A stretch of 64,000 bases of DNA from contig JAJDCH010000009.1 of assembly GCA_029260905.1 (NCBI GenBank), forward strand, positions 26,498-90,497, given 5' to 3'. A model generated the notes under the pieces. It was given only the letters and a program-made list of their open reading frames with translations. It made no database searches and was not told where the DNA came from. The translations under genes and the position numbers were made by a program. Source of the stretch: Candidatus Levyibacteriota bacterium. Lineage in GTDB: Bacteria; Patescibacteriota; Microgenomatia; Levybacterales; UBA12049. Positions 1-64,000 of this stretch are shown piece by piece. How positions within the stretch are numbered: the stretch's first letter is position 1; the number at the start of each line of letters is the position of its first letter.

Positions 1-374
1 TCCATGTGTCAAATGCAGAATCATCTTTTACTGTTACTTCTGTACTCCCCAAATCCACGCCTGCTTTTTCAAAAAGAGTATAAACATCAGTATTATCTTT
101 TACTGCCTGTATCTCTTTGCCGTCTTTTTTTACAACTTTTAAGATATTCCCGGAAACAGCAATTTCTTGAATCTCTCCTTTTTTTACACTTTGTATGACT
201 TGTGATAGAGGGACTGCGTTTTCAGGCTCAGTCGGACCACCTATTGCTGAGAAAATAAAAAGTGAAAAGAGAATCAGAAATCCGTAGAGGAAAAAGTTTT
301 TCCAGGAAAATTTTGATTTGTTTTTGAGATTTCTTCTCTTGCCATTTAGTGTGGTTTTTCGCGCTCCTGCCATA
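1..374 (-). CDS. Partial CDS (N-terminal 124 aa; continues beyond window start). Membrane protein with one TM helix then a periplasmic domain, resembling the N-terminus of FtsH-type proteases
   Basis: Reverse translation from ATG at 374 gives MAGARKTTLNGKRRNLKNKSKFSWKNFFLYGFLILFSLFIFSAIGG...VIQSVKKGEIQEIAVSGN..., the FtsH N-terminal TM plus extracytoplasmic domain pattern. The plus-strand track ORF 4..198 is probably spurious. Confidence 0.35.
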
Positions 375-428
375 ATTTAAAAAGTCCAAGTAGTATAGCA
401 CAAAACCGGTGGCTCTGCCACAATTGAA

Positions 429-1235
429 TTAAGACTTAAATAGGTTGTTACAAAAATCTGCTATATACATTCCCGCTACTCGGCGCGCAACATCTGATAC
501 CTCATTATCTACTGACATGAATGCATGAGGAATTCCGCTAAGAATCAACTTATTGGGTATTCTGCTAAAAGCTGCATATGCATCTTTTATTTTTTTCGGG
601 ATTACATCATCCTGCTCACTATCAACCGTCATAACAGCTCCTGGGAAGTCTCTAAGGTCAGTAAAAACAGGTGAATTTTCCCAACTATTTGCTTGTCTAA
701 TTGCATAGCTAAACTCCCAAAATGGTTTAAGCCTTAACCTTTCCGTATGCTTACCATAAGCTGATGGATTTATAAGAACTACACCTTTTAATTCAGGTTT
801 TTTTCCTATCAACCTACCAGCAACATACCCTCCCATGCTCGTTCCCACAATAACTATTTTTTTTGGATCTATAGAATTATCATCAAAAAGGACCTCAAGT
901 GCATTTTCTGCATCAGTTAAACGGTTTTGAAGTGTACTATCGTAAAAATTTCCTTTACTCTCTCCAACTCCTCTTGTATCATATGCTAATGAAGCTATGC
1001 CATTTGCTGCTAGTCTTTTCTGCAAGTTTTCATACAACACCTTCCCTCTTCCTCCCTCCGAAGCAGAGCTGTGAATAAGAAGGGTTGCAGGCAAAAGACT
1101 AGCCTTTCTTGATTGTGGAGAAGCATATGAACAACTTAGGGGTATTCCGTCTGAACGAAAAAATCCCTCCCTCCAATCACATTCTAAACCTGGCCTTTCT
1201 TCATGCTCAAGAAGTCCCATCGCGCGATTATACAA
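429..1235 (-). CDS. alpha/beta-fold serine hydrolase (esterase or dienelactone-hydrolase-like)
   Basis: GxSxG nucleophile elbow (IVIVGTSMGGYVAG); size and layout typical of an alpha/beta hydrolase. Confidence 0.55.
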   Translation of the reverse strand: MYNRAMGLLEHEERPGLECDWREGFFRSDGIPLSCSYASPQSRKASLLPATLLIHSSASEGGRGKVLYENLQKRLAANGIASLAYDTRGVGESKGNFYDSTLQNRLTDAENALEVLFDDNSIDPKKIVIVGTSMGGYVAGRLIGKKPELKGVVLINPSAYGKHTERLRLKPFWEFSYAIRQANSWENSPVFTDLRDFPGAVMTVDSEQDDVIPKKIKDAYAAFSRIPNKLILSGIPHAFMSVDNEVSDVARRVAGMYIADFCNNLFKS

Positions 1236-1265
1236 AACAGAACCTATAGTGTCAATACGGGACCG

Positions 1266-2645
1266 CTACGTTAGTAACTTATTAACCTCCGTCTTAAACT
1301 GCTCGCCGCGGTCTTTGTAATCTCTAAACATTCCGAAACTCGCACATGCTGGTGAGAGTAAAACAACATCCCCTAGCTTTGCAATTTTTGAGGCTGCCAA
1401 AACAATTGTCTGCATATCTGTTGCATCCTCAATAATTGGAAATTTAAAATTTGAAATTGGAAATTCCGCTTTCATGCGGTACCACTCATCCCCAATCCCG
1501 ATAATTGCCTTAATATTTTTGGATTCGCCAATTACTTTTCCAAGTTCTGTAAAATCACTGCCCTTACTTGAACCGCCAAGAATTAATATTTCAGGCTGTT
1601 TAAATGCCAAAATTGCAGCTATCGCTGTCTCGGGTGTGGTTGAAAAAGAATCATCATAAAACCTTACTCCATCTATTTCCCGCACAATCTCAATCCTGTG
1701 TTCTAGTCCTTTAAATGACTCAAGAACTTCTCTTATGCTTTCTGTTGATACGCCTGCTAGATTTGCAGTCATAGCAGCTGCACAAACATTTTCGAGATTG
1801 TGTTTTCCGGGAAGTAAGATTTGCTTAATATCCAAAATTTCATTATCACTACCGTTTTTTCGGATAATTACCTTACTGCCTATCACAAAGCATCCGTTTT
1901 CTGTTTCCCTCTCACGGGAAATATAAAAAACCTTTCCTTGCGACTCAACATCTGATTCGTTGCTTGCAGGATAATCTCTGTTGACAATTGCGAGGTCATC
2001 TGTGGTTTGAAAACGCAGTATATTTCTCTTTGCGTCAATATATTCATAAAGATCTTTGTGGTAATCCATGTGTTCACTTGTTGTCATAAGCATAACTGCG
2101 ATGTGTGGAGATTTCGTCAAATCCTGAAGCTGAAAACTGGAAAGCTCCAAAACCACCCAAGAATCAGGAGTCAATCTGTCAAAAAAATCAAGAGGCGGTG
2201 TCCCGATATTTCCTCCCAAATAAACATCGCTACTTTCAGACCTAAGCATTTCATGAATAAGGCTTGCTGTTGTTCCCTTTCCTTTTGTTCCTGTCACGCC
2301 GATCACATTTTTTGTGGGAGACAAATCAAAAAATAATTTTGTTTGAGAAGTGACATCTATTCCTTTTTTCTTTACATCAGCTAATTCTTTTGTGTCAAAT
2401 CTTATTCCTGGACTTCTGACTATTAAATCAAATTCAGATAGGTTTTTTAAATAGTTTTTTCCAAAAATTAAATTGTCTGAAACATCTTCTGCATCCGTTA
2501 AAATTTCTTTATCAATATATTCTTTTTCTTTTCTTTCAAGAAGATAAACACTAGCACCTTTTTTATTAAAAAATCGAGCTGAAGAGAGCCCTTCAACGCC
2601 AAGTCCTATTATCCCTATTTTTTTATTTTTAAAATTATTTATCAT
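1266..2645 (-). CDS. murD: UDP-N-acetylmuramoyl-L-alanine--D-glutamate ligase
   Basis: N-terminal Rossmann motif (IGIIGLGVEGLSSARF) and Mur ligase P-loop (VIGVTGTKGKGTTASL); 459 aa. Confidence 0.85.
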   Translation of the reverse strand: MINNFKNKKIGIIGLGVEGLSSARFFNKKGASVYLLERKEKEYIDKEILTDAEDVSDNLIFGKNYLKNLSEFDLIVRSPGIRFDTKELADVKKKGIDVTSQTKLFFDLSPTKNVIGVTGTKGKGTTASLIHEMLRSESSDVYLGGNIGTPPLDFFDRLTPDSWVVLELSSFQLQDLTKSPHIAVMLMTTSEHMDYHKDLYEYIDAKRNILRFQTTDDLAIVNRDYPASNESDVESQGKVFYISRERETENGCFVIGSKVIIRKNGSDNEILDIKQILLPGKHNLENVCAAAMTANLAGVSTESIREVLESFKGLEHRIEIVREIDGVRFYDDSFSTTPETAIAAILAFKQPEILILGGSSKGSDFTELGKVIGESKNIKAIIGIGDEWYRMKAEFPISNFKFPIIEDATDMQTIVLAASKIAKLGDVVLLSPACASFGMFRDYKDRGEQFKTEVNKLLT

Positions 2646-3439
2646 ATATTTATCTGAAAAAAATCATCAGTATTTATATTTTTACCAAACTTTTTAGAAA
2701 GATCAAAAAGAATTTTTTTGTCTCCGGTTGTGAAAAATTTATATTCCTGATTTTTCTTTTCTGATGCAAGATCTGCTTTCCCCAATACTCTTTTGACTTG
2801 CCTAGCAACAGCGCCACTTGAGTCAAGTACATCCACACTTGATCCAAAATATTTTCCAATCTGTTTTTTCAAAAAAGGAAAATGACTACAGCCAAGTGCC
2901 AGCGTATCAATTTTTTCTTTTTTAAATTTATCTAAAACAATATTCAATACTAAATCTATCTCCTCGCCTTTTAATATTCCTTTTTCTATCAGTGGAACCA
3001 AATCATCTGTTCCATGAGTAAAAACCTGACAGTCTCCTGCAAACTTTTTAATCAAATTTTTCTGATACACACTTTTATCAGTTCTTGTTGTTGAAAGAAC
3101 CCCTATCCTAGCATTTCTAGTTGTTTCTGCTGCTGTTTTAACAACTGGAACTATCCCAACAATTGGTACATTGGCAAACTTTTCTCTGAGCTTATCTAAA
3201 CAAGAAACAGTTATTGTATTACAAGCAACAACTATCAGTTTTGCTTCTTTTTCTAAAAGAAAAGAGGTCATCTTCTTGCTACGCTCATAAATTTCCGCCT
3301 CAGCCTTGCTACCGTATGGACAATTTAAAGAATCAGCAATATAAATTGCTGACTCCTGGGGAAGAAGATTAATTATCTTATCCCAAATCGTCAGACCGCC
3401 TACTCCTGAATCCAAAATTCCTATTGGCTGATTTTGCAT
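2642..3439 (-). CDS. murI: glutamate racemase
   Basis: IGILDSGVGGLTIW, CPYGSK, VVACNTI and ALGCSHFP motifs; 4-nt overlap with the murD start suggests an operon. Confidence 0.85.
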   Translation of the reverse strand: MQNQPIGILDSGVGGLTIWDKIINLLPQESAIYIADSLNCPYGSKAEAEIYERSKKMTSFLLEKEAKLIVVACNTITVSCLDKLREKFANVPIVGIVPVVKTAAETTRNARIGVLSTTRTDKSVYQKNLIKKFAGDCQVFTHGTDDLVPLIEKGILKGEEIDLVLNIVLDKFKKEKIDTLALGCSHFPFLKKQIGKYFGSSVDVLDSSGAVARQVKRVLGKADLASEKKNQEYKFFTTGDKKILFDLSKKFGKNINTDDFFQINI

Positions 3440-3476
3440 GAGGGTATTATAAGGGATTTGACGTTTTTTTACTATG

Positions 3477-3545
3477 TTGCGGGGCTAGGAGTTGAACCTA
3501 GCCTGTGAGATTATGAGCCTCACGTGCACCGTACACTACCCCGCG
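3477..3545 (-). tRNA. tRNA with CAU anticodon, initiator-like (tRNA-fMet candidate)
   Basis: Hand fold: 5' CGCGGGG...CCCCGCA-A 3' gives a C1·A72 mismatch as in E. coli tRNA-fMet; anticodon loop CTCATAA; T-arm CTAGG-TTCAACT-CCTAG. The D-loop is short (69 nt without CCA). Confidence 0.55.
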
Positions 3546-3605
3546 TGTTAGAGAGCTAGTATAGCATTTGATTTGTGCGTGGTCAAATTGATATACTAGG
3601 CAGAC

Positions 3606-3679
3606 GCCAGGGTAGCTCAGTTGGTTAGAGCAGAGGAATCATAAACCTCAGGTCGTGGGTTCGAATCCCTCCCCTGGTA
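3606..3679 (+). tRNA. tRNA with CAU anticodon (elongator Met, or Ile2 if lysidinylated)
   Basis: Cloverleaf GCCAGGG/CCCTGGT acceptor, D-arm GCTC-AGTTGGTTA-GAGC, anticodon loop ATCATAA, T-arm GGGTTCGAATCCC; 74 nt. Confidence 0.65.
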
Positions 3680-3689
3680 CAATTAACTT

Positions 3690-3935
3690 ATGTGGTATAT
3701 ATACATCCTCCTCTGCTCAGATACTAGCCTCTATACAGGGGCGACCAATGATCTAGAGAAGAGGTTTGAGGCGCATAAAAACGGCAAGGGTGGCGCCTAC
3801 ACTAGATCACACAAAGCACTAAAAATCGTTCATAAAGAAGAGTTTCAAACCAAATCCGAAGCTTTAAAAAAAGAAGCAGAAATAAAAAGCTGGAGTCGGG
3901 CAAAAAAAATCAAGAATTTAAAACTCAAAACATAA
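3690..3935 (+). CDS. GIY-YIG nuclease-domain small protein (YhbQ/UPF0213-like)
   Basis: N-terminus YIYILLCSDTSLYTGATNDLEKRFEAH matches the GIY-YIG signature. Confidence 0.6.
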   Translation: MWYIYILLCSDTSLYTGATNDLEKRFEAHKNGKGGAYTRSHKALKIVHKEEFQTKSEALKKEAEIKSWSRAKKIKNLKLKT

Positions 3936-3949
3936 CTTTATTTATATCT

Positions 3950-4300
3950 TTAAAAAAATAGCTCCCACCATTTCTCCCAATTTTGTCTCTTGTCTTCTGG
4001 CTCTTTTTCAGCCGAATCACTAGCCCTTAACGCTGTGCTTGGCAAAACGACTATTCCCTCACCAGGCTTGGCCATAAAAAGCTTATTTCTTGCCTCTTCT
4101 TCCACAAATTCAGGTTTTTTTACTTCTTCAATTTTTTCTTTCAACTCTTCATTTTGTTTTTTTTCCTCTGATATCTGCTCACGCGTATTCTCAACTAGTC
4201 CTCTTTTCTGCCAAAGAGATATAATTGAACGTGTGAGATTATTTATTATCATCAAAGATATAATAATAACTACAAAAAATCCTATTTTTTTCAAATACAT
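3950..4300 (-). CDS. FtsB/DivIC-family septum formation initiator-like protein
   Basis: N-terminal TM, coiled-coil, and the characteristic ARNKLFMAKPGEGIVVLP motif. Confidence 0.55.
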   Translation of the reverse strand: MYLKKIGFFVVIIISLMIINNLTRSIISLWQKRGLVENTREQISEEKKQNEELKEKIEEVKKPEFVEEEARNKLFMAKPGEGIVVLPSTALRASDSAEKEPEDKRQNWEKWWELFF

Positions 4301-4399
4301 AGTCTCTCTAGCATAATACTTTTAGCCTTAATTGAAAAGTAATGCTTTTTCCTGCTTGACTATTATTACTTTTCTTGATATTATGGGATCTATTAAATT

Positions 4400-5260
4400 A
4401 TGGCAACCATAAAAGTTAAAGACGCGCATAAAGAATTTTTGGATTTTCTTAAAGGAAAAAAGCACTCAAGTGCAACTATTTTAGCCTACGGAAAAGACAT
4501 AGATCAACTCGCAAGTTTTCTTGAAGAAATGGATAAGCACCATGTCCATGAAGTAGCAAAAGATGATATACAGGCCTTTCTAGGAAAACTCTCAGAAAAA
4601 GGATACACTCCAAAATCACTCTCAAGAAAACTCAACTCAGCAAGAACATTCTATAGATTCCTGAAAGTAAACGAGTACGTAACAGATGACCCATCTCTTC
4701 TGGTTGATCATCCACAATACGAACTAGCAGCACCAAGAATGTTAAAACCAACAGAATACAGAGCCTTAAGAGATGCAGCCAGAAACGACACAAGAATGTA
4801 TGCAATTATCGAAGTGCTTCTTCAGACAGGTATCAGAATCGGTGAGCTAGCAGATCTTCGTATGTCAGATGTGCAAGGAGATTCACTCAAGATTAGACCT
4901 CACGAAAAACACGCTGAAAGAATAGTTCCCATGAACAGATCAGGAAAAGAAGCATTGGACCGTTATGTTAAGGCTAGGCCAGAAGTAGAAGATGACCACG
5001 TATTTATCACTAAGTCAGGAAAACCATTTCTAGTCCGCAACATTAGAACAGCAATTGAGCGCTATTTCCGAATTGCTGGCATTGAAAATGCCAAGGTGAA
5101 TGACCTCAGACATACATTTGTCGCGCATCATCTCAAACATGGAGTATCACTCGTTCTTCTATCAAAAGTCCTAGGACACAAGAGGCTTTCAACAACAGAG
5201 AGATATCTTCAATACGTACAAGACCGAGGCAAAGACACCACCAACCTCAGCGAATTATAA
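4400..5260 (+). CDS. tyrosine site-specific recombinase (XerC/XerD or phage-integrase family)
   Basis: Conserved catalytic region RHTFVAHHLKHGVSLVLLSKVLGHKRLSTTERYLQ (R...H-x-x-R...Y); 286 aa. Confidence 0.7.
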   Translation: MATIKVKDAHKEFLDFLKGKKHSSATILAYGKDIDQLASFLEEMDKHHVHEVAKDDIQAFLGKLSEKGYTPKSLSRKLNSARTFYRFLKVNEYVTDDPSLLVDHPQYELAAPRMLKPTEYRALRDAARNDTRMYAIIEVLLQTGIRIGELADLRMSDVQGDSLKIRPHEKHAERIVPMNRSGKEALDRYVKARPEVEDDHVFITKSGKPFLVRNIRTAIERYFRIAGIENAKVNDLRHTFVAHHLKHGVSLVLLSKVLGHKRLSTTERYLQYVQDRGKDTTNLSEL

Positions 5261-5280
5261 ACTCATTTTTCAAACTCAAC

Positions 5281-5309
5281 TTCACATCTCAACACACCTG
5301 ATATATAAT
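5281..5309 (+). promoter_or_regulatory. sigma70-like promoter TTCACA-17nt-TATAAT, 9 nt upstream of a GTG start (leaderless-type)
   Basis: TTCACA at 5281-5286 and TATAAT at 5304-5309; the downstream ORF starts with GTG at 5319. Confidence 0.4.
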
Positions 5310-5318
5310 CAGTAGCTA

Positions 5319-6602
5319 GTGGATAAAAACCAGAAATCAGCACTTGATAGTGATTTATTTGAAGAATTTAGATATCTCTACTTTGATGACTACGAATACT
5401 TAGCTACAGAAGACGAGAACAGGGAGAAGAACAAAAAAGATTTCCTTGCTGAAAAAATTGACAACCCCTCTTTTAACTATCCCCTACTGGATTCCTTTGA
5501 TTTTGAGAGTAAAAAAAACAAGTTTATCCAATTAAAAGAAAAGGCTAAAAAAAATAAAAACCAAATAGTTACAAAAGCATATATTGGGCGAATTGATGAG
5601 ATGCTAGAACAAATTGAGATGTTAAAAGCAGCAAAAACAGGTGATGATCTTGAGTTTACTAAACAATCAGTACTTATCTATGGCAAACCATCCCCCGATA
5701 TGTTTGAGTACGATAAAAAAGTGGTAAGTGACACAATTAAAAAAGCGCTTGAATCAGAAAGTTTAGAACGGGCAACTGCGACAACCCTGCTTCAAAAACA
5801 TTTTCCCGATCTTTCCTACAATAAATTGATTGAAAAAGATTTTGACCTTTTACCAAAACTTGTAAAAAATGATAGAAAAGTACTTAAATCAACTGAAATA
5901 AGATATATGTTTGAAAAAGCTGTGAAAGATCTGGATCTTAATAATTGGAAAGTAAAAATTGATAAAACAGGCAAAAAGACAAACCTAAGTGCCAATCAGG
6001 AAACAAAAACAGTCAGTATACCAAATGATGATAATATAAAAACCCGCATGGCGCCTACAACTGAGACAAATATCAAAGCATTAATCAACCATGAGCTAGG
6101 AACGCATGCAAAAAGGCGCGAGAATGGAGAAAAAAGCAAATTAAAACTTCTCGGACTTGGCCTTGATAGATTCCTAAAGGGCGAGGAGGGTCTTGCGTCT
6201 TTTGAATATCAAAAAATACAAGGCGCAAGTTATTTTGCTGGCTTTGGAAGTCATTTCTCAGTATCAATTGGGGTAGGACTTGACGGAAAAAAAAGAAACT
6301 TTAGAGAAGTTTTTGAAATACTAAAACTTTATTTTCTGGCATCAATCGAATCAGATACAGACAGAAAAAAACAGGCAGAGGATCTTGCCTGGAATACCTG
6401 CGTGAGGTGTTTTCGTGGAACAACCTGCAAAACACCAGGCAGCCTATTTACAAAAGGACATGTCTATAGTGAGGGAAATATTGGTATCTACAAACTAATT
6501 ACTTCTGGATCAAAAGAGGTTGAGAGATTTATGGTTGGCAAATATGACCCGACCAATAAAAACCACGTCCAAATCCTTGACGCATTGGGAATTTGGTGCT
6601 AA
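5319..6602 (+). CDS. putative HExxH metallopeptidase, DUF1704 / MATCAP-like (QEGLA-motif family)
   Basis: NHELGTHAKRR (HExxH), then GEEGLASFEYQ about 35 aa later, resembling the QEGLA motif of DUF1704 proteins; GTG start. Confidence 0.4.
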   Translation: MDKNQKSALDSDLFEEFRYLYFDDYEYLATEDENREKNKKDFLAEKIDNPSFNYPLLDSFDFESKKNKFIQLKEKAKKNKNQIVTKAYIGRIDEMLEQIEMLKAAKTGDDLEFTKQSVLIYGKPSPDMFEYDKKVVSDTIKKALESESLERATATTLLQKHFPDLSYNKLIEKDFDLLPKLVKNDRKVLKSTEIRYMFEKAVKDLDLNNWKVKIDKTGKKTNLSANQETKTVSIPNDDNIKTRMAPTTETNIKALINHELGTHAKRRENGEKSKLKLLGLGLDRFLKGEEGLASFEYQKIQGASYFAGFGSHFSVSIGVGLDGKKRNFREVFEILKLYFLASIESDTDRKKQAEDLAWNTCVRCFRGTTCKTPGSLFTKGHVYSEGNIGIYKLITSGSKEVERFMVGKYDPTNKNHVQILDALGIWC

Positions 6603-6619
6603 AAACTAATAACTATTTT

Positions 6620-7096
6620 ATGTCAAACCAAACAGAAAGTCCGCAACCTCAGCCATCAAGAAAAGAAGAATTAACTGGTAAGATTCCTGAACAGTTTATA
6701 AAAGGAATGAGTGCCTCTGGCCTTCAAGTTGATTACTTAAATACTTACATTCAATTTTTCCCATTTTTAGGACAAGTCTTTAAAGAAGGTAAAATCTCAG
6801 AATCAGCAGATCCAAAAACAATCTCTCTTTTAAAAGAACATATCAAAGACACAAAAACCTATACTGAATATTGGTCAGATCAGATTGATATGTATAATAA
6901 AAATGCACTTGAACAAAAATGGATTAAAGTCGACAAGAATTCTACAATGACTCTTTTAGTCACAGAACAACCTGAAACTGAAACGCTTGACTCGCTAGCA
7001 AGCATGGCAAGATCTCTAACTGATTTGGAAAATAACCATTCAGATCAAAAAATATTGGAAGAATTTATAAGAATAGCGGCAGAGCGGAAAGATTAG
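6620..7096 (+). CDS. hypothetical protein
   Basis: Open frame. Start moved to the ATG at 6620 (MSNQTESPQ) to avoid overlap with the upstream gene. No recognisable motif. Confidence 0.3.
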   Translation: MSNQTESPQPQPSRKEELTGKIPEQFIKGMSASGLQVDYLNTYIQFFPFLGQVFKEGKISESADPKTISLLKEHIKDTKTYTEYWSDQIDMYNKNALEQKWIKVDKNSTMTLLVTEQPETETLDSLASMARSLTDLENNHSDQKILEEFIRIAAERKD

Positions 7097-7182
7097 TTAG
7101 AAACGATCATATCAGAGAAGCTGACATTCTTAACGACTTCGGTTTGGAGATTGAAAAACCTAAATCAGAAATATAAACATTA

Positions 7183-7854
7183 TTACTTTTTCTTTGGAGA
7201 CATTCTATTTCTACTTACCCACCATTCATCATCCTTTTTAGCAAACCACCAATCATCTGAGTTTGTACTCATAATCTCTTTTGCAAGATCTTTGGCAACC
7301 TGTGTTTTCAATCTCTTGACAGCAGGCGGGATCGTTGCCTCTGCCCTTTTATTTCCTATATCCACCTGTTCTTTAAGTGAAAGAATCCAATCAATTGTAT
7401 CTGCATCTTTAGCAATAAGAGACTCTTGGGTTTTGCGCTCCTTCCACTCCTTCAGGAGATCAAGTATCTCACCGCCAAAACCAACAGTTGATGTAAGATC
7501 TTTAATCGCTCTGTCCTCATCAGCTTTTGCATATTTCTGGTGAACATAATTAAGATCACTCACTCTTGCCTCAGCCAAATCATGAAAAAGACACATTTTT
7601 ATCACTTTTGCGCTATCTACATTTTTCTCAAGACTAGATAGCACAAATCCCACATAAACAGTCCTGTTGATATGCTCGGCAACTGACTGCTCTCCTGATC
7701 CGACAAAATAAAAACCAGAACGTGGGGTTTTTGAGAGAATACCAACCTCAAAAAGAAAATTAGCAATGTTTTTATATGACTTTCCCATTTTAGTGGGCCA
7801 GGGAGGACTTGCTTCGACTATGCTCAGCATAAACTTCTCGTCCCTAACCATCAT
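7183..7854 (-). CDS. HD-domain phosphohydrolase (YfbR-like 5'-deoxynucleotidase family)
   Basis: H...HD motif (MCLFHDLAEARVSD) with an upstream His (AEHINRTVYVGF). Confidence 0.55.
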   Translation of the reverse strand: MMVRDEKFMLSIVEASPPWPTKMGKSYKNIANFLFEVGILSKTPRSGFYFVGSGEQSVAEHINRTVYVGFVLSSLEKNVDSAKVIKMCLFHDLAEARVSDLNYVHQKYAKADEDRAIKDLTSTVGFGGEILDLLKEWKERKTQESLIAKDADTIDWILSLKEQVDIGNKRAEATIPPAVKRLKTQVAKDLAKEIMSTNSDDWWFAKKDDEWWVSRNRMSPKKK

Positions 7855-7892
7855 CTACAATCTCAATGACTTGCACTGAGCTTGTCGAAGTG

Positions 7893-7965
7893 TGGGCCAG
7901 GGAGGACTCGAACCTCCGACATGGAGTGTATAAGACGCCCGTTCTAGCCGCTGAACTACTGGCCC
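7893..7965 (-). tRNA. tRNA-Ile-like with UAU anticodon (putative AUA decoder)
   Basis: Reverse complement GGGCCAG-TA-GTTC-AGCGGCTA-GAAC-G-GGCGT-CTTATAC-ACTCC-ATGTC-GGAGG-TTCGAGT-CCTCC-CTGGCCC-A. Acceptor and D-arm are Ile-like. One C·U mismatch in the anticodon stem. Confidence 0.5.
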
Positions 7966-8013
7966 GTTTGCGTATTATACCAAAGTACCAAGGGAGACAA
8001 AAGAGTTATAAAC

Positions 8014-10407
8014 CTACAGCCTAGCTCTTTCACCTATTTCACTCTCAACCAAATCAACGCTTTTACCATATTTAAGGCGGGATAATTCTGTTACAAGCTG
8101 TGCAACACGCTCATTCTTTATTGCCTTTTCTTTCTCAACGTCTTTGGTTGTATCAAGTGAAAATGGTGGAATTGGTTCCCCACCAACTATTGTTCTCATA
8201 TAAGCATTATATTTATCAATATTTATCAAGTCGTTTTCATTAAATGTCGGCTGAAACTCATGTTGAAGGTAGTTTGCATCTGTCACACCAACGCGGAATG
8301 ATGCAATAGTACCTACATTTCCAAAAATAGCATTTTTAATCTCCTCCTCCATTTGTCCAATAAACTGATTAGCAACAATCAGGTTCAAACGGTATTTTCG
8401 TGCCTCTGATAGGATTTGCGCGAAATCAGGAGTTGCGAAATTCTGAAACTCATCAACATAAAGGAAAAAGTCTTTCCTCTGGTCCATTGGCATATCCTGC
8501 CTACTCATAGCAGCAACCAAAATACGAGGAACAAGTATTAAGCCCAAGAAATTAGCATTTTCCTCACCAATTTTTCCTTTGGAAAGGTTGATAAGAAGTA
8601 TTTTTTTCTCATCCATTACCTTTCTAAAGTCAAAAGAACTTTTTGATTGACCAATTATGTTTCTGATCATTTTATTGGTAACAAAACGACCAAATTTTGA
8701 TGTGATGTAATCAAGAACTTCAGATTTGTGAAAATCAGATGTTTGAGCAATTTGATCTGTCCAATAACGTCTAATGATTGGATCCTCGACTTTTGGCAAA
8801 AGCTCCTGAACAAATGCCTGATCTGTCAAAACGCGGACAACCTCAATAAAAGTTGATCCTTCCTGATACATAACTGTCAACATCGCGTTTCTGACAGCGT
8901 GTTCAAATCTCGGTCCAACAATACCTGTTTTGTTTGGATCAAAAAGCTTATACATTAAACCGATAATTGAGTTGACCATGAAATGTTTTTGCTGCTCTGT
9001 CTTTGCCTCAAGCATATTAAAACCCATTGGTCTATCCATGTCTGAGGGATCAAAAAGAATAACTTCTTCTGCTCTTTTGGGTGGAATAAGTTGCAAAATG
9101 TCTTCAACCAAATCTCCATGAGGATCTATAACAGCAAGCCCCTCACCTGCATTAATATCCTGCATGATCATAGTTTTAAGAAACTCTGATTTTCCAGTAC
9201 CTGTTTTACCAACAATATATGAGTGCCGTCTCCTGTCATCAAGTCCAATAAAAACAGGTTTACTAATGCCCCTAAAACTGCTTTTTCCAAGATACAAACC
9301 CTCTGTCGCGATTTTGGATGAAACGGGCGCTCTTTTAGCTGTCAACCAATGAACACCAGGTGTTGTGACTCCTTTGTTTGGGAAATGGAAAATAGTTGCC
9401 AATTCCTCACTGGTCATAATTGAAGTCTGTCCCCAGATCGGGAAGTAACGATAAATAAAATCATTCATGAACCAGCCCTTAAACCATGTCCGTGTCTTAA
9501 TAAACGAACTGAGACCACTTGTGAACTGTCCAAATGCACCTTTAATATTGGTCAAATGGGATTTGGCATCCTGTTTTGTTTTAGCACAAACAACAATTCT
9601 GACAAGCGCTTCAAAACCAGGCTTTGTCAGTTTATTCTCAATTCCTTCAAGTTCCTTGCTGTCAGCTTTATAAGTTGCTTTCTCAGGATTTGCTTCATTT
9701 TTTTTGACAGTTCCAATATATGATCTTCCTGCATACTTCCAGTGGCTACTTGCTGGAGATACAACTATTTGTATAACTGCACCCTCCTCCTCTCTCATCT
9801 TGGCAAGAACTGATGTAATTGATGCGAGTGGATCGATTGGAAGTTCCTTAAAAACTCTAATCGGATGGTAATTTGATCCTCTTAATCTAAGGGATATAAA
9901 TTCAACCTTACCTTCTTCTGAGAAGATATTATATTCTGATCCAATCAGTGTGCCCTTTCTTTGTTTTGCAGCAGGATCTGTGACAGGTATTATTTCTGCA
10001 TCAGGATATGCGCCATTTATCTGTTTTTCAACAAAATCGCGGTATTTTTGATTAACATGAATATAGAATCTAATATCCCCTGGCATTCCAACAATTTCAA
10101 ATGCTACGTGAGGTTGTGGCTTAAAAAATATTAATTTATCAGAATGTTTTGTGATACGAAGAGCAGCAAGGCTTGCAAACATTTGTTCTGCTGCGTCTAT
10201 TTTTATTTCATTATCCCTTGGCACTGCTACTTGCAGAAGGACTGAATCAAGCGCGTCTGATTCACGCGTTCGATGTCTTATCCAGAGAAGAAAAACGTAG
10301 CCTGCTCCGTAAAAAATAAAGAACATTAAGCTAACGCTCACCACAATCCAGACAAGTGTTATTAAAAAACTAAATGGATCGTTTTGAATTAACTGCAACT
10401 GATCCAT
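8014..10407 (-). CDS. type IV secretion coupling-protein-like ATPase (VirD4/TraG/TraD family) with N-terminal TM hairpin
   Basis: Two N-terminal TM helices; Walker A YIVGKTGTGKSEF; AVIDPHGD; C-terminal FFLYVDEFQNFATP...RKYRLNLIVANQFIGQM resembling the TraG-D_C region; Walker B ILLINLSKG. About 350 extra aa lie between the TM hairpin and the NTP-binding domain. Confidence 0.55.
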   Translation of the reverse strand: MDQLQLIQNDPFSFLITLVWIVVSVSLMFFIFYGAGYVFLLWIRHRTRESDALDSVLLQVAVPRDNEIKIDAAEQMFASLAALRITKHSDKLIFFKPQPHVAFEIVGMPGDIRFYIHVNQKYRDFVEKQINGAYPDAEIIPVTDPAAKQRKGTLIGSEYNIFSEEGKVEFISLRLRGSNYHPIRVFKELPIDPLASITSVLAKMREEEGAVIQIVVSPASSHWKYAGRSYIGTVKKNEANPEKATYKADSKELEGIENKLTKPGFEALVRIVVCAKTKQDAKSHLTNIKGAFGQFTSGLSSFIKTRTWFKGWFMNDFIYRYFPIWGQTSIMTSEELATIFHFPNKGVTTPGVHWLTAKRAPVSSKIATEGLYLGKSSFRGISKPVFIGLDDRRRHSYIVGKTGTGKSEFLKTMIMQDINAGEGLAVIDPHGDLVEDILQLIPPKRAEEVILFDPSDMDRPMGFNMLEAKTEQQKHFMVNSIIGLMYKLFDPNKTGIVGPRFEHAVRNAMLTVMYQEGSTFIEVVRVLTDQAFVQELLPKVEDPIIRRYWTDQIAQTSDFHKSEVLDYITSKFGRFVTNKMIRNIIGQSKSSFDFRKVMDEKKILLINLSKGKIGEENANFLGLILVPRILVAAMSRQDMPMDQRKDFFLYVDEFQNFATPDFAQILSEARKYRLNLIVANQFIGQMEEEIKNAIFGNVGTIASFRVGVTDANYLQHEFQPTFNENDLINIDKYNAYMRTIVGGEPIPPFSLDTTKDVEKEKAIKNERVAQLVTELSRLKYGKSVDLVESEIGERARL

Positions 10408-10409
10408 AC

Positions 10410-10931
10410 TTACTCTTCCACCTTCCTTTCTTTTACTGAAAAATTAAAAACCTTCCACTGCTCAAGAATAAGCGTTGCAAGCCATCTCAACCCACTTCTT
10501 ATCTTGGATTTCTTTTGCGCAATGGTTGCATCTTCAAAACTCATCGGCAAATCTGGCTTTTGCTGATCATCAATAATAGCAAGCTCCATTGGCGCATTTT
10601 CATCAGTCAACACAACCCCAAGCTCCTCAATATCCTCAGGTAGAGAATTTGATAGACTGTCTGGTCCAGGTTTTACAAATTCTGAAACCTCAGGTGATAT
10701 AACTGCTTCAGATTTTGATTCCTCAACGATTTTCTGCTTTTCCACCTTAGCATCAACTGATATTGGATCATGTTCTGGGTGAACTGAGGCAGGCACAGTT
10801 GGTTTATCAACCAATGATTCTTTCGGTGTATTTGAAACCTCTTGTACGGGTCGATCCGCAATAGGTGTTGGCGCCTGCATTCTAGTTCCAACCTTGCCTT
10901 GAACTGATTGTGTCTGAGTGCTATTGTCCAT
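10410..10931 (-). CDS. hypothetical acidic/Pro-rich protein, translationally coupled to the downstream coupling ATPase
   Basis: Stop lies 2 nt from the start of the 8014..10407 gene; low-complexity N-terminal two thirds. Confidence 0.35.
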   Translation of the reverse strand: MDNSTQTQSVQGKVGTRMQAPTPIADRPVQEVSNTPKESLVDKPTVPASVHPEHDPISVDAKVEKQKIVEESKSEAVISPEVSEFVKPGPDSLSNSLPEDIEELGVVLTDENAPMELAIIDDQQKPDLPMSFEDATIAQKKSKIRSGLRWLATLILEQWKVFNFSVKERKVEE

Positions 10932-11018
10932 AAGATCATATTATCACGAAGGAGTAATATGTAGCAATTTCAGCTAAAGGTTGATCACCTACTTTACAAA
11001 ATTAAGCTAAAAATATCT

Positions 11019-11186
11019 TTATAAAACTTCCCCTGGCTTCCAGCCACAGTCAGGACACGCAGTTATGTCTCCAACCATGATTTTCTGATAATCATCATTA
11101 TCTGCGCTCCAGCGACAGCGCAGACAAATTATCTTAAAACACTCTTCACATTCTTCTTTATTTACTGTTTGTTTAATAATGTCCAT
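11019..11186 (-). CDS. small zinc-ribbon protein (55 aa), not in the ORF track
   Basis: Manual translation MDIIKQTVNKEECEECFKIICLRCRWSADNDDYQKIMVGDITACPDCGWKPGEVL has two CxxC pairs. Confidence 0.3.
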   Translation of the reverse strand: MDIIKQTVNKEECEECFKIICLRCRWSADNDDYQKIMVGDITACPDCGWKPGEVL

Positions 11187-11232
11187 AACTACTTAGCAAT
11201 AAAAACAATCGGATAATTGAACAATGCTTGGC

Positions 11233-11772
11233 CTACCTCTTAACCCAAATCTTCTCTTTTTTCTTTTCCAAAGAATTGGCATATCTTGCCATTGTAAAAA
11301 GGAGATCAGACAAGCGATTAAGATAAATAACGATATTTTTATCGATTTTTTCTTTCCCAGACATTTTTATAACTGCTCTCTCAGCCCTTCTAGCAACTGT
11401 ACGCGCAATATGAAGATGCGCACCGGTCAATCCTCCACCCGGCAGAATAAAGTTCTTTAGATCAGGCAGTTTCCCTGTCATCTTATCAATCAATTTTTCA
11501 AATTCTCCCACCCGTCCATCAACACCCTCAACGGGAAGTGGGTGTGGCATAGCAAGAGCTGAACCTATTTCAAACAAGTCATGTTGAATCCCCTCAAGTT
11601 CTGTTCTTAGTTCTTTGTTCTTGGTTCCCAGTTGCGCGATGGCAACTCCAATTACAGAATTCAACTCGTCAATTGTCCCATACGCACCAACTCGCACATG
11701 ATATTTAGGAACTCTCGTCCCATCAAAAAGCGAGGTCTTTCCTTTATCTCCTGTTCGTGTATAAATCGGCAT
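11233..11772 (-). CDS. ATP:cob(I)alamin adenosyltransferase, PduO type
   Basis: N-terminal MPIYTRTGDKGKTSLFDGTRVPKYHVRVGAYGTIDELNS is the PduO/MMAB signature. Confidence 0.75.
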   Translation of the reverse strand: MPIYTRTGDKGKTSLFDGTRVPKYHVRVGAYGTIDELNSVIGVAIAQLGTKNKELRTELEGIQHDLFEIGSALAMPHPLPVEGVDGRVGEFEKLIDKMTGKLPDLKNFILPGGGLTGAHLHIARTVARRAERAVIKMSGKEKIDKNIVIYLNRLSDLLFTMARYANSLEKKKEKIWVKR

Positions 11773-11775
11773 AAA

Positions 11776-11900
11776 ACAAAAAATCCTAATATCTAAACCC
11801 TAAACACTAAACAAATATTAATATCAAAATTCTAAAACTCAAATGATTTTTTTAATTTGGGTTTTGATATTGTTTAGAAATTAGAAATTAGAACTTAGGA
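11776..11900. repeat. long AT-rich imperfect inverted repeat (about 55-nt arms) between the nrdJ stop and the adenosyltransferase start
   Basis: Arm 11781-11842 and the reverse complement of 11857-11905 share AAATCCTAA...CTAAACAA(TA)TATCAAAA; the ends pair (AAATCCTAA / TTAGGATTT). Confidence 0.3.
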
Positions 11901-11901
11901 T

Positions 11902-14391
11902 TTAACACGCTGAGTATCCACAAGCTACACATTTCTGGCAGCCTTCCTGGTATGCAAGGGTTCCAGATCCGCATTCAGGACAAATATCAAATAGATTGGT
12001 GCTTGATGATGAACCTGCATCTGCTGTAAGTGGAAGCTGTTGAGTAACTGCAATTTTTTCTGCCTCGTCAACAGGTGCTGCATCTTTCATAACTTGCCCC
12101 CCAGCATAACCATTTGAAATACCATTTCCATTACTATGACCATTTGTTGCTCCATTTCCATTTGTTGCATGGTCTTCTGCATCGCTACTTTCTGGCTTGA
12201 GAGTTATCCTATCCTCTACTTTTCCATTCACGCGGAAACTATAATGTCTTGCCAGTACTTTCGCGACAGCATCTGGAAGTGAACGGACTTTATTTTCACC
12301 AAATCCAATACTTCTTGATCCACCGATTCCTGAAAGCTCAGATATAATCTCTCTTATCCTCTCCCTTGCAGGAACAGGGCTATAAATACGAAGCACAAAA
12401 GAAATCATGCGTCCAAGCGCATCAACCAAAGCCATCAAATCTGATCCAGATTTTCCATGATTTATAAACACCTCAAATAAATCATCCTTTTCATCATGAT
12501 TCAAAGTCATATACATTTTTCCTGAAGGGCTATCTGATTTGTATGTTGTTCCTGTCAACATCGCAGGACGCGGTACTCTTGGAGTTACCGGAATTTGTGG
12601 TTTTTGAATTTCAACTTTTTCTTCTTTTTTATCCTCAACTCTTGAAAGAACACCTGTTCTTGAACCATCTCTAAAATAAGTTACACCCTTTAACCCCATG
12701 TCATAACTAAGTTCATAAAGTTTTTTTACATCTTTTACTGTATGTTCATTTGGCGCATTTACTGTTTTGGAAATCGATGAATCTATATATTCCTGGGCAA
12801 TTGCCTGTACTTTTACATGATCCTCGGGTGTTAAATCATTTGCTGAGACAAAAAATCCTGGTCTTTCCTCATCGGGATGTGTTTCTTTCCATGAGTCAAA
12901 CAATGGATGATAAATCTTATGCTCACCCAGTCTGTCAGTACGTAAAAATTCAAACTCATAAACAGGCTCAACTCCCGATGAAACACCTGATATAAGTGAT
13001 GTAGTGCCCGTTGGAGCAATTGTCAAAAGAACTGCATTTCTGATGCCTTGTTTGTGAATCTTTTCTCTTATTGATTTGGGGAGAGCTTTAATGTGATAAC
13101 CTTTTTGATATTTGTCGCGGTCATATTTGGGGAAAACACCTTTTTCTTTTGCCAAATCAGCACTTGCTGTATAAGCGTTATCTCTCAAGGTTGAAAAGAT
13201 TTTATTCAGAACAGGTACTGATTCCTCAGCGCCATATCTTATTTTCATCTTAATAAGAGCATCAGCAAGACCAAGTATTCCAAGACCAGTTCTTCTAATA
13301 TCTTTTGCGATTTTTTCATTCTCAGAGAAAAAATAATGAGTATCATCAATGACATTGTCCAAGAATCTCATTGCCACTCTGACATCCTTGCCAAACTGTT
13401 CATAATCAAACCAGCCTGCCTTATCATTCTTCAAATCATCATCTTTTACATAAGCAGACAGATTCATTGCACCAAGGTTACAAACAGCCCATGCGCCAAG
13501 TGGCTGCTCACCACAAGGATTTGTTGCCAGAAGTTTCTCAAAATACCAGGTGTTTGATCTTTTATTGGATCTGTCCAAGAAATGAAGTCCAGGTTCTGCT
13601 GATCTCCAAGCAGCTTTACAAATAAGATCCCAAAGATATGATGCTTTAATTGTTTTATAAACCTTAACTTTTCCACCCTTTTTCTTCCAATCATGGATAT
13701 CTCCATTCCAGTTTTTGTCATATTTGGGATCATCAAGATCAGGATACATCAAATCCCAATCTGCATCTTTTTTCAAAGCTTCCATAAATGCGTCTGATAC
13801 ACAGACAGATAAATTCGCTCCATTTATTTTGGTCAGATCCTCCTTTACAGTTATGAACTCTTCAACGTCGGGGTGCCAATCATGAATCATAAGCATCAAT
13901 GCTCCTCTTCGTGATCCACCCTGTTGGACAATATCTTTTGTTGCTAGAGAATAAAGCTCAGCCCAGTTCATAGGACCAGATGAGAAACCATTGACTTTTT
14001 TTACCCTTGCGCCTCTTGGACGAAGACCTGAAAGATTAAGGCCAACTCCGCCACCATGTGCCATGATTTCAATCATTTGGGTTAGATTTTGCATGATTCC
14101 GCCCCTTGAATCAGGAGGATTGGGGATAACAAAACAATTAAAATAAGTGACATCAAATCCCGTTCCCGCACCAGCCAAGATACGTCCACCTGGCAAAAAC
14201 TTGAAACCATCCATCACATCATAAAATTCTTTCTCCCATTTCTTTTGATCTTTTTTCTTTTCAACACCAGCAATGCCCTTTGCAACTCTCTTCCACATCT
14301 CATCAGGTGTTTTTTCAAGCGAATTACCCTCTTTATCTTTCAGAGAATATCTATCTAAAAATACTTTTTGTCTTACTCCGTCTAATTTCAT
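11902..14391 (-). CDS. nrdJ: ribonucleoside-diphosphate/triphosphate reductase, class II, adenosylcobalamin-dependent
   Basis: FLPGGRILAGAGTG, active-site NPCGEQPL, C-terminal Cys zinc ribbon (CPECGSG...CQKCVACG); 829 aa; next to a B12 adenosyltransferase and nrdR. Confidence 0.85.
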   Translation of the reverse strand: MKLDGVRQKVFLDRYSLKDKEGNSLEKTPDEMWKRVAKGIAGVEKKKDQKKWEKEFYDVMDGFKFLPGGRILAGAGTGFDVTYFNCFVIPNPPDSRGGIMQNLTQMIEIMAHGGGVGLNLSGLRPRGARVKKVNGFSSGPMNWAELYSLATKDIVQQGGSRRGALMLMIHDWHPDVEEFITVKEDLTKINGANLSVCVSDAFMEALKKDADWDLMYPDLDDPKYDKNWNGDIHDWKKKGGKVKVYKTIKASYLWDLICKAAWRSAEPGLHFLDRSNKRSNTWYFEKLLATNPCGEQPLGAWAVCNLGAMNLSAYVKDDDLKNDKAGWFDYEQFGKDVRVAMRFLDNVIDDTHYFFSENEKIAKDIRRTGLGILGLADALIKMKIRYGAEESVPVLNKIFSTLRDNAYTASADLAKEKGVFPKYDRDKYQKGYHIKALPKSIREKIHKQGIRNAVLLTIAPTGTTSLISGVSSGVEPVYEFEFLRTDRLGEHKIYHPLFDSWKETHPDEERPGFFVSANDLTPEDHVKVQAIAQEYIDSSISKTVNAPNEHTVKDVKKLYELSYDMGLKGVTYFRDGSRTGVLSRVEDKKEEKVEIQKPQIPVTPRVPRPAMLTGTTYKSDSPSGKMYMTLNHDEKDDLFEVFINHGKSGSDLMALVDALGRMISFVLRIYSPVPARERIREIISELSGIGGSRSIGFGENKVRSLPDAVAKVLARHYSFRVNGKVEDRITLKPESSDAEDHATNGNGATNGHSNGNGISNGYAGGQVMKDAAPVDEAEKIAVTQQLPLTADAGSSSSTNLFDICPECGSGTLAYQEGCQKCVACGYSAC

Positions 14392-14400
14392 AATTTTATT

Positions 14401-14877
14401 TTAAATTACTCGACTGCCCAGCTCTGTCTTGCTGGTCAAACGCCTTATTTCTTTTTCAAAATCTTCAGGATCTACAAATTGTTTGAACACACTTGCAAAT
14501 CTTATATAGGCCACTTTATCCAGTTTTTTAAGCTTCTTGGCAACCATGTCTCCTATGATCTTGCTTTCAACTTCCAGAGTATCAAGGCTCAAAAGAGTTC
14601 TTGTGATATCTGTGACAATCATTTCTATCGTATCAGCAGATATTTCTGTTTTCTCACAAGCCTTAAGAATTCCCCCTTTTAACTTTTCCCTGCTGAATTG
14701 CTCTCTTTTATTATCTTTCTTTATTACAGTCAGCTGGATGTTTTCAATTCTCTCATAAGTAGTAAAACGCTTTGAACAGGCTAGACAAGATCTTCTTCTT
14801 CTTATCGTATCCATATCCGCGCTTTCACGAGTTTCAACTACTTCTGATTCTTTGGTTCCGCAATAAGGACAATGCAT
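14401..14877 (-). CDS. nrdR: transcriptional repressor NrdR
   Basis: MHCPYCGTKESEVVETRES...CLACSKRFTTYE zinc ribbon plus ATP-cone; immediately upstream of nrdJ. Confidence 0.85.
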   Translation of the reverse strand: MHCPYCGTKESEVVETRESADMDTIRRRRSCLACSKRFTTYERIENIQLTVIKKDNKREQFSREKLKGGILKACEKTEISADTIEMIVTDITRTLLSLDTLEVESKIIGDMVAKKLKKLDKVAYIRFASVFKQFVDPEDFEKEIRRLTSKTELGSRVI

Positions 14878-15129
14878 AATTTAGCTTCAGCTACCTACAG
14901 CCAACTGTCAGATTGATTTTGATTCTAATAGCTAAAAGCTAAAGACCAACAGTCAACTTGCATGTAGTGTCACAAAAATCATATGCCACTAAATCTTGGG
15001 TGTCAACTATAAATTTGTATATCAAAAAGGATCAGTAGCCTTGTATGAATAATTTTTCTATATTGTTTTCTTACAATTGAAAAATAGGTGTTTAAAAAAA
15101 TAGATCAATAAATCAAACAAATGCCTTTT

Positions 15130-15681
15130 TTAGCTACCAAATTCTTCGACCCTTTTTCTTTGATCTTTAAGCTTTCTTTCTATTTCTTCAAATTTTTTAT
15201 TTTCTTTCTCTGAAAACTTAGTTTTCATAACACCCAATACTTCAATATATTTGGCATTTGCTTGATAAAGGTTGTTCTTAATGATCTGCATTTCCTCTTT
15301 TTCTCCTCTCTCGGATTTTGCCTCCTCCAATGCTTTTTCATAATATGAAAGCGCCATGGAGAAGGTTTGAACAGATCTATCAACTTCTTTCTTGTCAAAC
15401 AAAAGCCTTGATCCTTCAACATATTTATCTGCTCGAAGCAGGCTAAATTCCGCTTTTTTGACAGGATTTGTTATTAAAAAAGAAATAATATTATCCCGAA
15501 CTGCTTTAAGAAAATATAAAGGATCCCCCGGAAGAAGCCCTGGATAGGCTAGCGCATATTCTACAGGCCTAGCAGATTGAGACGATTCAACAACTTCAAC
15601 AACGCCTTCATTGGCAAGAGAAGCATTTGTTCCAATAGTTAAGAATAGAAATAAAACAGCAATTAAAATTTTCTTAAACAT
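15130..15681 (-). CDS. secreted hypothetical protein (signal peptide, coiled-coil C-terminus)
   Basis: N-terminal MFKKILIAVLFLFLTIGTNASLA signal peptide; GLLPGDPLYFLK motif. Confidence 0.4.
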   Translation of the reverse strand: MFKKILIAVLFLFLTIGTNASLANEGVVEVVESSQSARPVEYALAYPGLLPGDPLYFLKAVRDNIISFLITNPVKKAEFSLLRADKYVEGSRLLFDKKEVDRSVQTFSMALSYYEKALEEAKSERGEKEEMQIIKNNLYQANAKYIEVLGVMKTKFSEKENKKFEEIERKLKDQRKRVEEFGS

Positions 15682-15698
15682 AAATTTATGGGGCAGAT

Positions 15699-16283
15699 TT
15701 AGACTCTTTGGGAATCAATTATATCATTTATCTTTTTTACTGCAATATCAAGCATTCCATTATCATTTAACACCACGTGATCGTAGTCTTTTTTTTGTTC
15801 CATTTCCCACTCAACAGGCGCGTTATCAAATCTTTTTGCTCCATCTTCTTCTCCATCTGCTTTTATAACACGTATTCTTAAATCATTGATGTCAGATACT
15901 GTCAAAAAAACAAAAACTGCTTGGGGAATCATTCTTTCAATCTGCTCCCGAACATTTTTAACGCCTTGTGTTTCGATTTTCCAAATAACATCTATTCCCT
16001 TTTCAAGAAGCGGCAGAAGATCATCTTTTTGAGTACCATAATATTCCTTCCTAAATTCAACATACTCAAAAAAGGCATCTTCTTTAATTTTTCGTTCAAA
16101 GTCCAAACGCGTCAAAAAATGATATGGCTCTGCCTCTTTTTCTCCTTTTCTTTTGGGACGTGTTGTGGTGGTTATTACTCTTTTGAAATTGGGATTAATA
16201 CTAAGCAATTTTTCAATTACCGCATCCTTTCCTACACCTGTTGGGCCTGTTAAGACAAGTAAAACGCCTTTTTTATCTGTCAT
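15699..16283 (-). CDS. gmk: guanylate kinase
   Basis: P-loop VLLVLTGPTGVGKD, then ITTTTRPKRKGE...YHF and YYGT. Start placed at the internal Met (MTDKK) so the gene abuts rather than overlaps gap; the track ORF extends to 16328. Confidence 0.7.
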   Translation of the reverse strand: MTDKKGVLLVLTGPTGVGKDAVIEKLLSINPNFKRVITTTTRPKRKGEKEAEPYHFLTRLDFERKIKEDAFFEYVEFRKEYYGTQKDDLLPLLEKGIDVIWKIETQGVKNVREQIERMIPQAVFVFLTVSDINDLRIRVIKADGEEDGAKRFDNAPVEWEMEQKKDYDHVVLNDNGMLDIAVKKINDIIDSQRV

Positions 16284-16284
16284 A

Positions 16285-17397
16285 TTATTGTTGTGGAGGA
16301 GTTCCGCCCTGATCTGTGTTTTCCTCACTTACAGGAGTAGAAGGAGCTGATTCTGATGCTTTTTGTCCAACCATTATTGTCTCCTCAATAAGCCTATTAG
16401 CATAACCATATTCATTATCATACCAGGCAATTACTTTTGCCATAGTCCCGCCAACAACTTGTGTGAGCGACAAGTCAACAATTGACGAGTGAGAATTGCC
16501 AATAATATCACTGGAGACAACAGGTTCATCTGTTACAGCCAAAATCCCCTTAAATACTGGATTTTCAGCCTCTTCCCGTAGCGCATTGTTGATCTCATCG
16601 GCTGTTGTTTCTTTCTTAAGAAGAAAAGTAAAATCAGACAAAGACCCAACAGGAACAGGAACACGAACTGACAGTCCTCCAAATATTCCCTTCAATGCAG
16701 GAAACGCCTCACCTGCTGCAATTGTCGCACCAGTTGATGTTGGAACTATGTTTTGTCCTGCTGCTCTTCCTCTTCTATAGTCTTTATGTCCTCCATCAAT
16801 AAGTCTTTGATCTGATGTATAACCATGAATTGTTGTCATCATGGCTTTCTCTATCCCGAAATGCTCCTCCATTACTTTGGCAACCGGAGTAATACAATTA
16901 GTAGTGCATGATGCATTGCTGATCATGTTCTCACCCTTATATTCATGATCATTTACAGAAATTACATAGGTAGACATCTCCCCACCCTTTGCAGGAGCTG
17001 AAAGCACTACTGATTTTGCCCCAGCTGTCAGATGCGCCTGAGCCTTGTCAGCTGTGACAAAGTGTCCCGTTGACTCAATCACCACATCAACGCTGTGCTC
17101 TTCCCATGGAAGAAGTGTTGGGTCTTTTTGTGAATAAACAGGAATATCTTTTCCATCAACCACTAAGTGCCCAAGCATTGTTTTATCTTCAGCATTTGGA
17201 TTGGGCTTAACTGATATTTCCTGTGGGAGAAGACCATAAACACTATCGTATTTGAGAAGATACATCCAGCCCTGAAGATCTGTTGAATGACCTGCGTTAA
17301 TCGCAACTACTTCAACTTCATCTGTATGCCATTGAAGTATAACCCGATGTGCTATTCTTCCTATTCTTCCATAACCATTTATCGCTACTTTTATCAT
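16285..17397 (-). CDS. gap: glyceraldehyde-3-phosphate dehydrogenase
   Basis: MIKVAINGYGRIGR and SNASCTTNCITPVAKV (catalytic Cys); Pro/Thr-rich C-terminal tail. Confidence 0.85.
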   Translation of the reverse strand: MIKVAINGYGRIGRIAHRVILQWHTDEVEVVAINAGHSTDLQGWMYLLKYDSVYGLLPQEISVKPNPNAEDKTMLGHLVVDGKDIPVYSQKDPTLLPWEEHSVDVVIESTGHFVTADKAQAHLTAGAKSVVLSAPAKGGEMSTYVISVNDHEYKGENMISNASCTTNCITPVAKVMEEHFGIEKAMMTTIHGYTSDQRLIDGGHKDYRRGRAAGQNIVPTSTGATIAAGEAFPALKGIFGGLSVRVPVPVGSLSDFTFLLKKETTADEINNALREEAENPVFKGILAVTDEPVVSSDIIGNSHSSIVDLSLTQVVGGTMAKVIAWYDNEYGYANRLIEETIMVGQKASESAPSTPVSEENTDQGGTPPQQ

Positions 17398-17446
17398 TAC
17401 ATTAAAGTATTACATCTTTTAACTGGTAGATCAAGGGGAGAACTTA

Positions 17447-17782
17447 TTATGCAGCAACTGCTTTCTCTTTTGACTCAAGAGACGATTGCGCATTTTTAAT
17501 AGCTATTAATTTTTGACCTAGAAGATTCAAAGGATCAAGTTTGCTCTCTGGGATATCTTCTCTTGAAAAACCCTGACTTATCCCCGTACTTAACTCTTCT
17601 CGTTTTCTGAAGTGAGTTATAAGACCTTTGACAACCCTTTCTTCTTCTGCTTCTAAAATCTTTCGCTTTTCGTCTATGCCAGTATCTGGCCCCTGTTTTT
17701 GAAGCAGGCTATTCACATATTCCTTTGCAAGGCGTGCATCCCCTTGCGAATTCTCACCCCCAGTAGATCCTTCGTTGTCCAT
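17447..17782 (-). CDS. hypothetical protein
   Basis: Open frame, no recognisable motif. Confidence 0.3.
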   Translation of the reverse strand: MDNEGSTGGENSQGDARLAKEYVNSLLQKQGPDTGIDEKRKILEAEEERVVKGLITHFRKREELSTGISQGFSREDIPESKLDPLNLLGQKLIAIKNAQSSLESKEKAVAA

Positions 17783-17862
17783 ATTAAAAACTTCTCATGA
17801 ATACAGTCTTTTGTCAAGACCTAGACAAAAGACGCAAACCGTTGTTATACTGACTTGTCCTC

Positions 17863-19038
17863 ATGAAATTCATCGATGAAGTAACGATCAAAAATAAAAC
17901 AGTTCTCCTCAGAGTTGATTTCAATGTCTCACTTTTTGAAAATCTCTCCATTTCTGATGATCTTCGTATCAGACAATCAATCCCAACCATCAAATACCTA
18001 CTCAAAGATCACAATAAAATAATCCTGATTGCTCACCTCAATGATCCTGAAAAAAGAGATAAAAAAGAATCACTCATCAGAGTCAAGAATAGGCTTCATG
18101 AATATCTTCCTGATAAAAAAATCCATTTTGTTGAAGACTTTACAAAAAATCCTGAAGGGATAAAAGACATGGATAGCGATATCGTGATGCTTGAAAATAT
18201 CAGATTTTATGAAGGTGAGAAAAAAAATGATCCTGAGTTTGCCAAATCCTTGGCAGGACTTGCAGAAATATACGTCAATGACGCATTTGGGGTCTCACAC
18301 CGTGATCATGCATCAATTGTCGGTATTCCCAAATATCTTCCATCTTTTGGAGGTCTACTTCTGAAAAAAGAAACAACTATTCTTAAAAGGGTTATGGAAA
18401 ATCCCCAAAAACCCTTTGTCGCAATAATTGGCGGCAAAAAAATAAGAACCAAAATAAAATTTATAACTAGACTTGTTAAGGTTGCTGACTATTTGCTGCT
18501 TGGCGGAGGTCTTGCCAATACTTTTCTAGCAGCAGAAGGATACAAAATGGGTGATAGTCTTGTTTCAAGTGAGGATATCAAGATCGCAAAAGACATCCTT
18601 TCTCATGCAAGATACCACAAAACTAGATTTGAACTGCCTGAAGATGCAGTAGTCGCTGATGATAAAAACGATAAAGAAACAGAGGTTAGAAAAGTGGAAG
18701 ACCTTGAACCAGAGGACGAGATCCTTGACATAGGCCCAGAAACACAAGCTGAATTCGGATCAATTATCGCTAAAGCCAAGACAATTATCTGGAATGGGCC
18801 TGTTGGTTACATGGAAAACCCAGTCTTCAAAAGAGGAACTGATTTTCTTTATTATGCAATAACTCACAATACTGATGCTGTTTCAGTTGTCGGAGGTGGA
18901 GATACGCTTGCTGCAATTGCCAAAAAAGAATATCTGGATAAAATAACCCATATCTCAACAGGTGGTGGAGCAATGCTTTTCTATATCGAAAACGGCACCC
19001 TCCCAGGATTGCAAGCGCTTGAAAAATCAAACAACTAG
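17863..19038 (+). CDS. pgk: phosphoglycerate kinase
   Basis: VLLRVDFNV, IIGGKKIRTKIKFI, GGGLANTFL, STGGGAMLFYIENGTLPGL. Confidence 0.85.
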   Translation: MKFIDEVTIKNKTVLLRVDFNVSLFENLSISDDLRIRQSIPTIKYLLKDHNKIILIAHLNDPEKRDKKESLIRVKNRLHEYLPDKKIHFVEDFTKNPEGIKDMDSDIVMLENIRFYEGEKKNDPEFAKSLAGLAEIYVNDAFGVSHRDHASIVGIPKYLPSFGGLLLKKETTILKRVMENPQKPFVAIIGGKKIRTKIKFITRLVKVADYLLLGGGLANTFLAAEGYKMGDSLVSSEDIKIAKDILSHARYHKTRFELPEDAVVADDKNDKETEVRKVEDLEPEDEILDIGPETQAEFGSIIAKAKTIIWNGPVGYMENPVFKRGTDFLYYAITHNTDAVSVVGGGDTLAAIAKKEYLDKITHISTGGGAMLFYIENGTLPGLQALEKSNN

Positions 19039-19472
19039 TGCCATTTGTTGAATTCTTCAAACATCTTAAGTCTTTTTTCTGAACCATCGTATCTCGCATC
19101 AAACCAAGCAGATAAAATTTTATCAAGCCTTTCTGAATCAATATCCCAAGCTGTCAGACACAATACATTGCACTTATCTTTCTCTACTGCCCATGAAGCA
19201 ATCTTTTCATTGGTCGCTAGACATGCGCGAATTCCTGAAAATTTATTCGCCCCCACCTCAACACCAATTCCTGTGCCACAAGTCAAAACACCCTTGTTTT
19301 CCTCATTTTGCAAAACTTTACTTGTAACTTTGGGGATCATCTCCTCAAGCGTCATTTCCTCATCTTTATTTTGAACACCCAGATTTTTATATTCCAAACC
19401 GCGGGATTGCAAAAACCCCTCAACCAGTTTTACGACTTCAAATCCGTGCTTGTCTCCAGCAATATAAATCAT
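19035..19472 (-). CDS. RpiB/LacA/LacB-family sugar-phosphate isomerase (second rpiB-like paralogue)
   Basis: MIYIAGDKHGFEV...LTCGTGIGVEVGANKFSGIRACL pattern; convergent 4-nt overlap with pgk. Confidence 0.6.
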   Translation of the reverse strand: MIYIAGDKHGFEVVKLVEGFLQSRGLEYKNLGVQNKDEEMTLEEMIPKVTSKVLQNEENKGVLTCGTGIGVEVGANKFSGIRACLATNEKIASWAVEKDKCNVLCLTAWDIDSERLDKILSAWFDARYDGSEKRLKMFEEFNKWH

Positions 19473-20296
19473 AATTTATAATCCTCTCTCTGTTTTATCT
19501 CCATTATCATTTTAGCAATTATCTCGTCGTATGAATATTCAGGAAGACCAAGCCCTTTCAATTTGTCTAAGCTATCCGAAATAACTGGTGTCTTGTCCTT
19601 TTTATCAACTGGTGTTATTTGTATACCAAAAGGCGTCAGGATATCCCACGCTGTATCATATCTTGTTTTTTTCTCACGAGTTCCAACAGTAATAATCTCA
19701 CCAACAATTTTTCTATCAATAATTTTTTCTATGACTTCAGATATGTGACCTATGTATGTTTGATGAGCCTTCCAGGAAATATCATAGACAGCCTCAGTCT
19801 TGCCATCCAGATTATTCAAAAGCCTATTGAAAGCGCGGTCATTTATAGTGTTTGGACTAATTCCAAGAACATGACAAGGTCTTATTATCACCCATCCATT
19901 CTTTGCCATCTTAATATACTTTTCACTTTTCTTCTTTGTTCGGCTATATACACTAAATGGGTTTTTTGCGGCAATTGATGATATGTAAATAATTTTTGCA
20001 CCGATCTTATCAGCAGCTGTTACAATATCTTTTGTTGATTCTTGATTAATTCTAATTGCTTCCTCAGAATGAGCCTCACACCACTTGGCCTCAGCTGCTG
20101 CAGCATGAATAATTATGTCTGGCTTTATCTTATTAAAAACCCGCTCAATCTCTTTTTTGTCAGTAATCTCAAGATGAATAAACTCATTAAAAATCTTATT
20201 TTCCCTATAGCTACCAACGACTTTATATTTACTGCGTAAATCAAAATATAGCCTTGCACCCAGATAACTACTAGCACCAGTCAGAAGAATTTTCAT
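19469..20296 (-). CDS. NAD(P)-dependent epimerase/reductase (RmlD-like Rossmann protein)
   Basis: MKILLTGASSYLGARLYFDL glycine-rich dinucleotide motif. Confidence 0.5.
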   Translation of the reverse strand: MKILLTGASSYLGARLYFDLRSKYKVVGSYRENKIFNEFIHLEITDKKEIERVFNKIKPDIIIHAAAAEAKWCEAHSEEAIRINQESTKDIVTAADKIGAKIIYISSIAAKNPFSVYSRTKKKSEKYIKMAKNGWVIIRPCHVLGISPNTINDRAFNRLLNNLDGKTEAVYDISWKAHQTYIGHISEVIEKIIDRKIVGEIITVGTREKKTRYDTAWDILTPFGIQITPVDKKDKTPVISDSLDKLKGLGLPEYSYDEIIAKMIMEIKQREDYKL

Positions 20297-20322
20297 AATT
20301 TAGTAAACCAGTAAATGAAGAG

Positions 20323-20409
20323 CGGAGAGGGCGAGATTCGAACTCGCGGTAGGCTTGCACCCACAGATGTTTTCAAGACATCCGCACTAGACCACTATGC
20401 GACCTCTCC
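20323..20409 (-). tRNA. tRNA-Ser (UGA anticodon)
   Basis: GGAGAGG acceptor, anticodon loop CTTGAAA, long variable arm, T-arm GCGAGTTCGAATCTCGC; 87 nt. Confidence 0.7.
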
Positions 20410-20442
20410 AAGTCTTCGTATTGTAGCAAAAAAAGGAAAATT

Positions 20443-20946
20443 TTACACTTTGAGGAAACTACCAACAACTACCCCCACAGTTGTGGCGATGGCGCCGATG
20501 ATGAACAGCTCAATTGCCGATCTCCAAGGTCTATGCTCAACTATTTTCCCCTTAAGATAACCTATTACGAAGAGTCCGACAAAGGATGATGCAATTGCGG
20601 CATTTCGCGCATCTGGCTGATCAAAAATAATCGTTGGGATAATAGGAAACATACCACCAATTAAATATGCAAAAAACATAATAACAGCACCCAAAAACAA
20701 ACTGTCTTTGTGTCTTCCTGTCTTATCCATCTGATGAACAGCCTTCTCACTGGAGTATTGTCCAGCGCCCATTGAAGATGCCTCCACCATCACAGCCACA
20801 ATCGCCGCAAGAACTATAACTGCCTTATCTGTGACGCCAATTGATATTCCAACCACAACTCCTGTTGTTGAGACTATACCATCCTGGAGTCCAAACATCA
20901 TAGACCTAAAATAATCTTCATGTAGAGCTGATCTTAAATTTTTCAT
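20443..20946 (-). CDS. VIT1/CCC1-family iron/manganese transporter
   Basis: MMFGLQDGIVSTTGVVVGISIG motif with downstream TM helices. Start placed at the internal Met (MKNLRS) because the track ORF (to 21018) runs through a tRNA. Confidence 0.55.
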   Translation of the reverse strand: MKNLRSALHEDYFRSMMFGLQDGIVSTTGVVVGISIGVTDKAVIVLAAIVAVMVEASSMGAGQYSSEKAVHQMDKTGRHKDSLFLGAVIMFFAYLIGGMFPIIPTIIFDQPDARNAAIASSFVGLFVIGYLKGKIVEHRPWRSAIELFIIGAIATTVGVVVGSFLKV

Positions 20947-20954
20947 AAACGCTG

Positions 20955-21040
20955 CGGAGGAGACAGGATTCGAACCTGCGTGAGTATTTCTACTCAGGAA
21001 TTTAGCAAACTCCCGCAATGGGCCTCTATGCGACTCCTCC
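20955..21040 (-). tRNA. tRNA-Ser (GCU anticodon)
   Basis: GGAGGAG acceptor, anticodon loop TTGCTAA, long variable arm, T-arm GCAGGTTCGAATCCTGT; 86 nt. Confidence 0.7.
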
Positions 21041-21080
21041 AGTGTGTTGGTGCATTATATCATCAAGAGGCTATTTCTTG

Positions 21081-22298
21081 CTACTTGTTTTGGTTTTCCA
21101 AAACCTCATTAACCGGTTCAATAAGACGAACTAGAGGTGTTAAAAGTGCCGCCATAACAAAAGTAATTATAATTGCTGATTTCAAATCCAAATGCGCCCC
21201 AGCAATAAGAATAATTACCCAGGGTAAAGCTTTACCAACTCCGCCTGCTATCTCCATGTCTGTAAGATAAGCTGTTATGTCATACTTACGCGCAGCCTGA
21301 TAGAATCTAATCGTGTAAGGAATACTACTCATATTATCAGACATATCTCCCAAAAAATTAACACCAAAAGCGCTTAAAAATGAGTTTGTAAAAGCTCTTA
21401 AAACATGAACAATTGAACGAAACCCTGAGCCAATTCTCAACAACATTGAATTCTTTCCCTTGTCACCTGATTTGCCCATAACTCTAAGAAGAAAAATAGA
21501 AAGTAAAAGAGTTGCTGATGCAATAGCGCCAACATCCTGATATGTTTCAACCGAGAGATAAATAAAAAGTGGCCAGATAAGAACCCCCACCATTGTTTGG
21601 ACATTCATAGCAAAACTAGCAATAAGATGATTAATCGGTGCAGTTTTCATGAGATTTATGTTTGCTTTTTTAGGAACTGGTGGCTCAAGTGTTTTAAGCA
21701 GCGGATAAGAAGCAAGAATGAGCCCCCCACCTGCGACAAGAAAACCATATTCTATACCAAATTGTGTTGCAATCACACCACCAATAAATGGTGCCATACC
21801 TTGTGCAGCGTATGAAAAAATTAGAAGCGTTGTATACTCTGTAGTAGGCTCTTTCTCACTTATTATGGTTGCAAGATCAATATGTCTTGCCATCCAAAAA
21901 GTTCCAAGCGCTATGCCGCCTAAGATTCCTGCAAAATACAAAAGAGTACGGTTTTGAGGAAGAAAATAAAGTGTAATGGTATAAAGAAACATCAAAACAT
22001 AACTTAATATCAATATGTGTTTGGGGCCAAATCTCTTAGCAAGAATTGCTGCAAATGGATTAAAACTGGTTCTAACAAGCTCTGCAAAAATAAAAAACAT
22101 AGCAAGTTGAACTGTTGAAAAACCGAGATTAAAAATGTAGATTGGCACAAAAATCCCGATTAAACCAAATGCAAAAACATAAAAAGAAAGCGAGATATAA
22201 AGCTCATTCATTTCAGTAAAGTGCGGGTGGTGAATTTTTAAGTGCTGATGCAGATAATCGGGCATGAGTTCAATATAACACAAACAGCTTCTTCCCAA
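21081..22298 (-). CDS. major facilitator superfamily transporter
   Basis: About 12 predicted TM helices; 405 aa. Confidence 0.5.
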   Translation of the reverse strand: MGRSCLCYIELMPDYLHQHLKIHHPHFTEMNELYISLSFYVFAFGLIGIFVPIYIFNLGFSTVQLAMFFIFAELVRTSFNPFAAILAKRFGPKHILILSYVLMFLYTITLYFLPQNRTLLYFAGILGGIALGTFWMARHIDLATIISEKEPTTEYTTLLIFSYAAQGMAPFIGGVIATQFGIEYGFLVAGGGLILASYPLLKTLEPPVPKKANINLMKTAPINHLIASFAMNVQTMVGVLIWPLFIYLSVETYQDVGAIASATLLLSIFLLRVMGKSGDKGKNSMLLRIGSGFRSIVHVLRAFTNSFLSAFGVNFLGDMSDNMSSIPYTIRFYQAARKYDITAYLTDMEIAGGVGKALPWVIILIAGAHLDLKSAIIITFVMAALLTPLVRLIEPVNEVLENQNK

Positions 22299-22374
22299 AA
22301 ACTCCTTGAGATCAAAATATCAGTGTTGTATAATTCAGTTCCACTTAGCTTAGTGTTAATATAAGTTAATCATT

Positions 22375-23187
22375 ATGTTTTCGTCTCTGCTTATTACATT
22401 TCGAGAAACTCTTGAAGCGGCACTTGTCGTTGGAATTGTCCTGACTTTTTTGACAAAAACCAATCAAGTCTTATTTAAAAAATTTGTCTGGCAAGGTGTG
22501 GGATTGGGGGTTCTACTTTCAATAATTCTTGCTTTTGTTCTAGAAGCATTCTTTGGCGGGTTTGAAGGGAGAACAGAAGAAATTTTTGAAGGAATACTTA
22601 TGTTTATCACTGCAGGATTTCTAACCTGGATGATTATGTGGGTTCACAAACAAAAAGACATTGCCAAAAACTTAAAAGAAAAAGTTGCTCTTCACGCTAA
22701 AAAGGGCTACGGAATTGGTATAATTTTTCTTGTGACATCATCTGTTTTCCGAGAAGGAATAGAAACAGTCCTTTATCTTAAAGCAAGTAGTCTTGCCGGT
22801 GTCACAAATCAGTTAACTGGGGCTGTAATTGGAATCATTACGGCGCTTATTCTTGGCTATAGTCTTTTTCGCTTTGCAATAAAAGTAAACCTGTCTATTG
22901 TATTTAATGTGACAAGTGTTTTTCTTCTTTTGTTTGCAGCAGGTCTTGTGGGTCATGGAGTTCATGAATTTCAGGAAGTTGGAATTATTCCAATTTTTTC
23001 ATTTGATCCTTTATGGAATATTTCAAATATCCTTGACCATTCAAGTATTCTTGGCAGTTTTCTCAGAGTACTTTTTGGCTACACCAGCAAGCCTACATTT
23101 GTCGAGTTTTTTTCATATGCGACATATATCTCCTTAGTGCTTTTAATCCAAAAACTCACTGATCAAAAACTGAAAGGTTTAAGATAA
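22375..23187 (+). CDS. FTR1/EfeU-family high-affinity iron permease
   Basis: Two RExxE motifs (FRETLEAALVV and FREGIETVLYL) in TM helices. Confidence 0.6.
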   Translation: MFSSLLITFRETLEAALVVGIVLTFLTKTNQVLFKKFVWQGVGLGVLLSIILAFVLEAFFGGFEGRTEEIFEGILMFITAGFLTWMIMWVHKQKDIAKNLKEKVALHAKKGYGIGIIFLVTSSVFREGIETVLYLKASSLAGVTNQLTGAVIGIITALILGYSLFRFAIKVNLSIVFNVTSVFLLLFAAGLVGHGVHEFQEVGIIPIFSFDPLWNISNILDHSSILGSFLRVLFGYTSKPTFVEFFSYATYISLVLLIQKLTDQKLKGLR

Positions 23188-23190
23188 TAT

Positions 23191-23607
23191 ATGAACATGT
23201 TCAAACCAGTTACGGCTAAATCCGTTGATGAATATATCAATATGCTCACACCTGAGCGTAAAAAAACCATTCTCTATCTTCATGAGAAGATACAAAAAGC
23301 CTCCCCCAAGCTAAAAGCCCATTTCTCATACAATATGCTTGGCTATGGTAGCTTCAAATACAAAAATTATAAAAAGGAGATTATTGATTGGCCAACCATA
23401 GCGCTTGCCAGTCAAAAAAACTACATAAGTCTTTATATCTGCGCGCTTGAAAATGGAGAATATATTGCTGAAAAATACAAAGACAAGCTTGGCAAAGTAA
23501 ATGTTGGAAGATCTTGCATCAGATTTAAAAAACTTGAAGACCTTAACATAACTGAAGTTGAGAAAATAATAAAACTTGCCTCCAAAAACCCTGGCTTGAC
23601 TGTTTGA
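23191..23607 (+). CDS. DUF1801 (YdhG-like) domain protein
   Basis: N-terminal VDEYINMLTPERKKTILYLHEKIQKASPKLKAHFSYNMLGYG pattern; immediately follows the FTR1 permease. Confidence 0.4.
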   Translation: MNMFKPVTAKSVDEYINMLTPERKKTILYLHEKIQKASPKLKAHFSYNMLGYGSFKYKNYKKEIIDWPTIALASQKNYISLYICALENGEYIAEKYKDKLGKVNVGRSCIRFKKLEDLNITEVEKIIKLASKNPGLTV

Positions 23608-23638
23608 CAACTAGATAAAATTGGATTAAAGTTAAATT

Positions 23639-24202
23639 GTGCCTGCCTCAGAACAGAAAAAAACAAAAAGTGATAAACAACAAGAACATGATCATAATTT
23701 TGAACATGAGGTTGTAACCTATCTTGAGTGGCACGCTCCAGGACGCCCCTTCAAAGAACGTACATTTGAATTTTTTGCCAACGCCTTTCTTATCATGATG
23801 GCAATAGAAATAATTCTATTTCTTTTTTCTGAATATTTTTTGATGCTTGTTGTTTTTGCATTGGTCTTCCTCTCGTTTGCACTAGCTCTTGTCCCGCCTA
23901 AAAATTTCTACTATACCATCTCATCTGAGGGTATAAGAGTAGAAGATCATTTCTTTATCTGGGATGAGCTCTATGATTTTTATATCCTAAAAAGACACAA
24001 TCGCGAAACAGTTCATGTTACAACAGCTTCATTTTATCCAGGAGAGCTGGTACTGACTATTCCCAAAGACATGGATACTGATTTGGTAAAAAAAATCCTT
24101 CTTCCACATCTTCCATTCAGGGAATACGTAAAACTCACTTTTGTTGAAAAAGCCGGCGACTGGCTGGAAAAAAACTTCCCTCTTGAAAAAAGTATTTCCT
24201 GA
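23639..24202 (+). CDS. hypothetical membrane protein
   Basis: Two central TM helices; no motif. Confidence 0.35.
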   Translation: MPASEQKKTKSDKQQEHDHNFEHEVVTYLEWHAPGRPFKERTFEFFANAFLIMMAIEIILFLFSEYFLMLVVFALVFLSFALALVPPKNFYYTISSEGIRVEDHFFIWDELYDFYILKRHNRETVHVTTASFYPGELVLTIPKDMDTDLVKKILLPHLPFREYVKLTFVEKAGDWLEKNFPLEKSIS

Positions 24203-24217
24203 ACTTATATTCTCAAG

Positions 24218-24305
24218 CGGAGGGTACAGGATTTGAACCTGTGAATCCACCAAAGGCGGATCGAGTTTTCGAAACTCGTGCAATTGACCACTATGCGAAC
24301 CCTCC
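24218..24305 (-). tRNA. tRNA-Ser (CGA anticodon)
   Basis: GGAGGGT acceptor, anticodon loop TTCGAAA, long variable arm, T-arm ACAGGTTCAAATCCTGT; 88 nt. Confidence 0.7.
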
Positions 24306-24314
24306 ACAAAACTG

Positions 24315-24388
24315 TACTCCCGGCGGGATTTGAACCCACGACCTCAACATCCGCAATGTTGCGCTCTATCCAGCTGAGCTACGGGAGC
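24315..24388 (-). tRNA. tRNA-Arg (GCG anticodon)
   Basis: GCTCCCG-TA-GCTC-AGCTGGATA-GAGC-G-CAACA-TTGCGGA-TGTTG-AGGTC-GTGGG-TTCAAAT-CCCGC-CGGGAGT-A; G37 fits m1G for CGN decoding. Confidence 0.65.
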
Positions 24389-24447
24389 ATATGCTGTATT
24401 TTACCTAATCCAGATGAGGCATGCAATTAAAGAATTTTCTCAGTCGA

Positions 24448-25248
24448 CTATTTGCCAGGGGGCTTAGCGGCACCTGTAATTGCGGCAACTGATAAGACAT
24501 AAAAAGCAACTGATACCAAAACAGTGTAGATTAAAATCTTGCCCGTTATCTTCGCGGACTTTGATGCTTTTGGATGTTCTAGAAGCCAATTTGAAACCTT
24601 ATCCTTAACCATAAGAGACTTGGCTATTTTACTTTTTATGCTTTCAATTTTTTGCTCTTCTGAAGAATCTTCATCTTCCAAGACAGCATTAACCTCATTA
24701 CGATCTCCTTGAAGGTCTTCTCTTGCATCTTGCATTTGCTGCTCTATGTTCTGTTCTTCATTATTACCTTCTCTATCCTCACCAAAGTTTTCATCTGGAA
24801 AAAGCTCTCTTCTGGCATCATCGCGGTTAAAACCTGCTATTTCCTCAAGTGGCATTGACTCAAAAGCTCCAAGCCTTGCTTCTTCTGGAAATTCTGAAAG
24901 CGTACTGCCAATATCGCTTTTAATATCATCCCATGGCTTATCGCTTTTCTTTGCGTCAGCAACAATCTCATTCAGTCTTCTTCCTGCTTTTTCCAGTCTT
25001 TCCGCATCTACACCAGGTCCGAACAATGTTCTAAATCCCTCTTCCGGACCGCCTGTTTTGACTGCTTCTACCACTTCTTTAGCACGTGCATCATAAGATT
25101 TTCCTTCATTTTCTGTTGACTCAGAAAAAAGTGGCGCAGGAGTTATTTCAGGCATTGGATTTGTGTCAGGTCCTGGACCTAATTCTTCTGATGTATCATT
25201 CATATAGTTTTCTTCTGTCATTTTATATCCTCCTTTCAGTTTATGCAA
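24448..25248 (-). CDS. hypothetical acidic protein with C-terminal TM anchor
   Basis: D/E-rich, with C-terminal ILIYTVLVSVAFYVLSVAAITGA. Confidence 0.4.
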   Translation of the reverse strand: MHKLKGGYKMTEENYMNDTSEELGPGPDTNPMPEITPAPLFSESTENEGKSYDARAKEVVEAVKTGGPEEGFRTLFGPGVDAERLEKAGRRLNEIVADAKKSDKPWDDIKSDIGSTLSEFPEEARLGAFESMPLEEIAGFNRDDARRELFPDENFGEDREGNNEEQNIEQQMQDAREDLQGDRNEVNAVLEDEDSSEEQKIESIKSKIAKSLMVKDKVSNWLLEHPKASKSAKITGKILIYTVLVSVAFYVLSVAAITGAAKPPGK

Positions 25249-25361
25249 ACAGTAATTATATAAGTTATAATAATACCCAGTATTTTATCTAAATACGATC
25301 ATTCTAGCTTTATATTTACTTAACAAACATCTTATAAAATATCAAAAAATAAAAATTAAAT

Positions 25362-25613
25362 ATGAAAAACAATAAAACTGAAGCTTTTAAAAAACGCCTT
25401 TATGTCTTTGTGCTAAAACTAATTAAATTCATAGAGAGTCTTAAAAAATCTCAAACCAGCAAGGTGATTGGAAACCAACTACTAAGAAGTAATACTGGCA
25501 TTTTGGGAACTTATATAGAAGGCCTATCAGCCAGTTCAAAAAAAGAATATACAAATTATTTTAACTACTCATTAAAATCTGCAAATGAAAGTGGGTTTGG
25601 ATCTGCATACTGA
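25362..25613 (+). CDS. four-helix-bundle protein (23S rRNA intervening-sequence protein family), short or truncated
   Basis: IGNQLLRSNTGILGTYIEGLSASSKKEYTNYFNYSLKSANES matches the QLlRSatSIgANiaEG...Sk.dF pattern of that family. Confidence 0.35.
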   Translation: MKNNKTEAFKKRLYVFVLKLIKFIESLKKSQTSKVIGNQLLRSNTGILGTYIEGLSASSKKEYTNYFNYSLKSANESGFGSAY

Positions 25614-25739
25614 GAGATACTGGAAACGGGAATAAAGAAAAAGCAAGCTCTTTACGTAAAGAGCTTGAGGAAAAAAGAAAATTATTTGATTTTTCATACT
25701 TATCTTTACTATTTTATTTTTAATATTTAATTTAAAACC

Positions 25740-26165
25740 ATGAAATTTGAATTTTCAGCAGGCGGAGTTGTCTTTAAAAAAACAACTAGCAAAACCTTTA
25801 TTTTAATTGCGCAGCACTCTTTTCATCACAACTGGGTCTTCCCAAAAGGCTTAATTGGTGATGAAGATAAGAATGAAACCAAAGAACAGACAGCCATTCG
25901 CGAGGTGGAAGAAGAAACAGGAATAAAAGCCAAAATCTTAGCACCACTTAAGCCTGTTACATTTTGGTATGTTTTTGAAGGAAAAAAAATCAAAAAGACT
26001 GTTTATTATTTTTTGATGGAGCATATATCTGGTGATACCACCAAGCATGATTTTGAAATGGAGGCAGTTGAGTGGATTCCTGAAAATAAAGTTTTTGATA
26101 AGCTTGCATACAAATCAGATAAAAAAGTTTGGGAAGATGCTAAAAAACTGATATCTAATAACTAA
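25740..26165 (+). CDS. NUDIX hydrolase
   Basis: Nudix box GLIGDEDKNETKEQTAIREVEEETGI. Confidence 0.65.
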   Translation: MKFEFSAGGVVFKKTTSKTFILIAQHSFHHNWVFPKGLIGDEDKNETKEQTAIREVEEETGIKAKILAPLKPVTFWYVFEGKKIKKTVYYFLMEHISGDTTKHDFEMEAVEWIPENKVFDKLAYKSDKKVWEDAKKLISNN

Positions 26166-26171
26166 TTACTG

Positions 26172-26258
26172 CGGAGGGAGGGGGATTCGAACCCCCGATA
26201 ATCTTTCGACCATACGAGCTTTCCAAGCCCGCGCACTCGACCACTATGCGATCCCTCC
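26172..26258 (-). tRNA. tRNA-Ser (GGA anticodon)
   Basis: GGAGGGA acceptor, anticodon loop TTGGAAA, long variable arm, T-arm GGGGGTTCGAATCCCCC; 87 nt. Confidence 0.7.
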
Positions 26259-26344
26259 TATTTGGGTATTGTAACAAAAACACCTCAGCCAGTCACCCAA
26301 ACCACCTTGACAACCCCCTCAAAATACATCACACTAAAATTAGT

Positions 26345-28345
26345 ATGCGCCCTGTCCTGAAACGTTTTTTTGCTTTTTGCTTTTTGCTTTTTGCTTTTTG
26401 CTTTTTGCCAAATACTGCTTTTGCCCAAACCACATCTACGTTAAATCAGACCACAAAATCAACTAATTCTTTTACTGAGCCAGATCTTGACCCCAGCGTA
26501 CCACGAAATCAGCATATTTATACTCAATCTGTGATGATTGAGGTCTTATCAGCAGTTGTTTGTCAGATAACAGGGCTTGATCCTGTTAACCCTTATCAGG
26601 GGTGTCTTGGCGTCAATCCCCAGACTCGAAAACTTAGCCTCATCCCACCCAGTCTTGATGAAAAAGGCAGTCCACAAGTGGGGGGGTTACTTGGCGCCAG
26701 CGCCAACATGATTGCAGTGCTTTATGTTCCAACAACTAGCTCTACAGATTATTTTAAGCACGTCGCCGGTAATTTTGGCCTAGTCAAGTCCGCACAAGCA
26801 CAAGAGGATAATAGCTATGGTTTGATTGCTCTTCAGCCTGTCTTTGGTCTTTGGGAAACAGTTCGTAATGTCTCATATACACTTCTTGTTCTGGCATTTG
26901 TGTTCATCGGTGTTGGAATCATGGTTAGATTTAAAATAGATCCAAGAACTGTTATGAATCTCCAAAACCAAATCCCAAGAGTAATCATCACAATTATTCT
27001 TATCACTTTTTCTTATGCAATATCAGCTGTTCTTATTGACATGATGTGGGTTAGTACTTATGCAGGAGTAAGGGTGCTTGGAGATAGTAGCGATACGAAA
27101 ATAAATGACTGTAAAAGCGATAAACCTGAAAGTCTTTCTGAAAACGCAACCAAAAACCTGCTTCAAACACCGCTTACTTATTTCCACAATGTCTTTGGAG
27201 AATGTGATGAGAGTGATGTAAACAAGTACGATGGTGGTTTTCATCGTGTTACATTTGGAGTTGCTGGCAATCTAGGACAAGTCCTCAATGACACAGCCAA
27301 AAGTCTTTTTCAAACAGATGAAAACCGTGAAGAGGGCTGCTTCAGTTTTTCAGGAATCAAACCAAACATCAACCCAGGCGCTTGTCTGATCTCAGGCATC
27401 ACTGGAGTGATGAGCTTCATGCTTATAATTGTTATCTTTGTAATTCTTTTAATTACACTTTTTAGGATCTGGTTTGCGCTTTTGAAGGCATACATCTATA
27501 CACTTGTTTTTGTTATTACTGCGCCTGTTTATTATGTGCTTGGTCTTTTACCCTCCCGTCCTCTTGGATTTCAAAAATGGCTGAGGTCTTTTTTCGCAAA
27601 TATCGCTGTTTTCCCGATAACTGCATTTGTCTTGGTGGGCGCGCGCCTCATGATAGATCTTTACAAAAACGATCTAGCAGATAAATTTGTGCCTCCATTG
27701 GTGGGAACGCCGGTTGGTGCCAATTTCGGAGTCTTAATGGCATTTGGTGCTCTTCTCATCACTCCCTCTCTACAACAGATTCTCAAAGACAAACTAGGTG
27801 TCAAGGGTATTGCGTCACCTGGTCTTATCGCAGCAGGTCTTGCAGTTGGAGCATCCCCTGTCAGCTATCTTGCAGGACGCATGAAGGGCAATCTAACAAG
27901 ACGAGATTCCCATGGTAATCCAATCGGCTCTGTGTCAAGAGGCGTTGAACAAATAGGAAAAAGCGCATATGCGGGGACTATTGGCAAGCTCCCAGGAGGA
28001 GTAGGTAAATGGGCAACACAAAGACAAAAAGAAAATTATGAAATGCGCGCAATGGGAATGGGTGGGAAAACAACCTACAAAGAATTCTTAAAAACAACAG
28101 GCATGAGCGGGAAAGAGATTGATGAAGGCGTTGGTAATATAATACGAGATAAAAAATATAAAGACGACGATTCTGGTAAAGCAAGAGATAAAGCACTAAG
28201 AGACATGACGCATGAAAAGGCTAGAAACCGTCATGTTGACTTTGGTTCCCATGTCCAACACGGAGAATCTGGAACTGGCAGGACTGCTCCAAGAAGACAA
28301 ACACCACCAGACAACAATAACGGTGAAGATAGCAACACTGGTTAA
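26345..28345 (+). CDS. polytopic membrane protein, candidate VirB6/TrbL-like type IV secretion channel component
   Basis: Signal peptide, about 150-aa extracytoplasmic region, at least six TM helices, hydrophilic Gly/Lys-rich C-terminal tail. Start placed at ATG 26345 because the track ORF start (26246) runs into a tRNA. Confidence 0.4.
   Translation: MRPVLKRFFAFCFLLFAFCFLPNTAFAQTTSTLNQTTKSTNSFTEPDLDPSVPRNQHIYTQSVMIEVLSAVVCQITGLDPVNPYQGCLGVNPQTRKLSLIPPSLDEKGSPQVGGLLGASANMIAVLYVPTTSSTDYFKHVAGNFGLVKSAQAQEDNSYGLIALQPVFGLWETVRNVSYTLLVLAFVFIGVGIMVRFKIDPRTVMNLQNQIPRVIITIILITFSYAISAVLIDMMWVSTYAGVRVLGDSSDTKINDCKSDKPESLSENATKNLLQTPLTYFHNVFGECDESDVNKYDGGFHRVTFGVAGNLGQVLNDTAKSLFQTDENREEGCFSFSGIKPNINPGACLISGITGVMSFMLIIVIFVILLITLFRIWFALLKAYIYTLVFVITAPVYYVLGLLPSRPLGFQKWLRSFFANIAVFPITAFVLVGARLMIDLYKNDLADKFVPPLVGTPVGANFGVLMAFGALLITPSLQQILKDKLGVKGIASPGLIAAGLAVGASPVSYLAGRMKGNLTRRDSHGNPIGSVSRGVEQIGKSAYAGTIGKLPGGVGKWATQRQKENYEMRAMGMGGKTTYKEFLKTTGMSGKEIDEGVGNIIRDKKYKDDDSGKARDKALRDMTHEKARNRHVDFGSHVQHGESGTGRTAPRRQTPPDNNNGEDSNTG
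26365..26408 (+). repeat. heptanucleotide tandem repeat (TTTTTGC) x6 inside the signal-peptide codons of the VirB6-like gene
   Basis: Read directly: tttttttgc tttttgc tttttgc tttttgc tttttgc tttttgc, encoding FAFCFLLFAFCFL. Confidence 0.8.
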
Positions 28346-31300
28346 TTAGATTTCGTCTGTTGGGCAATTGCTCTGATGAAAAATCCAAGCGCTGCCAAAA
28401 ACGCAACAAAACCTATCTTGCCATCAGGATGCCCTCTTTGACCAACAGTCAGATCTTTCAACATCTGGACACCAAACATCCTTTCTGTTGCAGTTTTTGC
28501 CCTCTTATGAAACCACTCCATATCAGCCTTGTTGAAATATCCTTCTTCAGCCTTAATCTTACCCAATTTTGTAAATTCATCACCCTCAATATCAACCGGC
28601 AGACTTTTTAATGCATCAATAACATTGAGATAATAGGTAAAATCATACCTTGGGTCTTTTGCATGATAAGCTTTATGGGCTAGGAAATCTGCTGCGAATT
28701 TCGACATAATAAACTGCTTAACAAGAAGCCTCTGGTTTTTGCTATCCTGCACTTTATGATAATCAATCCTGATCCTTCCATCTTCATCTCTTTCATAACC
28801 ACCATCTTTACTATCTTTCCAAAATTCTTTTCTGTTTAGCATGTCATAACCAAACATTGCCTCACCAAGTGGCATATCCCGCCAGACAGGCTTGCCAAGC
28901 ACAATTGTGGCCTGCTGATCAAGCGATCTGACCTTTCTTGAAAAATCAAGTTTTCCATAATCTCTAAATAAATATCTAAGAGGTTTAACAAAGTTTTTCT
29001 GGTAAGCATTGGTAAATTTCTCAGCATCAAATGTCACACCTTTTAATGGATGGTGAGTTGTAAAATCCTCAAACTTAAACTGCTCCTTCTGCTCCATAAT
29101 GGTGTCATACATATGAAGCGCCTTCTGGAAATGATCACGAACATAATATTCCTGAGCACCCTGCTCAAATTGCAATTTACCAGCCCTATCAAGATAAGCT
29201 TGATCCATCTGAGATTTTGCCTCAGCCATTCTCTTTTCTTTTTCTTCTTTTGAGAGACCTGCGCCATTCAGATCTGCGTTAAGCTTTTCAAGTAGTTTTT
29301 TTTGTGTTGTCTTCAGCTTTATCAGCTCATCAAATATCTCAAGAGGTGTGCGATAACGCTTAACTGAATCCTTTACCCACTCGCCTTTTTCATTTCTATA
29401 CTCACGGTCAACTTCTTCAAAATCGGTTGTCCTTATACCGCTCCACATATCAACCAGCAGCGACTTCATCTGAAACATAGAGAAAAAATTACCAAAAAAA
29501 TCTCCCCTTGGAAGCATTTTGTTTCGATATTGCTGAAAATGCATAAGCCTGTTATAGCGGTTAAAACCTCCTGCTTCTACATCATTTCTACCTGCTCCTC
29601 CTGAAAAACCAGGAATGGAGTTTGCAAGCATATATGCATACCATCTGGCATGCTCGTCCCTTTTACCATCATCATCATTTAGTTCATACTTGTCTCCCAC
29701 CACCTCCATGAGGGCATATTTAAGAAAAGTTTCTACATTTGGATCAGGACCCTTATCACCATAAATATTTATAAACTTGATAAAATTCTCTGCCTGCTCT
29801 CTTGTCTCCACTCTACCTGTTTTTGCATCAAATGCTTTTTCAAAATACTTAAGCTTTTCAGCTGTAAATGGTGCGGACTGTCTTTTCTCGCCAGACACAC
29901 CAGTCTGCATGCTTTGAACATTCTTGAAAATCTCAAGCATTTTTTTCTTATCAAAGAAATCAGACTTTGACCCCAGCATTTCCCGCAGTTTGTCAAAATC
30001 AGACAAATGATGAAGTATGTGATGCATCTCAAGCCAAGCAGCACCAAGATTGTTATCTGACTGAAACTCTTCTCCTTTTTTATATCCTTTGAATTTATGA
30101 GAAAAAGTAGTCATCAGATTCAAAAGATTTTTTTCAAAAGTTTGTTTGGTAAGCTTACTGTCTAAAAACGCTTCGAGCATTCCTTGCTTGAGCTTGTCTG
30201 GCTCATCCCTTATTTTATGAAGCTGAGTACTCCAACTATGAGTAAGCGTAAGCGCCATTGACTGCTTAACCAGCTGACGATAAAGCTCATAGTATTCAGT
30301 TTTACCATCTTCGCTATTAAAAAATTTCTTTGGGTTAAGAAAAACATCTTGCAGTGAAACAGTACCAAAACCAGAAGGTCTATCGATCTTAACAGCGCTA
30401 AAAAAATCAACAGGGCTTTCCTGATTAAAGTCCCAAGCAAACCACATCCTGTTTTGCGCCCAGGTCACAAAATTGGATTCATTTACATAGTATTTACTTT
30501 TTTCTGTATCTATTACTTTTTTCCCATTCTCTAGCACATAACCCTTCCTTGGATCATCATCTATATGTTTGTAAATAATCCGCATTTCAAGCAGAGGAAA
30601 ACGTCCGCTTAGTCCCCATTCGCCATGACCATAACCATTCATAGCTCTCCAGGCAAGTCCCTCAATTGAATCAGGATTTCTATCTGCCTCATGATCATTT
30701 TCAGCTGTAAAATCTTTATAAAAAACAAACTTTCTGATCCAATCAAATGGAAGGTTTAATTTTTGCAAAAGACAGAAAGCTGCAGGGTTGTTTTTATAAT
30801 TCTCTGCTTGCCCTCTCTTCTCAGGATCATTAAGCCATTGATCAATTTGTGTTTTCGACTCCTGCGCCAATGTTTCAAGATTGGAAAAATCCTCAGGCTT
30901 TTTACCTTTAGCAAGCATTATTTCAAGTACTGATTTTGCCTGTCCAAAATCAAGATTAAGGTGAGTTACAAGATTTTTACCTACTTGTTTTATTTTTTCA
31001 TTGGTCCAACCCGTACCATACTCACTCCAATCAACCTTAATCTTTGACATCTTAACTACATCTGTCTCTTGTTTTATAAGTCCTCCATTCTCATTTTTCT
31101 CCACCCTCTCTCCGTTCTTGTCCTCTGCCACAAACCTCCACTCATCTCTTTTCCCTTTTATTGCCTCTCCTGGTGGTGGTTCGTTCTGTCTCTCATTCCA
31201 CTGATGTCCCTCCCTGCCCCCATTTATGCCACCGATTGTTGAAAGACCTTGTTGGATATCCTCTTCAATTTTTTGCATCTTGCGTCGCCACTGCCCAATT

Positions 31301-31518
31301 TCCATTTCAGCTCTTATCTGCCTATCCAACTCGTCCTTATCCGCAAGACTTCCACCCCTGGGTGGACCCATTCCGCGTTTTATAAACTCCATTACCGAGA
31401 ATCGCTTCTCATGTGGCAAATCCTCTATTCGCTTGCCTTCATGGGCTTCCCATTCTTTTTCCGCCCTTAACTGTTCTGGTGTTTTTTCGCTTGTCTGGTC
31501 AAGTACTGCTGCTTCCAT
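28342..31518 (-). CDS. giant hypothetical protein (1058 aa), K/E-rich, cytoplasmic, with a single C-terminal TM tail anchor
   Basis: Long uninterrupted frame; no signal peptide; C-terminal GKIGFVAFLAALGFFIRAIAQ; convergent 4-nt overlap with the VirB6-like gene. Confidence 0.45.
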   Translation of the reverse strand: MEAAVLDQTSEKTPEQLRAEKEWEAHEGKRIEDLPHEKRFSVMEFIKRGMGPPRGGSLADKDELDRQIRAEMEIGQWRRKMQKIEEDIQQGLSTIGGINGGREGHQWNERQNEPPPGEAIKGKRDEWRFVAEDKNGERVEKNENGGLIKQETDVVKMSKIKVDWSEYGTGWTNEKIKQVGKNLVTHLNLDFGQAKSVLEIMLAKGKKPEDFSNLETLAQESKTQIDQWLNDPEKRGQAENYKNNPAAFCLLQKLNLPFDWIRKFVFYKDFTAENDHEADRNPDSIEGLAWRAMNGYGHGEWGLSGRFPLLEMRIIYKHIDDDPRKGYVLENGKKVIDTEKSKYYVNESNFVTWAQNRMWFAWDFNQESPVDFFSAVKIDRPSGFGTVSLQDVFLNPKKFFNSEDGKTEYYELYRQLVKQSMALTLTHSWSTQLHKIRDEPDKLKQGMLEAFLDSKLTKQTFEKNLLNLMTTFSHKFKGYKKGEEFQSDNNLGAAWLEMHHILHHLSDFDKLREMLGSKSDFFDKKKMLEIFKNVQSMQTGVSGEKRQSAPFTAEKLKYFEKAFDAKTGRVETREQAENFIKFINIYGDKGPDPNVETFLKYALMEVVGDKYELNDDDGKRDEHARWYAYMLANSIPGFSGGAGRNDVEAGGFNRYNRLMHFQQYRNKMLPRGDFFGNFFSMFQMKSLLVDMWSGIRTTDFEEVDREYRNEKGEWVKDSVKRYRTPLEIFDELIKLKTTQKKLLEKLNADLNGAGLSKEEKEKRMAEAKSQMDQAYLDRAGKLQFEQGAQEYYVRDHFQKALHMYDTIMEQKEQFKFEDFTTHHPLKGVTFDAEKFTNAYQKNFVKPLRYLFRDYGKLDFSRKVRSLDQQATIVLGKPVWRDMPLGEAMFGYDMLNRKEFWKDSKDGGYERDEDGRIRIDYHKVQDSKNQRLLVKQFIMSKFAADFLAHKAYHAKDPRYDFTYYLNVIDALKSLPVDIEGDEFTKLGKIKAEEGYFNKADMEWFHKRAKTATERMFGVQMLKDLTVGQRGHPDGKIGFVAFLAALGFFIRAIAQQTKSN

Positions 31519-31650
31519 AAAATCTCCTTTCTTTAAGATACTACTACCATCATATCTAGTAGCAGATCACAGTGTCAATTGAGGCAATTGTAGCCCTATA
31601 AAGCAGAACAAGCTTTATATATAAATTACAAGAAGTTAACAAAACAGTTT

Positions 31651-31678
31651 TTGCGCTTTGAGTTTTGCGCTTTGAGTT
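31651..31678 (+). repeat. 14-bp direct repeat x2 (TTGCGCTTTGAGTT) overlapping the promoter of the regulator gene
   Basis: ttgcgctttgagtt ttgcgctttgagtt is followed at once by TATAAT (31680-31685) and ATG 31692. Confidence 0.75.
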
Positions 31679-31685
31679 TTATAAT
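31658..31685 (+). promoter_or_regulatory. putative promoter TTGAGT-16nt-TATAAT embedded in the direct repeats, leaderless-type
   Basis: The -35-like TTGAGT lies inside the first repeat copy; TATAAT sits 6 nt before the ATG. Confidence 0.35.
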
Positions 31686-31691
31686 CTATTT

Positions 31692-33026
31692 ATGGACGAA
31701 TATTTTGAAGCAACATATCCTGATACCGCACGAATTGCGACACTGAGTCAAATTGCCGATTTTGTCAAAAAAGGCGAATCCGCACAGCTGATTGGATTGC
31801 CCACATCTGGAAGATCTATAATTCTCAGACTCCTTGCACACAACAGCAAAGTGCGGTCAAAACACTTTGGCAAAAATTCCAAATTCCATTTTGTATTAAT
31901 TGACTTTTCAGAAATAAAAAACAGATCACTTTTTGACTGCATGAAGTTTTTCTTTTTGTCCCTGTCTGATTCTCTAAGAGCACGAGGAATGGATGAAGAA
32001 TATAAAAAAGTAAATCAATTATTTAAAGAGTCACTCAGCTTTAATGACGAGCTGGTTTTGTTTCAGGCCTTAAAAGACGCATTTGACTATCTTATCCTTG
32101 AAAGAAACCTAAACATTACATTACTCTTTGACAGATTTGAAGAATATATTCCAAGTATTACAGATCAGTTTTTTACCAACCTTCGCACTCTTCGCTCTCG
32201 CGCAATTTATAAGTTTTCAGTTATTTTTTCTCTTACCCGTCCGCTTGAGACCATGCTTGACCCATTACTTCTTGCCGATTTTTATGAACTAATTGCCGGC
32301 AATCTGATATTTCTATCCCTTGCAGATAGTGAAATAAACAAAACAAGAATAAAACATATTGAAAAAGTAACAGGCAAAAAACTCTCTTCAGTTCTTTTTG
32401 ATGAACTAACAAAACTGACAGGCGGAGCGGGCAAGCTTCTAAAAATTTCTACAGAAAGCATATTGGCCAATCAACAATTTAACAATTTAGCTATAGAGCA
32501 ATTGAGCAAAAATTTATTGCCCCAAAAACCAGTTCAAAAAACTCTGTCTGAAATCTTGCGTTCTCTGACACCTGAGGAACAGTCAGATCTCCTTACTCAA
32601 AAGTATGATAACTCTGATGTTGAGGAATATTTCGAAAAAATAGGTCTTGTTAAAAATAAAAGGATTCAAATTCCACTTTTTGAGGAATATCTGAAATCAG
32701 ATTTGATTAAAAATTCAATAAATGAAGAAAAAATTTTCTATGATAAAAATACCAATACAATCAAAAAGGGCGAGACAACTGTTTCTGACCAGCTTACTTC
32801 ATCTGAGTTCTTACTTCTCAGGCATCTTTTGCAAAATAAAGGTCAGGTTATAACTCGCGATGATATAATCAGCGCTGTCTGGCCGGATGTGAAATCAACT
32901 GCAGGAATAACTGATCAAGCAGTTGATCAGTTGATATTTAGATTAAGAAGAAAAATTGAAGAAAATCCCGCCAGTCCAGTCTATCTTTTTACTATTAAAG
33001 GACGCGGTTTCAAGTTTGAATCATAG
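31692..33026 (+). CDS. transcriptional regulator: N-terminal NTPase-like domain (degenerate P-loop) fused to a C-terminal OmpR/PhoB-type winged-helix DNA-binding domain, with no receiver domain
   Basis: C-terminus LTSSEFLLLRHLLQNKGQVITRDDIISAVWPDV...VDQLIFRLRRKIEEN...TIKGRGFKF is a Trans_reg_C signature; N-terminal LIGLPTSGRSIILRLL is P-loop-like. Start placed at ATG 31692; the track start is 31665. Confidence 0.55.
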   Translation: MDEYFEATYPDTARIATLSQIADFVKKGESAQLIGLPTSGRSIILRLLAHNSKVRSKHFGKNSKFHFVLIDFSEIKNRSLFDCMKFFFLSLSDSLRARGMDEEYKKVNQLFKESLSFNDELVLFQALKDAFDYLILERNLNITLLFDRFEEYIPSITDQFFTNLRTLRSRAIYKFSVIFSLTRPLETMLDPLLLADFYELIAGNLIFLSLADSEINKTRIKHIEKVTGKKLSSVLFDELTKLTGGAGKLLKISTESILANQQFNNLAIEQLSKNLLPQKPVQKTLSEILRSLTPEEQSDLLTQKYDNSDVEEYFEKIGLVKNKRIQIPLFEEYLKSDLIKNSINEEKIFYDKNTNTIKKGETTVSDQLTSSEFLLLRHLLQNKGQVITRDDIISAVWPDVKSTAGITDQAVDQLIFRLRRKIEENPASPVYLFTIKGRGFKFES

Positions 33027-33038
33027 CCTCAAAAAGCC

Positions 33039-33067
33039 TTGACAAAAACTCTAAATTTTTATATATT
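33039..33067 (+). promoter_or_regulatory. sigma70-like promoter TTGACA-17nt-TATATT upstream of the basic-protein gene
   Basis: TTGACA at 33039-33044 and TATATT at 33062-33067; ATG at 33076. Confidence 0.35.
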
Positions 33068-33075
33068 ATAATGCT

Positions 33076-33609
33076 ATGAAAGAGGGTAATCACATTGTTA
33101 TTCCATTCAGACCGAAAGTACGCGGTGGGGAAACAGTGCCTCAAGTAGAACAAAAAAAGAAAAAGCAATCAACTCTAAAAACAGCTATGGATTTGGTGCA
33201 GGAGCATGATCCCGCTATTCCTCAAACAACAAAAAGATTTTCAATGCGACAAAGATATCGAGGCAACTGGAGGATGCTTAGAACATCAGCTGGTAGAGAA
33301 ATGTACAACAAGGTTCTAGCGATAAAATATCTTCGCGCAGAAACAGCAAGCAAAAAAGAGCAATCCAAACCTAACAGGGAAAATGAAAAAGCACCAAGAA
33401 CGCGACAAAAAGAAACGCTGGTTGCGAGTTTCAAAAACAGAAAAAGGCTTAGAAAAGAAAGCGCTGCAACTGGAATAAATCTTGGTATGTTTGTGCCAGA
33501 GACTCCAAAACAAGAAATTGACTCCAAGCTAAAAAAAGAATTAAGAAACAGACCATTTACTGTTTTTGATGCAGGAAAAAATAAAACAAAGGAGAAACAA
33601 GCCGCTTAA
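33076..33609 (+). CDS. hypothetical highly basic (K/R-rich) protein
   Basis: No TM helix; about 30% K plus R; possibly nucleic-acid binding. Confidence 0.35.
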   Translation: MKEGNHIVIPFRPKVRGGETVPQVEQKKKKQSTLKTAMDLVQEHDPAIPQTTKRFSMRQRYRGNWRMLRTSAGREMYNKVLAIKYLRAETASKKEQSKPNRENEKAPRTRQKETLVASFKNRKRLRKESAATGINLGMFVPETPKQEIDSKLKKELRNRPFTVFDAGKNKTKEKQAA

Positions 33610-33652
33610 GACTCCCCTTGCAATTTCTCAAAACTCAAAGTAATCTATAGAC

Positions 33653-33976
33653 ATGGCTTATCTTGCTCAATTGCGACTTCCAGGCGGCAACAATATCGAT
33701 GCCCCAAAAGGCATTCCCCAGGGTGGAATAAATGAAGTTCAATCAATCTTCAGCAACAGCATTACTATCATGATTATACTGACAATCATTCTTGCTCTTT
33801 TCTTTCTTATCTGGGGAGGTATCCAATGGATCACATCAGGTGGGGATAAAAATAAGGTAGCACAAGCCCGAGCCAAACTAACCTGGGCAATAATTGGTGT
33901 TGTTGTTGCTTTTGTTTCGTTTTTAATCGTAAATCTTATTGGATACTTCTTTAATATCCCAATTTTCGGGTCTTAA
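33653..33976 (+). CDS. VirB2/TrbC-like small membrane protein (pilin candidate), paralogue 1
   Basis: Two TM helices flanking the invariant FFLIWGGIQWITSGGDKNKVAQARAK motif shared with the next two genes. The N-terminus lacks a clear signal peptide, so the start is uncertain. Confidence 0.4.
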   Translation: MAYLAQLRLPGGNNIDAPKGIPQGGINEVQSIFSNSITIMIILTIILALFFLIWGGIQWITSGGDKNKVAQARAKLTWAIIGVVVAFVSFLIVNLIGYFFNIPIFGS

Positions 33977-34043
33977 ACTTTATCAATTCTTCTTTTGGCT
34001 ATTGACAAGGAGAAAAAAAATATACTATCATTGAGTTAATCCT

Positions 34044-34469
34044 ATGAAAAAGGCACAAAACATAATCTTAGCTTTATTTGTCGCTCTATCTCTTTTTGTC
34101 TTTACACCAGCTGTTGTTTTTGCTGGTCCTACGATAAATCCATGTCCAGACGGAGCTGACGGAGGCGGAACTGACTTCGGCAACCTTTGCGACCTTGACG
34201 CTGACCAAGTCGGTCCATTGATTTCAAGAGTTGTACAGATTCTTCTTATCGCTGCTGCAATTATTGCTCTTTTCTTTCTCATCTGGGGAGGTATTCGCTG
34301 GGTAACATCAGGTGGAGACAAAGCCAAGGTAGATGAAGCCAGAAAACACATTGTTGCTGCAATAATTGGTCTGATTATTGCTTTCCTAGCATTCTTTATC
34401 TTAAGTTTTGTACTTAACCTCTTTGGAATAAGCCTTACTGAATTACAGCTTCCACAGCTTACTCCATAA
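34044..34469 (+). CDS. VirB2/TrbC-like small membrane protein (pilin candidate), paralogue 2
   Basis: Signal peptide, then TM-loop-TM with FFLIWGGIRWVTSGGDKAKVDEARKH. Confidence 0.45.
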   Translation: MKKAQNIILALFVALSLFVFTPAVVFAGPTINPCPDGADGGGTDFGNLCDLDADQVGPLISRVVQILLIAAAIIALFFLIWGGIRWVTSGGDKAKVDEARKHIVAAIIGLIIAFLAFFILSFVLNLFGISLTELQLPQLTP

Positions 34470-34514
34470 ACCTAAACTTGCTTTTCTACCCACGTCTTTG
34501 ATAGGCTAAATAAA

Positions 34515-34919
34515 ATGACACAAATTAAAAAATCCTTTGTTTTTTTCTTAATGCTTACAGGCTTATTTGCTATGCTCCCAAGTCCAGCTCTCGCAAACAG
34601 CTGGGACAGTTGTGTTAAAAAGCTTCCAGCCGGAGGCGAGGTCCCAACTCTTAGATGTTTTCCGGTTGTATTTAGCAATCTTACCAGCACAGCTCTTACA
34701 TTTGTGGGCGCAGTTGCTGTAATTCTTATTGTCTATTCGGGCATCAAATTTGTAACATCAGGTGGAGATCCCAAGAAAGTCGGTGAAGCTCGAGCAATTA
34801 TGACCTATGCGATAATTGGTGCAGTAATAGTTCTGCTATCTTTTACAATAATTTATCTGATTAGCTACTTTACAGGCGCGGATTGTGTAACTGATTTTTC
34901 TATTGGAAGCTGCAATTAA
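34515..34919 (+). CDS. VirB2/TrbC-like small membrane protein (pilin candidate), paralogue 3
   Basis: Signal peptide, then TM-loop-TM with ILIVYSGIKFVTSGGDPKKVGEARAI. Confidence 0.45.
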   Translation: MTQIKKSFVFFLMLTGLFAMLPSPALANSWDSCVKKLPAGGEVPTLRCFPVVFSNLTSTALTFVGAVAVILIVYSGIKFVTSGGDPKKVGEARAIMTYAIIGAVIVLLSFTIIYLISYFTGADCVTDFSIGSCN

Positions 34920-35035
34920 AACGGTGGTTTGGCCTCTTTTCATCAAAACTTTTCACAAAAACCCTGTCAATCTGGATCATTTGACACACTTTGTTCCGGT
35001 TGAAATGCTATTTTTCACATTATACACTGATTGAA

Positions 35036-36397
35036 ATGGACCAGCACCCAATACCCCAAGATGTTACAGGCTTTCAATTTAAGCTTATTGGAAGCATGAC
35101 TGTAAAACAGTTTGGCTTTGTTGCAACTGGGGTTATAATGGCAGTTCTTTTCTACTACCTGCCACTTAGCGGGTTTTTTGGTATTCTTTTCAAGATTTTT
35201 GCAATTCCCTTTTTTGGAGCAAGTGGCTTTATAATTGCATTTGTACCAATTGATGGCAGGTCAATTGATGTAATGGTCGGAAATTTTACTAAAGCGCTTT
35301 TTTCTCCCAATCAGTACGTCTATCACAAACTCGGCAAAAAATTTAGCTTCTCAACAGTCAATACTCACAAGAGTCTTTTTGCCCAAAATCAAACCACCAG
35401 CTCTCATCCAAAACAAGAAGTAACACAAAAAACAGATCAGCTTCGATCATTTCTAAAAGAAAGCGTCAAATCAAAACCAAAAAGCGCATTAGATGAAAAA
35501 GAAGCTGCTTTTATCAGCTCTTTTGCTCCAGCACCTCAAACAACTCCCCAAGCGGCCATTTCTTCACATCCAACAAAAAACATACCCATGCTTCAGCAAG
35601 CACAACAAATACTGTCATCTATAAAGCCGGTTCAAACCATTACGCACCAAACACCTAACCAAACCCCTCAACAAACAAAAAAGGCCATCCAAGATACTAC
35701 AAATCCAATTGATCAAAATAACCCAACTAGTAAAAATGTGCCTGAGCATAATCAAGCACCAGCTGCAAAACCAATAGACGCAGAGCCTGACTCGCTTCAT
35801 AAACAAATTCAAGAAGCGCATAACCAAAAACTCAGACTAGAAAAAGAATTGGCTGATTTAAAAGCTCAACTAGGCACGCGTAAAACCCAACCAGAACCTG
35901 AACCATCTCAAGCAGCAACACAGATGTCTTCAACGACAACCACCCCTGCTCAACCAACAAAACCAACAGAAACAAACACTATGCCTGCTACACAGCCTCA
36001 ACAAGCGACAACGTCAGTTGCTCCAACACCAAGCTCAACACACGTAAGAAGTATTCCAAAAGAACAATCTAAAAAAATGGGTCTTCTCGCGCCAGATACT
36101 CCAAATGTCATAGTTGGTGTAGTCAAAGACGCCAGAGGCAATCTTCTCCCAAACGTGCTTGTTGAGGTCAAAGACAGGGAAGAAAACCCAGTTCGCGCAT
36201 TTAAAACAAATCCTCTTGGACAGTTTGTTTCAGCAACCCCTCTTTTACCGGGCGCGTATACAATAAGCCTTGAGGACCCCAAAAAACAACACACATTTGA
36301 TGAGATTCAGATAACGGCAGGCGGCCAAATCTTACCACCCATTGAGATAATTTCTTATGACGCCAGAGAACAACTAAGAAGAGAGTTGTTTAATTAA
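35036..36397 (+). CDS. PrgI/VirB3-like membrane domain fused to a Q/T/P-rich linker and a C-terminal carboxypeptidase-regulatory-like beta-sandwich domain
   Basis: N-terminus MDQHPIPQDVTGFQFKLIGSMTVKQFGFVATGVIMAVLFYYLP...FVPIDGRSIDVMVGNF matches the PrgI-family pattern; C-terminus VIVGVVKDARGNLLPNVLVEV...GAYTISL is CarboxypepD_reg-like. Start placed at the internal Met. Confidence 0.45.
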   Translation: MDQHPIPQDVTGFQFKLIGSMTVKQFGFVATGVIMAVLFYYLPLSGFFGILFKIFAIPFFGASGFIIAFVPIDGRSIDVMVGNFTKALFSPNQYVYHKLGKKFSFSTVNTHKSLFAQNQTTSSHPKQEVTQKTDQLRSFLKESVKSKPKSALDEKEAAFISSFAPAPQTTPQAAISSHPTKNIPMLQQAQQILSSIKPVQTITHQTPNQTPQQTKKAIQDTTNPIDQNNPTSKNVPEHNQAPAAKPIDAEPDSLHKQIQEAHNQKLRLEKELADLKAQLGTRKTQPEPEPSQAATQMSSTTTTPAQPTKPTETNTMPATQPQQATTSVAPTPSSTHVRSIPKEQSKKMGLLAPDTPNVIVGVVKDARGNLLPNVLVEVKDREENPVRAFKTNPLGQFVSATPLLPGAYTISLEDPKKQHTFDEIQITAGGQILPPIEIISYDAREQLRRELFN

Positions 36398-36409
36398 TTT
36401 ATATAACTT

Positions 36410-37093
36410 ATGCCTGTTCAAAAAGCACATGCTACAACGCAAAAATTTACAGAGATTGTTGACTTTGTCGACAATCTGGTAATCCTTGAGGGGGGAGCTG
36501 CTTGCCTTGTGATTGAAATAACAGCTAGCAACTTCTCGCTTCTATCCAGAAGAGAGCAGGATTCTCGTATTTTTTCTTACGCTTCGCTTCTTAATTCACT
36601 TTCTTTTCCAATACAAATACTTATCAGAAATAAAAAAATGGATATATCGCTTTATCTAAGAGAGCTAGATGCTGTTGTTAAAAGCACCAAAAACGAACAA
36701 CTGGCAACATATATTGATTATTATCGAGATTTTGTTCAGGAAATGGTGACAGTAAACGTTGTTTTAAACAAAGCTTTTTATATCGTCATTCCATTTTCAT
36801 CACTTGAGCTGGGCATTGGTGGAGCAACAAAACAAGCAACAAAAAAAGGCTCTCCAGCCCCATCTCAAAAAGATGTTTTTGCTCAAACAGCTGCAAAAGC
36901 TCTGCAATCAAAGGCAAGCTCAGTCCTTGGACAGCTTCAAAAATTTGCGGTAACAGCTCGTGTTCTTGAAAAGGAAGACCTAGTGAAGCTTTTTTATGAT
37001 ATATACAATGACGGCGCAAATATAGGAACTGAGCAGGTAAAAGATGCTGCAGATACTCCAATCATAAGAAAAGAAGGAGAAGTTCAAGCATGA
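36410..37093 (+). CDS. hypothetical protein, possibly the detached N-terminal domain of a split VirB4
   Basis: EIVDFVDNLVILEGGAACLVIEITASNFSLLSRREQDS resembles the VirB4 N-terminal region. ATGA overlap with the downstream VirB4 ATPase gene. Confidence 0.3.
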   Translation: MPVQKAHATTQKFTEIVDFVDNLVILEGGAACLVIEITASNFSLLSRREQDSRIFSYASLLNSLSFPIQILIRNKKMDISLYLRELDAVVKSTKNEQLATYIDYYRDFVQEMVTVNVVLNKAFYIVIPFSSLELGIGGATKQATKKGSPAPSQKDVFAQTAAKALQSKASSVLGQLQKFAVTARVLEKEDLVKLFYDIYNDGANIGTEQVKDAADTPIIRKEGEVQA

Positions 37094-39144
37094 AAATCCC
37101 ATTTTTAAATAAATCATCCAAACAAACACCCACCTCACAAGTGGTAAAAAAAGCGCAAGGCGTTCCCCAACAAAAAACTGCACCTCAGGTTGTAAAACCG
37201 CAACAAAATAAAGCTATTGCAACGCTTGAGAAGGGCGCAACGTCAGTTATTGACATAATAGCTCCCTCATCTGTTGAAGTTGACTTTCGTTATGTCAGGG
37301 TTGGCGAGACCTATTACACAACTCTTTTTCTCGCTGGCTATCCACGCTATGTTTCTCCAGGCTGGCTAACGCCAATTATTGATTATGACCATACATTGGA
37401 TATCAGCATGTTTATTTACCCAACCTCATCATCAGACGTTCTTAGTGATTTAAAAAGAAAAATTGGTGAAATGCAAGCAACTATTTCATCTGATGCAGAA
37501 GCAGGCAAAGCAACAGACCCGACAGTTGAGGCGGCGCTTGAAGACGCGCTTGGTCTTCAGGAAGAGCTAGCCAAGGGAGTTGAGAGATTCTTCCAGTTTG
37601 GTTTTTATATCACTGTTTCAGCAGGAGACCTGGGAGAACTCCAAGAAACAACCAAAGAATTAAAAACCACACTAAGCTCTCTTCTTCTTGCAGGCAAAAC
37701 AGCAACTCTTCAGTCAGAAGAAGGCTTTAAGTCAACTCTTCCAATCGGACAAGACAGGCTTTATATAACACGAAATATGGATACCACCTCTCTTGCAACC
37801 ACCTTTCCCTTCACATCAGCTGTTTTAACTCAAAATAAAGGCGTAATGTATGGAGTGAATCAACAGAATGGGTCACTTATCATCTTTGACAGATTTTCCC
37901 TTGAAAATGCCAATGAGGTGGTTCTTGGAAAATCTGGCGCGGGAAAATCTTACACAATTAAGCTTGAAATCGCCAGACAATTCATGCTTGGCGCAGAGGT
38001 TATTGTAATTGATCCTGAAGGAGAGTATGGAACACTTACTCCAACCCTCGGAGGTGAGACAGTTGATTTTTCATCAAACTCCGAAGTAAAACTAAACCCT
38101 TTTGACCTTGCAGATGTTTATGAAGAGGGCGAAAACCAATTGGGGTTGAAGATTCTTTCTCTACACGGACTTCTAAAAATAATCATGGGGGACATGGATG
38201 CAGAGCATGATGCTATTCTAGACAGAGCCTTAATTGAAACTTATCGTCAAAAGGGAATAACTACCGACCCTGCAACCCAAAAAAAACAACCCCCACTTAT
38301 GGAAGATCTTTATAAAGCGCTCCTTGGCATGGAAACACAAACTGCAAAAGACCTAGCTTTCAGGCTCGAGAAATTCATCAAAGGTTCTGCTGCTGGGATT
38401 TTTAATCAACAATCAAACTTCGTAATCGACAATCCTCTAACAGTTTTTTCAATCCGAAACCTTGAAGAGGAGTTAAGACCAGTTGCAATGCACATCATTC
38501 TTGATTTTGTCTGGACAAAGGTTAAAAAAACTCTTAAAAAAAGAATTCTGATCCTTGATGAAGCATGGTACATGATGAAATATCAGGACTCTGCATCGTT
38601 TGTCTACTCAATTGCAAAAAGAGCGCGTAAATACTACCTTGGCATGACCACGGCTACACAAGATGTCGAAGACTTTCTCAAAAACGAATATGGCAAGGCG
38701 GTTCTCACCAACTCATCAATCCAAATACTTCTTAAGCAAGGGACTGCTGAGGTCGATATGATCGCTGATACGTTTTATTTATCGGAGGGAGAAAAGGCCC
38801 TTCTTCTTTCATCTGATGTAGGGGAAGGACTTTTCTTTGCCGGACAAAACCATGTAACCATGAAGGTGTTTGCAGCGCCTTTTGAGCATGAATTGATAAC
38901 ATCCAATCCTCAAGAGGTTATGAAACGACAAGAAGAAGAAAAGGCAGAAAGAGACACTGAGGCAGCAGAGTCAGCTTCTCAAGCTCCACAAGCAGCACAG
39001 CAGACCACAACACAACAACCTAGCCCTCAGACAACACCACAAACACCTGCTCCTGAAGCGCCAGCTGCTCCCCAAGCCCAAAATTCCACAACTCCAACTA
39101 CTACACCTCCGGGTGTTCCCCCAACTGCTCAGCAGACATCATAG
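37090..39144 (+). CDS. VirB4/TrbE/CagE-family type IV secretion ATPase (ATPase portion) with Pro/Gln/Thr-rich C-terminal tail
   Basis: Walker A VVLGKSGAGKSYTIK, VIVIDPEGEY, Walker B RILILDEAW, and the upstream GYPRYVSPGWL region typical of VirB4. Confidence 0.7.
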   Translation: MKIPFLNKSSKQTPTSQVVKKAQGVPQQKTAPQVVKPQQNKAIATLEKGATSVIDIIAPSSVEVDFRYVRVGETYYTTLFLAGYPRYVSPGWLTPIIDYDHTLDISMFIYPTSSSDVLSDLKRKIGEMQATISSDAEAGKATDPTVEAALEDALGLQEELAKGVERFFQFGFYITVSAGDLGELQETTKELKTTLSSLLLAGKTATLQSEEGFKSTLPIGQDRLYITRNMDTTSLATTFPFTSAVLTQNKGVMYGVNQQNGSLIIFDRFSLENANEVVLGKSGAGKSYTIKLEIARQFMLGAEVIVIDPEGEYGTLTPTLGGETVDFSSNSEVKLNPFDLADVYEEGENQLGLKILSLHGLLKIIMGDMDAEHDAILDRALIETYRQKGITTDPATQKKQPPLMEDLYKALLGMETQTAKDLAFRLEKFIKGSAAGIFNQQSNFVIDNPLTVFSIRNLEEELRPVAMHIILDFVWTKVKKTLKKRILILDEAWYMMKYQDSASFVYSIAKRARKYYLGMTTATQDVEDFLKNEYGKAVLTNSSIQILLKQGTAEVDMIADTFYLSEGEKALLLSSDVGEGLFFAGQNHVTMKVFAAPFEHELITSNPQEVMKRQEEEKAERDTEAAESASQAPQAAQQTTTQQPSPQTTPQTPAPEAPAAPQAQNSTTPTTTPPGVPPTAQQTS

Positions 39145-39167
39145 AGCTTTTTTGCTACTATTAAACT

Positions 39168-40445
39168 ATGGACATTGAGAACAAATTACCAGAAGAAGAT
39201 CAATCAGAAGAACAAGAAAACAATGACCGATCTAGCCCCTCAAATCCCAGCTCCAATGGCAGGGGTGAAAAAAAGGAAGCCAAGAACGAAGTAAAACAAA
39301 ACAAAAAAGAAAATATTGACAAAAACGATCAAAAAGCTAAGGGCAAAGATGATGCTCTCAATCAACAACACAGCAAAGATAAAGGGCTAGGACTTTTAAG
39401 CAAAAAATTAAAGGCTGTTCGCGAAGCAAAAAGAGGAGAGAGGCTTAAGGCTGCAAAAACCTTAGCCAAAAGCGCAATCAAAAAAAAAGTTTTGCAAGCT
39501 GCTAAAAAAGGTCTTATTGCTGGTGGAAACACCATTGCGCCTGGACTTGGTACTGCTACAGGGTTTGCTATAGATCATCCCAAAACAGCTGCAATTATTG
39601 TTGTCTTGGCCATTACACTTCCAATTATAATATTAACTATGGTTTTTTCTGCATTTACCAGTTCTTTAAACACTTCTGGTGAGGGTGATTCCGTTTTTGT
39701 TTCAGGCTCTTGTCCACATGATGCGATTGCTGGCGGCGTGGCAGAATGTTCGATAAACGTTTCTTATCCTGGAGAAGCATCAGACATACTAATTTCAATT
39801 GACCTTCCACCTGGCACTGAATATATCGACTCTGTGCCTGAAGCCACTTTTGACGGCAAGACCATCTCGTGGAGTCTTATTGGCCCAAACCCCTTACCAA
39901 ACGCAAAACTAAGCAATGTCAACACAACCCTGCTTTTCCATCTACGTGGAAGTGGTGTTCCCTCGGCAAGCCTACCCATTGCTTACTCGATTGTTCCATT
40001 TGTTGAATCAGAAACCCCCATTCAAGAAGCATTAAACAATTCTGGTTGTGATGGATCAACCCCGAATAATCCTCATGGAAATTTTGGCAACCCAAATTGC
40101 GATTTTAATAAAAATGAATTGGGTAAAATTTTAAGAAGAGAAGACCCTGCCAACGCATACAAATGGGATGCAATAATAGCTTGTGAGAGTACATACAACC
40201 CAAACGCCTATAATCCAAATTCCTCTAGTGGAAAAGGGGCATATGGGCTTTTGCAGATGAATCCCGCACAACAAAGAACTGATATTTATAGATTTGATGC
40301 TGGAAATGTAAACTGGAACCCAGACAGTAGGCCACTTGGTGTTGCAGCAGGAGCACAGGTTACAAACGCAATAAACTATAATACTATTGGATTGAAAGGA
40401 AGTTTCAAGTATTGGGAATGTAGAAAGGCAGCTGGAATAAGATGA
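39168..40445 (+). CDS. membrane-anchored cell-wall hydrolase: DUF11-like repeat domain plus Rpf-type lysozyme-like transglycosylase domain (VirB1 functional analogue)
   Basis: K-rich N-terminus, TM (AAIIVVLAITLPIIILTMVF), DUF11-like SINVSYPGEASDILISIDLPPGTEYI, and C-terminal WDAIIACESTYNPNAYNP...GKGAYGLLQMNP resembling the Rpf transglycosylase-like domain. Confidence 0.5.
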   Translation: MDIENKLPEEDQSEEQENNDRSSPSNPSSNGRGEKKEAKNEVKQNKKENIDKNDQKAKGKDDALNQQHSKDKGLGLLSKKLKAVREAKRGERLKAAKTLAKSAIKKKVLQAAKKGLIAGGNTIAPGLGTATGFAIDHPKTAAIIVVLAITLPIIILTMVFSAFTSSLNTSGEGDSVFVSGSCPHDAIAGGVAECSINVSYPGEASDILISIDLPPGTEYIDSVPEATFDGKTISWSLIGPNPLPNAKLSNVNTTLLFHLRGSGVPSASLPIAYSIVPFVESETPIQEALNNSGCDGSTPNNPHGNFGNPNCDFNKNELGKILRREDPANAYKWDAIIACESTYNPNAYNPNSSSGKGAYGLLQMNPAQQRTDIYRFDAGNVNWNPDSRPLGVAAGAQVTNAINYNTIGLKGSFKYWECRKAAGIR

Positions 40446-40981
40446 TAAACATAGACAAAAAATACATTTTACTAGGAGCGCTTTTTTTAACTCTTGTGTT
40501 TGTGCTTGTGTTAATTGCAACCGGATCAGTCGGAGCGCCAGTTGCAGAGGACCAGTCAACAATTCCAACACAATCACCTATTGATGGCAATCTTGATCAA
40601 GCCAACACAATTCCACCCGTCACATACAATACTGATGCAAGTAAAAAACAGATTGAGAAAAAAGAAAACAGAATTCCTTTGACTCAATCTGATCTTGATG
40701 CCAAACAAGAAATTCTTTCCCTTCTGCCTGAAGGGCAGAGCTATGGAATTATTTATTCGTCAGAAAATTTCAATATTGAATACGTAGAGTCTTTAGATTT
40801 GATAAAGGTAGAAATTTTGTCAAACAGTATTGAAGATATTAAAACCGAAGCTGTTAACTGGTTTAGGGATCAAGGATTGAGCCAGGAGGGAGTTTGCAAC
40901 TATCCGGTTGATTTTTATCTAGGTTCTGGCGTTGTCCCGGATGGCGGAGAAATATTTAGCCCTATTGCGCCAGGTTGTTGA
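40442..40981 (+). CDS. hypothetical bitopic membrane protein (N-terminal TM plus about 150-aa external domain), possible VirB8/PrgL-like component
   Basis: Topology and size only; ATGA overlap with the upstream gene. Confidence 0.3.
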   Translation: MINIDKKYILLGALFLTLVFVLVLIATGSVGAPVAEDQSTIPTQSPIDGNLDQANTIPPVTYNTDASKKQIEKKENRIPLTQSDLDAKQEILSLLPEGQSYGIIYSSENFNIEYVESLDLIKVEILSNSIEDIKTEAVNWFRDQGLSQEGVCNYPVDFYLGSGVVPDGGEIFSPIAPGC

Positions 40982-40993
40982 GAGTTTTAAAAT

Positions 40994-41698
40994 TTGTTTA
41001 TGAGAAAAAAATTAAATATTTTGTTTATATTTTTAATGATCTCTGTTTTTTCAATCATTAACCCCCTAATTGTCTCTGCTCAGACGGGAATTGCTTGTAT
41101 TGATGTTTATTTTGACCCAGGCGCACCTAAACCAGATCCAGCAGAGGGTTGTCCTGATGTGGCTGCACCGGGAGAAATACCAAGCGCTGACAGGACAGCT
41201 CTTTTACAACAAATTTCTACTTTTATTAACAATGGCACCATCTCTTTTTCTCATGACAATGACAAAAACGCAATGCTTGGTAACGGTATTGTCCAGAGGA
41301 GGGTTGGAACCGGAACTGTAGAAATAAGCACTAAGGCGCTACGAATGTATGTTTATATGGCTAATCAGGGTTTTAAATTCAACGTTTCATCTATGATAGG
41401 AGGACACTCAAGGTGTGTTAAGGGGTCTAGTCCTTGCCGCGAATCTGCCCATTGGTCAGGAAGAGGAGTTGATATTAACAATATAAATGATTTTGATATA
41501 GACACAAACAGGTCTAGGGAATCCCAAAATACATTAAAAAATTTTATGATTGTTTTAAACAATATGCCGACAGAGATTTCCCCTCGTCAAATAATTTGCT
41601 CTGGCAATGGTGTGGTAGACTCCTCTGTCTTAGCTTTACAAAAGGGTGTAAGTGGTATTGTTGATGGGCACCTAGATCATGTTCATATAGGTTATTAA
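40994..41698 (+). CDS. secreted peptidase M15-family (VanY/endolysin-like D-Ala-D-Ala carboxypeptidase fold) cell-wall hydrolase
   Basis: Signal peptide; SAHWSGRGVDIN (S-x-H-x-x-G-x-x-x-D zinc motif) and C-terminal DHVHIGY. Confidence 0.45.
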   Translation: MFMRKKLNILFIFLMISVFSIINPLIVSAQTGIACIDVYFDPGAPKPDPAEGCPDVAAPGEIPSADRTALLQQISTFINNGTISFSHDNDKNAMLGNGIVQRRVGTGTVEISTKALRMYVYMANQGFKFNVSSMIGGHSRCVKGSSPCRESAHWSGRGVDINNINDFDIDTNRSRESQNTLKNFMIVLNNMPTEISPRQIICSGNGVVDSSVLALQKGVSGIVDGHLDHVHIGY

Positions 41699-41699
41699 T

Positions 41700-42284
41700 A
41701 TGGATAAAGTGAACTTTCTCAAAAAAAATAAATGGATATTCAGCTTGGTTGTGTTTATTGTTTTTTTGCTGGGCGCATTCTCACTTATTCCATCAAGCAC
41801 CAATCAATTTCCTGAAGAAATTACCCCCACCAGATCTCCTGAGTCAAGTCAAAATGGGTTTTCTGAAGAAGATCCAAAAAATTTTGCTCATGAATATGAG
41901 TTTGATCCCTTAATCGTAGAAGGAGCGACCAATCAAGAGGTATTAACAGACGGAACAATAATATATTCTGTTCCTTCAGAAAACCCAAACCGACCAGATG
42001 AAGTTTATGTAAAAAATGGTCTTATTGTTTTTAAAAGTGTATATATTCCCATAAGCTGGACTATGAAGCTTTCTGAGCTTGTAGAATTTACGGGTGATCC
42101 TCCGTGGATTTTTGAAGGGTCTAAATATTATGGTGACACAATAAGGGTTTATGTTTACCCTGATATGGGGCTTGCATTGATTGTGGATGAAGATAAAGAT
42201 TTAGTGTTGGAGCAACACCTTTTTGACCCCATGCCTGTTGAGCAATACATTGAAAGGTATGGGGAGGATATCCCTGCGCGTTAG
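41700..42284 (+). CDS. hypothetical bitopic membrane protein
   Basis: N-terminal TM WIFSLVVFIVFLLGAFSLIP; no motif. Confidence 0.35.
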   Translation: MDKVNFLKKNKWIFSLVVFIVFLLGAFSLIPSSTNQFPEEITPTRSPESSQNGFSEEDPKNFAHEYEFDPLIVEGATNQEVLTDGTIIYSVPSENPNRPDEVYVKNGLIVFKSVYIPISWTMKLSELVEFTGDPPWIFEGSKYYGDTIRVYVYPDMGLALIVDEDKDLVLEQHLFDPMPVEQYIERYGEDIPAR

Positions 42285-43396
42285 TTTTGCTGTACTTTTA
42301 CCGGCATTATTATATGAAGAAATGAGGGATCGTCTTTTATTTTGAAAACTCCTGGATTTAGGGGGCCTGTCATTTCAAAAACAAGTTCTTTTGAGTTTAT
42401 GGTAGATAGGGCTTCTTGCAGGTAGCGCGCGTTAAAAGCTATTTCATTGTCCTCTCCCTTCATGTTTGCCTCCACTTCTACTTCATTTTCTCCTGTTGAT
42501 GTTGATTGAGAAGATATTGTTATTTTATTTTTTCCAAAAGATAATTTAATAATATTTGCTCCATCTCTTGCAAAAACAGAGCATGTTTTAACAGCTCTTT
42601 GCATTTCTTCTCTGTCAAAAGAAACATTTAATGAAAAATCGGTGGGAATTATTTTTTCAAAATTAGGGTATGTGGCCTCAATTAATCTTCCCACAAGCAC
42701 ACTTTCTCCTTGTTCGAAAAGTAGCTGATTGTTGTCTGTCGACACATACATTCCTACCTCTTCCGAATCATCATTTATAGATAATAGTTCTTTAAACACT
42801 CTGGCAGGAACTATAAAAGGTGTTTTGTTGTTTAATTTTTTTGTTTTTGTTTTGTGGTGTTTTAAAGACAAACGATAACCATCTGTTGCTACAAGAAGAA
42901 ACCCTTCTTCTTCTGGTCTTAAAAGAACACCTGACAAGGCAGGTCTTGTGGTGTCTGTGCTTGCCGAAAAAATAACTTGAGAGAAATCTTTCTGTCCTTC
43001 TTCTTTATTAAAATTTGTTATTTTTTCTCCTTTTTCTTTATATATATTTGGGAATTCTTCTTCATTAATTGTTTGGAAGGTGCTTTTTGTTTTTTTTGTA
43101 CTCACAGTAAGGGAGGTTTTGTTTTTTGTTTCTATGGTTATGGTTTCTTCATTAAGAGAACTAACCAATTCTATAAATGTTCTTGCGGGTATTGTTATTT
43201 CTCCTTCCTCTTCTATTTTTGCAGGTATTTTGGTTTCTATGCCTATTTCTAAATCAGTAGCTGTTATTTTCAATTCTTTACCTTGTGCTCGTATAAGAAT
43301 ATTTAAAAGGATTGGTAGTTGCCCCTTGCTGGAAACAGCATGATTTACAAAAGAAAGTTTGTTTTTTAAAATGTTTGTTAAAACCTGTATCTTCAT
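42281..43396 (-). CDS. dnaN: DNA polymerase III beta sliding clamp
   Basis: MKIQVLTNILKNKLSFVNHAVSSKGQLPILLNILI...ATDLEIGIE, the three-domain clamp pattern; downstream of dnaA. Confidence 0.85.
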   Translation of the reverse strand: MKIQVLTNILKNKLSFVNHAVSSKGQLPILLNILIRAQGKELKITATDLEIGIETKIPAKIEEEGEITIPARTFIELVSSLNEETITIETKNKTSLTVSTKKTKSTFQTINEEEFPNIYKEKGEKITNFNKEEGQKDFSQVIFSASTDTTRPALSGVLLRPEEEGFLLVATDGYRLSLKHHKTKTKKLNNKTPFIVPARVFKELLSINDDSEEVGMYVSTDNNQLLFEQGESVLVGRLIEATYPNFEKIIPTDFSLNVSFDREEMQRAVKTCSVFARDGANIIKLSFGKNKITISSQSTSTGENEVEVEANMKGEDNEIAFNARYLQEALSTINSKELVFEMTGPLNPGVFKIKDDPSFLHIIMPVKVQQN

Positions 43397-43644
43397 ATAA
43401 CTATTTTAGTTGTTGTAGTAGTCTATCTGGAAAAGTGGAAAAAATCAACTTATAAATATCTTATAAAGAAATTTATATAAATTAGTTTATCCACCAAATC
43501 AACCTTTTTTTTTAAAAAAACAAAATATAATAATGCCAAACCTCATTAAACCATAGGCATAAAAAATGTGGATAAAATGTTTAAATCTTTCTGTATAAAA
43601 TGTTAACAAAAAAATAACAAAAACTTCTTAACAAATTATCCACG
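43397..43644. other. oriC-type region: AT-rich dnaA-dnaN intergenic spacer with three DnaA boxes
   Basis: TTATCCACC at 43487-43495; TGTGGATAA (perfect reverse-complement consensus) at 43567-43575; TTATCCACG at 43636-43644 overlapping the dnaA stop; T10A7 tract at about 43496-43515. Confidence 0.7.
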
Positions 43645-45000
43645 TATTGTTTTGGTAATCCCCAATATTTCCTCTTGTATTTCTTTTTTATTATTCATTA
43701 AATCACGCACCTTATCCACAGCGTGCATGATTGTTGTGTGATCTCGACCACCCATCACATTTCCAATATTGGTTAATGTAAGCCCCAACTCTTCTTTTAA
43801 TATAAACATGGTTATATGTCTAGCGCGAACCAAAAAAGCATCTCTTTTGGGACCAGTTAGCATGGTGGGCTTTATTCTATAAAAAGAACATACCTGATCT
43901 ATAACATCGTCTGCATGTAGGTGGTGAGTTTTTTCAGGCACAAAGTTTCCTAATGACTGTTGAGCCACCTTCAGTGTTAAAGTCTCATTTTTTGTTTTTG
44001 CTTCTGTAACAACCCTAAGCAAAAGCCCCTCAAGAGATCTTGTATCTGTTGCTTGCTCTGCTAAATATTTTGCAACATCAATAGGTAGATCAAAACCAAA
44101 CTTTTTGGCTTTTATCAAAAGAATAGCAGTCTTTAATTCAAAATCCGGTTTTGCAATATCTACAGTTAACCCTCCTGCAAAACGGGAAGAAAGTCTTTTT
44201 TCAAGCTTTTTTATTTCATGGGGAGGTCTATCCGAAGAAAGAGCTATTTGTGAGCCCTTATCTATTAAAATATTAAAAGTGTGAAAAAGCTCCTCTTGAA
44301 CCTTTTCTTTGCCCTCAACAAATTGAATATCGTCAATTATAAGAAGGTTTGCAGATCGAAATCTTTTTTTCATTCTTCCTGTATCATTGCTTCTAATAGC
44401 TTCAACCACCTCGTTTGTAAACTCCTCACTAGTTATGTAGATTATTTTTTGAGAAGGGTTGTCCACATAAACCTTATTTGCTATAGCATGCATTAAATGT
44501 GTTTTTCCAACACCAACAGGACCATAGATAAAAAGCGGATTGTAAGATTTTCCAATATTACCTGCAACTGTTTGTGCAGAAACAGTTGCTAGTTGATTGC
44601 TGCCTGAAACAGCAAAGTTGTTAAATGTAAAGTCTGGCCTCACACGTGGTAAGTGACCAATTGTTTTTTCTTCATTTCCAGCATTTTTTATCGTTTGTTC
44701 TGCAAAAAGAGGCCCTTCATCAATGTCTTTGTTTTTAAGCATGACACCCACTCTTGGTACAAAAATAACTGAGACCTTTTCTCCGGTATGAAGATAAAGA
44801 GACTCTTCAATCTCTTTTAAAAACCTTGTTTTTAACATGTTTATCACCATTGGAGAGGTTGCAGCAACTGACGCTGTTTTTGCATTAATTGATAAAAGAG
44901 AAGTTGGTTTGAGAAGGGCGGCAAATGTTCCTCGAGAAACGCTAGGCTTTATTCCAGATAAAACCTTGTCCCAAACTTTTTTTAACTTTATTTCGTTCAT
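43636..45000 (-). CDS. dnaA: chromosomal replication initiator protein DnaA
   Basis: AAA+ Walker A GPVGVGKTHLMHAIAN, Walker B LLIIDDIQF, and a C-terminal DnaA-box-binding helix-turn-helix. Confidence 0.9.
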   Translation of the reverse strand: MNEIKLKKVWDKVLSGIKPSVSRGTFAALLKPTSLLSINAKTASVAATSPMVINMLKTRFLKEIEESLYLHTGEKVSVIFVPRVGVMLKNKDIDEGPLFAEQTIKNAGNEEKTIGHLPRVRPDFTFNNFAVSGSNQLATVSAQTVAGNIGKSYNPLFIYGPVGVGKTHLMHAIANKVYVDNPSQKIIYITSEEFTNEVVEAIRSNDTGRMKKRFRSANLLIIDDIQFVEGKEKVQEELFHTFNILIDKGSQIALSSDRPPHEIKKLEKRLSSRFAGGLTVDIAKPDFELKTAILLIKAKKFGFDLPIDVAKYLAEQATDTRSLEGLLLRVVTEAKTKNETLTLKVAQQSLGNFVPEKTHHLHADDVIDQVCSFYRIKPTMLTGPKRDAFLVRARHITMFILKEELGLTLTNIGNVMGGRDHTTIMHAVDKVRDLMNNKKEIQEEILGITKTIRG

Positions 45001-45034
45001 AGTAGATCATGGCGCAGGGTTAACAGTTTAGTAA

Positions 45035-45043
45035 TGTGGATAA
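45035..45043. promoter_or_regulatory. consensus DnaA box (TGTGGATAA) upstream of dnaA, in the dnaA-rpmH divergent intergenic region
   Basis: Exact reverse complement of TTATCCACA. Confidence 0.65.
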
Positions 45044-45187
45044 CTTTTTGTCAAGAGGCAGTTTGCTTACTGGTCAATAATCGACATCAATAACATGTTT
45101 TCTAGAGTCTTTAGTTATGTGTTTTAAGTTTTAAGCCAAGCCGTCAACGCGTTGTTAACCTTTGGTTTTTGTGGTATACTTACCCTC

Positions 45188-45322
45188 ATGGAAAGGTTAA
45201 CAAAACCAAAAAAAATAAAAAGAAAAAGAAAACATGGCTTTCTAACTCTAATGAAAAGCAATGATGGAAGAAAAATAATAAAGCGTAGAAGAGAAACAGG
45301 AAGAAAAAGACTGACTGTCTAA
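45188..45322 (+). CDS. rpmH: 50S ribosomal protein L34
   Basis: Manual translation MERLTKPKKIKRKRKHGFLTLMKSNDGRKIIKRRRETGRKRLTV (44 aa) matches L34. Absent from the ORF track because it is under 60 aa. Confidence 0.75.
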   Translation: MERLTKPKKIKRKRKHGFLTLMKSNDGRKIIKRRRETGRKRLTV

Positions 45323-45330
45323 ACCCTCCC

Positions 45331-45669
45331 ATGTTAAAAAAGCTCTACAGGATAAGTGCCGCAAAAAGATTAAAAAATCCTAATGTTTTTAGATCAAGTT
45401 TTTTTATTGCTAGATTTGAGGATAGCAAGCAGGGTGTGTCTAGGTTTGGTTTTGTTGTTAGAAAAACCATTGATAAAAGGGCGGTTGTCAGAAATAGAAT
45501 CAAAAGACTTTTTAGATCATGCATAGAAGAAGAATTGTTAAATATTAAACCGGGTTTTGATATGCTTTTTTTTGTAGAAAAAGGTATAATAGGAAAAACA
45601 AGAGAAGAGATCTGCGCGGAATTGAAAAGCTTTTTGCTAAAAAAAAACCTCCTGATTTCAAATAATTAA
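45331..45669 (+). CDS. rnpA: ribonuclease P protein component
   Basis: RLKNPNVFRSSFF...FGFVVRKTIDKRAVVRNRIKRLFR pattern; conserved rpmH-rnpA order. Confidence 0.8.
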   Translation: MLKKLYRISAAKRLKNPNVFRSSFFIARFEDSKQGVSRFGFVVRKTIDKRAVVRNRIKRLFRSCIEEELLNIKPGFDMLFFVEKGIIGKTREEICAELKSFLLKKNLLISNN

Positions 45670-45670
45670 A

Positions 45671-45895
45671 ATGAAAAAACTTTTTATTTCCACCATCCGA
45701 TTTTACAAATCTTTCATATCTCCTGTTCTTAAGCAGGTTTTGGGAATACAAAAAATTTGTAGGTATGATGTTTCTTGCTCAACCTATGCTATGGACGTGA
45801 TTAAAAAAAAGGGCGTTGTAAAAGGATTAGCTTTATCTTTTAAAAGAATTATAACTTGTGCCAATCCTAATTATTCTTATGGGAAATATATTTGA
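45671..45895 (+). CDS. yidD: membrane protein insertion efficiency factor YidD
   Basis: IRFYKSFISPVL...CRYDVSCSTYAMDVIKKKGVVKG. Confidence 0.75.
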   Translation: MKKLFISTIRFYKSFISPVLKQVLGIQKICRYDVSCSTYAMDVIKKKGVVKGLALSFKRIITCANPNYSYGKYI

Positions 45896-46649
45896 CATTA
45901 TTTTTGTTAACCCGCTTATTAATGCAATGGTTGCAATTTATCACTTATTAACAAGTGCTGGAATTCCATATGCTGTTGGGTTTTCGATAGTTGGGCTTAC
46001 AGCGGTGATACGTATTGTGATTTCTCCCCTCTTGGCGCATCAAATAAAGGCGCAAAAAAAAATGCAAGCAATGCAGCCACATCTATCGAAAATAAAAGAA
46101 AAGCATAAGGGTGATGCTAAGGCTCAACAGGCAGCAACAATGGCACTTTATAAAGAACATGAGATTAATCCAGCAGCAGGTTGTTTGCCGCTCTTGGTTC
46201 AGTTGCCCCTTTTTTGGGCGCTTTTTCATGTTATTCAAGAAATTGTTAAAAAAGACGGTATTACATACATAAACAAAGCTGTTTATTCAAGCAGTTTGAG
46301 AGTAACGGGTAATTGGGACACAAGTTTTTTTGGACTTCCGATAGGTCAATCGCCAAGCGAGCTTGTTTCAACAACCGGCTTTCTCATTGTTCTTGTACCT
46401 ATTATCACAGCAGCTTTAATGTTTGTTCAGTCAAAAATGCTTGCGCCAAAGGTTAAGAAAGACGCAGTTAAAAAAGATGGACCTGATGATTTTGCAACAA
46501 CTTTTCAGAAGCAATCAATGTATTTAATACCTATAATCATCGGTTTTGCTGGTTGGACATTCTCAATAGGACTTTCTCTGTACTGGAATACTTTTACTAT
46601 TTTTGGTATTATACAGCAGTACTTTTTAAACAAAGATAAAAATGAGTGA
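45858..46649 (+). CDS. yidC: membrane protein insertase YidC (short Oxa1-type)
   Basis: ISPLLAHQIKAQKKMQAMQPHLSKIKEKHKGD...GCLPLLVQLPLFWALF pattern. The true start may be a downstream ATG near 45879 to reduce the overlap with yidD. Confidence 0.75.
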   Translation: MPILIILMGNIFDIIFVNPLINAMVAIYHLLTSAGIPYAVGFSIVGLTAVIRIVISPLLAHQIKAQKKMQAMQPHLSKIKEKHKGDAKAQQAATMALYKEHEINPAAGCLPLLVQLPLFWALFHVIQEIVKKDGITYINKAVYSSSLRVTGNWDTSFFGLPIGQSPSELVSTTGFLIVLVPIITAALMFVQSKMLAPKVKKDAVKKDGPDDFATTFQKQSMYLIPIIIGFAGWTFSIGLSLYWNTFTIFGIIQQYFLNKDKNE

Positions 46650-47109
46650 TCTAAAAATTACAACCAAAGAAAAAAAAACAATAGAAGAAGCAATCGGTGA
46701 TCTTTTTGCATCCCTTGAGATACAGGGGACATTTACTCTTTCACAAAATGATGAAATATTAGATATTGTGATGGAAACTGAAGATAGTGGCATGATAATT
46801 GGATATCATGGAGAGACACTTGAATCGCTTCAGCTTATTATTTCTTTAATGGTTGCCAAAAAGATAGATAAGTTTATAAGAGTTTCAATTGAGGTTGACG
46901 GTTACAAAAAAGCCCGCATGGAATATCTGGAATCTTTGGCAAGACAGATGAAGGAAAAAGTGTTAGAAGAAAAACAGGAACAGGTGGTAGATTCTCTTAA
47001 ATCATGGGAGAGGCGTATTGTTCACCTTGCCCTTCAAGATGATCCTGATGTTGTTTCAGAGTCAGCTGGCGTTGGACGCGACAGGGTTCTAATAATAAAG
47101 CCCAAGTAA
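46642..47109 (+). CDS. jag: Jag/KhpB-family RNA-binding protein (KH plus R3H)
   Basis: C-terminal R3H region RIVHLALQDDPDVVSESAGVGRDRVLIIKP; conserved position after yidC. Confidence 0.7.
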   Translation: MSDLKITTKEKKTIEEAIGDLFASLEIQGTFTLSQNDEILDIVMETEDSGMIIGYHGETLESLQLIISLMVAKKIDKFIRVSIEVDGYKKARMEYLESLARQMKEKVLEEKQEQVVDSLKSWERRIVHLALQDDPDVVSESAGVGRDRVLIIKPK

Positions 47110-47146
47110 ATTGCTGCATTGCTTGATTGTTCAATTGTTAAGACAA

Positions 47147-47174
47147 CAATGAAACAATGAAACAATGAGACAAT
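47147..47174 (+). repeat. octanucleotide tandem repeat (CAATGAAA x2, CAATGAGA, partial CAAT) spanning the start codon of the downstream membrane-protein gene
   Basis: caatgaaa caatgaaa caatgaga caat; each unit carries an ATG. The first two are followed by in-frame TGA; the third opens the 440-aa ORF at 47165. Confidence 0.75.
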
Positions 47175-48487
47175 TCGTTTCAAACCTCGAAAAAATTCTC
47201 TTCTACGCGTTACTCCTTTTGCTCCCTGTGCAACTTGGCAAACATTTCTGGCCTAGCTCTTCTTTTGTTCATGGTTTGAGAATTGATTATTTATCCCCCA
47301 CTCTTTACTTGACTGACATTATTGTTGGGTTGTTGTTTGTTGTGTGGGCTATTCGCGCATTTGGTGCAAGGCGTAAGGCGCAAAACTTAAAACAACAATT
47401 AAAAACTAAAAGTTTTTTAAGCTTCACAGCAGCGTTTTTGTTTTTGGTTTTCAATGTTTTTCAAAACGCGGTAATAGAGCACGCCCTTTATTATGTGTTA
47501 AAAATTCTAGAAATGGGTTTTGTGGTTTTTTATATAGCTAAATTTGTGGATTTGAAAAAAGATTTGGTAAAGGTTATAAGTATTTTAGGTTTGGGCTCTG
47601 TTTTTGAATCAATTCTTGCAATTGCCCAGTTTTTTAACAAAGGATCAATTGGAGGAGTGTTATATTATCTTGGGGAACGGACATTTACATCAACTACTCC
47701 TGGAATTTCTAATGCGTCAATTCAGGGAGAGCTAGTTCTTCGACCGTATGCAACATTCCCCCACCCCAATGTGCTAGCTGGATATTTGGTGGTTGTAATG
47801 ACACTTGTTTTGTTTTTGTTTGTAATGATAAGCAAAAAACAAAAAACTATCAGTTATCAGTTATCAGTTATCAGTTATCTTATCCTTAGTACATTTGCCC
47901 TTTTCCTAACGCTTAGCAGAATAGCAGTATTGGTTTGGGTTTTGGTTTTAGGATTTGTGTTGGTTAAAAAAATATTATCCAGCAATGTGGTAATAAAACA
48001 GGTAGGCAATATGTTAACAATTTTTATTATAATTGCTTTTGTTTTTTTTACTCCCCTATTCTCCCGTTTTCTGGAAACATCAATTAGAGAACAGTCAGTT
48101 GTGCAAAGAAAAGAATTGATAAATGCATCAGTCGAGATGGTAAAAGAAAAGCCATTTACAGGAGTTGGTCTTGGTAACTTTATCCCAACACTTGTTAATA
48201 TAAGTGGTCCGCTTAAATCATCAACTTATCTCCAACCGGTTCATAATATTTATCTTCTCGTTGCTGCAGAAACAGGACTGATTGGGCTTGGTTTTTTTCT
48301 GATTTTTCTCTATAAAACATTTAAAAAAACCAGCCATAAGCTACATATCATAAGTCATATGCGATTGGTTTTTTTAATAATTTTAGTTCTTGGAATGTTT
48401 GATCATTACTTCTTAACACTTCAACAAGGGCAACTGCTTTTTGTAGTTGTCTTGGGTTTGTGCTGGACAAAAAATAATTTTACATAA
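47165..48487 (+). CDS. O-antigen ligase/polymerase-like (Wzy/WaaL family) polytopic membrane protein
   Basis: About 10 TM helices with the characteristic ETGLIGLGFFLIFLY region near the C-terminus. Confidence 0.5.
   Translation: MRQFVSNLEKILFYALLLLLPVQLGKHFWPSSSFVHGLRIDYLSPTLYLTDIIVGLLFVVWAIRAFGARRKAQNLKQQLKTKSFLSFTAAFLFLVFNVFQNAVIEHALYYVLKILEMGFVVFYIAKFVDLKKDLVKVISILGLGSVFESILAIAQFFNKGSIGGVLYYLGERTFTSTTPGISNASIQGELVLRPYATFPHPNVLAGYLVVVMTLVLFLFVMISKKQKTISYQLSVISYLILSTFALFLTLSRIAVLVWVLVLGFVLVKKILSSNVVIKQVGNMLTIFIIIAFVFFTPLFSRFLETSIREQSVVQRKELINASVEMVKEKPFTGVGLGNFIPTLVNISGPLKSSTYLQPVHNIYLLVAAETGLIGLGFFLIFLYKTFKKTSHKLHIISHMRLVFLIILVLGMFDHYFLTLQQGQLLFVVVLGLCWTKNNFT
47848..47879 (+). repeat. heptanucleotide tandem repeat (TATCAGT) x4.6 inside the coding sequence of the O-antigen-ligase-like gene
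   Basis: tatcagt tatcagt tatcagt tatcagt tatc read directly; the unit length is not a multiple of 3. Confidence 0.8.
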
Positions 48488-48684
48488 ATTAATAATTGAT
48501 AGTTTAAAGTTGTGAACGGGAAAAAATTTACAAACAGTAGCTTCGCAAACTTAAGGTTTCTTATTTTTTTCGTAACTTTTGAAAGTTGAGATTAGCCCGC
48601 AAATTTGAGTAAAATTCACATCCCGCACTGCGAAAACCCATCTGATCCATTCACTAAAACTAATAAATTTAGTATCATAAAATT

Positions 48685-51363
48685 ATGCCCAATGATCAGC
48701 CCGCCCTAATCGCAACTGAAGAAAAGCAAACTCTGCCAATTTTAATAGTAGATAAAAAAGGAGGATTTGGAACCATGCTTGCTCAAAAATTACAAGAGCA
48801 CTTCCTTGTAGTTCTTGTTAGTAAAGATGTACCTGATTTTCATAAAAACCTTATCCATGTCCCCTATAAGAGAAAGATACCAACAATTCCCGATAATACA
48901 TTTACACAAATTTTTGTTTTTTATAACGGCGAAGAAGAAGTGCTTGAAATGCTTCCAAGCTTTATGAAAAAGGCAAACGATACAGGAGGGAAATTAATTT
49001 TCATATTAAGTCTTTTTCAAAGCAATGAAAAAATATTTAAAAGAATCTCTCACCATACATATCATTCAATGCAAACAATTTTATATGGTGAGGTTTTTGA
49101 ACAAAAAGCAACTTCATCTAATGTTGTTAATTTTTTTGTCCATCAAGCAAGAGGAAAAGGCAAGCTTGAAATACCAAATGATGGTATGGATAAATATTAT
49201 CCAGTTTTTGATGAAGATGTAATCACGGTTATTATCGCGACCGCATTTAGTCAAGGAAAACCAAATAAGCTTACTTTTGTTTTTCCTAAGGTTCCGTTTA
49301 CGGCTTTAAGTATTGCAAGAATTATTAAAAAAATTAATCCAGATTTGAGTTTTGATTTTAAAAAAAGTAAGTACAAGGCGCCCAATCTTTTTATGCCCGA
49401 TGGGGGAGTTTATGTATACACTTCATATCCACTTGAAGATCGGATCAGAATGATTCCAGCAAAGCATGATAAATGGATTGAAAAAGCATCTAGCAAAGTT
49501 CTCAAGCTACCAAAACAAGAATTAAAATTTAATTTTAAGACTTTTCTGCTTAGTGTTTTGGTTGCAACAATGCTTCCGCTTATTGTTTCTGTTTTTTCAA
49601 TGGGGTTAGGACTTTTTGGGCTTTATGGATCTGTGAGTGCTTTTTCCAGAGGAGAGGTGCAAGCAGCAGAAGGGTTTGCTGGCTTTTCGAAGAGCTCATT
49701 TGAAGTTGCTGATTTTACAAGTAGCAATTTCCCAGCTATTTATTTTTTTCCTGAACCATTTAGGTCAAATTTCACAGACAGTATTTTAAGAGGTAAAAGA
49801 GTATCAGTTGCAGGTCTTGAGCTGATTCAGGCATTTGTAGTAGTTAAAAACATAACCAATGGAGAAAGCAAAAGCCCCAAAGATGATTATTTAAAATCAA
49901 TTGCATCAATTAAAAACTCGCTTCTTACTCTTTCTCAGATGAGAACAGAAGGGCAAATACCACCAAGTATAGAAAAAAAACTAGCTGATCTGGATGAATT
50001 GATAGGCATAGTTGAAAATACAATTGATGCAACACCTGAGCTTTTGGGATTTGATGAAGAGAAAAAATATCTGATTCTTTTTCAAAATAATATGGAACTT
50101 CGTGCAGGAGGTGGCTTTATTGGATCATATGGACTTTTGACATTGAGAGATGGAAGAGTAAAGGATTTTGTAGTCAATGATGTTTATGATGCAGATGGTC
50201 AATTAACAACGCATGTGGAGCCACCATATGCTCTTAGACGTTATTTAGGGGTTGAGCATTGGTTCATGAGAGATAGTAACTATTCAATTGATTTTAGCGC
50301 TTCAGGTGCAGCTGCAGCCGACTTATTTGAAAGATCAGTTGATGTAACTGTTGACGGAGTAATAGGGATAGACACTGTTTTTTTGAAAAAGATTTTGGAG
50401 GCAGTTGGTCCTGTGTCTGTGAGTGATTATAAAGAAACTGTAAATGCAGACAACTTTTATCTTTTGACACAAACTCATGCTGAAAAAAATTTTTTTCCTG
50501 GATCAACCCAGAAAAAAGATTTTTTAAGATCTTTATTTACAACACTTCAATTAAAGGTGTTTGAGGGGGATATATCTTATTTTGATCTTATAAAAAAAAC
50601 TGGTGAGGCAATAAAAGAAAAACATGTGCTTTTTGCATTTAAAAATAGGGCAGTTGAAGAAGTGTTTAAAGTCAACTCGTTAACAGGTGGGTTTTGGGAT
50701 GAAAGAACTTCCAAGACAGATACGTTTCTTGACTTTCTGGGAATAGTTGATAGTAACCTGGGGTCAAATAAGGTTAATTATTATCTCAAACGAAAAATAA
50801 GCCACGGTGTGAATTTTTCGCCAAGTGGTAATGTAACAGCTGTTGCTGTAGTTGATTTTGAAAACACCAGCACAAAAGATAGTATTTTTGGTGGGGATTA
50901 CAAAAACTATATGCGTTTTATACTTCCAGAGGGCGCTGTTCTGAATGCAGTAAGTATCGATGGATTGGCTATTGAAACAACACCAGCAATAACAGAACCT
51001 TCAATTTTTAATGATCAGACTTTTGTACCACCAAGTCAATTAGAGATAGAAACATCGGTAGTTGATGGAAAAAACATAATTGGATTTTTTTTGATTGTCC
51101 CAACAAGTTCAAAAAAGAAGATTGGAGTTTCATATTCGATTGCAAATGCTCTAAATATAGATTCTGATAAGTTCTCATATAATCTCAGGCTATTTAAACA
51201 GCCAGGAACAGTTGATGATCCTTATGCGCTTACATTTACTTACCCAAACTCGATAAAACTTTCAGACAAAAATATAGGAATAGTAGATCTTGGAGGAAAA
51301 TTTGTTTTTGAATCAAAAATGCTGACTGATCAAGATATAATTATTAATTTCGTAAAAAGGTAA
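48685..51363 (+). CDS. DUF4012 domain-containing bitopic membrane protein (892 aa)
   Basis: Cytoplasmic N-terminal domain, TM (LLSVLVATMLPLIVSVFSMGLGLFGLYG), then extracytoplasmic LILFQNNMELRAGGGFIGSYGLLTLRDG...HWFMRDSNYS, the DUF4012 signature. Confidence 0.55.
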   Translation: MPNDQPALIATEEKQTLPILIVDKKGGFGTMLAQKLQEHFLVVLVSKDVPDFHKNLIHVPYKRKIPTIPDNTFTQIFVFYNGEEEVLEMLPSFMKKANDTGGKLIFILSLFQSNEKIFKRISHHTYHSMQTILYGEVFEQKATSSNVVNFFVHQARGKGKLEIPNDGMDKYYPVFDEDVITVIIATAFSQGKPNKLTFVFPKVPFTALSIARIIKKINPDLSFDFKKSKYKAPNLFMPDGGVYVYTSYPLEDRIRMIPAKHDKWIEKASSKVLKLPKQELKFNFKTFLLSVLVATMLPLIVSVFSMGLGLFGLYGSVSAFSRGEVQAAEGFAGFSKSSFEVADFTSSNFPAIYFFPEPFRSNFTDSILRGKRVSVAGLELIQAFVVVKNITNGESKSPKDDYLKSIASIKNSLLTLSQMRTEGQIPPSIEKKLADLDELIGIVENTIDATPELLGFDEEKKYLILFQNNMELRAGGGFIGSYGLLTLRDGRVKDFVVNDVYDADGQLTTHVEPPYALRRYLGVEHWFMRDSNYSIDFSASGAAAADLFERSVDVTVDGVIGIDTVFLKKILEAVGPVSVSDYKETVNADNFYLLTQTHAEKNFFPGSTQKKDFLRSLFTTLQLKVFEGDISYFDLIKKTGEAIKEKHVLFAFKNRAVEEVFKVNSLTGGFWDERTSKTDTFLDFLGIVDSNLGSNKVNYYLKRKISHGVNFSPSGNVTAVAVVDFENTSTKDSIFGGDYKNYMRFILPEGAVLNAVSIDGLAIETTPAITEPSIFNDQTFVPPSQLEIETSVVDGKNIIGFFLIVPTSSKKKIGVSYSIANALNIDSDKFSYNLRLFKQPGTVDDPYALTFTYPNSIKLSDKNIGIVDLGGKFVFESKMLTDQDIIINFVKR

Positions 51364-51368
51364 ATTAT

Positions 51369-52064
51369 ATGTCTCTTCTTGATTTTATTTTCCCAAAACG
51401 TTGTGTTGGTTGTAGAAAGTTCGGTTCACGTATTTGTACTGATTGTTTTTCCCAAATTTCTTTTATTGATGGGGGAGTCTGTGTTGTTTGTCAGCATCAT
51501 GCAATTAATGGTCTAACCCACCCTGTTTGTGGTGGGAAATACACACCTGATGGTGTATTTTCAAGCCTTGTTTATAAAAGCGTTGTCAAAAAACTGATTT
51601 ATAAATTTAAGTATAAGCCTCATCTAATTGTTTTGAAATCTCAAATGACTGATCTTTTTTATGAAGGTCTTTTAGAAAAGGAAGAGTTTTATAATCTTTT
51701 AGATAAACAGGTTGCTTTTATTCCAATTCCACTTCATGCATCCCGTTTTAGAATGCGTGGTTATAACCAATCAGAGCTTCTGGCAAAAGAACTGGGGAAA
51801 AGATTTAGTGTAGCTGTTTTAAGTGTTTTAGAAAGAGTAAAAAATACCAAGACGCAGGTTGGTTTGAAAAAAGAGGATAGGGAAAAAAATATCAAAAACG
51901 CGTTTAGGATTAAGAATAATGAATTAGGAACTAGGAATTATAATGCTGTTTTTTTGGTGGATGATGTAGCAACGAGCGGTGCGACTCTTAAAGAAGCAGC
52001 AAAAGTTTTGAAAAAAGCAGGATTTAAGAAAGTTTATGGTCTGACTCTAGCGCATGGAGAATAG
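51369..52064 (+). CDS. comFC: ComF-family protein (double zinc ribbon plus phosphoribosyltransferase domain)
   Basis: N-terminal CxxC x2 (CVGCRKFGSRICTDCF...CVVCQHH) and the PRTase motif VFLVDDVATSGATLKEA. Confidence 0.65.
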   Translation: MSLLDFIFPKRCVGCRKFGSRICTDCFSQISFIDGGVCVVCQHHAINGLTHPVCGGKYTPDGVFSSLVYKSVVKKLIYKFKYKPHLIVLKSQMTDLFYEGLLEKEEFYNLLDKQVAFIPIPLHASRFRMRGYNQSELLAKELGKRFSVAVLSVLERVKNTKTQVGLKKEDREKNIKNAFRIKNNELGTRNYNAVFLVDDVATSGATLKEAAKVLKKAGFKKVYGLTLAHGE

Positions 52065-52100
52065 TTTTACATTTGTCCTAAGATTAAGTATCATCAAGGT

Positions 52101-52541
52101 ATGAAGATTACCAACAAAAAGGCCTTTTTTGATTTTGAAATTAGAGAGAAGTTTGAAGCAGGCATAAATCTGACTGGAGCTGAGGTCAAGGCAATACGCT
52201 TGGGGCACGCTGATTTGACAGGAGCATTTGTCAAAATAAAAGGACTGGAAGCCTATCTAGTAGGCTCAAAAATTTTCCCATATGAATATGCAAGACCTGA
52301 TAATTATGATTCAATGCGAACAAGAAAACTGCTTTTGCATAAAAAAGAATTGATCTCGCTTAAGTCCAAAATTGAGGGCGCGAACTTGACTTTGGTGCCT
52401 GTTTCATGGTATACTACAAGTCGCCTGATTAAGCTTGAGGTAGCGCTTGGAAAATCAAAGAAGAAGTTTGACAAAAAAGCAGCAATTAAGAAAAAAGATC
52501 TTGATCGTGAACAGGAAGAACTTTTAAAGAATAAATACTAA
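52101..52541 (+). CDS. smpB: SsrA-binding protein
   Basis: NKKAFFDFEIREKFEAGINLTGAEVKAIR...LLLHKKEL; followed by tmRNA. Confidence 0.85.
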   Translation: MKITNKKAFFDFEIREKFEAGINLTGAEVKAIRLGHADLTGAFVKIKGLEAYLVGSKIFPYEYARPDNYDSMRTRKLLLHKKELISLKSKIEGANLTLVPVSWYTTSRLIKLEVALGKSKKKFDKKAAIKKKDLDREQEELLKNKY

Positions 52542-52607
52542 ATTCGAATTGATAGAAATCAACATTCACTTATAAAAATTAACATTTGATTTTTATTGGG
52601 GGATGAA

Positions 52608-53021
52608 TTGATTCGACGGGAAAAGTACCTTAAAAACTGCAAGCCGGCATTGAATCAAAGCCGTAAAACTGATTCAAAAATTAAATGCTAAATCTAGCAT
52701 TAAAAATCTAGAAGATAGGTTGGCGCTCGCGGAAGCGAAGCTAGCTAGGAGACTAGGTTTCGGACAATCAGCTTACGCGCAAGCAATTGCTGCTTAGGTT
52801 TTAGTCCTGTCTGTATGGTCTTTCTCAGCGGGATTATATAAGGCAAAAATACAGTTGGGGAACTTTATCTAAGACTGGTTAGTCTTTTATATCGAATTTA
52901 TAACCTATGCTTTACTTTTCTTGTTAATTGGATAAGGTAAAGTTAAATTTAAAAATTAACTAAGCTTGTAGATGTTGAGAGATAATTTATCCGGACTCCA
53001 GTTCACTGCTGGACATCTCCA
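52608..53021 (+). ncRNA. ssrA: transfer-messenger RNA (tmRNA, ssrA)
   Basis: 5' GGGGATGAATTGATTCGACGGG (compare E. coli GGGGCUGAUUCUGGAUUCGACGGG); 3' T-arm CCAGTTCACTGCTGG, then acceptor CATCTCC-A pairing with the 5' GGGGATG. Internal open frame ends ...GGA CAA TCA GCT TAC GCG CAA GCA ATT GCT GCT TAG, so the tag ends ...SAYAQAIAA. Sits next to smpB. Confidence 0.7.
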
Positions 53022-53028
53022 CAAATAA

Positions 53029-53052
53029 ACCGTCAGAAATGACGGTTTTTTA
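53029..53052. terminator. bidirectional rho-independent terminator between ssrA and the convergent 620-aa gene
   Basis: Perfect hairpin CCGTCA-gaaa-TGACGG followed by TTTTTT(A)TTT. Confidence 0.6.
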
Positions 53053-53056
53053 TTTA

Positions 53057-54919
53057 TTAAAGCTTGATTTCAAAAATCTTTTTGTCTGCGAGAAATTTTA
53101 TTGTTCCACCACTTTCATCAACATCGATAGCTAGGGCCTTGCCGAGAAGATCTGCAACGTATTGGGATTTAAAAGCACCCTCTTTATCAAGAGTAACAAT
53201 TCTTGAGTTGCCTTTATCAAGAACATAAACATTTTCAGTGTCAATGTTGGTTGCAATTTTTGTGGGATTGTTAAAAGGTTGATCAATTCCTGAAATTTTA
53301 AGCCCGTCAGACTCGCCCCTGGTGTATTTGGAGACATCTCCAGTTGAATAAAGAACCCAAACAGATCCATCGATTGCCATACTCACGGCCTTACTAATAT
53401 CAGGGCTAGTTTGAAAGTAGTCTGACCTGCCAAATCCGCTTGATCCCGCAACGTATTTATGTATTTGGTTGTTTTGATCTAATATATAAATATTTCCTTG
53501 ATAGACTGATAAGTCTTTTGGGTTTTCCCAATCATCATCATTTTCAATAATTTCTTTCCCGTCAACAATCACAGCATCTTTGGTTAAGACATGAACACCA
53601 TCTGTTCCAGTGGTAGTAGAAATAGCATTTTTGCTGTCAAGCAGTACACCAAGCAAGCTGTTGTCATCAACTGTTATTTCTTTTGGCTCAACCTTATTTA
53701 CATTTGCTGTTTCTGTCAGTTCATCCTGTACTTTTTTGTGAAGATCTTCTATTTGATTATCCTGCTCTGACCCTTGTTTAAATTTTTCTAGATTTGCTTT
53801 TAGCAAGTTTTCTGCTTCCATAAAATCACTTCTTGCTAAACCTTCATTTATACTTTTGAGGTCTATTCCGCTTTGATAATTTTTAAGTGCAGGATCATAA
53901 ATAGCTGCAAACTCAGCATCTGTTTTTTGATCAATTTGTTTTTTGGTGTTGAGAATGAGACTTGAGACAAGAACTAGTAATATAAAAATTACAACACTTA
54001 GAATCATTTTTTTTCGATGATTAAGATTTTGGAATTTTGAACCTAGAACCCCCCAAACCTGTATTTGTTTTGAAGAGCCAAAGAGGCGAGGGTCTGGATC
54101 AGCATCAGGAGTTGCGTATTCTGCGCTTGGATTATCAGGCCTTATGACATCTGCATCAAGAGATTCATTTTCATACGATTTTTCTTCAGTAATTTTTTCA
54201 TCCTCTGTTTCAATACCACCATCCTCATCATCGGCTATTTGGAGTTCTTGTTTTTTTACTTCATCTTCAATGGTGGGCTCGTCTTTTGTATCAGCTTGAT
54301 GGGAAATGCCTTGGTAATTAACTATTACAGCTCCAAGTCCACCGTTTTCTGTTTTGTGCATTGCAGGAGACAAGACTTCTGCAATATCGTTTGGGAGGGT
54401 TGCCTCAAGCGCTTCTTCTATTTTTGATCTCTCTACATTCTCTGAGAACTGAATTGTTTCAAGAATAATTAGATCTTTATTTTCAAGAAAGCCTGATGCT
54501 GACAATACCTCATTGTTTGTATCTGTTTTTTCAAGTAATTCTCCTATTTTATCCCCTCTTTTCATGATGACTCTTCCAGCACCTGCTATAAACACATACA
54601 AAACATTTTCCTTTATGAAACAAATTGAAAGACTGATGAGGGTTGATTTGGGAACTGAATTTATACTTTCTTCAATTGCAGTTTTGATAGTTTCAATTGT
54701 CTTTTCAGAGAGGGCAAAGAATTCAGCTTCCAGATTGTTTAGAACATCTTTGCCGATTGAGTTAAGGGGAATTTCTTCATGTTTTTCTCTTATCAGCGAG
54801 AGAATAGCAAAAAAGTTTCCTGCGTTGTAAGCCTGTGCCCAAGACAAGTCAGTTGGTGTTGCAACCAGTTTGGCAAACGAGATGACAGGAGCACTTGCTT
54901 TAAGTGAATTCTCAGACAT
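53057..54919 (-). CDS. bitopic membrane protein with cytoplasmic N-terminal domain and extracytoplasmic C-terminal NHL-repeat-like beta-propeller
   Basis: Central TM KMILSVVIFILLVLVSSLILN; C-terminal repeats such as FNNPTKIATNIDTENVYVLDKGNSRIVTLDKEG fit the NHL repeat pattern. Confidence 0.4.
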   Translation of the reverse strand: MSENSLKASAPVISFAKLVATPTDLSWAQAYNAGNFFAILSLIREKHEEIPLNSIGKDVLNNLEAEFFALSEKTIETIKTAIEESINSVPKSTLISLSICFIKENVLYVFIAGAGRVIMKRGDKIGELLEKTDTNNEVLSASGFLENKDLIILETIQFSENVERSKIEEALEATLPNDIAEVLSPAMHKTENGGLGAVIVNYQGISHQADTKDEPTIEDEVKKQELQIADDEDGGIETEDEKITEEKSYENESLDADVIRPDNPSAEYATPDADPDPRLFGSSKQIQVWGVLGSKFQNLNHRKKMILSVVIFILLVLVSSLILNTKKQIDQKTDAEFAAIYDPALKNYQSGIDLKSINEGLARSDFMEAENLLKANLEKFKQGSEQDNQIEDLHKKVQDELTETANVNKVEPKEITVDDNSLLGVLLDSKNAISTTTGTDGVHVLTKDAVIVDGKEIIENDDDWENPKDLSVYQGNIYILDQNNQIHKYVAGSSGFGRSDYFQTSPDISKAVSMAIDGSVWVLYSTGDVSKYTRGESDGLKISGIDQPFNNPTKIATNIDTENVYVLDKGNSRIVTLDKEGAFKSQYVADLLGKALAIDVDESGGTIKFLADKKIFEIKL

Positions 54920-54922
54920 TAT

Positions 54923-55174
54923 TTATACTATAACAATAGTAATTAAAAAAAGCGAGATTCCAAGAATTAGGAAAATGGCAGATGTTGTTTGGATGATGGC
55001 TGATGCTTTGTTTGCAGATAAATTAAGCGTTCTGTTTAAGACCTTTACTCTGCTGATTACAATAAGCGTAAAAAGAATATAGACAAACACAAGGCCAAGA
55101 AGTAAAAGTTTAAACGTAAGATTTATCCCCTCTGTTTGTGCAAAACTGAAAAAACTGATCAGATCAGGTGACAT
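54923..55174 (-). CDS. small two-TM membrane protein
   Basis: Two hydrophobic helices; short overlap with the upstream gene. Confidence 0.3.
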   Translation of the reverse strand: MSPDLISFFSFAQTEGINLTFKLLLLGLVFVYILFTLIVISRVKVLNRTLNLSANKASAIIQTTSAIFLILGISLFLITIVIV

Positions 55175-55811
55175 TTCTTTTTGCTCCTTTCACTTGAGGT
55201 CTAAGATCAGTTACAAGATCTGCAACAGTTGCAGGATGAGGTGTTTGCTCAAATTCAAAATTGGCTTTTAGCGCCTCAGTTTGAATCGGCACATCACCAT
55301 AGTCAAAAAAACTTTGGAAAAACCCTTTTTGGGTATAAGAAACATCAACAACGTCTTCGATGTTTGTTTCAGATAGATGGTAATGAAGAATGTTATCAAT
55401 ATCAAGATCAAGAAGTCTCTTTTGGGTCACTATTCCAACATGATAAAACCAGACCATGAATTTGGTAAAAGCAAAGTTAAAAACAAGAATGTAGTAGAAA
55501 GAAACAAGAATGAAAATATATTGGGATGAAATTGAAAATGGAATAAGGTTTGGCAAAAATAAAAAAATAAAGGGAATTAATAAAAATATAAAGGTATAAA
55601 AAATCCAAACAAAATTTGTGATGAAATGACGTCTGAGAAAAAGTATTAATTTTTCTGATTTTTCCTGATTGGCAAAGTGAATCCCTGTTGGGCTGGGGCA
55701 GTACGCGCTAAAAATACCAGGTTCTTGATCCACCTCTTTGAGAATAGGGTTTGTGTTTTCGGTTTCTTGCTTTTTTGTTTCGGTTTTCGTATTTACAAAA
55801 ATATCAGGCAT
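55164..55811 (-). CDS. membrane protein with possible bacterial PH (bPH_2/YdbT-like) domain
   Basis: Two TM helices followed by an approximately 90-aa domain; architecture only. Confidence 0.3.
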   Translation of the reverse strand: MPDIFVNTKTETKKQETENTNPILKEVDQEPGIFSAYCPSPTGIHFANQEKSEKLILFLRRHFITNFVWIFYTFIFLLIPFIFLFLPNLIPFSISSQYIFILVSFYYILVFNFAFTKFMVWFYHVGIVTQKRLLDLDIDNILHYHLSETNIEDVVDVSYTQKGFFQSFFDYGDVPIQTEALKANFEFEQTPHPATVADLVTDLRPQVKGAKRNVT

Positions 55812-55812
55812 A

Positions 55813-57513
55813 TTATTTATGTTCTATATTAAAAAATGCAAAACCCGATTGCGGGATTGAGAGATAGCCTGGTGCTCTCAGGTTAAACGCTCTTTTGAAA
55901 TCATCACCACTCATGGAGACACCATTTATTGTGACATTGGCAGTGCTTCCGTTTCCTTGTGAGACAGAGACACTTGTCGCGTTTGATATGCCTCCTTTGC
56001 CTGAGGTGAGGCTTCGTAGCTCATCCATGCTGTAGGGATTTCCACCCCAGCAAGAAGTTGTAATAGGTGTAATTCGTCCTGTGTCAATTCCACCAGAATC
56101 ACGGAGTGCAATTGCAGCATTAACAATATCTGCCATCTCAGTTGGGCTTAGCCAAGGATTTGACCTGCCACATGTGTTTCCTGAATTGCTGTATCCTTGT
56201 CTCCACCATGATTTGTAGAGCCATGGAGATCCTCCGTCTTTTTCCCATGCTTTGTCAATAAATCTTGAGCCGCCAGATCCATCTTTGGTATCCCAACCAA
56301 TTGGTGATGCATATCCACCATGGGTTGACGCGTAGTAGGTGACTACATCTTCAAGAACCTGTCCTCGTGTTGACTCAACCGCGCTTCTCCAAGCAGCAGG
56401 TGGATTATCAGCTTTTCCAGAATTAAAAACCTGACATGATTCACTGGTACAGATCTCTTTACCTTCGACTTTATATCTATATGCATAAGTTCTTGCCGCA
56501 ACGGCTTGAGCTTTTAGTGCTTCAGGATGCCAACTGGATGGCATTTCTGCAATTCCCATTAGGTATCGTTCCTCAAAGTTTATCGAGCCATGTCCTGCAA
56601 CGTTTATATCCCCTCCTGTATCCTTGCTGACAGGCTGTTTGCCATAGTATGCATTCAAGATTGTTTTAAAGTCTTGTCCAGCCTGCGCGCGCCCTCTTGC
56701 TCCATATTGGCTCATTCCTTTTCTGTGCGTATATCCACCAAAAGAGAAAGCAGCAAATGAGCCACCTGGGGCTGATTCATTAAACCCCTTGATTGAGGAA
56801 AGGTATTCATCTGCAAGCTCGCCTGACCCAATTGTAAAAGTAAAAGTACCTGATCTTGCGGAAAGAATTTCTTGTTGCTTGGCAGATAGGTCTGCGATTT
56901 TTCCTGATAAATCGCTTTGATAGTTTTTGGCTCCCTTGACAACTTCATCAAGCTTGGCTGATTTTTCATCCAAAGATTTTTTGACTGATGCTAGTCTTTT
57001 TTGTTCATCTTCAAGGCCTGCCTTTTTGCGTTCTAGATCAACAAGCGTCAAAACCATATTTGTAATTAGAGCCTTGTCTTGTTTTGTTTTGGCTTGTTGG
57101 AGAGAGATAGTCCTGGTTGCATCAGATATATCTCCAACTGAAAAAAGCGCTAGAAACGGGCTTGAGTAGTAGGAGTTTATATAGAACTCACGTATAGTTG
57201 CAGAAATAACCCGTTCTTTTGCTTCAAACTCCTCATAGCCCTTATCAATTTCTTTTTTCTTAACAACAATTCCATTTTCAATACTAATGATGCTTGATTT
57301 TATTCCCTCAATTTGTTTTTTCATGCGGGTCAACTCTTCCTCAACTGGCTCAGTTGCTGCAATTGATTTAGCAAGCGCATCATTTAAGTTGGCAAGCTCT
57401 TTGTTGATATTATCTAATTCATCAGCCTTTATAAGTGATGGATGAGCAACAAGAAGAATACTTAACGAAAGTACAAAAGAGGTAAATAGAAGAAAAATCT
57501 TTTTAATGGGCAT
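55813..57513 (-). CDS. SpoIID/LytB-domain protein with N-terminal signal peptide and long coiled-coil
   Basis: GMSQYGARGRAQAGQDFKTILNAYYG signature. The N-terminal third is coiled-coil, reminiscent of EnvC-type amidase activators. Confidence 0.6.
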   Translation of the reverse strand: MPIKKIFLLFTSFVLSLSILLVAHPSLIKADELDNINKELANLNDALAKSIAATEPVEEELTRMKKQIEGIKSSIISIENGIVVKKKEIDKGYEEFEAKERVISATIREFYINSYYSSPFLALFSVGDISDATRTISLQQAKTKQDKALITNMVLTLVDLERKKAGLEDEQKRLASVKKSLDEKSAKLDEVVKGAKNYQSDLSGKIADLSAKQQEILSARSGTFTFTIGSGELADEYLSSIKGFNESAPGGSFAAFSFGGYTHRKGMSQYGARGRAQAGQDFKTILNAYYGKQPVSKDTGGDINVAGHGSINFEERYLMGIAEMPSSWHPEALKAQAVAARTYAYRYKVEGKEICTSESCQVFNSGKADNPPAAWRSAVESTRGQVLEDVVTYYASTHGGYASPIGWDTKDGSGGSRFIDKAWEKDGGSPWLYKSWWRQGYSNSGNTCGRSNPWLSPTEMADIVNAAIALRDSGGIDTGRITPITTSCWGGNPYSMDELRSLTSGKGGISNATSVSVSQGNGSTANVTINGVSMSGDDFKRAFNLRAPGYLSIPQSGFAFFNIEHK

Positions 57514-57574
57514 AGGACTAATATTATACCAAACTTAGTAAAGCATATTTTACACGATTTGCAAAATTAAAAAA

Positions 57575-58144
57575 ATGTGCTATTATGACAGGGATTCTGC
57601 CCCAGGCTTTAATTATATGGATCAAGACGCACAATTTCAGGATTACCCTGCATATACTGAAAAATCTTCTAACAAAGGCAAGTTTTTTGCGATATTTTTT
57701 GTAACTGTTCTTCTTATTGCTGGAGTTGTCGGAGGTCTTTATTTTATGGGAGCCAACCAGCAGACTGAAGAACCAGAAATTGCAGTAATACCAACTCTTG
57801 AACCAACTGCAACCCCTGATCCAGAAGCAACTAATTCAGCAGAAACTTCAGATGAAGATCTTGAGAAAAGCGATTTGACGGTTGATGTTCTGAATGGTTC
57901 AGGAGTTGCTGGAGCAGCAGGTGGTGTAGCAGCTACATTAAGATCTGCAGGATACACGATTGGATCTACAGGAAATGGGGATAATTTTGATTATGAAGGC
58001 ATAACTATTGTTATAAAAAGTGACAAAAAAGCCTTTCTTAAGCTTTTGCAGGCAGACTTAGAGGATGTGGCATCTGGAAGCGCTATCACATCAGAAACTT
58101 CAGATGATATTTCAGCTGATGCTGAAGTAATTGTTGGACAGTAG
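57575..58144 (+). CDS. LytR_C-domain (cell-envelope-related LytR C-terminal) membrane protein
   Basis: TM anchor, Thr/Pro linker, then LTVDVLNGSGVAGAAGGVAATLRSAGYTIGSTGNGDNFDYEGITIV. Confidence 0.5.
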   Translation: MCYYDRDSAPGFNYMDQDAQFQDYPAYTEKSSNKGKFFAIFFVTVLLIAGVVGGLYFMGANQQTEEPEIAVIPTLEPTATPDPEATNSAETSDEDLEKSDLTVDVLNGSGVAGAAGGVAATLRSAGYTIGSTGNGDNFDYEGITIVIKSDKKAFLKLLQADLEDVASGSAITSETSDDISADAEVIVGQ

Positions 58145-58239
58145 GCTTAATTCTTGGATTTATGATTTAAGAATTCTTTAAATTTTCTTTAGTTCCTCTC
58201 GTCAAATCTCCATAAATCTGATATTATAAATCATAGTTC

Positions 58240-58689
58240 ATGAAAATATTTATCGCTACAGATCACGCTGGTTTTGAATTTAAAAATCAGATTAAAGAAT
58301 TTCTTCTAGAAAAAGGTTATGATGTTGAAGATTGTGGGGCTCATGTTTTTGATAAAGAAGATGATTATCCTGATTTTATTTCAGTAGCTGCTGAGAAAGT
58401 CGCAAAGAATCCTGATGCGTTTGGGATTGTGCTTGGAAAATCAGGAGCGGGTGAGGCGATTGTTGCAAATAAAATAAACGGTATCCGTGCAGTTTTGGCT
58501 GTTTCTGAGAAAAATGCAATGCTTGCAAGAGAGCACAATGATGCAAATGTTTTATCTGTTGGATCAGAAATTGTTGATCACGAATTGGCAAAAAAATTAA
58601 TTGAAATTTTTCTTAATACTCCATTTTCAAACGAGGAGCGTCACCTTAGAAGAATAAATAAAATAAAGGAGATAGAAAAACGTGTTTGA
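58240..58689 (+). CDS. rpiB: ribose-5-phosphate isomerase B
   Basis: MKIFIATDHAGFEFK...GIVLGKSGAGEAIVANKINGIRAVLA. Confidence 0.75.
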   Translation: MKIFIATDHAGFEFKNQIKEFLLEKGYDVEDCGAHVFDKEDDYPDFISVAAEKVAKNPDAFGIVLGKSGAGEAIVANKINGIRAVLAVSEKNAMLAREHNDANVLSVGSEIVDHELAKKLIEIFLNTPFSNEERHLRRINKIKEIEKRV

Positions 58690-59371
58690 AATTATCCCTT
58701 CGCCTGGTACAGAAAATAAAGATTTTGCTGAGATTGATGAGAAAATAAAATCAGTTAGAGAGCTTGCTAAGACAATCCATATTGACGTAATTGATGGAAA
58801 GTACGCTGATAATACTACTTTTTCAGACCCAAATCCTTTTTCAAAATATACCAAAGAATTGCCAAGCGGAGAAAGAGGACAGCTTGTCGGAGGTAAGGGT
58901 TTGGTGCTTGAGGTGCATTTGATGGTTGAGGATCCGCTAAGTTATGTAAAAAGATTTGCCGATGCAGGCTTCCATAGGTTTATTGGTCAAATTGAGAAAA
59001 TGCCGGATCAGGAGGCATTTGTTGCTGAGGCGCAGCTTTATGGAGAGGTGGCGCTTGCTCTAGATAAGCAATCAAGCATTGATGATTTGAAAGTACCTTT
59101 GTCTGATCTTGATTCGCTTCTTGTTATGACAATTCAAGCAGGATTTTCAGGACAAAAATTTGAAGAACAACTTCTTGAGAAGGTCAAAAAGATTAGAGAG
59201 AAAGATGAGTATCTGCCGATTGAGGTAGATGGTGGGATAAATGAGCATACAATTCAAATTGCAGCATCAGCTGGTGCGACAAGATTTGTGGCAACCAGCG
59301 CGATTTTTGGTGGGAAAACACCTCTTGAGCAATTCAAACTTCTCCAGGAAAAACTAAAACCGCTTCTTTAG
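58682..59371 (+). CDS. rpe: ribulose-phosphate 3-epimerase-like TIM-barrel protein
   Basis: IIPSP...IHIDVIDGKYADNTTF, LEVHLMVEDP and IEVDGGIN match Rpe landmarks; GTG start overlaps the rpiB end. Confidence 0.55.
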   Translation: MFEIIPSPGTENKDFAEIDEKIKSVRELAKTIHIDVIDGKYADNTTFSDPNPFSKYTKELPSGERGQLVGGKGLVLEVHLMVEDPLSYVKRFADAGFHRFIGQIEKMPDQEAFVAEAQLYGEVALALDKQSSIDDLKVPLSDLDSLLVMTIQAGFSGQKFEEQLLEKVKKIREKDEYLPIEVDGGINEHTIQIAASAGATRFVATSAIFGGKTPLEQFKLLQEKLKPLL

Positions 59372-59407
59372 TATTGACCTACATATTAAGCTGCATATAA
59401 TAGACAT

Positions 59408-60694
59408 ATGTCAGATGAAGCAGAAATTGGAGAAGGGCAAGGGCCTTTGGCAAAAGATTTGGGTGTTCATGATGAAAAATTAAGCGGTAAAGAAAAAGAG
59501 GTGTTGCAAGTCCTCAGCCCTGATTTCAATAAAGATGGACACGGGCTTATTTTAGAAAAAATGAGGGCATTGGCTCTTTTATCTTGCGGAATTTCTTTGG
59601 ATGTTGCCAAGATGATCGGAAAAGACCATGATTCAACATCTGAGCATAGGGGTTTTATCGCAGTTTCTGAGGATAATCAGCAAGTTGTTTTTAAGATACT
59701 TGAAAGGTTAATTCCTGATTTTGAAGACTGGAAGAGCGCCAACTGGCATGATTTAGATCAGGCTAAAGTCGTTAGTCTACAGGAGCATATTAAATGGGCG
59801 TTCACTTCTGAAGAAGCAAGAAACTCTCCCAAAAATATCTCAGAAAAGAATTTAAAGCAACTCAAGTCAAGATTGGCAAAAGAATATTCTGCAAAAGACA
59901 TGGAAATAGAGGATGCCTACGACCTTGTAAAAGAAGCAGGCGGGATTGTGACACCTGAGCTTGCCGCTGTTCTTAAAAATGGGGATTACGATCTCCTCAT
60001 AGGAGATGATACGAGCGGTCGTCTATCTGCTTTGATACTTCATGATCTTACCCAGAGGTACGCGCGGGAAAATCCCAGCGCCAATGACCCGCCTCTTTTA
60101 TTTGTTGCGGGAGGACGTGGAATAGAGGAGAGAAAAGCAGCCATCCAGGATCATTTTCAGAAATTGTTTAAAAAAGCCAAACAGTCTCCAAGTCGGGCGC
60201 TGCTTGTGACTGAGACAATTGCAACAGGTAATTCGGAAAGAGTTTTTGCTGGGATGATGCGGGAAATTGGCGTTCCCACTGATATAGCAACAGTCGAGTT
60301 GATACAACCAGACCTATCGCCAAAAAGGCTAGAAGAAAATTCAGATAATGAAGGGTTAGAGAAGGAGCTTAGTCAGTTTGCAAATCATATAAAGCAGATA
60401 GTCGAACCCAGCAGGCTATTTATAAATTGGGTAGGCCCTGAATGGGGTAATGTGCACGGTAAGCCTCAAGGCACTGTGAAGAAGCTGAAAAATACAACAG
60501 CAGCACTTTCGGACTCAGACAGTATAGAGCATTCGACAAGAAAGATTGAAAGAATTGATCCGGTTACTCAAGAAAAAGTTTCAGATCCATGGATGATTGC
60601 AAATCCCAAAACACACAAAGCCGTTTTGCTACAAAGAGCATTTATTCCCCATGTGGTTGAGGAGCTGTATAAGGAATATTTTGAAACGGTCTGA
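59408..60694 (+). CDS. hypothetical protein with two degenerate phosphoribosyltransferase-like motifs
   Basis: DLLIGDDTSGRLSALI and ALLVTETIATGNS resemble PRPP-binding loops; otherwise no match. Confidence 0.3.
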   Translation: MSDEAEIGEGQGPLAKDLGVHDEKLSGKEKEVLQVLSPDFNKDGHGLILEKMRALALLSCGISLDVAKMIGKDHDSTSEHRGFIAVSEDNQQVVFKILERLIPDFEDWKSANWHDLDQAKVVSLQEHIKWAFTSEEARNSPKNISEKNLKQLKSRLAKEYSAKDMEIEDAYDLVKEAGGIVTPELAAVLKNGDYDLLIGDDTSGRLSALILHDLTQRYARENPSANDPPLLFVAGGRGIEERKAAIQDHFQKLFKKAKQSPSRALLVTETIATGNSERVFAGMMREIGVPTDIATVELIQPDLSPKRLEENSDNEGLEKELSQFANHIKQIVEPSRLFINWVGPEWGNVHGKPQGTVKKLKNTTAALSDSDSIEHSTRKIERIDPVTQEKVSDPWMIANPKTHKAVLLQRAFIPHVVEELYKEYFETV

Positions 60695-60712
60695 ATATTT
60701 TTAGCCGTCTTA

Positions 60713-60928
60713 TTATTTATTTTGCGAAGAGCTGTTGATTGAACTTGTCATGATGGATGTTCTTTGAAGAATTAGATAAACTGAAAAAGTCGCCAAGACA
60801 ACGATAATTGCGATAAGAGAAACTATAAGTATAAGCGTTTTTCTTCCTGACTCTTTGTTGTAACCACTTTCTGCTTCATCTAGATTCGTAGAATAATCTT
60901 TTTTGATGGTTATATTTTTCTTGGGCAT
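60713..60928 (-). CDS. small hypothetical membrane protein (C-terminal TM) downstream of the PBP gene
   Basis: Start moved to the internal Met to avoid overlap with the PBP 3' end; weak support. Confidence 0.2.
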   Translation of the reverse strand: MPKKNITIKKDYSTNLDEAESGYNKESGRKTLILIVSLIAIIVVLATFSVYLILQRTSIMTSSINSSSQNK

Positions 60929-60932
60929 AAAC

Positions 60933-63161
60933 TTATTGTCCTTCAGGCGGACTGGTTGTTGGTTGACCAGGTTGAGCACAAGAAATGCAGTATTTATTGC
61001 CAATCGAATCTGTTATAACGTCATGTTCCTGCTCTTCAACATTTTCTGTTTGGCCAGGTTTTGCTTGCTCCCCAGTAGTCTTATCAATAAAAACCTTTTC
61101 TTTTTTAATCGTTACGCTTGATTTGGATTCAGTACCTCTTACAAAATATTCAAACCTGGTGTTACATCCCTGTCCCTCTCTTGGTTCAATCCCAGTTGAT
61201 GAACAGACGTACTTTCCATAAACATTTGGTGGTTTTTGTGGAATTTCAGGATTTTTTCCTTCAAGAAGATGGTTCATCAGATTGTTCCAGATTGGGGCTG
61301 CGCCTGTGACTCCTGAGACAATTCCACTCATTGCAGAATGATCATTGTTTCCCACCCAAACAGCAACCAGATATGAGGGAGTATAGCCAATTGTCCAATT
61401 GTCACGATAGTCATTGGTAGTTCCTGTTTTGACAGATACGTGTTTGCCTGGAATTCTAAGCGCTGAATTTGGACCAAAAGCAGGGGTTCTTGCATTATTA
61501 TCACTTAAGATATCAGAAATTATAAATGCTACCTCAGATGGGATTATTTTTTTGCCAAATATAGGACTGTCTGGCGGTTTGTATTCTTCAAGCACTTTTC
61601 CTTCTCTGTTTGTTATTTTGAGAATTGGTTGTAGATCTACCCTATACCCTTGATTAGCAAGCGTTCCAAAAGCTGTTGCCATCTCCGTCATTGTTACTTC
61701 ACCTCCACCCAGGGTAAGTGCTAAACCATATCTACTTGGATCAGTAAGGCTTCTTAGGCCCATTGAATTTCCTATTTCAACCATTTGTTTAACACCGTTT
61801 ATTTTAAGCATCTGAACGGCTGGTATGTTGTATGAATTAGCAAGAGCCTGTCTCATTGAAACAATTCCATGAAATCTGTTGTCATAGTTTTTGGGGCAAT
61901 AAGGTTTTTGTCCGGGGTTTGGAAAACAAACTGCCGCATCAATAAAAGGAGTTGCAGCAGTATATCCGTTCATAAGACCAATCGCGTAATTGATTGGTTT
62001 TATAGACGATCCTGGTTGAAGTTTGGAAAGAGTTACATTTACGTTTGGTTCAAAGACACAATTATATCCAGGTATGCAACCCTCAGGCTCTGCCTCTCCA
62101 AAGTAATCCTTTCCTCCAACCATTGCCAATACCTCACCGGTTGCAGGATTGGTAATAAGCGCCCCCCCATTTCCGACCCGATATCCTTTTACATCATCAA
62201 GAATTGCTGAAACTGATGCTTCAGCATATTCCTGGATTTCCATATCAAGACTAGTTTGAATTTCAAGCCCTCCTTGTGTTACGACTTTTTCACCATATTT
62301 TTTAACCAAAAGATCTTTAAGATAAAACACAAAATGAGGTGCTTTTATTGGATTTGAGATTTTTTGAAACTCAAGTTTTTGACTAAAAGCGTCATCATAT
62401 TCTTTTTTTGTAATATATCCTTGTTCCTGCATTCTTCTTAGTGTTTCTTCTTGTCTTTTTTTACCTAGTTCAGGACGTGATCCATAAGGAGATAAAACAC
62501 TTGGTGATTCAGGCATAGCAGCAATAAAGGCAGCCTCAGCAAGACTCACCTTAGATACTGATTTTCCAAAAAAAGTTTGAGCCGCAGCTTCCACTCCATA
62601 AGAGGTTCCACCATATGGAACTTGATTAAGATACATTTCAAGAATTTTATCTTTTGGATAAAGCGCTTCGGTTGCAAAAGAAAGAATAACTTCTTTTACC
62701 TTTCGGTCTATTGTCCGTTCTGGTGAAAGAAGACTGTTTTTAACTAGTTGTTGGGTTAGCGTAGATCCGCCTTGAAGTTCGTCATGGACAATGATTGAAT
62801 AAAGCGCACGAGTAATTCCTCTTATGTCAATTGCGCCGTGTCGGTAGAAATCTTTATCTTCAATTGCAATTGATGCATGCTGCATATCTTCCGGGATGTC
62901 TTTAAGCGGTACAAATGTCTGATTGCGGTCTGCATAAATCGTGTAGAGATGCTCGCCATTTCTGTCATAAATTTTGCTTGAGTAAGATCCCGTGTTGGCG
63001 CCAAGCTTGGTAGGAGAAGGAAGATCGCTAAGGAGAAAAATATAAAGCCCAGCTATTGATACCAAGATAAAGACAAGAATTAAAAGTGGAATAAGAACCC
63101 TTTTCTTTTTAAGAGAAAATTTTTTTGCGTTCTTGATTACTTTTTCGTACCGCTTAATCAT
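60933..63161 (-). CDS. class A penicillin-binding protein (bifunctional transglycosylase/transpeptidase, PBP1A-type)
   Basis: N-terminal TM, GT51 motifs (RHGAIDIRGITRA...GGSTLTQQLVKN), transpeptidase GSSIKP (SxxK) and KTGTTND (KTG). Confidence 0.85.
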   Translation of the reverse strand: MIKRYEKVIKNAKKFSLKKKRVLIPLLILVFILVSIAGLYIFLLSDLPSPTKLGANTGSYSSKIYDRNGEHLYTIYADRNQTFVPLKDIPEDMQHASIAIEDKDFYRHGAIDIRGITRALYSIIVHDELQGGSTLTQQLVKNSLLSPERTIDRKVKEVILSFATEALYPKDKILEMYLNQVPYGGTSYGVEAAAQTFFGKSVSKVSLAEAAFIAAMPESPSVLSPYGSRPELGKKRQEETLRRMQEQGYITKKEYDDAFSQKLEFQKISNPIKAPHFVFYLKDLLVKKYGEKVVTQGGLEIQTSLDMEIQEYAEASVSAILDDVKGYRVGNGGALITNPATGEVLAMVGGKDYFGEAEPEGCIPGYNCVFEPNVNVTLSKLQPGSSIKPINYAIGLMNGYTAATPFIDAAVCFPNPGQKPYCPKNYDNRFHGIVSMRQALANSYNIPAVQMLKINGVKQMVEIGNSMGLRSLTDPSRYGLALTLGGGEVTMTEMATAFGTLANQGYRVDLQPILKITNREGKVLEEYKPPDSPIFGKKIIPSEVAFIISDILSDNNARTPAFGPNSALRIPGKHVSVKTGTTNDYRDNWTIGYTPSYLVAVWVGNNDHSAMSGIVSGVTGAAPIWNNLMNHLLEGKNPEIPQKPPNVYGKYVCSSTGIEPREGQGCNTRFEYFVRGTESKSSVTIKKEKVFIDKTTGEQAKPGQTENVEEQEHDVITDSIGNKYCISCAQPGQPTTSPPEGQ

Positions 63162-63210
63162 TTTGACTCTCCTATTTTAGCAGATTTCTCGTTAAGGTAT
63201 AATAGGTCAT

Positions 63211-64000
63211 ATGCTATCAAATTTAGGCATTAACTTGCTCGATATCATTATTATTGCCGTAATTATGTTTTATGCCCACGAAGGATATATGTTGGGTTTT
63301 TTGGTTGCACTTATGGATTTGGCTAGTTTTATTGCGTCATTTGTTATTGCGTTGAAGTTTTATCCTTTTGTTGCAGACCTCCTGCTTATTGTTTTTCAAA
63401 TACCAATCGGAATTGCAAATGCAGTAGGTTTTTTTCTGCTTGCTTTTATAAGCGAAGTTTTATTTAGTCTTTTTTTAAAAAGGGTAGTTTCATCTTTTCC
63501 CAGAGCTCCAATTGATAATAGGCCTTACAAATTTTTTAAGAAAATTGATCATCTTCTTGGTGTTTTCCCAGGGATGATATCTGCCTTTATTGTTTTAGCA
63601 TTCATACTTAGCGTTATTGTTTCTCTTCCCTCAACTCCTCTTATTAAAAATTTGGCAACAGGATCAAAAATTGGATCAAGACTGATCGCAAATACGTCGT
63701 TCATAGAAAGTAAGTTAAATGCTGTTTTTGGTGGAGCGCTTAACGATACTCTTAACTTTCTGACAGTAAAACCAGAAAGTGATGAAACGGTTGAGCTTCG
63801 ATTTCGCGTGTCAGACGGAAAAATTTCAAAACAAGCAGAAAATGAAATGTTTACTCTTGTAAATAAAGAAAGGGTTGAGGCTGGCCTTCCTCCAGTTGTT
63901 TTTGATGAATCTCTTGCAGGTGTTGGGCGCTTACACTCACAGGATATGTTTGAGAGAGGGTATTTCTCGCATTACACCCCTGAGGGACTTGATCCTTTTG
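63211..64000 (+). CDS. partial CDS (3' end beyond window): CvpA-like membrane domain fused to a CAP/SCP (YkwD-like) domain
   Basis: N-terminal hydrophobic helices (LGINLLDIIIIAVIMFYAHEGYMLGF...), then ERVEAGLPPVVFDESLAGVGRLHSQDMFERGYFSHYTPEGLDP matching the CAP-domain pattern. ATG at 63211; no stop in the window. Confidence 0.45.
   Translation, partial: MLSNLGINLLDIIIIAVIMFYAHEGYMLGFLVALMDLASFIASFVIALKFYPFVADLLLIVFQIPIGIANAVGFFLLAFISEVLFSLFLKRVVSSFPRAPIDNRPYKFFKKIDHLLGVFPGMISAFIVLAFILSVIVSLPSTPLIKNLATGSKIGSRLIANTSFIESKLNAVFGGALNDTLNFLTVKPESDETVELRFRVSDGKISKQAENEMFTLVNKERVEAGLPPVVFDESLAGVGRLHSQDMFERGYFSHYTPEGLDPF

Follow-up and report, generated by a model that had tools for sequence, protein, structure and literature searches.

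Do tandem genes for small pilin-like proteins specify interchangeable versions of one subunit, or different parts of one machine? The question is raised by a window of 64,000 nucleotides (the whole stretch of DNA analysed here) from a genome which is Levybacteria-like (Microgenomatia, CPR). A small VirB2-like membrane protein of the T4SS_pilin family adjoins the type IV secretion genes in most CPR bacteria (Patescibacteria). Here there are three candidates for that role, P1 (33653-33976, 107 aa), P2 (34044-34469, 141 aa) and P3 (34515-34919, 134 aa), each read from the sequence as an open reading frame on the forward strand. A sequence-only reading had noticed three tandem small-protein genes at this place, and all three same-strand ORFs were recovered exactly where it had put them. 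We conclude that the trio is very probably a VirB2-like T4SS_pilin (PF18895) array belonging to a chromosomal, origin-proximal type IV secretion system (T4SS) of the Patescibacteria/CPR type. What the individual members contribute is discussed in the following paragraphs.

Family membership

Pairwise BLASTP gave E values of 2.7e-20 (P1-P2), 3.5e-19 (P1-P3) and 5.6e-12 (P2-P3). This similarity is beyond chance, and one Pfam family exceeds its gathering score in all three proteins, which bears out the paralogy proposed for them. For membership of that family, PF18895 (T4SS_pilin), the whole protein has to reach the curated HMM gathering score, 26.6 bits; P1, P2 and P3 scored 37.8, 45.2 and 36.4 bits, respectively. 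A search with P2 yielded 408 homologues at E ≤ 0.001, and among the matches listed all belong to PF18895. The TSGGD loop motif described below is specific to the PF18895 group and is found in hundreds of homologues, and no holin or phage family was matched; the two grounds on which the sequence-only reading might have been abandoned, a motif missing from homologues or a best match of the holin type, have fallen away.

It is scarcely conceivable that these are members of an unrelated small membrane family (a holin, a small transporter subunit or a toxin) which stand near the T4SS genes by chance. There are weak sub-threshold matches to the two-helix families DUF2165, TctB and DctQ, but such Pfam matches are all below cutoff and occur in a minority of the relatives, whereas PF18895 was matched by 147 of the 147 relatives sampled. 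A PHROG search returned no match at E ≤ 0.01, and in dozens of genomes the pilin genes have remained neighbours of those for PrgI, TrsD and VirB4. Family membership together with synteny effectively refutes this explanation. A phage holin in particular was rejected on the PHROG result and on the context, which is a T4SS cluster and not a lysis cassette.

Two other classes of pilin were also considered and rejected. Type IV pilus pilins have a class III signal peptide with the prepilin-peptidase site G-(F/M)TLIE and a single hydrophobic helix at the N-terminus; the site is absent from the trio, the members of which have two transmembrane (TM) helices each. Nor are these sortase-assembled Gram-positive pilins, which are recognized by Ig-like domains and a C-terminal LPXTG sorting signal: the proteins are hairpins of 107-141 aa with no LPXTG or matching Pfam domain. 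A profile search of PDB sequences revealed no pilin, the best match being to a photosystem subunit (E 0.18).

The type IV secretion gene cluster

The three pilin genes are consecutive and lie directly upstream of the gene for a PrgI/VirB3-like membrane protein (35036-36397, + strand; PF12666 PrgI, 33.1 bits; PF13620, 30.9 bits), which is syntenic in relatives and possesses a long Q/P/T-rich linker and a C-terminal CarboxypepD_reg-like domain. Its reading frame is open from 34991; the likely start is the ATG at 35036, with a promoter-like site at 35000-35028. Next comes a TrsD-like protein (36410-37093, + strand) which resembles the VirB4 N-terminal region; its reading frame runs 4 nt into virB4. 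Its NCBIfam matches are weak (VirB4_plasma N-terminal region, E 1.6e-08; TrsD, E 3.6e-04), and it shows 40-69% identity across relatives. The VirB4-like T4SS ATPase (37090-39144, + strand), the start of which is 2.2 kb downstream of the trio, scored 392 bits against NF045971 conju_CD1110 (cutoff 325) and matched PF19044, PF01935 and PF12846. It is followed by a VirB1-like protein with an SLT lytic-transglycosylase domain (39168-40445, + strand; PF01464, 22.7 bits, cutoff 21.3), which is also syntenic in relatives. The same arrangement recurs in dozens of Levybacteria loci. The pilin-like identity first suggested from the sequence alone is upheld by this setting within a PrgI/TrsD/VirB4/SLT cluster and by the PF18895 scores of all three proteins.

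On the other side of the trio is an OmpR/PhoB-type regulator (31665-33026, + strand) with a C-terminal winged-helix DNA-binding domain (PF00486, 65.9 bits) and no receiver domain; it adjoins the pilin array in most Levybacteria loci. Two conserved partners precede it, one of 1058 aa (g1058; 28342-31518, - strand), which is syntenic in relatives and has no Pfam or NCBIfam match, and one of 699 aa (g699; 26246-28345, + strand), which is syntenic in more than 50 loci. An orthologue of the latter in L002 has a weak TrbL match, and g699 is, tentatively, possibly VirB6/TrbL-like. Pfam and NCBIfam scans gave no usable family for the neighbours g699, g1058, g179, g234 and g194, and identified no VirB6-like or VirB8-like machine part with confidence in the window. 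Relatives carry a large pilin-domain protein at the position of orf177 (33076-33609); the proposal that orf177 is a remnant of it was rejected, as there is no similarity.

A VirD4-like coupling-protein homologue (8014-10407, - strand; PF02534, PF10412 and PF12696; NF045973 at E 4.7e-16, below cutoff) is encoded 24 kb from the pilin array. No relaxase domain was found in any scanned ORF of the window. The genes dnaN (42281-43396, - strand) and dnaA (43636-45000, - strand), both recognized by Pfam match, mark the replication-origin region beside the T4SS cluster, 3 kb downstream of the PrgI/TrsD-like/VirB4 genes. Housekeeping genes lie on either side of the cluster.

The conserved hairpin

Alignment of the three proteins gave the conserved-loop readings FFLIWGGIQWITSGGDKNKVAQARAK for P1, FFLIWGGIRWVTSGGDKAKVDEARKH for P2 and ILIVYSGIKFVTSGGDPKKVGEARAI for P3. 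The three-way invariant core is G-I-x-[WF]-[IV]-T-S-G-G-D-x-x-K-V-x-x-A-R, to which AIIG in helix 2 can be added. An invariant loop LIWGGIxWxTSGGD-KxxxxxAR had been claimed; of this the GI...TSGGD...AR core stands, while the whole motif does not, FFLIWGGI being present in P1 and P2 only.

In each protein a short polar loop separates two hydrophobic helices. Hydropathy places the TM segments at residues 39-57 and 79-97 in P1, 63-81 and 106-124 in P2, and 59-77 and 99-117 in P3, and the AlphaFold2 model of P2 has helices at 53-87 and 93-126 with pLDDT >90. The proposed layout of signal peptide, TM segment, loop and TM segment agrees with the two helices of all three members and with the signal peptides of P2 and P3; P1 has none. 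The charged residues of the loop are K, K, R and K. In mature P2 the N-terminus is acidic, with 7 Asp, and contains the Cys pair. This opposition of a basic loop and an acidic, Cys-paired N-terminus means that the sequence fits the positive-inside rule.

Features of P1, P2 and P3

No signal peptide was found in P1, the N-terminus of which (MAYLAQLRLPGG...) lacks hydrophobic character. The start codon of this gene can be regarded as fixed since the N-terminal sequence MxYLA(x)LTLPGG is common to 33 P1 orthologues. P1 contains no Cys residues.

The signal peptide of P2 is typical, with a basic MKK start and a hydrophobic core, and then VFA-G. Ahead of the hairpin its acidic, Gly/Asp-rich N-terminal segment contains the Cys pair C34 and C49, as expected from the earlier description of a Cys-bearing Gly/Asp-rich part in this paralogue, and PC...F..LC is kept in 68 P2 orthologues.

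P3 likewise has a typical signal peptide (basic residues IKK, hydrophobic core, then ALA-N). It had been credited with two Cys residues; the actual number is four, arranged as an N-terminal pair (C33/C48) and a C-terminal pair (C124/C133). The corresponding patterns W..C...ATL.C and TG..C.....F...C are kept in 42 P3 orthologues.

Promoter-like elements

P2 is preceded by a predicted promoter of the sigma-70 consensus type (34002-34031, + strand; TTGACA, 18 nt, TATCAT), which matches 11 of the 12 consensus positions and ends 12 nt before the ATG. An upstream element of the form TTGACA-N16-19-TAnnAT was found with 51/66 P2-type genes, 0/33 P1-type and 0/42 P3-type genes, against a background of 0.1-0.3% in random windows and 1.5% at the starts of other ORFs.

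The elements in front of the other two genes, located by sequence reading and a scan, are of a different kind. That of P1 (33618-33646, + strand; TTGCAA, 17 nt, TAATCT) ends 6 nt before the ATG, from which a leaderless mRNA is predicted; in relatives a conserved related element, CTTGCwTTT...TAcGCT, is found upstream of P1-type genes. That of P3 (34478-34507, + strand; TTGCTT, 18 nt, TG-n-TAGGCT) ends 7 nt before the ATG, and by a strict pattern the P3-class element was detected with 19/42 P3-type genes as compared with a background of 0.1-0.3%. CTTGCwTTT...TGnTAcGCT, which is distinct from the P2 element, precedes P1- and P3-type genes. Both promoter types end 6-12 nt ahead of the ATG. In the window as a whole the frequency of promoter-like matches is not above that in shuffled sequence. 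From the consensus and the footprint across relatives we infer a separate conserved promoter for each gene and leaderless or near-leaderless mRNAs.

By these criteria P2 is likely to be the major subunit, the grounds being its consensus promoter and the variable copy number of its class. P1 and P3, with a common, different and weaker-looking promoter type, are likely to be minor or accessory subunits.

Order and variation in related loci

The majority of related loci (78/82) contain 2-11 pilin genes each. Wherever the genes could be typed (23/23 loci of relatives) the order is P1, P2, P3, the P2 type being present in 1-5 copies. Conserved features at the N- and C-termini differ from class to class, and identity is 45-64% to orthologues versus 27-39% among P1, P2 and P3. 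These are old, distinct classes, and they are probably non-redundant. In some relatives large ectodomains of 200-800 aa are fused to a C-terminal pilin hairpin, which looks like a displayed adhesin or tip.

A contrasting view is that the tandem copies are interchangeable variants of one subunit, a means of altering what is exposed at the surface in the service of host range or evasion. This has been proposed for the VirB2 arrays of Bartonella and Anaplasma, and has already been voiced for Patescibacteria (PMC12102498). The variable parts of the proteins are indeed their exposed N- and C-terminal segments, with hairpin and loop conserved. The P2-type copy number differs among related genomes, other CPR lineages have up to 11 genes, and a 63-nt tract of P1 and P2 with 51/63 identical bases hints at occasional gene conversion. 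The variation may, however, concern the P2 class of other genomes, that of the window being single. The three classes run across Levybacteria with motifs of their own, with or without a signal peptide, and each gene has a conserved promoter. The surroundings of the trio revealed no switching repeats, inverted repeats or silent cassettes, and no invertase. We therefore rejected phase variation or a cassette mechanism, the direct repeats being the paralogous cores only and the apparent inverted repeats short A/T-rich chance matches. Because the classes are ancient, their order is fixed, their promoters are separate and conserved, and switching repeats are lacking, the alternative-subunit idea fits poorly and we consider it quite unlikely. 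The original suggestion of "alternative or mixed" subunits with possible surface variation can accordingly be narrowed: mixed subunits fit the trio better than alternative ones.

Comparison with known systems

Quinonero-Coronel et al. 2025 (PMC12102498) described 441 arrays from Patescibacteria, found especially in Microgenomatia and Saccharimonadia, in which 2-11 VirB2-like pilin genes stand close to virB4 and dnaA. In these the T4SS is near dnaA, a relaxase is mostly absent, and the arrays vary greatly (mean identity 25%). The trio is like them in its tandem layout beside virB4, its position near dnaA, its Microgenomatia-type host and the lack of a detected relaxase. If an array of this type is defined as at least two pilin-family genes in tandem or one gene apart, near virB4, the trio is one, and by gene content and position its T4SS is of the same Patescibacteria/MPF-FATA-related type (PrgI, TrsD-like, CD1110-type VirB4, chromosomal, near dnaA). 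There is no essential difference; what the Levybacteria add is three fixed classes in a fixed order with a promoter each. The pilin array is real but already described, by Pfam and recent papers, and the same subject has been reviewed (PMC12857230). The trio is a clean, typical Levybacteria example and not an element of a novel type.

The pilin series in the T4SS cluster (SEML1_0006-0019) of Southlakia epibionticum ML1 is essential by Tn-seq (Wang et al. 2023, PMC10633639). As in the window, several small predicted pilins are encoded in a Gram-positive-type T4SS cluster without a recognisable relaxase. This organism is, however, a Saccharibacterium with six pilins and essentiality established by Tn-seq, whereas the Levybacteria window has three, known from sequence.

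The best curated match outside PF18895 is NF045849, a family of pilin-like conjugal transfer proteins from Mycoplasma ICEs (Mbov_0395 / MMCAP2_0565). P1 matched it at E 5.7e-07 (29.1 bits), P2 at 1.2e-08 (34.5 bits) and P3 at 1e-04 (21.9 bits). Since these scores are below the cutoff of 40 bits the trio are relatives, not members, of NF045849. Of the related proteins sampled, 138/147 matched at E ≤ 0.01, with a best E of 4.5e-10. The NF045849 protein, like those of the trio, has two helices, and its gene stands beside that of a VirB4-type ATPase from a system of the MPF-FATA type; in Mycoplasma these genes are carried by a mobile ICE, in contrast to the chromosomal, origin-proximal cluster of the window.

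Substrate transfer, too, requires VirB2, in a role that does not depend on the making of a pilus. The hairpin proteins could, in the same way, be membrane-embedded channel or stator parts of the translocon, with no pilus at all, an explanation which we hold to be somewhat unlikely. It draws on the affinity to a family from wall-less Mycoplasma, on P1 having no signal peptide, and on the observation that conjugative pili are not known from monoderm MPF-FATA systems (PMC12102498). It accords less well with P2 and P3, whose acidic N-terminal extensions and conserved Cys pairs outside the cytoplasm suggest exposed, structured surfaces, or with the ectodomain-hairpin fusions and their resemblance to a displayed adhesin or tip. 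Reviewers in the field prefer a pilus-like structure, as a speculation (PMC12857230).

Comparison with TrbC/VirB2 (PF04956), which the sequence-only reading had put forward as a check, gave little: P1 alone matches (15.3 bits, E 0.023, cutoff 27.9), P2 and P3 do not, and among the relatives 35/147 matched at E ≤ 0.1 (best E 7.9e-06). When the CPR pilin alignments A3 and A2 were compared by hhalign with a VirB2 alignment, the probabilities were 0.4% and 0.8%, respectively, in what is a narrow test, the latter alignment consisting of 36 homologues of Agrobacterium VirB2 of the Rhizobiales type only. With probabilities below 1%, the sequences give no ground for claiming homology to VirB2 sensu stricto. 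The likeness to the diderm VirB2/TrbC/TraA pilins would be one of predicted design, i.e. TM segment, short basic loop and TM segment, with both termini outside (as is predicted for the trio), and of being encoded with VirB3 and VirB4 homologues. The diderm pilins have a signal peptide, as do P2 and P3 but not P1, and the host of the trio is a monoderm. Arrays of VirB2 paralogue genes also exist in Bartonella and Anaplasma (PMC12102498). The three classes in their fixed order, the class-specific promoters, the first member without a signal peptide and the link to the Mycoplasma protein argue that the pilin may have been inherited with an MPF-FATA-like ancestor and not borrowed from a diderm system.

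Proposed assembly

Each protein would be embedded in the cytoplasmic membrane, both termini lying outside and the conserved basic TSGGD-K-x-K-V-x-x-A-R loop on the cytoplasmic side. P2 and P3 would be inserted by way of cleavable Sec signal peptides, and the N-terminal tail of P1 would be translocated without one. The PrgI/VirB3, TrsD and VirB4 machinery could then extract the proteins and build a pilus-like or conduit-like structure, in which P2 would predominate and P1 and P3 would be the lesser or accessory components. Extracellular F and T pili contain bound phospholipid. By analogy with them the loop might line the lumen, with the variable, disulphide-stabilised terminal segments facing outward. 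Polymerisation into a pilus is likewise suggested by analogy; we know of no pilus or filament of PF18895 proteins observed in any organism.

Implications

To our knowledge all characterised conjugative pili are VirB2 homopolymers with a VirB5 tip. A tentative and rather unlikely extension of our results is that in Levybacteria, and perhaps in the CPR more widely, the T4SS filament or conduit is not a homopolymer but a fixed multi-component structure. P2, strongly transcribed, would be its major component; P1, which lacks a signal peptide, and P3, with a disulphide loop near its C-terminus, would be conserved minor hairpin components. All would be made from separate, leaderless transcripts, with the promoter type shared by P1 and P3 possibly under the OmpR-type regulator. 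If true, this would be unlike all characterised conjugative pili, and the "variable pilin arrays" of Patescibacteria would have to be seen as ordered sets of specialised components.

Saccharibacteria cannot grow as epibionts without the homologous T4SS and its pilin array (PMC10633639); the Patescibacterial T4SS belongs to a small number of machines for which a need in the epibiotic life of these ultrasmall bacteria has been shown, and pilin arrays are the feature which separates it from other monoderm T4SSs. The three ordered classes, the class-specific promoters, the first member without a signal peptide and the link to Mycoplasma ICEs are incremental refinements of published work. As comparative details they could help in choosing the first pilin to be tagged, deleted or imaged.

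Three tandem pilin-family genes

Three consecutive ORFs on the plus strand lie at exactly the positions that a sequence-only reading of the window had reported: P1 (33653-33976, 107 amino acids), P2 (34044-34469, 141 amino acids) and P3 (34515-34919, 134 amino acids). Their proposed tandem paralogy is borne out by BLASTP, the matches being far beyond chance for all three pairs (P1-P2, 2.7e-20; P1-P3, 3.5e-19; P2-P3, 5.6e-12); in MAFFT alignments the same pairs are 38-39%, 35% and 27% identical, respectively. Each protein has two strongly hydrophobic segments either side of a short polar loop, and AlphaFold2 models P2 as a helical hairpin (helices 53-87 and 93-126, loop T88-D92; hairpin pLDDT >90).

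Invariant across the three are the core G-I-x-[WF]-[IV]-T-S-G-G-D-x-x-K-V-x-x-A-R and, after it in helix 2, AIIG. The longer motif originally described, FFLIWGGI...TSGGD...AR, is shared by all three only as far as this core goes; FFLIWGGI is common to P1 and P2, and the P3 equivalent is ILIVYSGIKF. Similarly, the signal peptides claimed for the proteins are found in P2 and P3 but not in P1. P2 has two cysteines (residues 34 and 49) and P3 has four (33, 48, 124 and 133) rather than two. The NCBI-derived P3 protein is 122 amino acids long, with its start at 34551; orthologue alignment and promoter position lead us to favour 34515 as the true start, which gives the signal peptide back its basic N-terminal region.

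Family membership

All three proteins match PF18895 (T4SS_pilin) above its curated cutoff of 26.6 bits (P1 37.8, P2 45.2, P3 36.4), so that the description of them as pilin-like was right. P2 has 408 homologs at E ≤ 0.001 in a collection of 5.8 billion proteins, with PF18895 in all matches listed. Scanning GTDB at one genome per species gave 303 confirmed relatives, the closest being genomes named Levybacteria or Levyibacteriota and others whose MAG titles are plainly wrong. This places the window in a Levybacteria-like member of the Microgenomatia (CPR/Patescibacteria).

TrbC/VirB2 (PF04956), the family put forward earlier for comparison, did not reach threshold; P1 gave the sole match of the three (15.3 bits; cutoff 27.9). 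Among 147 relatives 35 match this family at E ≤ 0.1 (best E 7.9e-06), and hhalign of CPR pilin alignments against a verified VirB2 alignment returned probabilities <1%. A sequence profile search of the PDB found no pilin, and in a structure search the two-helix hairpin matched hundreds of unrelated chains. P1-P3 lack the motifs that define type IV and sortase pilins and have none of the matches that would mark a holin, which excludes all three of these identities.

Of the curated families other than PF18895, the closest is NF045849, a pilin-like conjugal transfer protein (Mbov_0395) found in Mycoplasma ICEs (E 5.7e-07 for P1, 1.2e-08 for P2 and 1e-04 for P3, all scoring under its cutoff), which is matched by 138 of the 147 relatives. 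These ICEs are of the MPF-FATA class, to which the Patescibacterial VirB4 has been assigned (PMC12102498). The link suggests that the hairpin protein was an original part of the monoderm system, a point which that study left open.

Related loci

A family-built HMM was run against all ORFs of 82 related loci, and each gene found was typed by its best match among P1, P2 and P3. Tandem pilin-family genes, 2-11 per locus, occur in 78 of the 82. The Levybacteria plan is often a large pilin-hairpin protein, then a P1-type gene, one to five P2-type genes and a P3-type gene; the order P1, P2(n), P3 holds in 23/23 loci where all three classes could be typed with confidence. Because orthologues (45-64% identical to P1-P3 of the window) are closer than paralogues, the triplication is older than the sampled Levybacteria. 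The P1 class has a fixed N-terminus, MxYLA(x)LTLPGG, with neither signal peptide nor cysteine. Members of the P2 class carry a signal peptide and, within an acidic segment, the cysteine pair PC...F..LC. Those of the P3 class also have a signal peptide, and two cysteine pairs: W..C...ATL.C and, at the C-terminus, TG..C.....F...C.

The large protein (236-935 amino acids; e.g. L022:8520-9989, L057:8383-9999 and L068:10752-13559) stands directly upstream of the P1-type gene in many Levybacteria and other CPR loci, its last ca. 100 residues being a PF18895-type hairpin. It looks like a pilin-anchored ectodomain, perhaps a tip or an adhesin; neither the window nor its closest relatives have it. In the window its usual slot holds orf177 (33076-33609), annotated as a gene by NCBI, which specifies a very basic, K/R/E-rich protein of 177 amino acids with no homologue in any of the 82 loci. 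The sole family hit of this protein, a weak one, is to a minor tail PHROG of phages (E 0.0019). The orf177 ATG lies 6 nt beyond the end of a consensus promoter, TTGACA-N19-TATTAT (33039-33069).

Some close relatives (L001:8440-9264, L002:8450-9274) have P1- and P2-type genes only; since a PD-(D/E)XK nuclease gene comes next instead of P3, PrgI and VirB4, the VirB4 module is not linked to the pilin pair there.

Promoters

The P1-P2 spacer contains TTGACA, 18 nt and TATCAT (34002-34031), ending 12 nt before the P2 ATG. TTGACA-N16-19-TAnnAT occurs ≤80 nt from the start in 51 of 66 P2-type genes, stopping 6-22 nt (most often 10-12 nt) before it, and in 0/33 P1-type and 0/42 P3-type genes; random windows have it at a background rate of 0.1-0.3%, other ORF starts at 1.5%. 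By this conservation the P2 element is a phylogenetic footprint. P1- and P3-type genes have another conserved element, CTTGCwTTT, a spacer and TG-n-TA(c/g)(g/t)CT, ending 6-9 nt before the ATG (strict pattern in 8/33 and 19/42, respectively, against a background of 0.1-0.3%); in the window the promoter-like elements, both on the plus strand, are TTGCAA-N17-TAATCT for P1 (33618-33646) and TTGCTT-N18-TAGGCT for P3 (34478-34507). From these elements we infer that P1, P2 and P3 are separate transcription units, P2 having the strongest promoter. Their mRNAs would be leaderless or nearly so, because -10-like hexamers end 6-12 nt before the starts at 33653, 34044 and 34515, as at 35036 and 33076, and no Shine-Dalgarno sequence is found there. 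Unlike the pilin-cluster genes, g1058 (start 31518) has a leader of ca. 30 nt with AAGGAG.

The T4SS neighbourhood

Downstream of the pilins are four plus-strand genes. The first two encode PrgI/VirB3-like (34991/35036-36397) and TrsD-like (36410-37093) proteins, the latter similar to the N-terminal part of VirB4; the others encode a CD1110-type VirB4 (37090-39144; 392 bits, cutoff 325) and an SLT-domain protein (39168-40445). After these come dnaN and dnaA. The PrgI-like ORF probably starts at ATG 35036, 7 nt downstream of a promoter-like TTGAAA-N17-TACACT; its product has a Q/P/T-rich linker of ca. 250 amino acids and a C-terminal CarboxypepD_reg-like beta-sandwich, an extension unusual for a VirB3-type protein and kept in relatives. 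Dozens of loci share the order nudix, g699, g1058, Trans_reg_C regulator, pilins, PrgI, TrsD, VirB4, SLT and g179 (a conserved neighbour with no usable Pfam or NCBIfam match), onward to dnaN/dnaA. In this window g699 probably starts downstream of its longest-ORF start (26246), since a minus-strand tRNA (26172-26258) covers that position.

The regulator (31665-33026) adjoins the pilin array, on either strand, in most Levybacteria loci. It has a C-terminal OmpR/PhoB winged helix, no receiver domain, and over its N-terminal ca. 350 residues only a weak ORC/Cdc6-like ATPase match; it is a candidate controller of the P1/P3-type promoters.

A VirD4/TraG-like coupling-protein homologue (8014-10407, minus strand) lies 24 kb from the cluster amid housekeeping genes, and no scanned ORF of the window has a relaxase domain. 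The remainder is housekeeping (pgk, gap, nrd, murD, yidC, smpB, tmRNA, class A PBP); the T4SS is chromosomal and origin-proximal, not a mobile element. The window also contains a XerC/D-type recombinase gene (4400-5260), eight tRNAs, and smpB followed directly by a 426-nt tmRNA (112 bits) in the region 52101-53024. For Patescibacterial T4SS a position near dnaA/dnaN, abundant TrsD and a lack of relaxases have been noted (PMC12102498). That of Southlakia epibionticum, whose coupling and relaxase proteins are not recognisable, is together with its pilin series essential for epibiotic growth (PMC10633639), and reviewers have speculated that the T4SS is a conduit for uptake from, or exchange with, the host (PMC12857230).

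Proposed specialised subunits and assembly

Before assembly VirB2 and TraA are hairpins in the membrane with their termini outside and the loop in the cytoplasm. In P1-P3, K, K, R and K are found in the loop, and the mature P2 N-terminus is acidic, with paired cysteines. The positive-inside rule predicts that they too would be membrane hairpins, both of their ends lying outside and the TSGGD loop in the cytoplasm. VirB4, TrsD and PrgI would then, by analogy, pull them out and stack them into a pilus-like or conduit-like structure, its lumen lined by the loop and its outer face formed by the variable, disulphide-stabilised ends. On this reading the major subunit would be P2, with P1 and P3 as minor or accessory parts.

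Diversified tandem pilins had also been read as a possible means of surface variation, a speculation made as well in the survey which sought VirB2-like pilins with PF18895 and PF04956 in 1,948 Patescibacteria assemblies and found 441 arrays of 2-11 genes, especially in Microgenomatia and Saccharimonadia (PMC12102498). For P1-P3 the conservation of each class, the constant gene order and the separate promoters favour a mixture of specialised subunits over interchangeable variants, and no switching repeats surround the genes. Tracts in P1 (33788-33850) and P2 (34260-34322) are identical at 51/63 bases and have 11/15 synonymous codons in common, the second highest similarity among 30 loci after L016, a small sign of exchange that points to a possible short gene conversion between the two in this lineage. 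It is because of this common tract that P1 reads FFLIWGGI, where its orthologues mostly have LIFLILGGI.

This kind of feature has already been published, and the window holds a genuine, well-formed and typical example of it. To what is known of these arrays it adds modest refinements: three fixed classes, predicted class-specific promoters of leaderless type, a first member without signal peptide, and a link to the Mycoplasma ICEs.

Follow-up and report, generated by a model that had tools for sequence, protein, structure and literature searches.

A lineage-conserved PrgI/VirB3 subunit with a long linker and a C-terminal beta-sandwich domain in the type IV secretion locus of Levybacteria

Among the core subunits of type IV secretion systems (T4SSs), VirB3 is the least understood, and its usual small size leaves room for no function beyond anchoring the VirB4 ATPase. 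The locus analyzed here encodes a VirB3-like protein of 453 amino acids (aa), and it raises the question of what the added part of this protein is, on which side of the membrane it lies and what it could do there. The window, the whole stretch of 64,000 nucleotides that was analyzed, is part of a Levybacteria (Microgenomatia, CPR) chromosome, with dnaN and dnaA (42281-45000) near the T4SS gene cluster. A sequence-only reading had described the protein as a PrgI/VirB3-like module fused to a low-complexity Q/T/P-rich linker and a carboxypeptidase-regulatory-like beta-sandwich, and had interpreted the fusion as an extracellular adhesin or spacer. Its premise that such proteins are normally small agrees with published sizes (10-15 kDa for VirB3 proteins, 117 aa for PrgI of pCF10; PMC12857230). 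Epibiotic growth requires the Patescibacteria T4SS in the only species in which this has been tested; what the system does and what it transports are not known (PMC10633639, PMC11665869, PMC12857230).

The coordinates of the long prgI gene given by that reading were exact (Table 1). Its ATG is the correct start, since M1 and the following 25 residues are invariant or nearly so across 51 aligned homologues; neither the exact 453-aa sequence nor the 468-aa form that starts at a TTG had a record in the contig index. PrgI was identified through Pfam profile PF12666, which matched aa 5-96 over its full length (positions 1-91 of 91) with a score of 33.2 bits, above its gathering cut-off of 27, and which also matched 9 of 10 distant homologues, with one of the nine (P0206, 26.8 bits) marginally under the cut-off. 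AlphaFold2 (AF2) helices in the module lie at 23-41, 47-69 and 77-89. A search of the PDB with the family profile gave no VirB3/TrwM match, and a tblastn search of the module against 72,556 plasmids (E <= 1) returned no match because its sequence lies too far from that of plasmid PrgI for BLAST to detect, so that the HMM alone recognizes it. Ranked match lists for PrgI were filled by the long family.

Table 1. Features of the long prgI gene, its protein product and the neighboring T4SS genes, in window coordinates.
Feature	Coordinates	Strand	Basis or detail
Long-tailed PrgI/VirB3 gene, whole	35036..36397	+	ORF list; 453 aa; ATG 35036, stop 36395-36397
PrgI/VirB3 module, aa 1-105	35036..35350	+	PF12666; hydropathy/charge; AF2 helices
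Layout of the PrgI module			Near-invariant motif aa 1-25, TM1 aa 26-45, short loop, TM2 aa 47-70, C-terminal helix aa 77-89
Q/T/P/S/A/K-rich linker, aa 106-334	35351..36037	+	Composition, predicted disorder
Conserved helix pair in linker, aa 125-163	35408..35524	+	Consensus K...LQA.L..S....KN..DKKEAAFL
Conserved coiled-coil helix, aa 250-282	35783..35881	+	AF2, pLDDT about 89-96
Transthyretin-like (CarboxypepD_reg-type) beta-sandwich with conserved terminal helix (aa 443-452), total aa 335-453	36038..36394	+	
Three divergent VirB2-like pilin genes (33653-33976, 34044-34469, 34515-34919)	33653..34919	+	PF18895 E = 2e-9, 1e-11, 5.5e-9
trsD, stand-alone, resembling the N-terminal domain of VirB4	36410..37093	+	VirB4_plasma positions 105-233 E = 1.6e-8; TrsD E = 3.6e-4 (NCBIfam)
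virB4 ATPase (CD1110-type)	37090..39144	+	NF045971 E = 4e-117, profile 178-733; Pfam P-loop_TraG
P/Q/T/A-rich disordered C-terminal tail of VirB4, aa 621-684	38950..39141	+	P/Q/T/S/A fraction 0.95

At least 1397 database proteins matched the long PrgI. The best 120 of these were almost all full-length, with 44-51% identity and 100% query coverage except for a few partial entries, and 115 of the 120 carried precomputed annotations for both Pfam domains (PF12666 and PF13620). Related loci were found in 195 species genomes, mostly of Ca. Levyibacteriota and otherwise Patescibacteria MAGs, and 80 loci were fetched and compared. The long prgI is a single ORF in all 80 (364-523 aa), so that it departs from the small size of the canonical family as a variant feature of the group, and no version split into two ORFs was seen among them. 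It could be argued that a sequencing or assembly frameshift had merged a small prgI with a downstream gene for a secreted beta-sandwich protein, and the unusual length relative to the canonical 117-aa PrgI is the only observation in its favor; the intact ORFs come from independent loci, many studies and different assemblers, and together with the number of homologues they refute this explanation, which we regard as having a negligible chance of being correct. The PrgI - beta-sandwich fusion is genuine, and it is shared by orthologues. It is also previously undescribed: literature searches for PF12666 and PF13620 in one protein, or for an extended PrgI in Patescibacteria, yielded no account of it, and term searches of PMC12102498 and PMC10633639 turned up neither a PrgI that is extended at its C-terminus nor one that bears a CarboxypepD_reg domain. 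The long form appears to be characteristic of Levybacteria-like Microgenomatia. From its abundance and distribution, the absence of split versions and a median identity of 64% in the C-terminal domain, we infer that the fusion is under selection.

That C-terminal domain is the best-conserved part of the protein: its median identity compares with 56% for the PrgI module (80 loci) and 54% for TrsD, and the pilins reach about 45% and the secreted SLT hydrolase (39168-40445) 32%. Its assignment to CarboxypepD_reg is probable: some homologues score above the PF13620 cut-off of 32.3 bits (35.1 and 33.1 bits), and the window protein itself falls just under it (aa 359-430, 31.0 bits). The fold is that of a transthyretin-like beta-sandwich, and by far most of its closest structural neighbors lie outside the cytoplasm (carboxypeptidase D/N/M, the SusC N-terminal extension, CnaB pilin and adhesin domains, the S-layer protein SlaB), with transthyretin, HIU hydrolase, SpyCatcher and CnaB2 also among the matches. 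Identity to transthyretin-like and CarboxypepD_reg domains such as those of carboxypeptidase D, the SusC N-terminal extension and CnaB-type pilins is only 12-24%, and unlike them the Levybacteria domain has many additional invariant residues (e.g. NPVRAFKTN.LGQF) and the conserved C-terminal helix. The SpyCatcher and CnaB2 matches raised the question of a CnaB-type intramolecular isopeptide bond; a by-eye comparison with the SpyCatcher sequence, which is no more than a lead, suggests Val instead of Lys at the first-strand position. The domain lies at the C-terminus in all 150 best representatives. Among ten low-ranked representatives that were checked, nine carry the N-terminal PrgI module, which is every full-length one; the tenth (P0257) has its first residue within the linker and is apparently a fragment truncated at the N-terminus.

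The linker is rich in Gln, Thr and Pro as described in the sequence-only reading (aa 111-345: Q 13.2%, T 13.2%, P 11.5%, S 9.8%, A 9.8%), but it is not uniformly of low complexity. Most of it is predicted to be disordered (pLDDT < 50 at 107-124, 167-246 and 288-328), the stretch corresponding to aa 111-345 varies from 135 to 273 aa in 51 homologues, shorter variants exist, and a low-GC relative (P0263) has an E/K/N/S-rich rather than Pro/Thr-rich linker. At the DNA level only tiny repeats of 9-13 nt are present, which rules out tandem repeats as its origin. Two helical segments interrupt the disorder and are conserved. The first is a helix pair (AF2 helices 125-145 and 151-163, pLDDT about 72-81) in which L136, L140, D153 and E156 are invariant and F159 and L160 are at least 90% conserved; it is kept even in a 295-aa short variant (P0213) and is a candidate docking motif. 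The second is a helix in which L254, H262, Q264, K265, L268, E269, E271, L275, Q278 and L279 are at least 90% conserved, with the conserved Leu residues spaced in a coiled-coil pattern, and it is a probable oligomerization element. Profile searches of the PDB gave weak matches to GCN4, other coiled coils and DotF in this region. Of all PDB sequences, DotF matched the family profile best (E = 2e-4); this match is restricted to the linker/coiled-coil region and is probably compositional.

The neighboring genes place the protein within a published T4SS type. The component profile of the window matches the Patescibacteria-type system (Quinonero-Coronel et al. 2025, PMC12102498), which it shares with Southlakia epibionticum (Wang et al. 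2023, PMC10633639): a VirB2-like pilin array, PrgI/VirB3, TrsD, VirB4 and wall hydrolases in the same order, at a chromosomal site by dnaA/dnaN, with no relaxase nearby and a T4CP homologue encoded far away. In the window the genes follow one another as pilins - prgI - trsD - virB4, virB4 overlapping trsD by 4 nt. This order is conserved among the related loci, with gaps mostly of -4 to +6 nt: the pilin genes are upstream of prgI in about 60 of 80, trsD is directly downstream in all 80 and virB4 (about 70-74% identity) is present in 79, the remaining locus (L002) ending before it. The TrsD family has been described in Patescibacteria (PMC12102498), and TrsD is likely the binding partner of the PrgI module. 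Like PrgI of Enterococcus faecalis pCF10 and VirB3/TrwM of Agrobacterium and R388, the window protein has the full PrgI Pfam match, a two-helix hairpin, a short helix and a conserved N flank, and its gene lies just upstream of a VirB4-type ATPase with which the protein probably assembles. It differs from them, which have short cytoplasmic ends only, in its linker of about 230 aa, its folded 119-aa beta-sandwich and the separate trsD between prgI and virB4.

As the sequence-only reading noted, VirB4 also ends in a Pro-, Gln- and Thr-rich tail, and this is the only other P/Q/T/S/A-rich ORF segment in the 64-kb window. VirB4 tails in related loci range from 7 to 204 aa, are Pro-rich (23.6% P) and have no conserved end motif. 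Their length correlates weakly with the length of the PrgI linker (Spearman 0.34, p = 0.004, n=69, not phylogeny-corrected), and we treat this correlation as suggestive only.

On which side of the membrane the extension lies depends on the hairpin. Hydropathy windows of the window protein cover aa 21-74 only, and beyond the hairpin the maximum 19-residue Kyte-Doolittle value (KD19) among 51 homologues is 1.57; because exactly two TM helices are present and no hydrophobic stretch follows them, both termini should be on one side of the membrane. K+R counts (N flank 2.0, post-TM2 flank 4.9, loop 1.2) favor the inside for both. VirB3 proteins have two TM helices and a C-terminal helix, with both termini established as cytoplasmic (PMC12857230) and wrapping the N-terminal domain of VirB4 (PMC9259494). 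Fusions of VirB3 to VirB4 also exist elsewhere (PMC12102498), e.g. on Campylobacter plasmids; they are possible only if the VirB3 C-terminus is inside, and they show that it can bear a load on the cytoplasmic face. As in these fusions, the C-terminus of the window protein runs into a large polypeptide, which here consists of a disordered tether and a beta-sandwich in place of the ATPase; VirB4 is a separate ORF with trsD between the two.

An extracellular tail would require an inverted N-out/C-out VirB3 hairpin. The linker would then span the cell wall or S-layer, with the beta-sandwich as an adhesin, a wall anchor or a part of the conduit or pilus base. The mostly cell-surface or periplasmic structural neighbors of the C-terminal domain speak for such an arrangement and against a cytoplasmic one, as does the linker, since Pro/Thr/Gln-rich linkers are typical wall-spanning spacers in monoderms. 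The same holds for the order of parts (membrane anchor, Pro-rich spacer, coiled coil, C-terminal beta domain), which recalls DotF/IcmG, VirB10 and TonB and with which the weak DotF match would agree. In addition, Microgenomatia T4SS clusters have no recognizable VirB6 (PMC12102498), so another component may build the outer part of the machine. Unlike DotF/IcmG, VirB10 and TonB, which have a single N-in/C-out anchor and work in a diderm periplasm, the long PrgI has two TM helices and belongs to a monoderm, and its transthyretin-like domain showed no homology to the C-terminal domains of DotF and TonB or to the VirB10 barrel. As a third TM helix is missing, an outward tail would also place the near-invariant N-terminal motif outside, contrary to the positive-inside count and to the VirB3 precedent. 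An equivalent low-complexity tail is present on VirB4, which argues against an extracellular reading because VirB4 is a cytoplasmic ATPase. The linker of P0263, with its E/K/N/S-rich composition, is likewise more in keeping with a cytoplasmic tail. The conservation of the C-terminal domain, well above that of the exposed pilins and the SLT hydrolase, is unexpected for an adhesin facing a host. We therefore do not find the proposed adhesin or spacer supported, and consider an extracellular tail rather unlikely.

The protein is the VirB3/PrgI subunit of a chromosomal Patescibacteria-type (monoderm MPF-FATA-like) T4SS, in a lineage-conserved long form. We favor as the most likely interpretation, with moderate confidence, that its tail is cytoplasmic and serves as a tethered module for docking or regulation. 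Under this interpretation the hairpin would, like that of other VirB3 proteins, keep the N- and C-terminus in the cytoplasm, where the conserved flanks would clasp the N-terminal domain of VirB4 or TrsD and the extension of roughly 350 aa would consequently hang from the inner-membrane platform into the cytoplasm. The linker would be long enough to run along the side of the ATPase, and the coiled coil probably joins adjacent tails. The beta-sandwich heads, presumably six per machine because there is one per VirB3, may provide tethered docking points close to where the VirB4 hexamer opens into the cytoplasm, and may bind either the ATPase itself (control of assembly or gating) or cargo and adaptors (substrate recruitment); VirB4 would have its Pro-rich tail in the same compartment as the PrgI tail. 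The docking function of the C-terminal domain is our inference from these features.

Within the cytoplasmic interpretation, the tail could instead be purely structural, an oligomerized scaffold ring that stabilizes the hexameric VirB3/TrsD/VirB4 platform and has no role in cargo or gating. The conserved coiled coil is consistent with this, as are the frequent oligomerization of transthyretin-like domains (transthyretin and HIU hydrolase being among the fold matches) and the tight gene packing, which suggests stoichiometric co-assembly. A long, length-variable disordered tether would be odd in a rigid structure, however, and the short variant P0213 has no recognizable coiled-coil segment when its sequence is read by eye, yet keeps the C-terminal domain along with the mid-linker motif. 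We consider a pure scaffold unlikely, and its share of probability is part of that given to the cytoplasmic interpretation, not additional to it.

A further and more speculative extension, which we consider doubtful, is that a disordered cytoplasmic "basket", built jointly from the VirB3 tails and the Pro-rich tails of VirB4, lies under the T4SS, with the six beta-sandwich heads as a receptor or gate that selects the cargo of a relaxase-less system. Elsewhere a receptor or gate role belongs to coupling-protein adaptor complexes. The window does contain a T4CP-like ORF (8014-10407), which weakens the idea that the tail replaces a missing coupling protein and means that a built-in substrate receptor is not obviously needed. 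If the basket were real, the C-terminal domain would be a direct bait for the long-sought substrates of Patescibacteria T4SSs.

Throughout an order-level lineage, VirB3 carries a folded and very strongly conserved domain at the end of a long tether, and this suggests an added interaction that is open to study. The domain can be expressed alone for pull-downs and two-hybrid screens, and used for complex prediction. More generally, a Pro/Thr-rich linker with an Ig-like domain should not by itself be read as a surface adhesin when the membrane topology points inward. Promoter-like and terminator-like sites were also counted, and none was interpretable; the former were in no excess over shuffled sequence (17 vs 18.7 +/- 4.1), and the latter were somewhat commoner (18 vs 10.1 +/- 3.3).

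The long PrgI, a single ORF in which a PrgI/VirB3 module continues through a linker into a transthyretin-like C-terminal domain (C-domain), is a genuine fusion, as the sequence-only reading had claimed. Pfam matched PrgI (PF12666) over the full profile (positions 1-91 of 91; aa 5-96; 33.2 bits against a cut-off of 27), confirming the first of the two domains named in that reading; the second was also identified correctly, with CarboxypepD_reg (PF13620) matched at aa 359-430 by 31.0 bits, just under the threshold of 32.3. PF12666 PrgI is the pCF10 T4SS protein equivalent to VirB3, and not the Salmonella needle protein. Aligned with 50 homologues, M1 and the majority of residues 1-26 (MDQHPIPQDVTGFQFKLIG.MTVKQF) showed little or no variation; on this alignment, the true start is the ATG at 35036.

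Homologues number at least 1397 in the database searched; of the best 120, nearly all were full-length (392-493 aa, 44-51% identity) with few partial matches, and 115 carried both precomputed Pfam domains. Scanning one genome per species, we found a relative encoded in 195 genomes. The 80 relatives kept covered query residues 1-453 or nearly so (worst: 15-452, at a contig end), each locus holding one ORF of 364-523 aa. Their genomes are mostly named Candidatus Levyibacteriota/Levybacteria or Patescibacteria; the few "Gammaproteobacteria" and "Lysobacterales" names, from automated MAG submissions, are probably mislabels. With the C-domain alone as query, HMMER was run in full over 1.84 billion representatives and gave 166 clusters at E <= 1e-30 and 890 at E <= 1e-10. 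The domain was located at, or a few residues from, the C-terminus in all of the 150 best representatives, and the N-terminal PrgI module was present in 9 of 10 low-ranked matches checked; the tenth (P0257) begins within the linker and resembles an N-truncated fragment. An artefactual fusion is ruled out by the number of homologues and by the single ORF in 80/80 loci.

The surrounding T4SS genes are tightly packed across the 80 loci, in the order pilins, prgI, trsD and virB4 in all but L002, a locus truncated before virB4. VirB4 looks split, its N-terminal part being matched by the upstream trsD ORF and the rest by virB4, with a 4-nt overlap (ATGA) between the two. A frameshift as the cause was rejected, the trsD and virB4 arrangement being found in 80/80 loci; separate TrsD and VirB4 ORFs are reported for Patescibacteria, and in Microgenomatia and Saccharimonadia such pilin arrays are reportedly typical. 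The cluster lies at the replication origin, because dnaN and dnaA adjoin it (the end of dnaN overlaps that of the convergent ORF 41700-42284 by 4 nt) and the cumulative GC-skew minimum falls nearby, at ~38-40 kb; this location is reported for Microgenomatia. The rest of the window holds housekeeping genes. The cluster is the Patescibacteria-type T4SS of Quinonero-Coronel et al. (PMC12102498), which has a VirB4 related to monoderm MPF-FATA, abundant TrsD, PrgI/VirB3 and pilin arrays, usually no relaxase, and is often near dnaA. In Southlakia epibionticum the homologous T4SS is essential (PMC10633639). Sequence, hairpin structure and gene context place the long PrgI in the PrgI/VirB3 family of small proteins; at 453 aa it is not small, and is best regarded as a variant, conserved in its lineage, of a known subunit in an already described system. 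A term search of PMC12102498, PMC10633639, PMC12857230 and the full-text literature yielded no reference to PrgI carrying a C-terminal domain.

Features of the T4SS cluster (window coordinates) and of the long PrgI protein (aa; AlphaFold2)
Feature	Position	Strand	Description
VirB2-like pilin genes (three)	33653-34919	+	PF18895; tandem, mutually divergent, directly upstream of prgI
long prgI	35036-36397	+	453 aa
trsD	36410-37093	+	227 aa; resembles VirB4 N-terminal domain (VirB4_plasma positions 105-233; TrsD)
virB4	37090-39144	+	684 aa; CD1110-type, E = 4e-117, aligned only from profile position 178
VirB4 C-terminal P/Q/T/S/A tail	38950-39141	+	95% over 40 aa
SLT-like hydrolase			membrane-anchored; after virB4
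dnaN and dnaA	42281-45000	-	immediately after T4SS cluster
Membrane hairpin	aa 23-41, 47-69		helices, then helix 77-89; confident
Linker helix pair	aa 125-145, 151-163		moderately confident
Long helix	aa 250-282		confident
C-domain	aa 335-453		pLDDT 91-98; beta strands and terminal helix 443-452

AlphaFold2, run with the 51-sequence alignment, gave a mean pLDDT of 67.7 that differed sharply by region, with values below 50 outside the tabulated elements. The linker had been described as low-complexity, and it is Q/T/P/S/A/K-rich overall, but two conserved islands lie inside it: the helix pair (L136, L140, D153 and E156 invariant; F159 and L160 kept in at least 90% of the alignment) and a coiled coil of four to five heptads (L254, L268, L275 and L279 nearly invariant). 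The equivalent of aa 111-345 spans 135-273 aa in the 51 aligned homologues, and shorter variants exist; a 295-aa variant without a recognisable coiled-coil segment keeps the motif at aa 125-163.

The side of the membrane on which the tail lies decides how the long PrgI is interpreted. The sequence-only reading placed it outside the cell, as an adhesin or spacer. Relatives of the C-domain fold are mostly extracytoplasmic, and the linear layout (anchor, Pro-rich spacer, coiled coil, beta domain) recalls DotF, VirB10 and TonB; the linker and coiled coil, and no other part, also match DotF weakly (E = 2e-4). Against this, the hairpin is the sole hydrophobic region: past it, hydropathy stays at or below 1.57 in every 19-residue window of the 51 sequences, which puts both termini on the same side, and the K+R counts (N flank, 2.0; loop, 1.2; 40 residues after TM2, 4.9) indicate N-in/C-in by the positive-inside rule. 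[quoted passage not shown] All of these elements fall within the PF12666 match, and it is the flanks of the module that are conserved.

Every window ORF of at least 120 aa was scanned for 40-residue stretches with at least 70% P/Q/T/S/A, and only the long PrgI (0.85) and VirB4 (0.95) passed. The similar VirB4 tail pointed out earlier is thus real; VirB4 being a cytoplasmic ATPase, it points inward and not to an extracellular spacer. In related VirB4s the tail is Pro-rich, 7-204 aa long and devoid of a conserved end motif; its length shows a weak correlation with that of the PrgI linker (Spearman 0.34, not phylogeny-corrected). Conservation within the long PrgI is highest in the C-domain (median identity 64%; PrgI module, 56%; TrsD, 54%). 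This value approaches that of VirB4 (74%) and greatly exceeds those of the exposed pilins (~45%) and the SLT hydrolase (32%), which also argues for the cytoplasm. We conclude that the tail is probably cytoplasmic and the proposed extracellular location probably wrong.

With a cytoplasmic tail, the hairpin and its flanks would grip TrsD or the N-terminal domain of VirB4 at the membrane, with the tether running down beside the ATPase and the coiled coil joining neighbouring tails. The conserved beta-sandwich heads and terminal helix could then dock onto the ATPase, controlling assembly or gating, or alternatively onto cargo or adaptors for recruitment; the motif at aa 125-163 is a second candidate docking site. 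The cytoplasmic tail might also serve purely as a structural scaffold. The long PrgI offers a concrete handle on the function of this T4SS.

Several other ORFs were noted in the window. A 797-aa ORF (8014-10407, -) carries the T4CP domains T4SS-DNA_transf, TrwB_AAD_bind and DUF87, so the genome encodes a VirD4-like ATPase away from the T4SS cluster; it lies ~25 kb from virB4 and adjoins ribonucleotide reductase. Two large ORFs, 28342-31518 (-; 1058 aa) and 26246-28345 (+; 699 aa), lack any Pfam match; the 1058-aa protein, which 12 related loci encode upstream of the pilin array (~27% identity), may be a T4SS-associated component so far unrecognised. In Microgenomatia, VirB6 is reported "missing". 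At its C-terminus, the 453-aa product of 31665-33026 (+) carries an OmpR/PhoB-type winged-helix DNA-binding domain (Trans_reg_C, E = 3e-18), and its N-terminal region weakly resembles an ORC/CDC6-like ATPase. The gene is conserved next to the pilin array in 28 loci, in one orientation or the other, and may encode a regulator dedicated to the T4SS. Between this putative regulator and the first pilin gene, a highly basic (K/R-rich) 177-aa ORF (33076-33609, +) gave no Pfam match and no tblastn match in the 80 related loci, and may be lineage-specific or no real gene. Downstream of the SLT-like hydrolase, three small ORFs (40442-42284, +; 179, 234 and 194 aa) have hydrophobic N-terminal segments and no Pfam matches, the first being kept in 17 loci; all three are candidate VirB8-like or wall-associated machine parts. 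A 427-aa ORF (5319-6602, +) matches the MATCAP family (PF08014, microtubule-associated tyrosine carboxypeptidase; E = 3.6e-23), a surprising family name in a reduced CPR genome.

Follow-up and report, generated by a model that had tools for sequence, protein, structure and literature searches.

A frame-breaking heptanucleotide tract in a Wzy_C-family gene as a candidate slipped-strand switch of surface glycan in Microgenomates bacteria

The window considered here is a stretch of 64,000 nucleotides from a Candidatus Levyibacteriota genome (GCA_029260905.1), the host being a bacterium of the ultra-small, groundwater type. On the plus strand, at 47165-48487, lies a gene for a polytopic glycan ligase or polymerase of the Wzy_C / WaaL type, whose 440-aa product has 12 hydrophobic segments and matches Pfam PF04932 (Wzy_C, O-antigen ligase) over aa 239-379 with 63.8 bits, against a cutoff of 31.7. 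When a profile of 28 homologues was compared with solved structures, WaaL 7TPG from Cupriavidus metallidurans was the only match (E = 1.6e-5, aligned over 7TPG residues 166-336), and a Foldseek search with an AF2 model of the product (pTM 0.81) likewise returned 7TPG as the sole significant PDB match (E = 1.8e-4), with a moderate TM of 0.46-0.50. Both proteins have 12 TM segments, and their identity is only ~14%. In the alignment of the 28 homologues R252, R301, R315, H360, N361 and G371 are invariant, the Arg and His residues being placed in outward loops of the product, and the spacing H360-x10-G371 is present; a motif of the H-x10-G type, together with conserved Arg and His in outward-facing loops, is a feature described for WaaL. 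The product is best explained as an enzyme of the WaaL/Wzy_C type, acting in the assembly or attachment of a surface glycan. CPR bacteria are thought to lack LPS, so that acceptor and product must differ from those of WaaL. Literal O-antigen ligation to lipid A-core is unlikely in a CPR bacterium, and possible activities are those of a polymerase, of a ligase acting on a different anchor, or of a protein O-glycosyltransferase.

The neighbourhood of the gene is conserved in Microgenomates (CPR), in the order dnaA (minus strand), rpmH, rnpA, yidD, yidC, jag/KhpB, the Wzy_C gene and a DUF4012 gene. The jag/KhpB gene (46642-47109, plus strand) encodes an RNA-binding protein with the Pfam domains KH_KhpA-B and R3H, and the order of jag followed by Wzy_C is kept in the related loci L061-L065. 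The downstream neighbour, assigned to DUF4012 by Pfam (48685-51363, plus strand), is also found in L060, L062, L064 and L065. Homologues of the Wzy_C protein number 2876, nearly all of them from metagenome-assembled genomes (MAGs) of Patescibacteria/Microgenomates, and, an identical NCBI entry aside, the nearest of them has 50% identity. Because the gene is both conserved and syntenic, its distribution suggests that it is usually needed, a consideration that counts against a switch.

Two tandem repeats lie in this gene. The one expected by the original prediction about 680 nt into the coding sequence is a perfect tract, (TATCAGT)x4.57, at 47848-47879 on the plus strand, beginning 683 nt into the 440-aa ORF and translated as T-ISYQLSV-ISY-L (aa 228-239). 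A K-rich KKQK, encoded by a (CAAAAAA)x2.1 repeat found by TRF at 47833-47847 (plus strand), directly abuts it. In the AF2 model the tract covers the last part of a short loop (aa 222-228) that follows KKQK, together with the opening turns of helix 7 (H229-249), and the positive-inside rule would make this loop cytoplasmic. The longest self-match at periods 4-12 is 25 for the TATCAGT tract, 16 for the 8-nt tract at the start codon and 35 for a TTTTTGC x6 tract at 26367; in 100 shuffles of the 64-kb window that preserved dinucleotides its mean was 10 and its maximum 13. No other tract in the whole window combines a period of at least 4 with at least three perfect copies, and both repeats of the Wzy_C gene are real and far beyond chance.

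A change in the copy number of the 7-nt unit had been expected to truncate the protein, and simulation bears this out: adding or removing one or two TATCAGT units brings translation to a stop at aa 236-252, ahead of the Wzy_C / catalytic domain, while three units more or fewer keep the frame and give 433 or 447 aa. With 4.6 units the tract is shorter than those of classical phase-variable loci, so switching may be slow. The first cytoplasmic loop holds a decayed heptanucleotide repeat (47382-47411, plus strand; AAAACTA-like, 4.4 copies, 70% matches in TRF), at a position, the first of those that bear tracts, where orthologues have perfect 7-nt tracts at residues ~70-96. Other readings of the sequence around the main tract were set aside. 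Inverted repeats near it reflect just the complementarity of Lys codons with Phe/Leu codons, typical of AT-rich loop/helix coding, and an array of DnaA boxes (dnaA lies 2 kb away) is not what TATCAGT makes, as only 5 of the 9 positions of TTATCCACA match and L104 has the tract position without jag upstream. A look-up of contigs carrying the exact protein found none, and a metagenome scan for the flanks of the 7-nt tract with a variable gap gave 0 matches.

The comparison was extended to 59 species-level orthologous loci (687 kb), scanned for perfect repeats whose self-match was 12 or more, and many Microgenomates turned out to carry perfect heptanucleotide tracts of their own at matching loops. 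Period 7 accounts for 31 of the 59 repeats found and period 14 for another 14, or 45/59 together, while any other period is represented by at most 3 (1, 3 and 3 for periods 6, 9 and 12, and none for period 3) and block shuffles gave at most 0.6 repeats per period. The gene has 0.31 repeats per kb and the flanks have 0.061, with 26 of the 38 flank repeats falling within 1 kb of the gene. The in-gene repeats map to window residues ~70-96, 129, 218-226, 274-288 and 389-399, all K/R-rich inter-helix loops. The TATCAGT tract occupies one of these four or five loop positions, the third in the list, with orthologous tracts at ~218-226. Heptanucleotide tracts with differing units at shared loops occur in 13/59 species (~22%), and loci from metagenomes follow a matching loop pattern, with up to four tracts per gene (L066, for example). 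At the protein level, a polar 7-residue periodicity is present in 44/120 homologous proteins, compared with 3-11 for lags of 5, 6, 8 and 9, and the peptides concerned are direct translations of the heptamers, such as KSKIKNQ from (AAATCAA)n, RIKNQES from (AGAATCA)n and ISNFKFQ from (ATTTCAA)n. The tract units differ among species and positions, and all are stop-free in the three coding-strand phases. The possibility that the 7-nt repeat merely encodes conserved residues falls away, the loop being variable in length and sequence among orthologues. Selection acting on the repeat peptides at the level of the protein was dismissed, as ISYQLSV, KSKIKNQ, IFNFQFS and VTGYRVQ are wholly unlike one another while the DNA units are perfect.

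This distribution also bears on the main rival to a selected switch, which is that the tracts are neutral by-products: slippage would occur everywhere, tracts would survive in the few unconstrained loops and junctions, and frameshifted alleles would be deleterious mutants. Tolerance alone would explain where the tracts lie, because their positions, all of them K/R-rich, length-variable loops or gene tails, coincide with the most insertion-tolerant loops, and other indels and palindromic insertions accumulate in the tract-bearing loops too. The tracts are also short (3-6 units), and the gene is in frame in 57/59 species-level assemblies, with only one SSR-bearing gene out of frame at its tract. 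However, slippage tolerated in coding sequence should favour the frame-safe periods 3, 6 and 9 and not periods 7 and 14, and selection should purge frame-breaking tracts from a needed gene, yet about a fifth of the species have them. Nor would neutrality predict that repeat density in the gene and its 1-kb surroundings is ~10-fold that found further out in the same loci, or that an OFF allele attains the level of an assembly consensus, as in L064 (below). Neutral slippage accounts for the location of the tracts, but not for the dominance of periods 7 and 14 or for their recurrence in a usually intact gene, and we consider it unlikely.

Alleles that suggest slippage are found in relatives. The loci L064 (GCA_900218215.1) and L065 (ENA ERZ909605) are identical over 6.5 kb save for one mismatch and one gap, and the gap is exactly one ATTTATC unit within the gene (x3.57 in L064 and x4.57 in L065), with no mismatch in a 2.6-kb alignment. 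The x4.57 allele encodes a 444-aa product, while the x3.57 allele meets a stop at aa 283; two other tracts show no difference between the two loci. In the cluster data, the full-length form is represented by four contigs and the shortened form by one. A further locus, L056, goes out of frame precisely at A9+(AATTTTC)3.86, where one unit more, two units fewer, or a run of A10 would restore the conserved C-terminus LGMFDHYFLTLQQGQ. What has been shown in relatives is an ON/OFF polymorphism of a single unit in one case and an OFF allele in another. The lack of any difference in the two other tracts of L064 and L065 argues against rapid switching, as do the in-frame state of 57/59 species-level assemblies and P0014, whose six variants at the SNP level have a single common length. 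Most near-identical locus pairs show no tract differences, their indels being unrelated to repeats. Candidate OFF alleles were also sought among the short members of clusters at 90% identity; P0125, P0158, P0148 and others proved to be contig ends or start-codon calls, and P0147 is the only real frameshift among the short members checked.

All of these data come from metagenome assemblies, and L064 and L065 may stem from related read sets, which raises the question of whether the repeats or the copy-number difference are an assembly or sequencing artefact, or chance. We regard this as scarcely credible. The tracts measure 24-42 nt, well inside read length, they stand above all shuffles and they recur in independent assemblies from many projects, while a clean 7-nt indel is atypical of short-read error. 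Moreover, if both alleles did derive from one read set, this would itself amount to heterogeneity within a population.

Taken together, we favour, with a probability of roughly 60%, a slipped-strand ON/OFF contingency switch in a surface-glycan gene as the best reading of the locus. The (TATCAGT)4.57 tract would be a site of slipped-strand mispairing, at which replication adds or drops one or two units; such a change would shift the frame and lead to a stop at aa 236-252, ahead of the Wzy_C domain (OFF), and a further slip could bring the frame back (ON). The tract seems to be placed where all three translation phases are tolerated, namely a loop predicted to be cytoplasmic and the beginning of helix 7. 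As it lies at a loop position where Microgenomates orthologues hold heptanucleotide tracts of their own, the locus would behave as a contingency locus, rendering the population heterogeneous for its surface glycan, with possible uses in the evasion of phage or in altered attachment to a host cell. Slippage in this genome and its adaptive value are what we infer, along with the loop topology and the translational coupling discussed below.

A different origin for the tracts is suggested by palindromic insertions (GTCATTCC...GGAATGAC and similar) found in gene loops of L026 and L059 and at the junction in L035, and by repeat arrays that form inverted pairs where jag and Wzy_C meet, in the window as well as in L104, L001 and L042. 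The tracts could on this account be footprints or parts of small palindromic mobile elements, either expanded 7-nt target-site duplications or arms built from tandem units. However, a search of the surroundings of the window's TATCAGT tract found no inverted partner nearby, the units vary by species and position, and transposition does not leave four to six perfect head-to-tail copies. We consider such an origin highly improbable; it would in any case concern only how the tracts arose and is compatible with switching driven by slippage.

The second repeat of the gene lies over its start codon, as had been proposed: three perfect copies of AACAATGA occupy 47145-47168, and TRF extends the tandem repeat with one mismatch to 47174 (47145-47174, plus strand, x3.8, 95% matches). 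The unit given earlier, CAATGAAA, is AACAATGA in another register. Each unit does carry an ATG and the first two are followed by an in-frame TGA. The ATGs, at 47149, 47157 and 47165, lie in three different frames; the third opens the 440-aa ORF, and the others each read ATG AAA CAA TGA, forming on the plus strand two mini-ORFs (MKQ*) at 47149-47160 and 47157-47168 whose stops overlap, as ATGA, the second ATG and the real start at 47165, respectively. Because MKQ is the commonest N-terminus in the Wzy_C family, the mini-ORFs can be read as duplicated copies of the real start, and on its sequence the 8-nt repeat is a tandem triplication of an ancestral start region (AACA-ATG-A; ATG AAA CAA). The accompanying claim that unit number alters the mini-ORFs and their spacing context stands only in part. 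A tandem change of units leaves the last ATG and its frame untouched, so this repeat cannot be an ON/OFF frameshift, whereas the register or strength of a hairpin in which it takes part would change.

This predicted hairpin is formed with a 5' arm read from the sequence at 47110-47139 (plus strand), four 8-nt-periodic units (ATTGCTGC ATTGCTTG ATTGTTCA ATTGTT) of the CATTG type, the reverse complement of CAATG, while the AACAATGA repeat provides the 3' arm. RNAfold predicts an interrupted hairpin at 47109-47175 (plus strand) with the loop AAGAC at 47140-47144, abutting the jag stop codon (TAA, 47107-47109), in which each CAUUG unit is paired with a CAAUG unit and the three AUGs lie wholly or partly in stems. 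Its energy is -19.8 kcal/mol (z = -2.95), with 0/200 shuffles equally stable. The AACAATGA unit is repeated at the start codon of two further species, x2.75 in L104 (protein 40% identical) and x2 in L001 (48% identical), and in the window, L104 and L001 an inverted CATTG array of 8-nt period starts 0-2 nt past the stop of the upstream gene. The L104 hairpin reaches -21.1 kcal/mol (z = -3.49), while that of L001 has the window's pairs at a z of only -0.91. The pairing of CAUUGUU with AACAAUG in the window corresponds to that of CAUUGCUG with CAGCAAUG in L001; the hairpin was found in only three species, whose MAFFT alignment is structurally inconsistent. The family as a whole does not generally have a stable structure at the junction, and the effect is weak (mean z of -0.60 compared with -0.22 in controls, P = 0.023), with z < -2 in 16% of jag/Wzy_C junctions and 11% of controls. 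In other relatives jag and Wzy_C overlap, and 7-nt tracts lie within the overlap.

The hairpin is probably an element of translational coupling or masking. The gene has no Shine-Dalgarno sequence, like most genes in the window, and no recognisable promoter was found in the 55-nt spacer ahead of it. Burial of the AUGs by the hairpin of CATTG and AACAATGA arrays would keep the start closed, and because a Shine-Dalgarno sequence is lacking, ribosomes finishing jag probably open translation of the Wzy_C gene, with the two MKQ mini-ORFs handing ribosomes through their ATGA overlaps to the real start. Changes in the number of 8-nt units would then alter the register and strength of the hairpin, not the reading frame. 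In the coat-replicase pair of phage MS2, a ribosome opens a hairpin that sequesters the start codon, resulting in translational coupling. The hairpin predicted here similarly starts at the stop codon of the preceding gene and sequesters the AUG of the following one, but unlike that of MS2 both of its arms are tandem 8-nt units, giving several pairing registers and several AUGs.

The proposal that envelope genes more widely are subject to SSR-mediated switching gains support from two other genes, a Wzx-type flippase with a tract position of its own and a TrbL/VirB6-like protein with periodicity in its signal peptide. In Daviesbacteria-like loci the gene next to Wzy_C encodes the Wzx-type flippase (Polysacc_synt), in which six species have a site for heptanucleotide tracts at aa 71-85. 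Tracts are also found in the tails of jag and YidC. In the window, a second candidate switch is the (TTTTTGC)x6 tract at 26367-26408 (plus strand), which lies in the core of the signal peptide of a protein with homologues that match TrbL/VirB6. With one or two TTTTTGC units more or fewer, translation stops at aa 30-42, a 7-residue periodicity is found within the first 55 aa of 13/94 TrbL/VirB6-like homologues, and the L140 orthologue has a degenerate TTTTTGC/TTTTTAG array at the matching place in its signal peptide. A broader and more tentative reading, to which we give somewhat less than even odds, is that heptanucleotide tracts constitute a selected slippage system across the Microgenomates lineage, switching a conserved, origin-proximal surface-glycan pathway (Wzy_C ligase, Wzx flippase and jag tail) and likewise the TrbL/VirB6-like envelope protein, and that a start hairpin of shiftable register additionally tunes translation. 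If true, it would be the first case of a phase-variation system to be reported from CPR, presumably tied to phage evasion or host-cell attachment.

SSR contingency loci in surface-glycan genes are known from Haemophilus influenzae, with tetranucleotide tracts in LPS genes, and from Campylobacter jejuni, with poly-G tracts in capsule and LOS genes (PMC2651432, PMC8437040). These loci share with the present one a non-triplet repeat inside a glycan-biosynthesis coding sequence, where a unit change results in a frameshift and a truncated enzyme, as well as the occurrence of tracts in several envelope genes per genome. The tracts described here differ in their 7-nt unit and short length (3-6 units) and in their placement in the middle of the gene, where they occupy as many as four sites within the cytoplasmic loops of a polytopic protein; unlike the two pathogens, their hosts are environmental CPR bacteria. 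A further likeness is offered by Neisseria, where genes of the pgl pathway of protein O-glycosylation, such as pglE, have heptanucleotide coding repeats, and where opa genes have CTCTT repeats in the region of the signal peptide. The present gene shares with pgl coding repeats of 7 nt in a glycosylation pathway, and TTTTTGC x6 lies in a signal peptide as the opa repeats do. However, the Neisseria tracts are longer, PglL, the Wzy_C-family member of that pathway, is not known to be itself the switched gene, and the tracts of the window have no sequence relationship to those of pgl or opa. Full-text literature searches for phase variation in CPR, Patescibacteria or Microgenomates found nothing comparable, the sole CPR paper on repeats that they returned concerning an in-frame 9-mer. 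The mechanism would accordingly be one known from classical SSR contingency loci, in a group, the CPR, for which these searches found no report of it.

Stochastic switching of the surface in CPR is a concrete hypothesis that can be tested with existing metagenomic reads, its base being a conserved glycan-assembly gene, frame-breaking repeats at shared loops in 13 of 59 species and, in one of these, a difference of one unit between ON and OFF. Most CPR bacteria have yet to be cultured; they have very small genomes with few regulators, and a life attached to other cells is assumed for them. In MAGs, gene callers will split or truncate genes of this kind, as with P0147 and L056, and for this reason 'pseudogenes' at these loci may be OFF phases.

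Perfect tandem repeats of seven nucleotides, which are candidate frameshift switches, are also found in genes other than that of the WaaL/Wzy_C-type glycan ligase or polymerase. In the window, the second such tract is a perfect (TTTTTGC)x6 array at 26367-26408. It belongs to the gene of a 666-aa protein (ATG at 26345) with a signal peptide, whose hydrophobic core contains the array, and five further transmembrane segments; some homologues of this protein carry the Pfam domain TrbL/VirB6. Gain or loss of one or two units of this tract leads to a translation stop at aa 30-42. The orthologue in the related locus L140 has a degenerate TTTTTGC/TTTTTAG array (601-700) at the matching position. In six further loci of relatives (L025, L029, L034, L039, L045 and L055), the gene following Wzy_C encodes a Wzx-type flippase (Polysacc_synt/MatE) with a heptanucleotide tract position of its own at aa 71-85 (nucleotides about 7340-7465), where the units include AAAGTTC, AATTTTC, TACAGGG and GAGTCAA, among others.

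Two additional out-of-frame alleles were identified among the Wzy_C orthologues, neither of them at a heptanucleotide tract. One results from a 16-nt indel that distinguishes L107 (2629) from L120 (940), two strains that are 98.5% identical, and the other, in L045, from a frameshift at an A7 run (6990-7010). In L056, a run of nine A residues (7145-7153) lies immediately 5' of the out-of-frame heptanucleotide tract, and the reading frame could also be restored by slippage at this homopolymer, either in the DNA or during transcription. Downstream of the gene, L101 and L103 differ by a clean 112-nt indel at 6320, the 7-kb loci being identical elsewhere.

The junction between Wzy_C and the upstream jag/KhpB gene harbours a further pair of inverted repeat arrays in L042 (5899-5975), where the C-terminal tail of jag contains (AGAATCA)x3 and the inverted copy of this array (GGATTCTTGATTCT) lies about 45 nt further on; the folding z-score here, -3.75, was the lowest of all junctions. 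Small palindromic insertions, with the sequences GTCATTCC...GGAATGAC, GTCATCCCGACGAATGTCGGGATCC and GTCTCGCCTCGCGAAGCGGGC, interrupt Wzy_C within loops or are placed at the gene's junction in L026 (6619 and 7056-7084), L059 (7023-7048) and L035 (5870-5895), and are read through as part of the protein.

In the window, a 14-nt repeat, (TTTTGCGCTTTGAG)x2.3, lies at 31649-31692 upstream of a gene for a Trans_reg_C-domain protein (ATG at 31692). The repeat ends at a perfect TATAAT, which precedes this start codon by 6 nt. As the repeat unit itself supplies a -35-like TTGAGT, the number of units may set the promoter geometry of this gene. Upstream of most long ORFs of the window (for example 48650-48685, 2642-3439(-) and 55813-57513(-)) a Shine-Dalgarno sequence is absent, and a TATAAT-like hexamer is found 6-10 nt before the ATG in many genes; this hexamer placement suggests that leaderless or very short-leader mRNAs are widespread.
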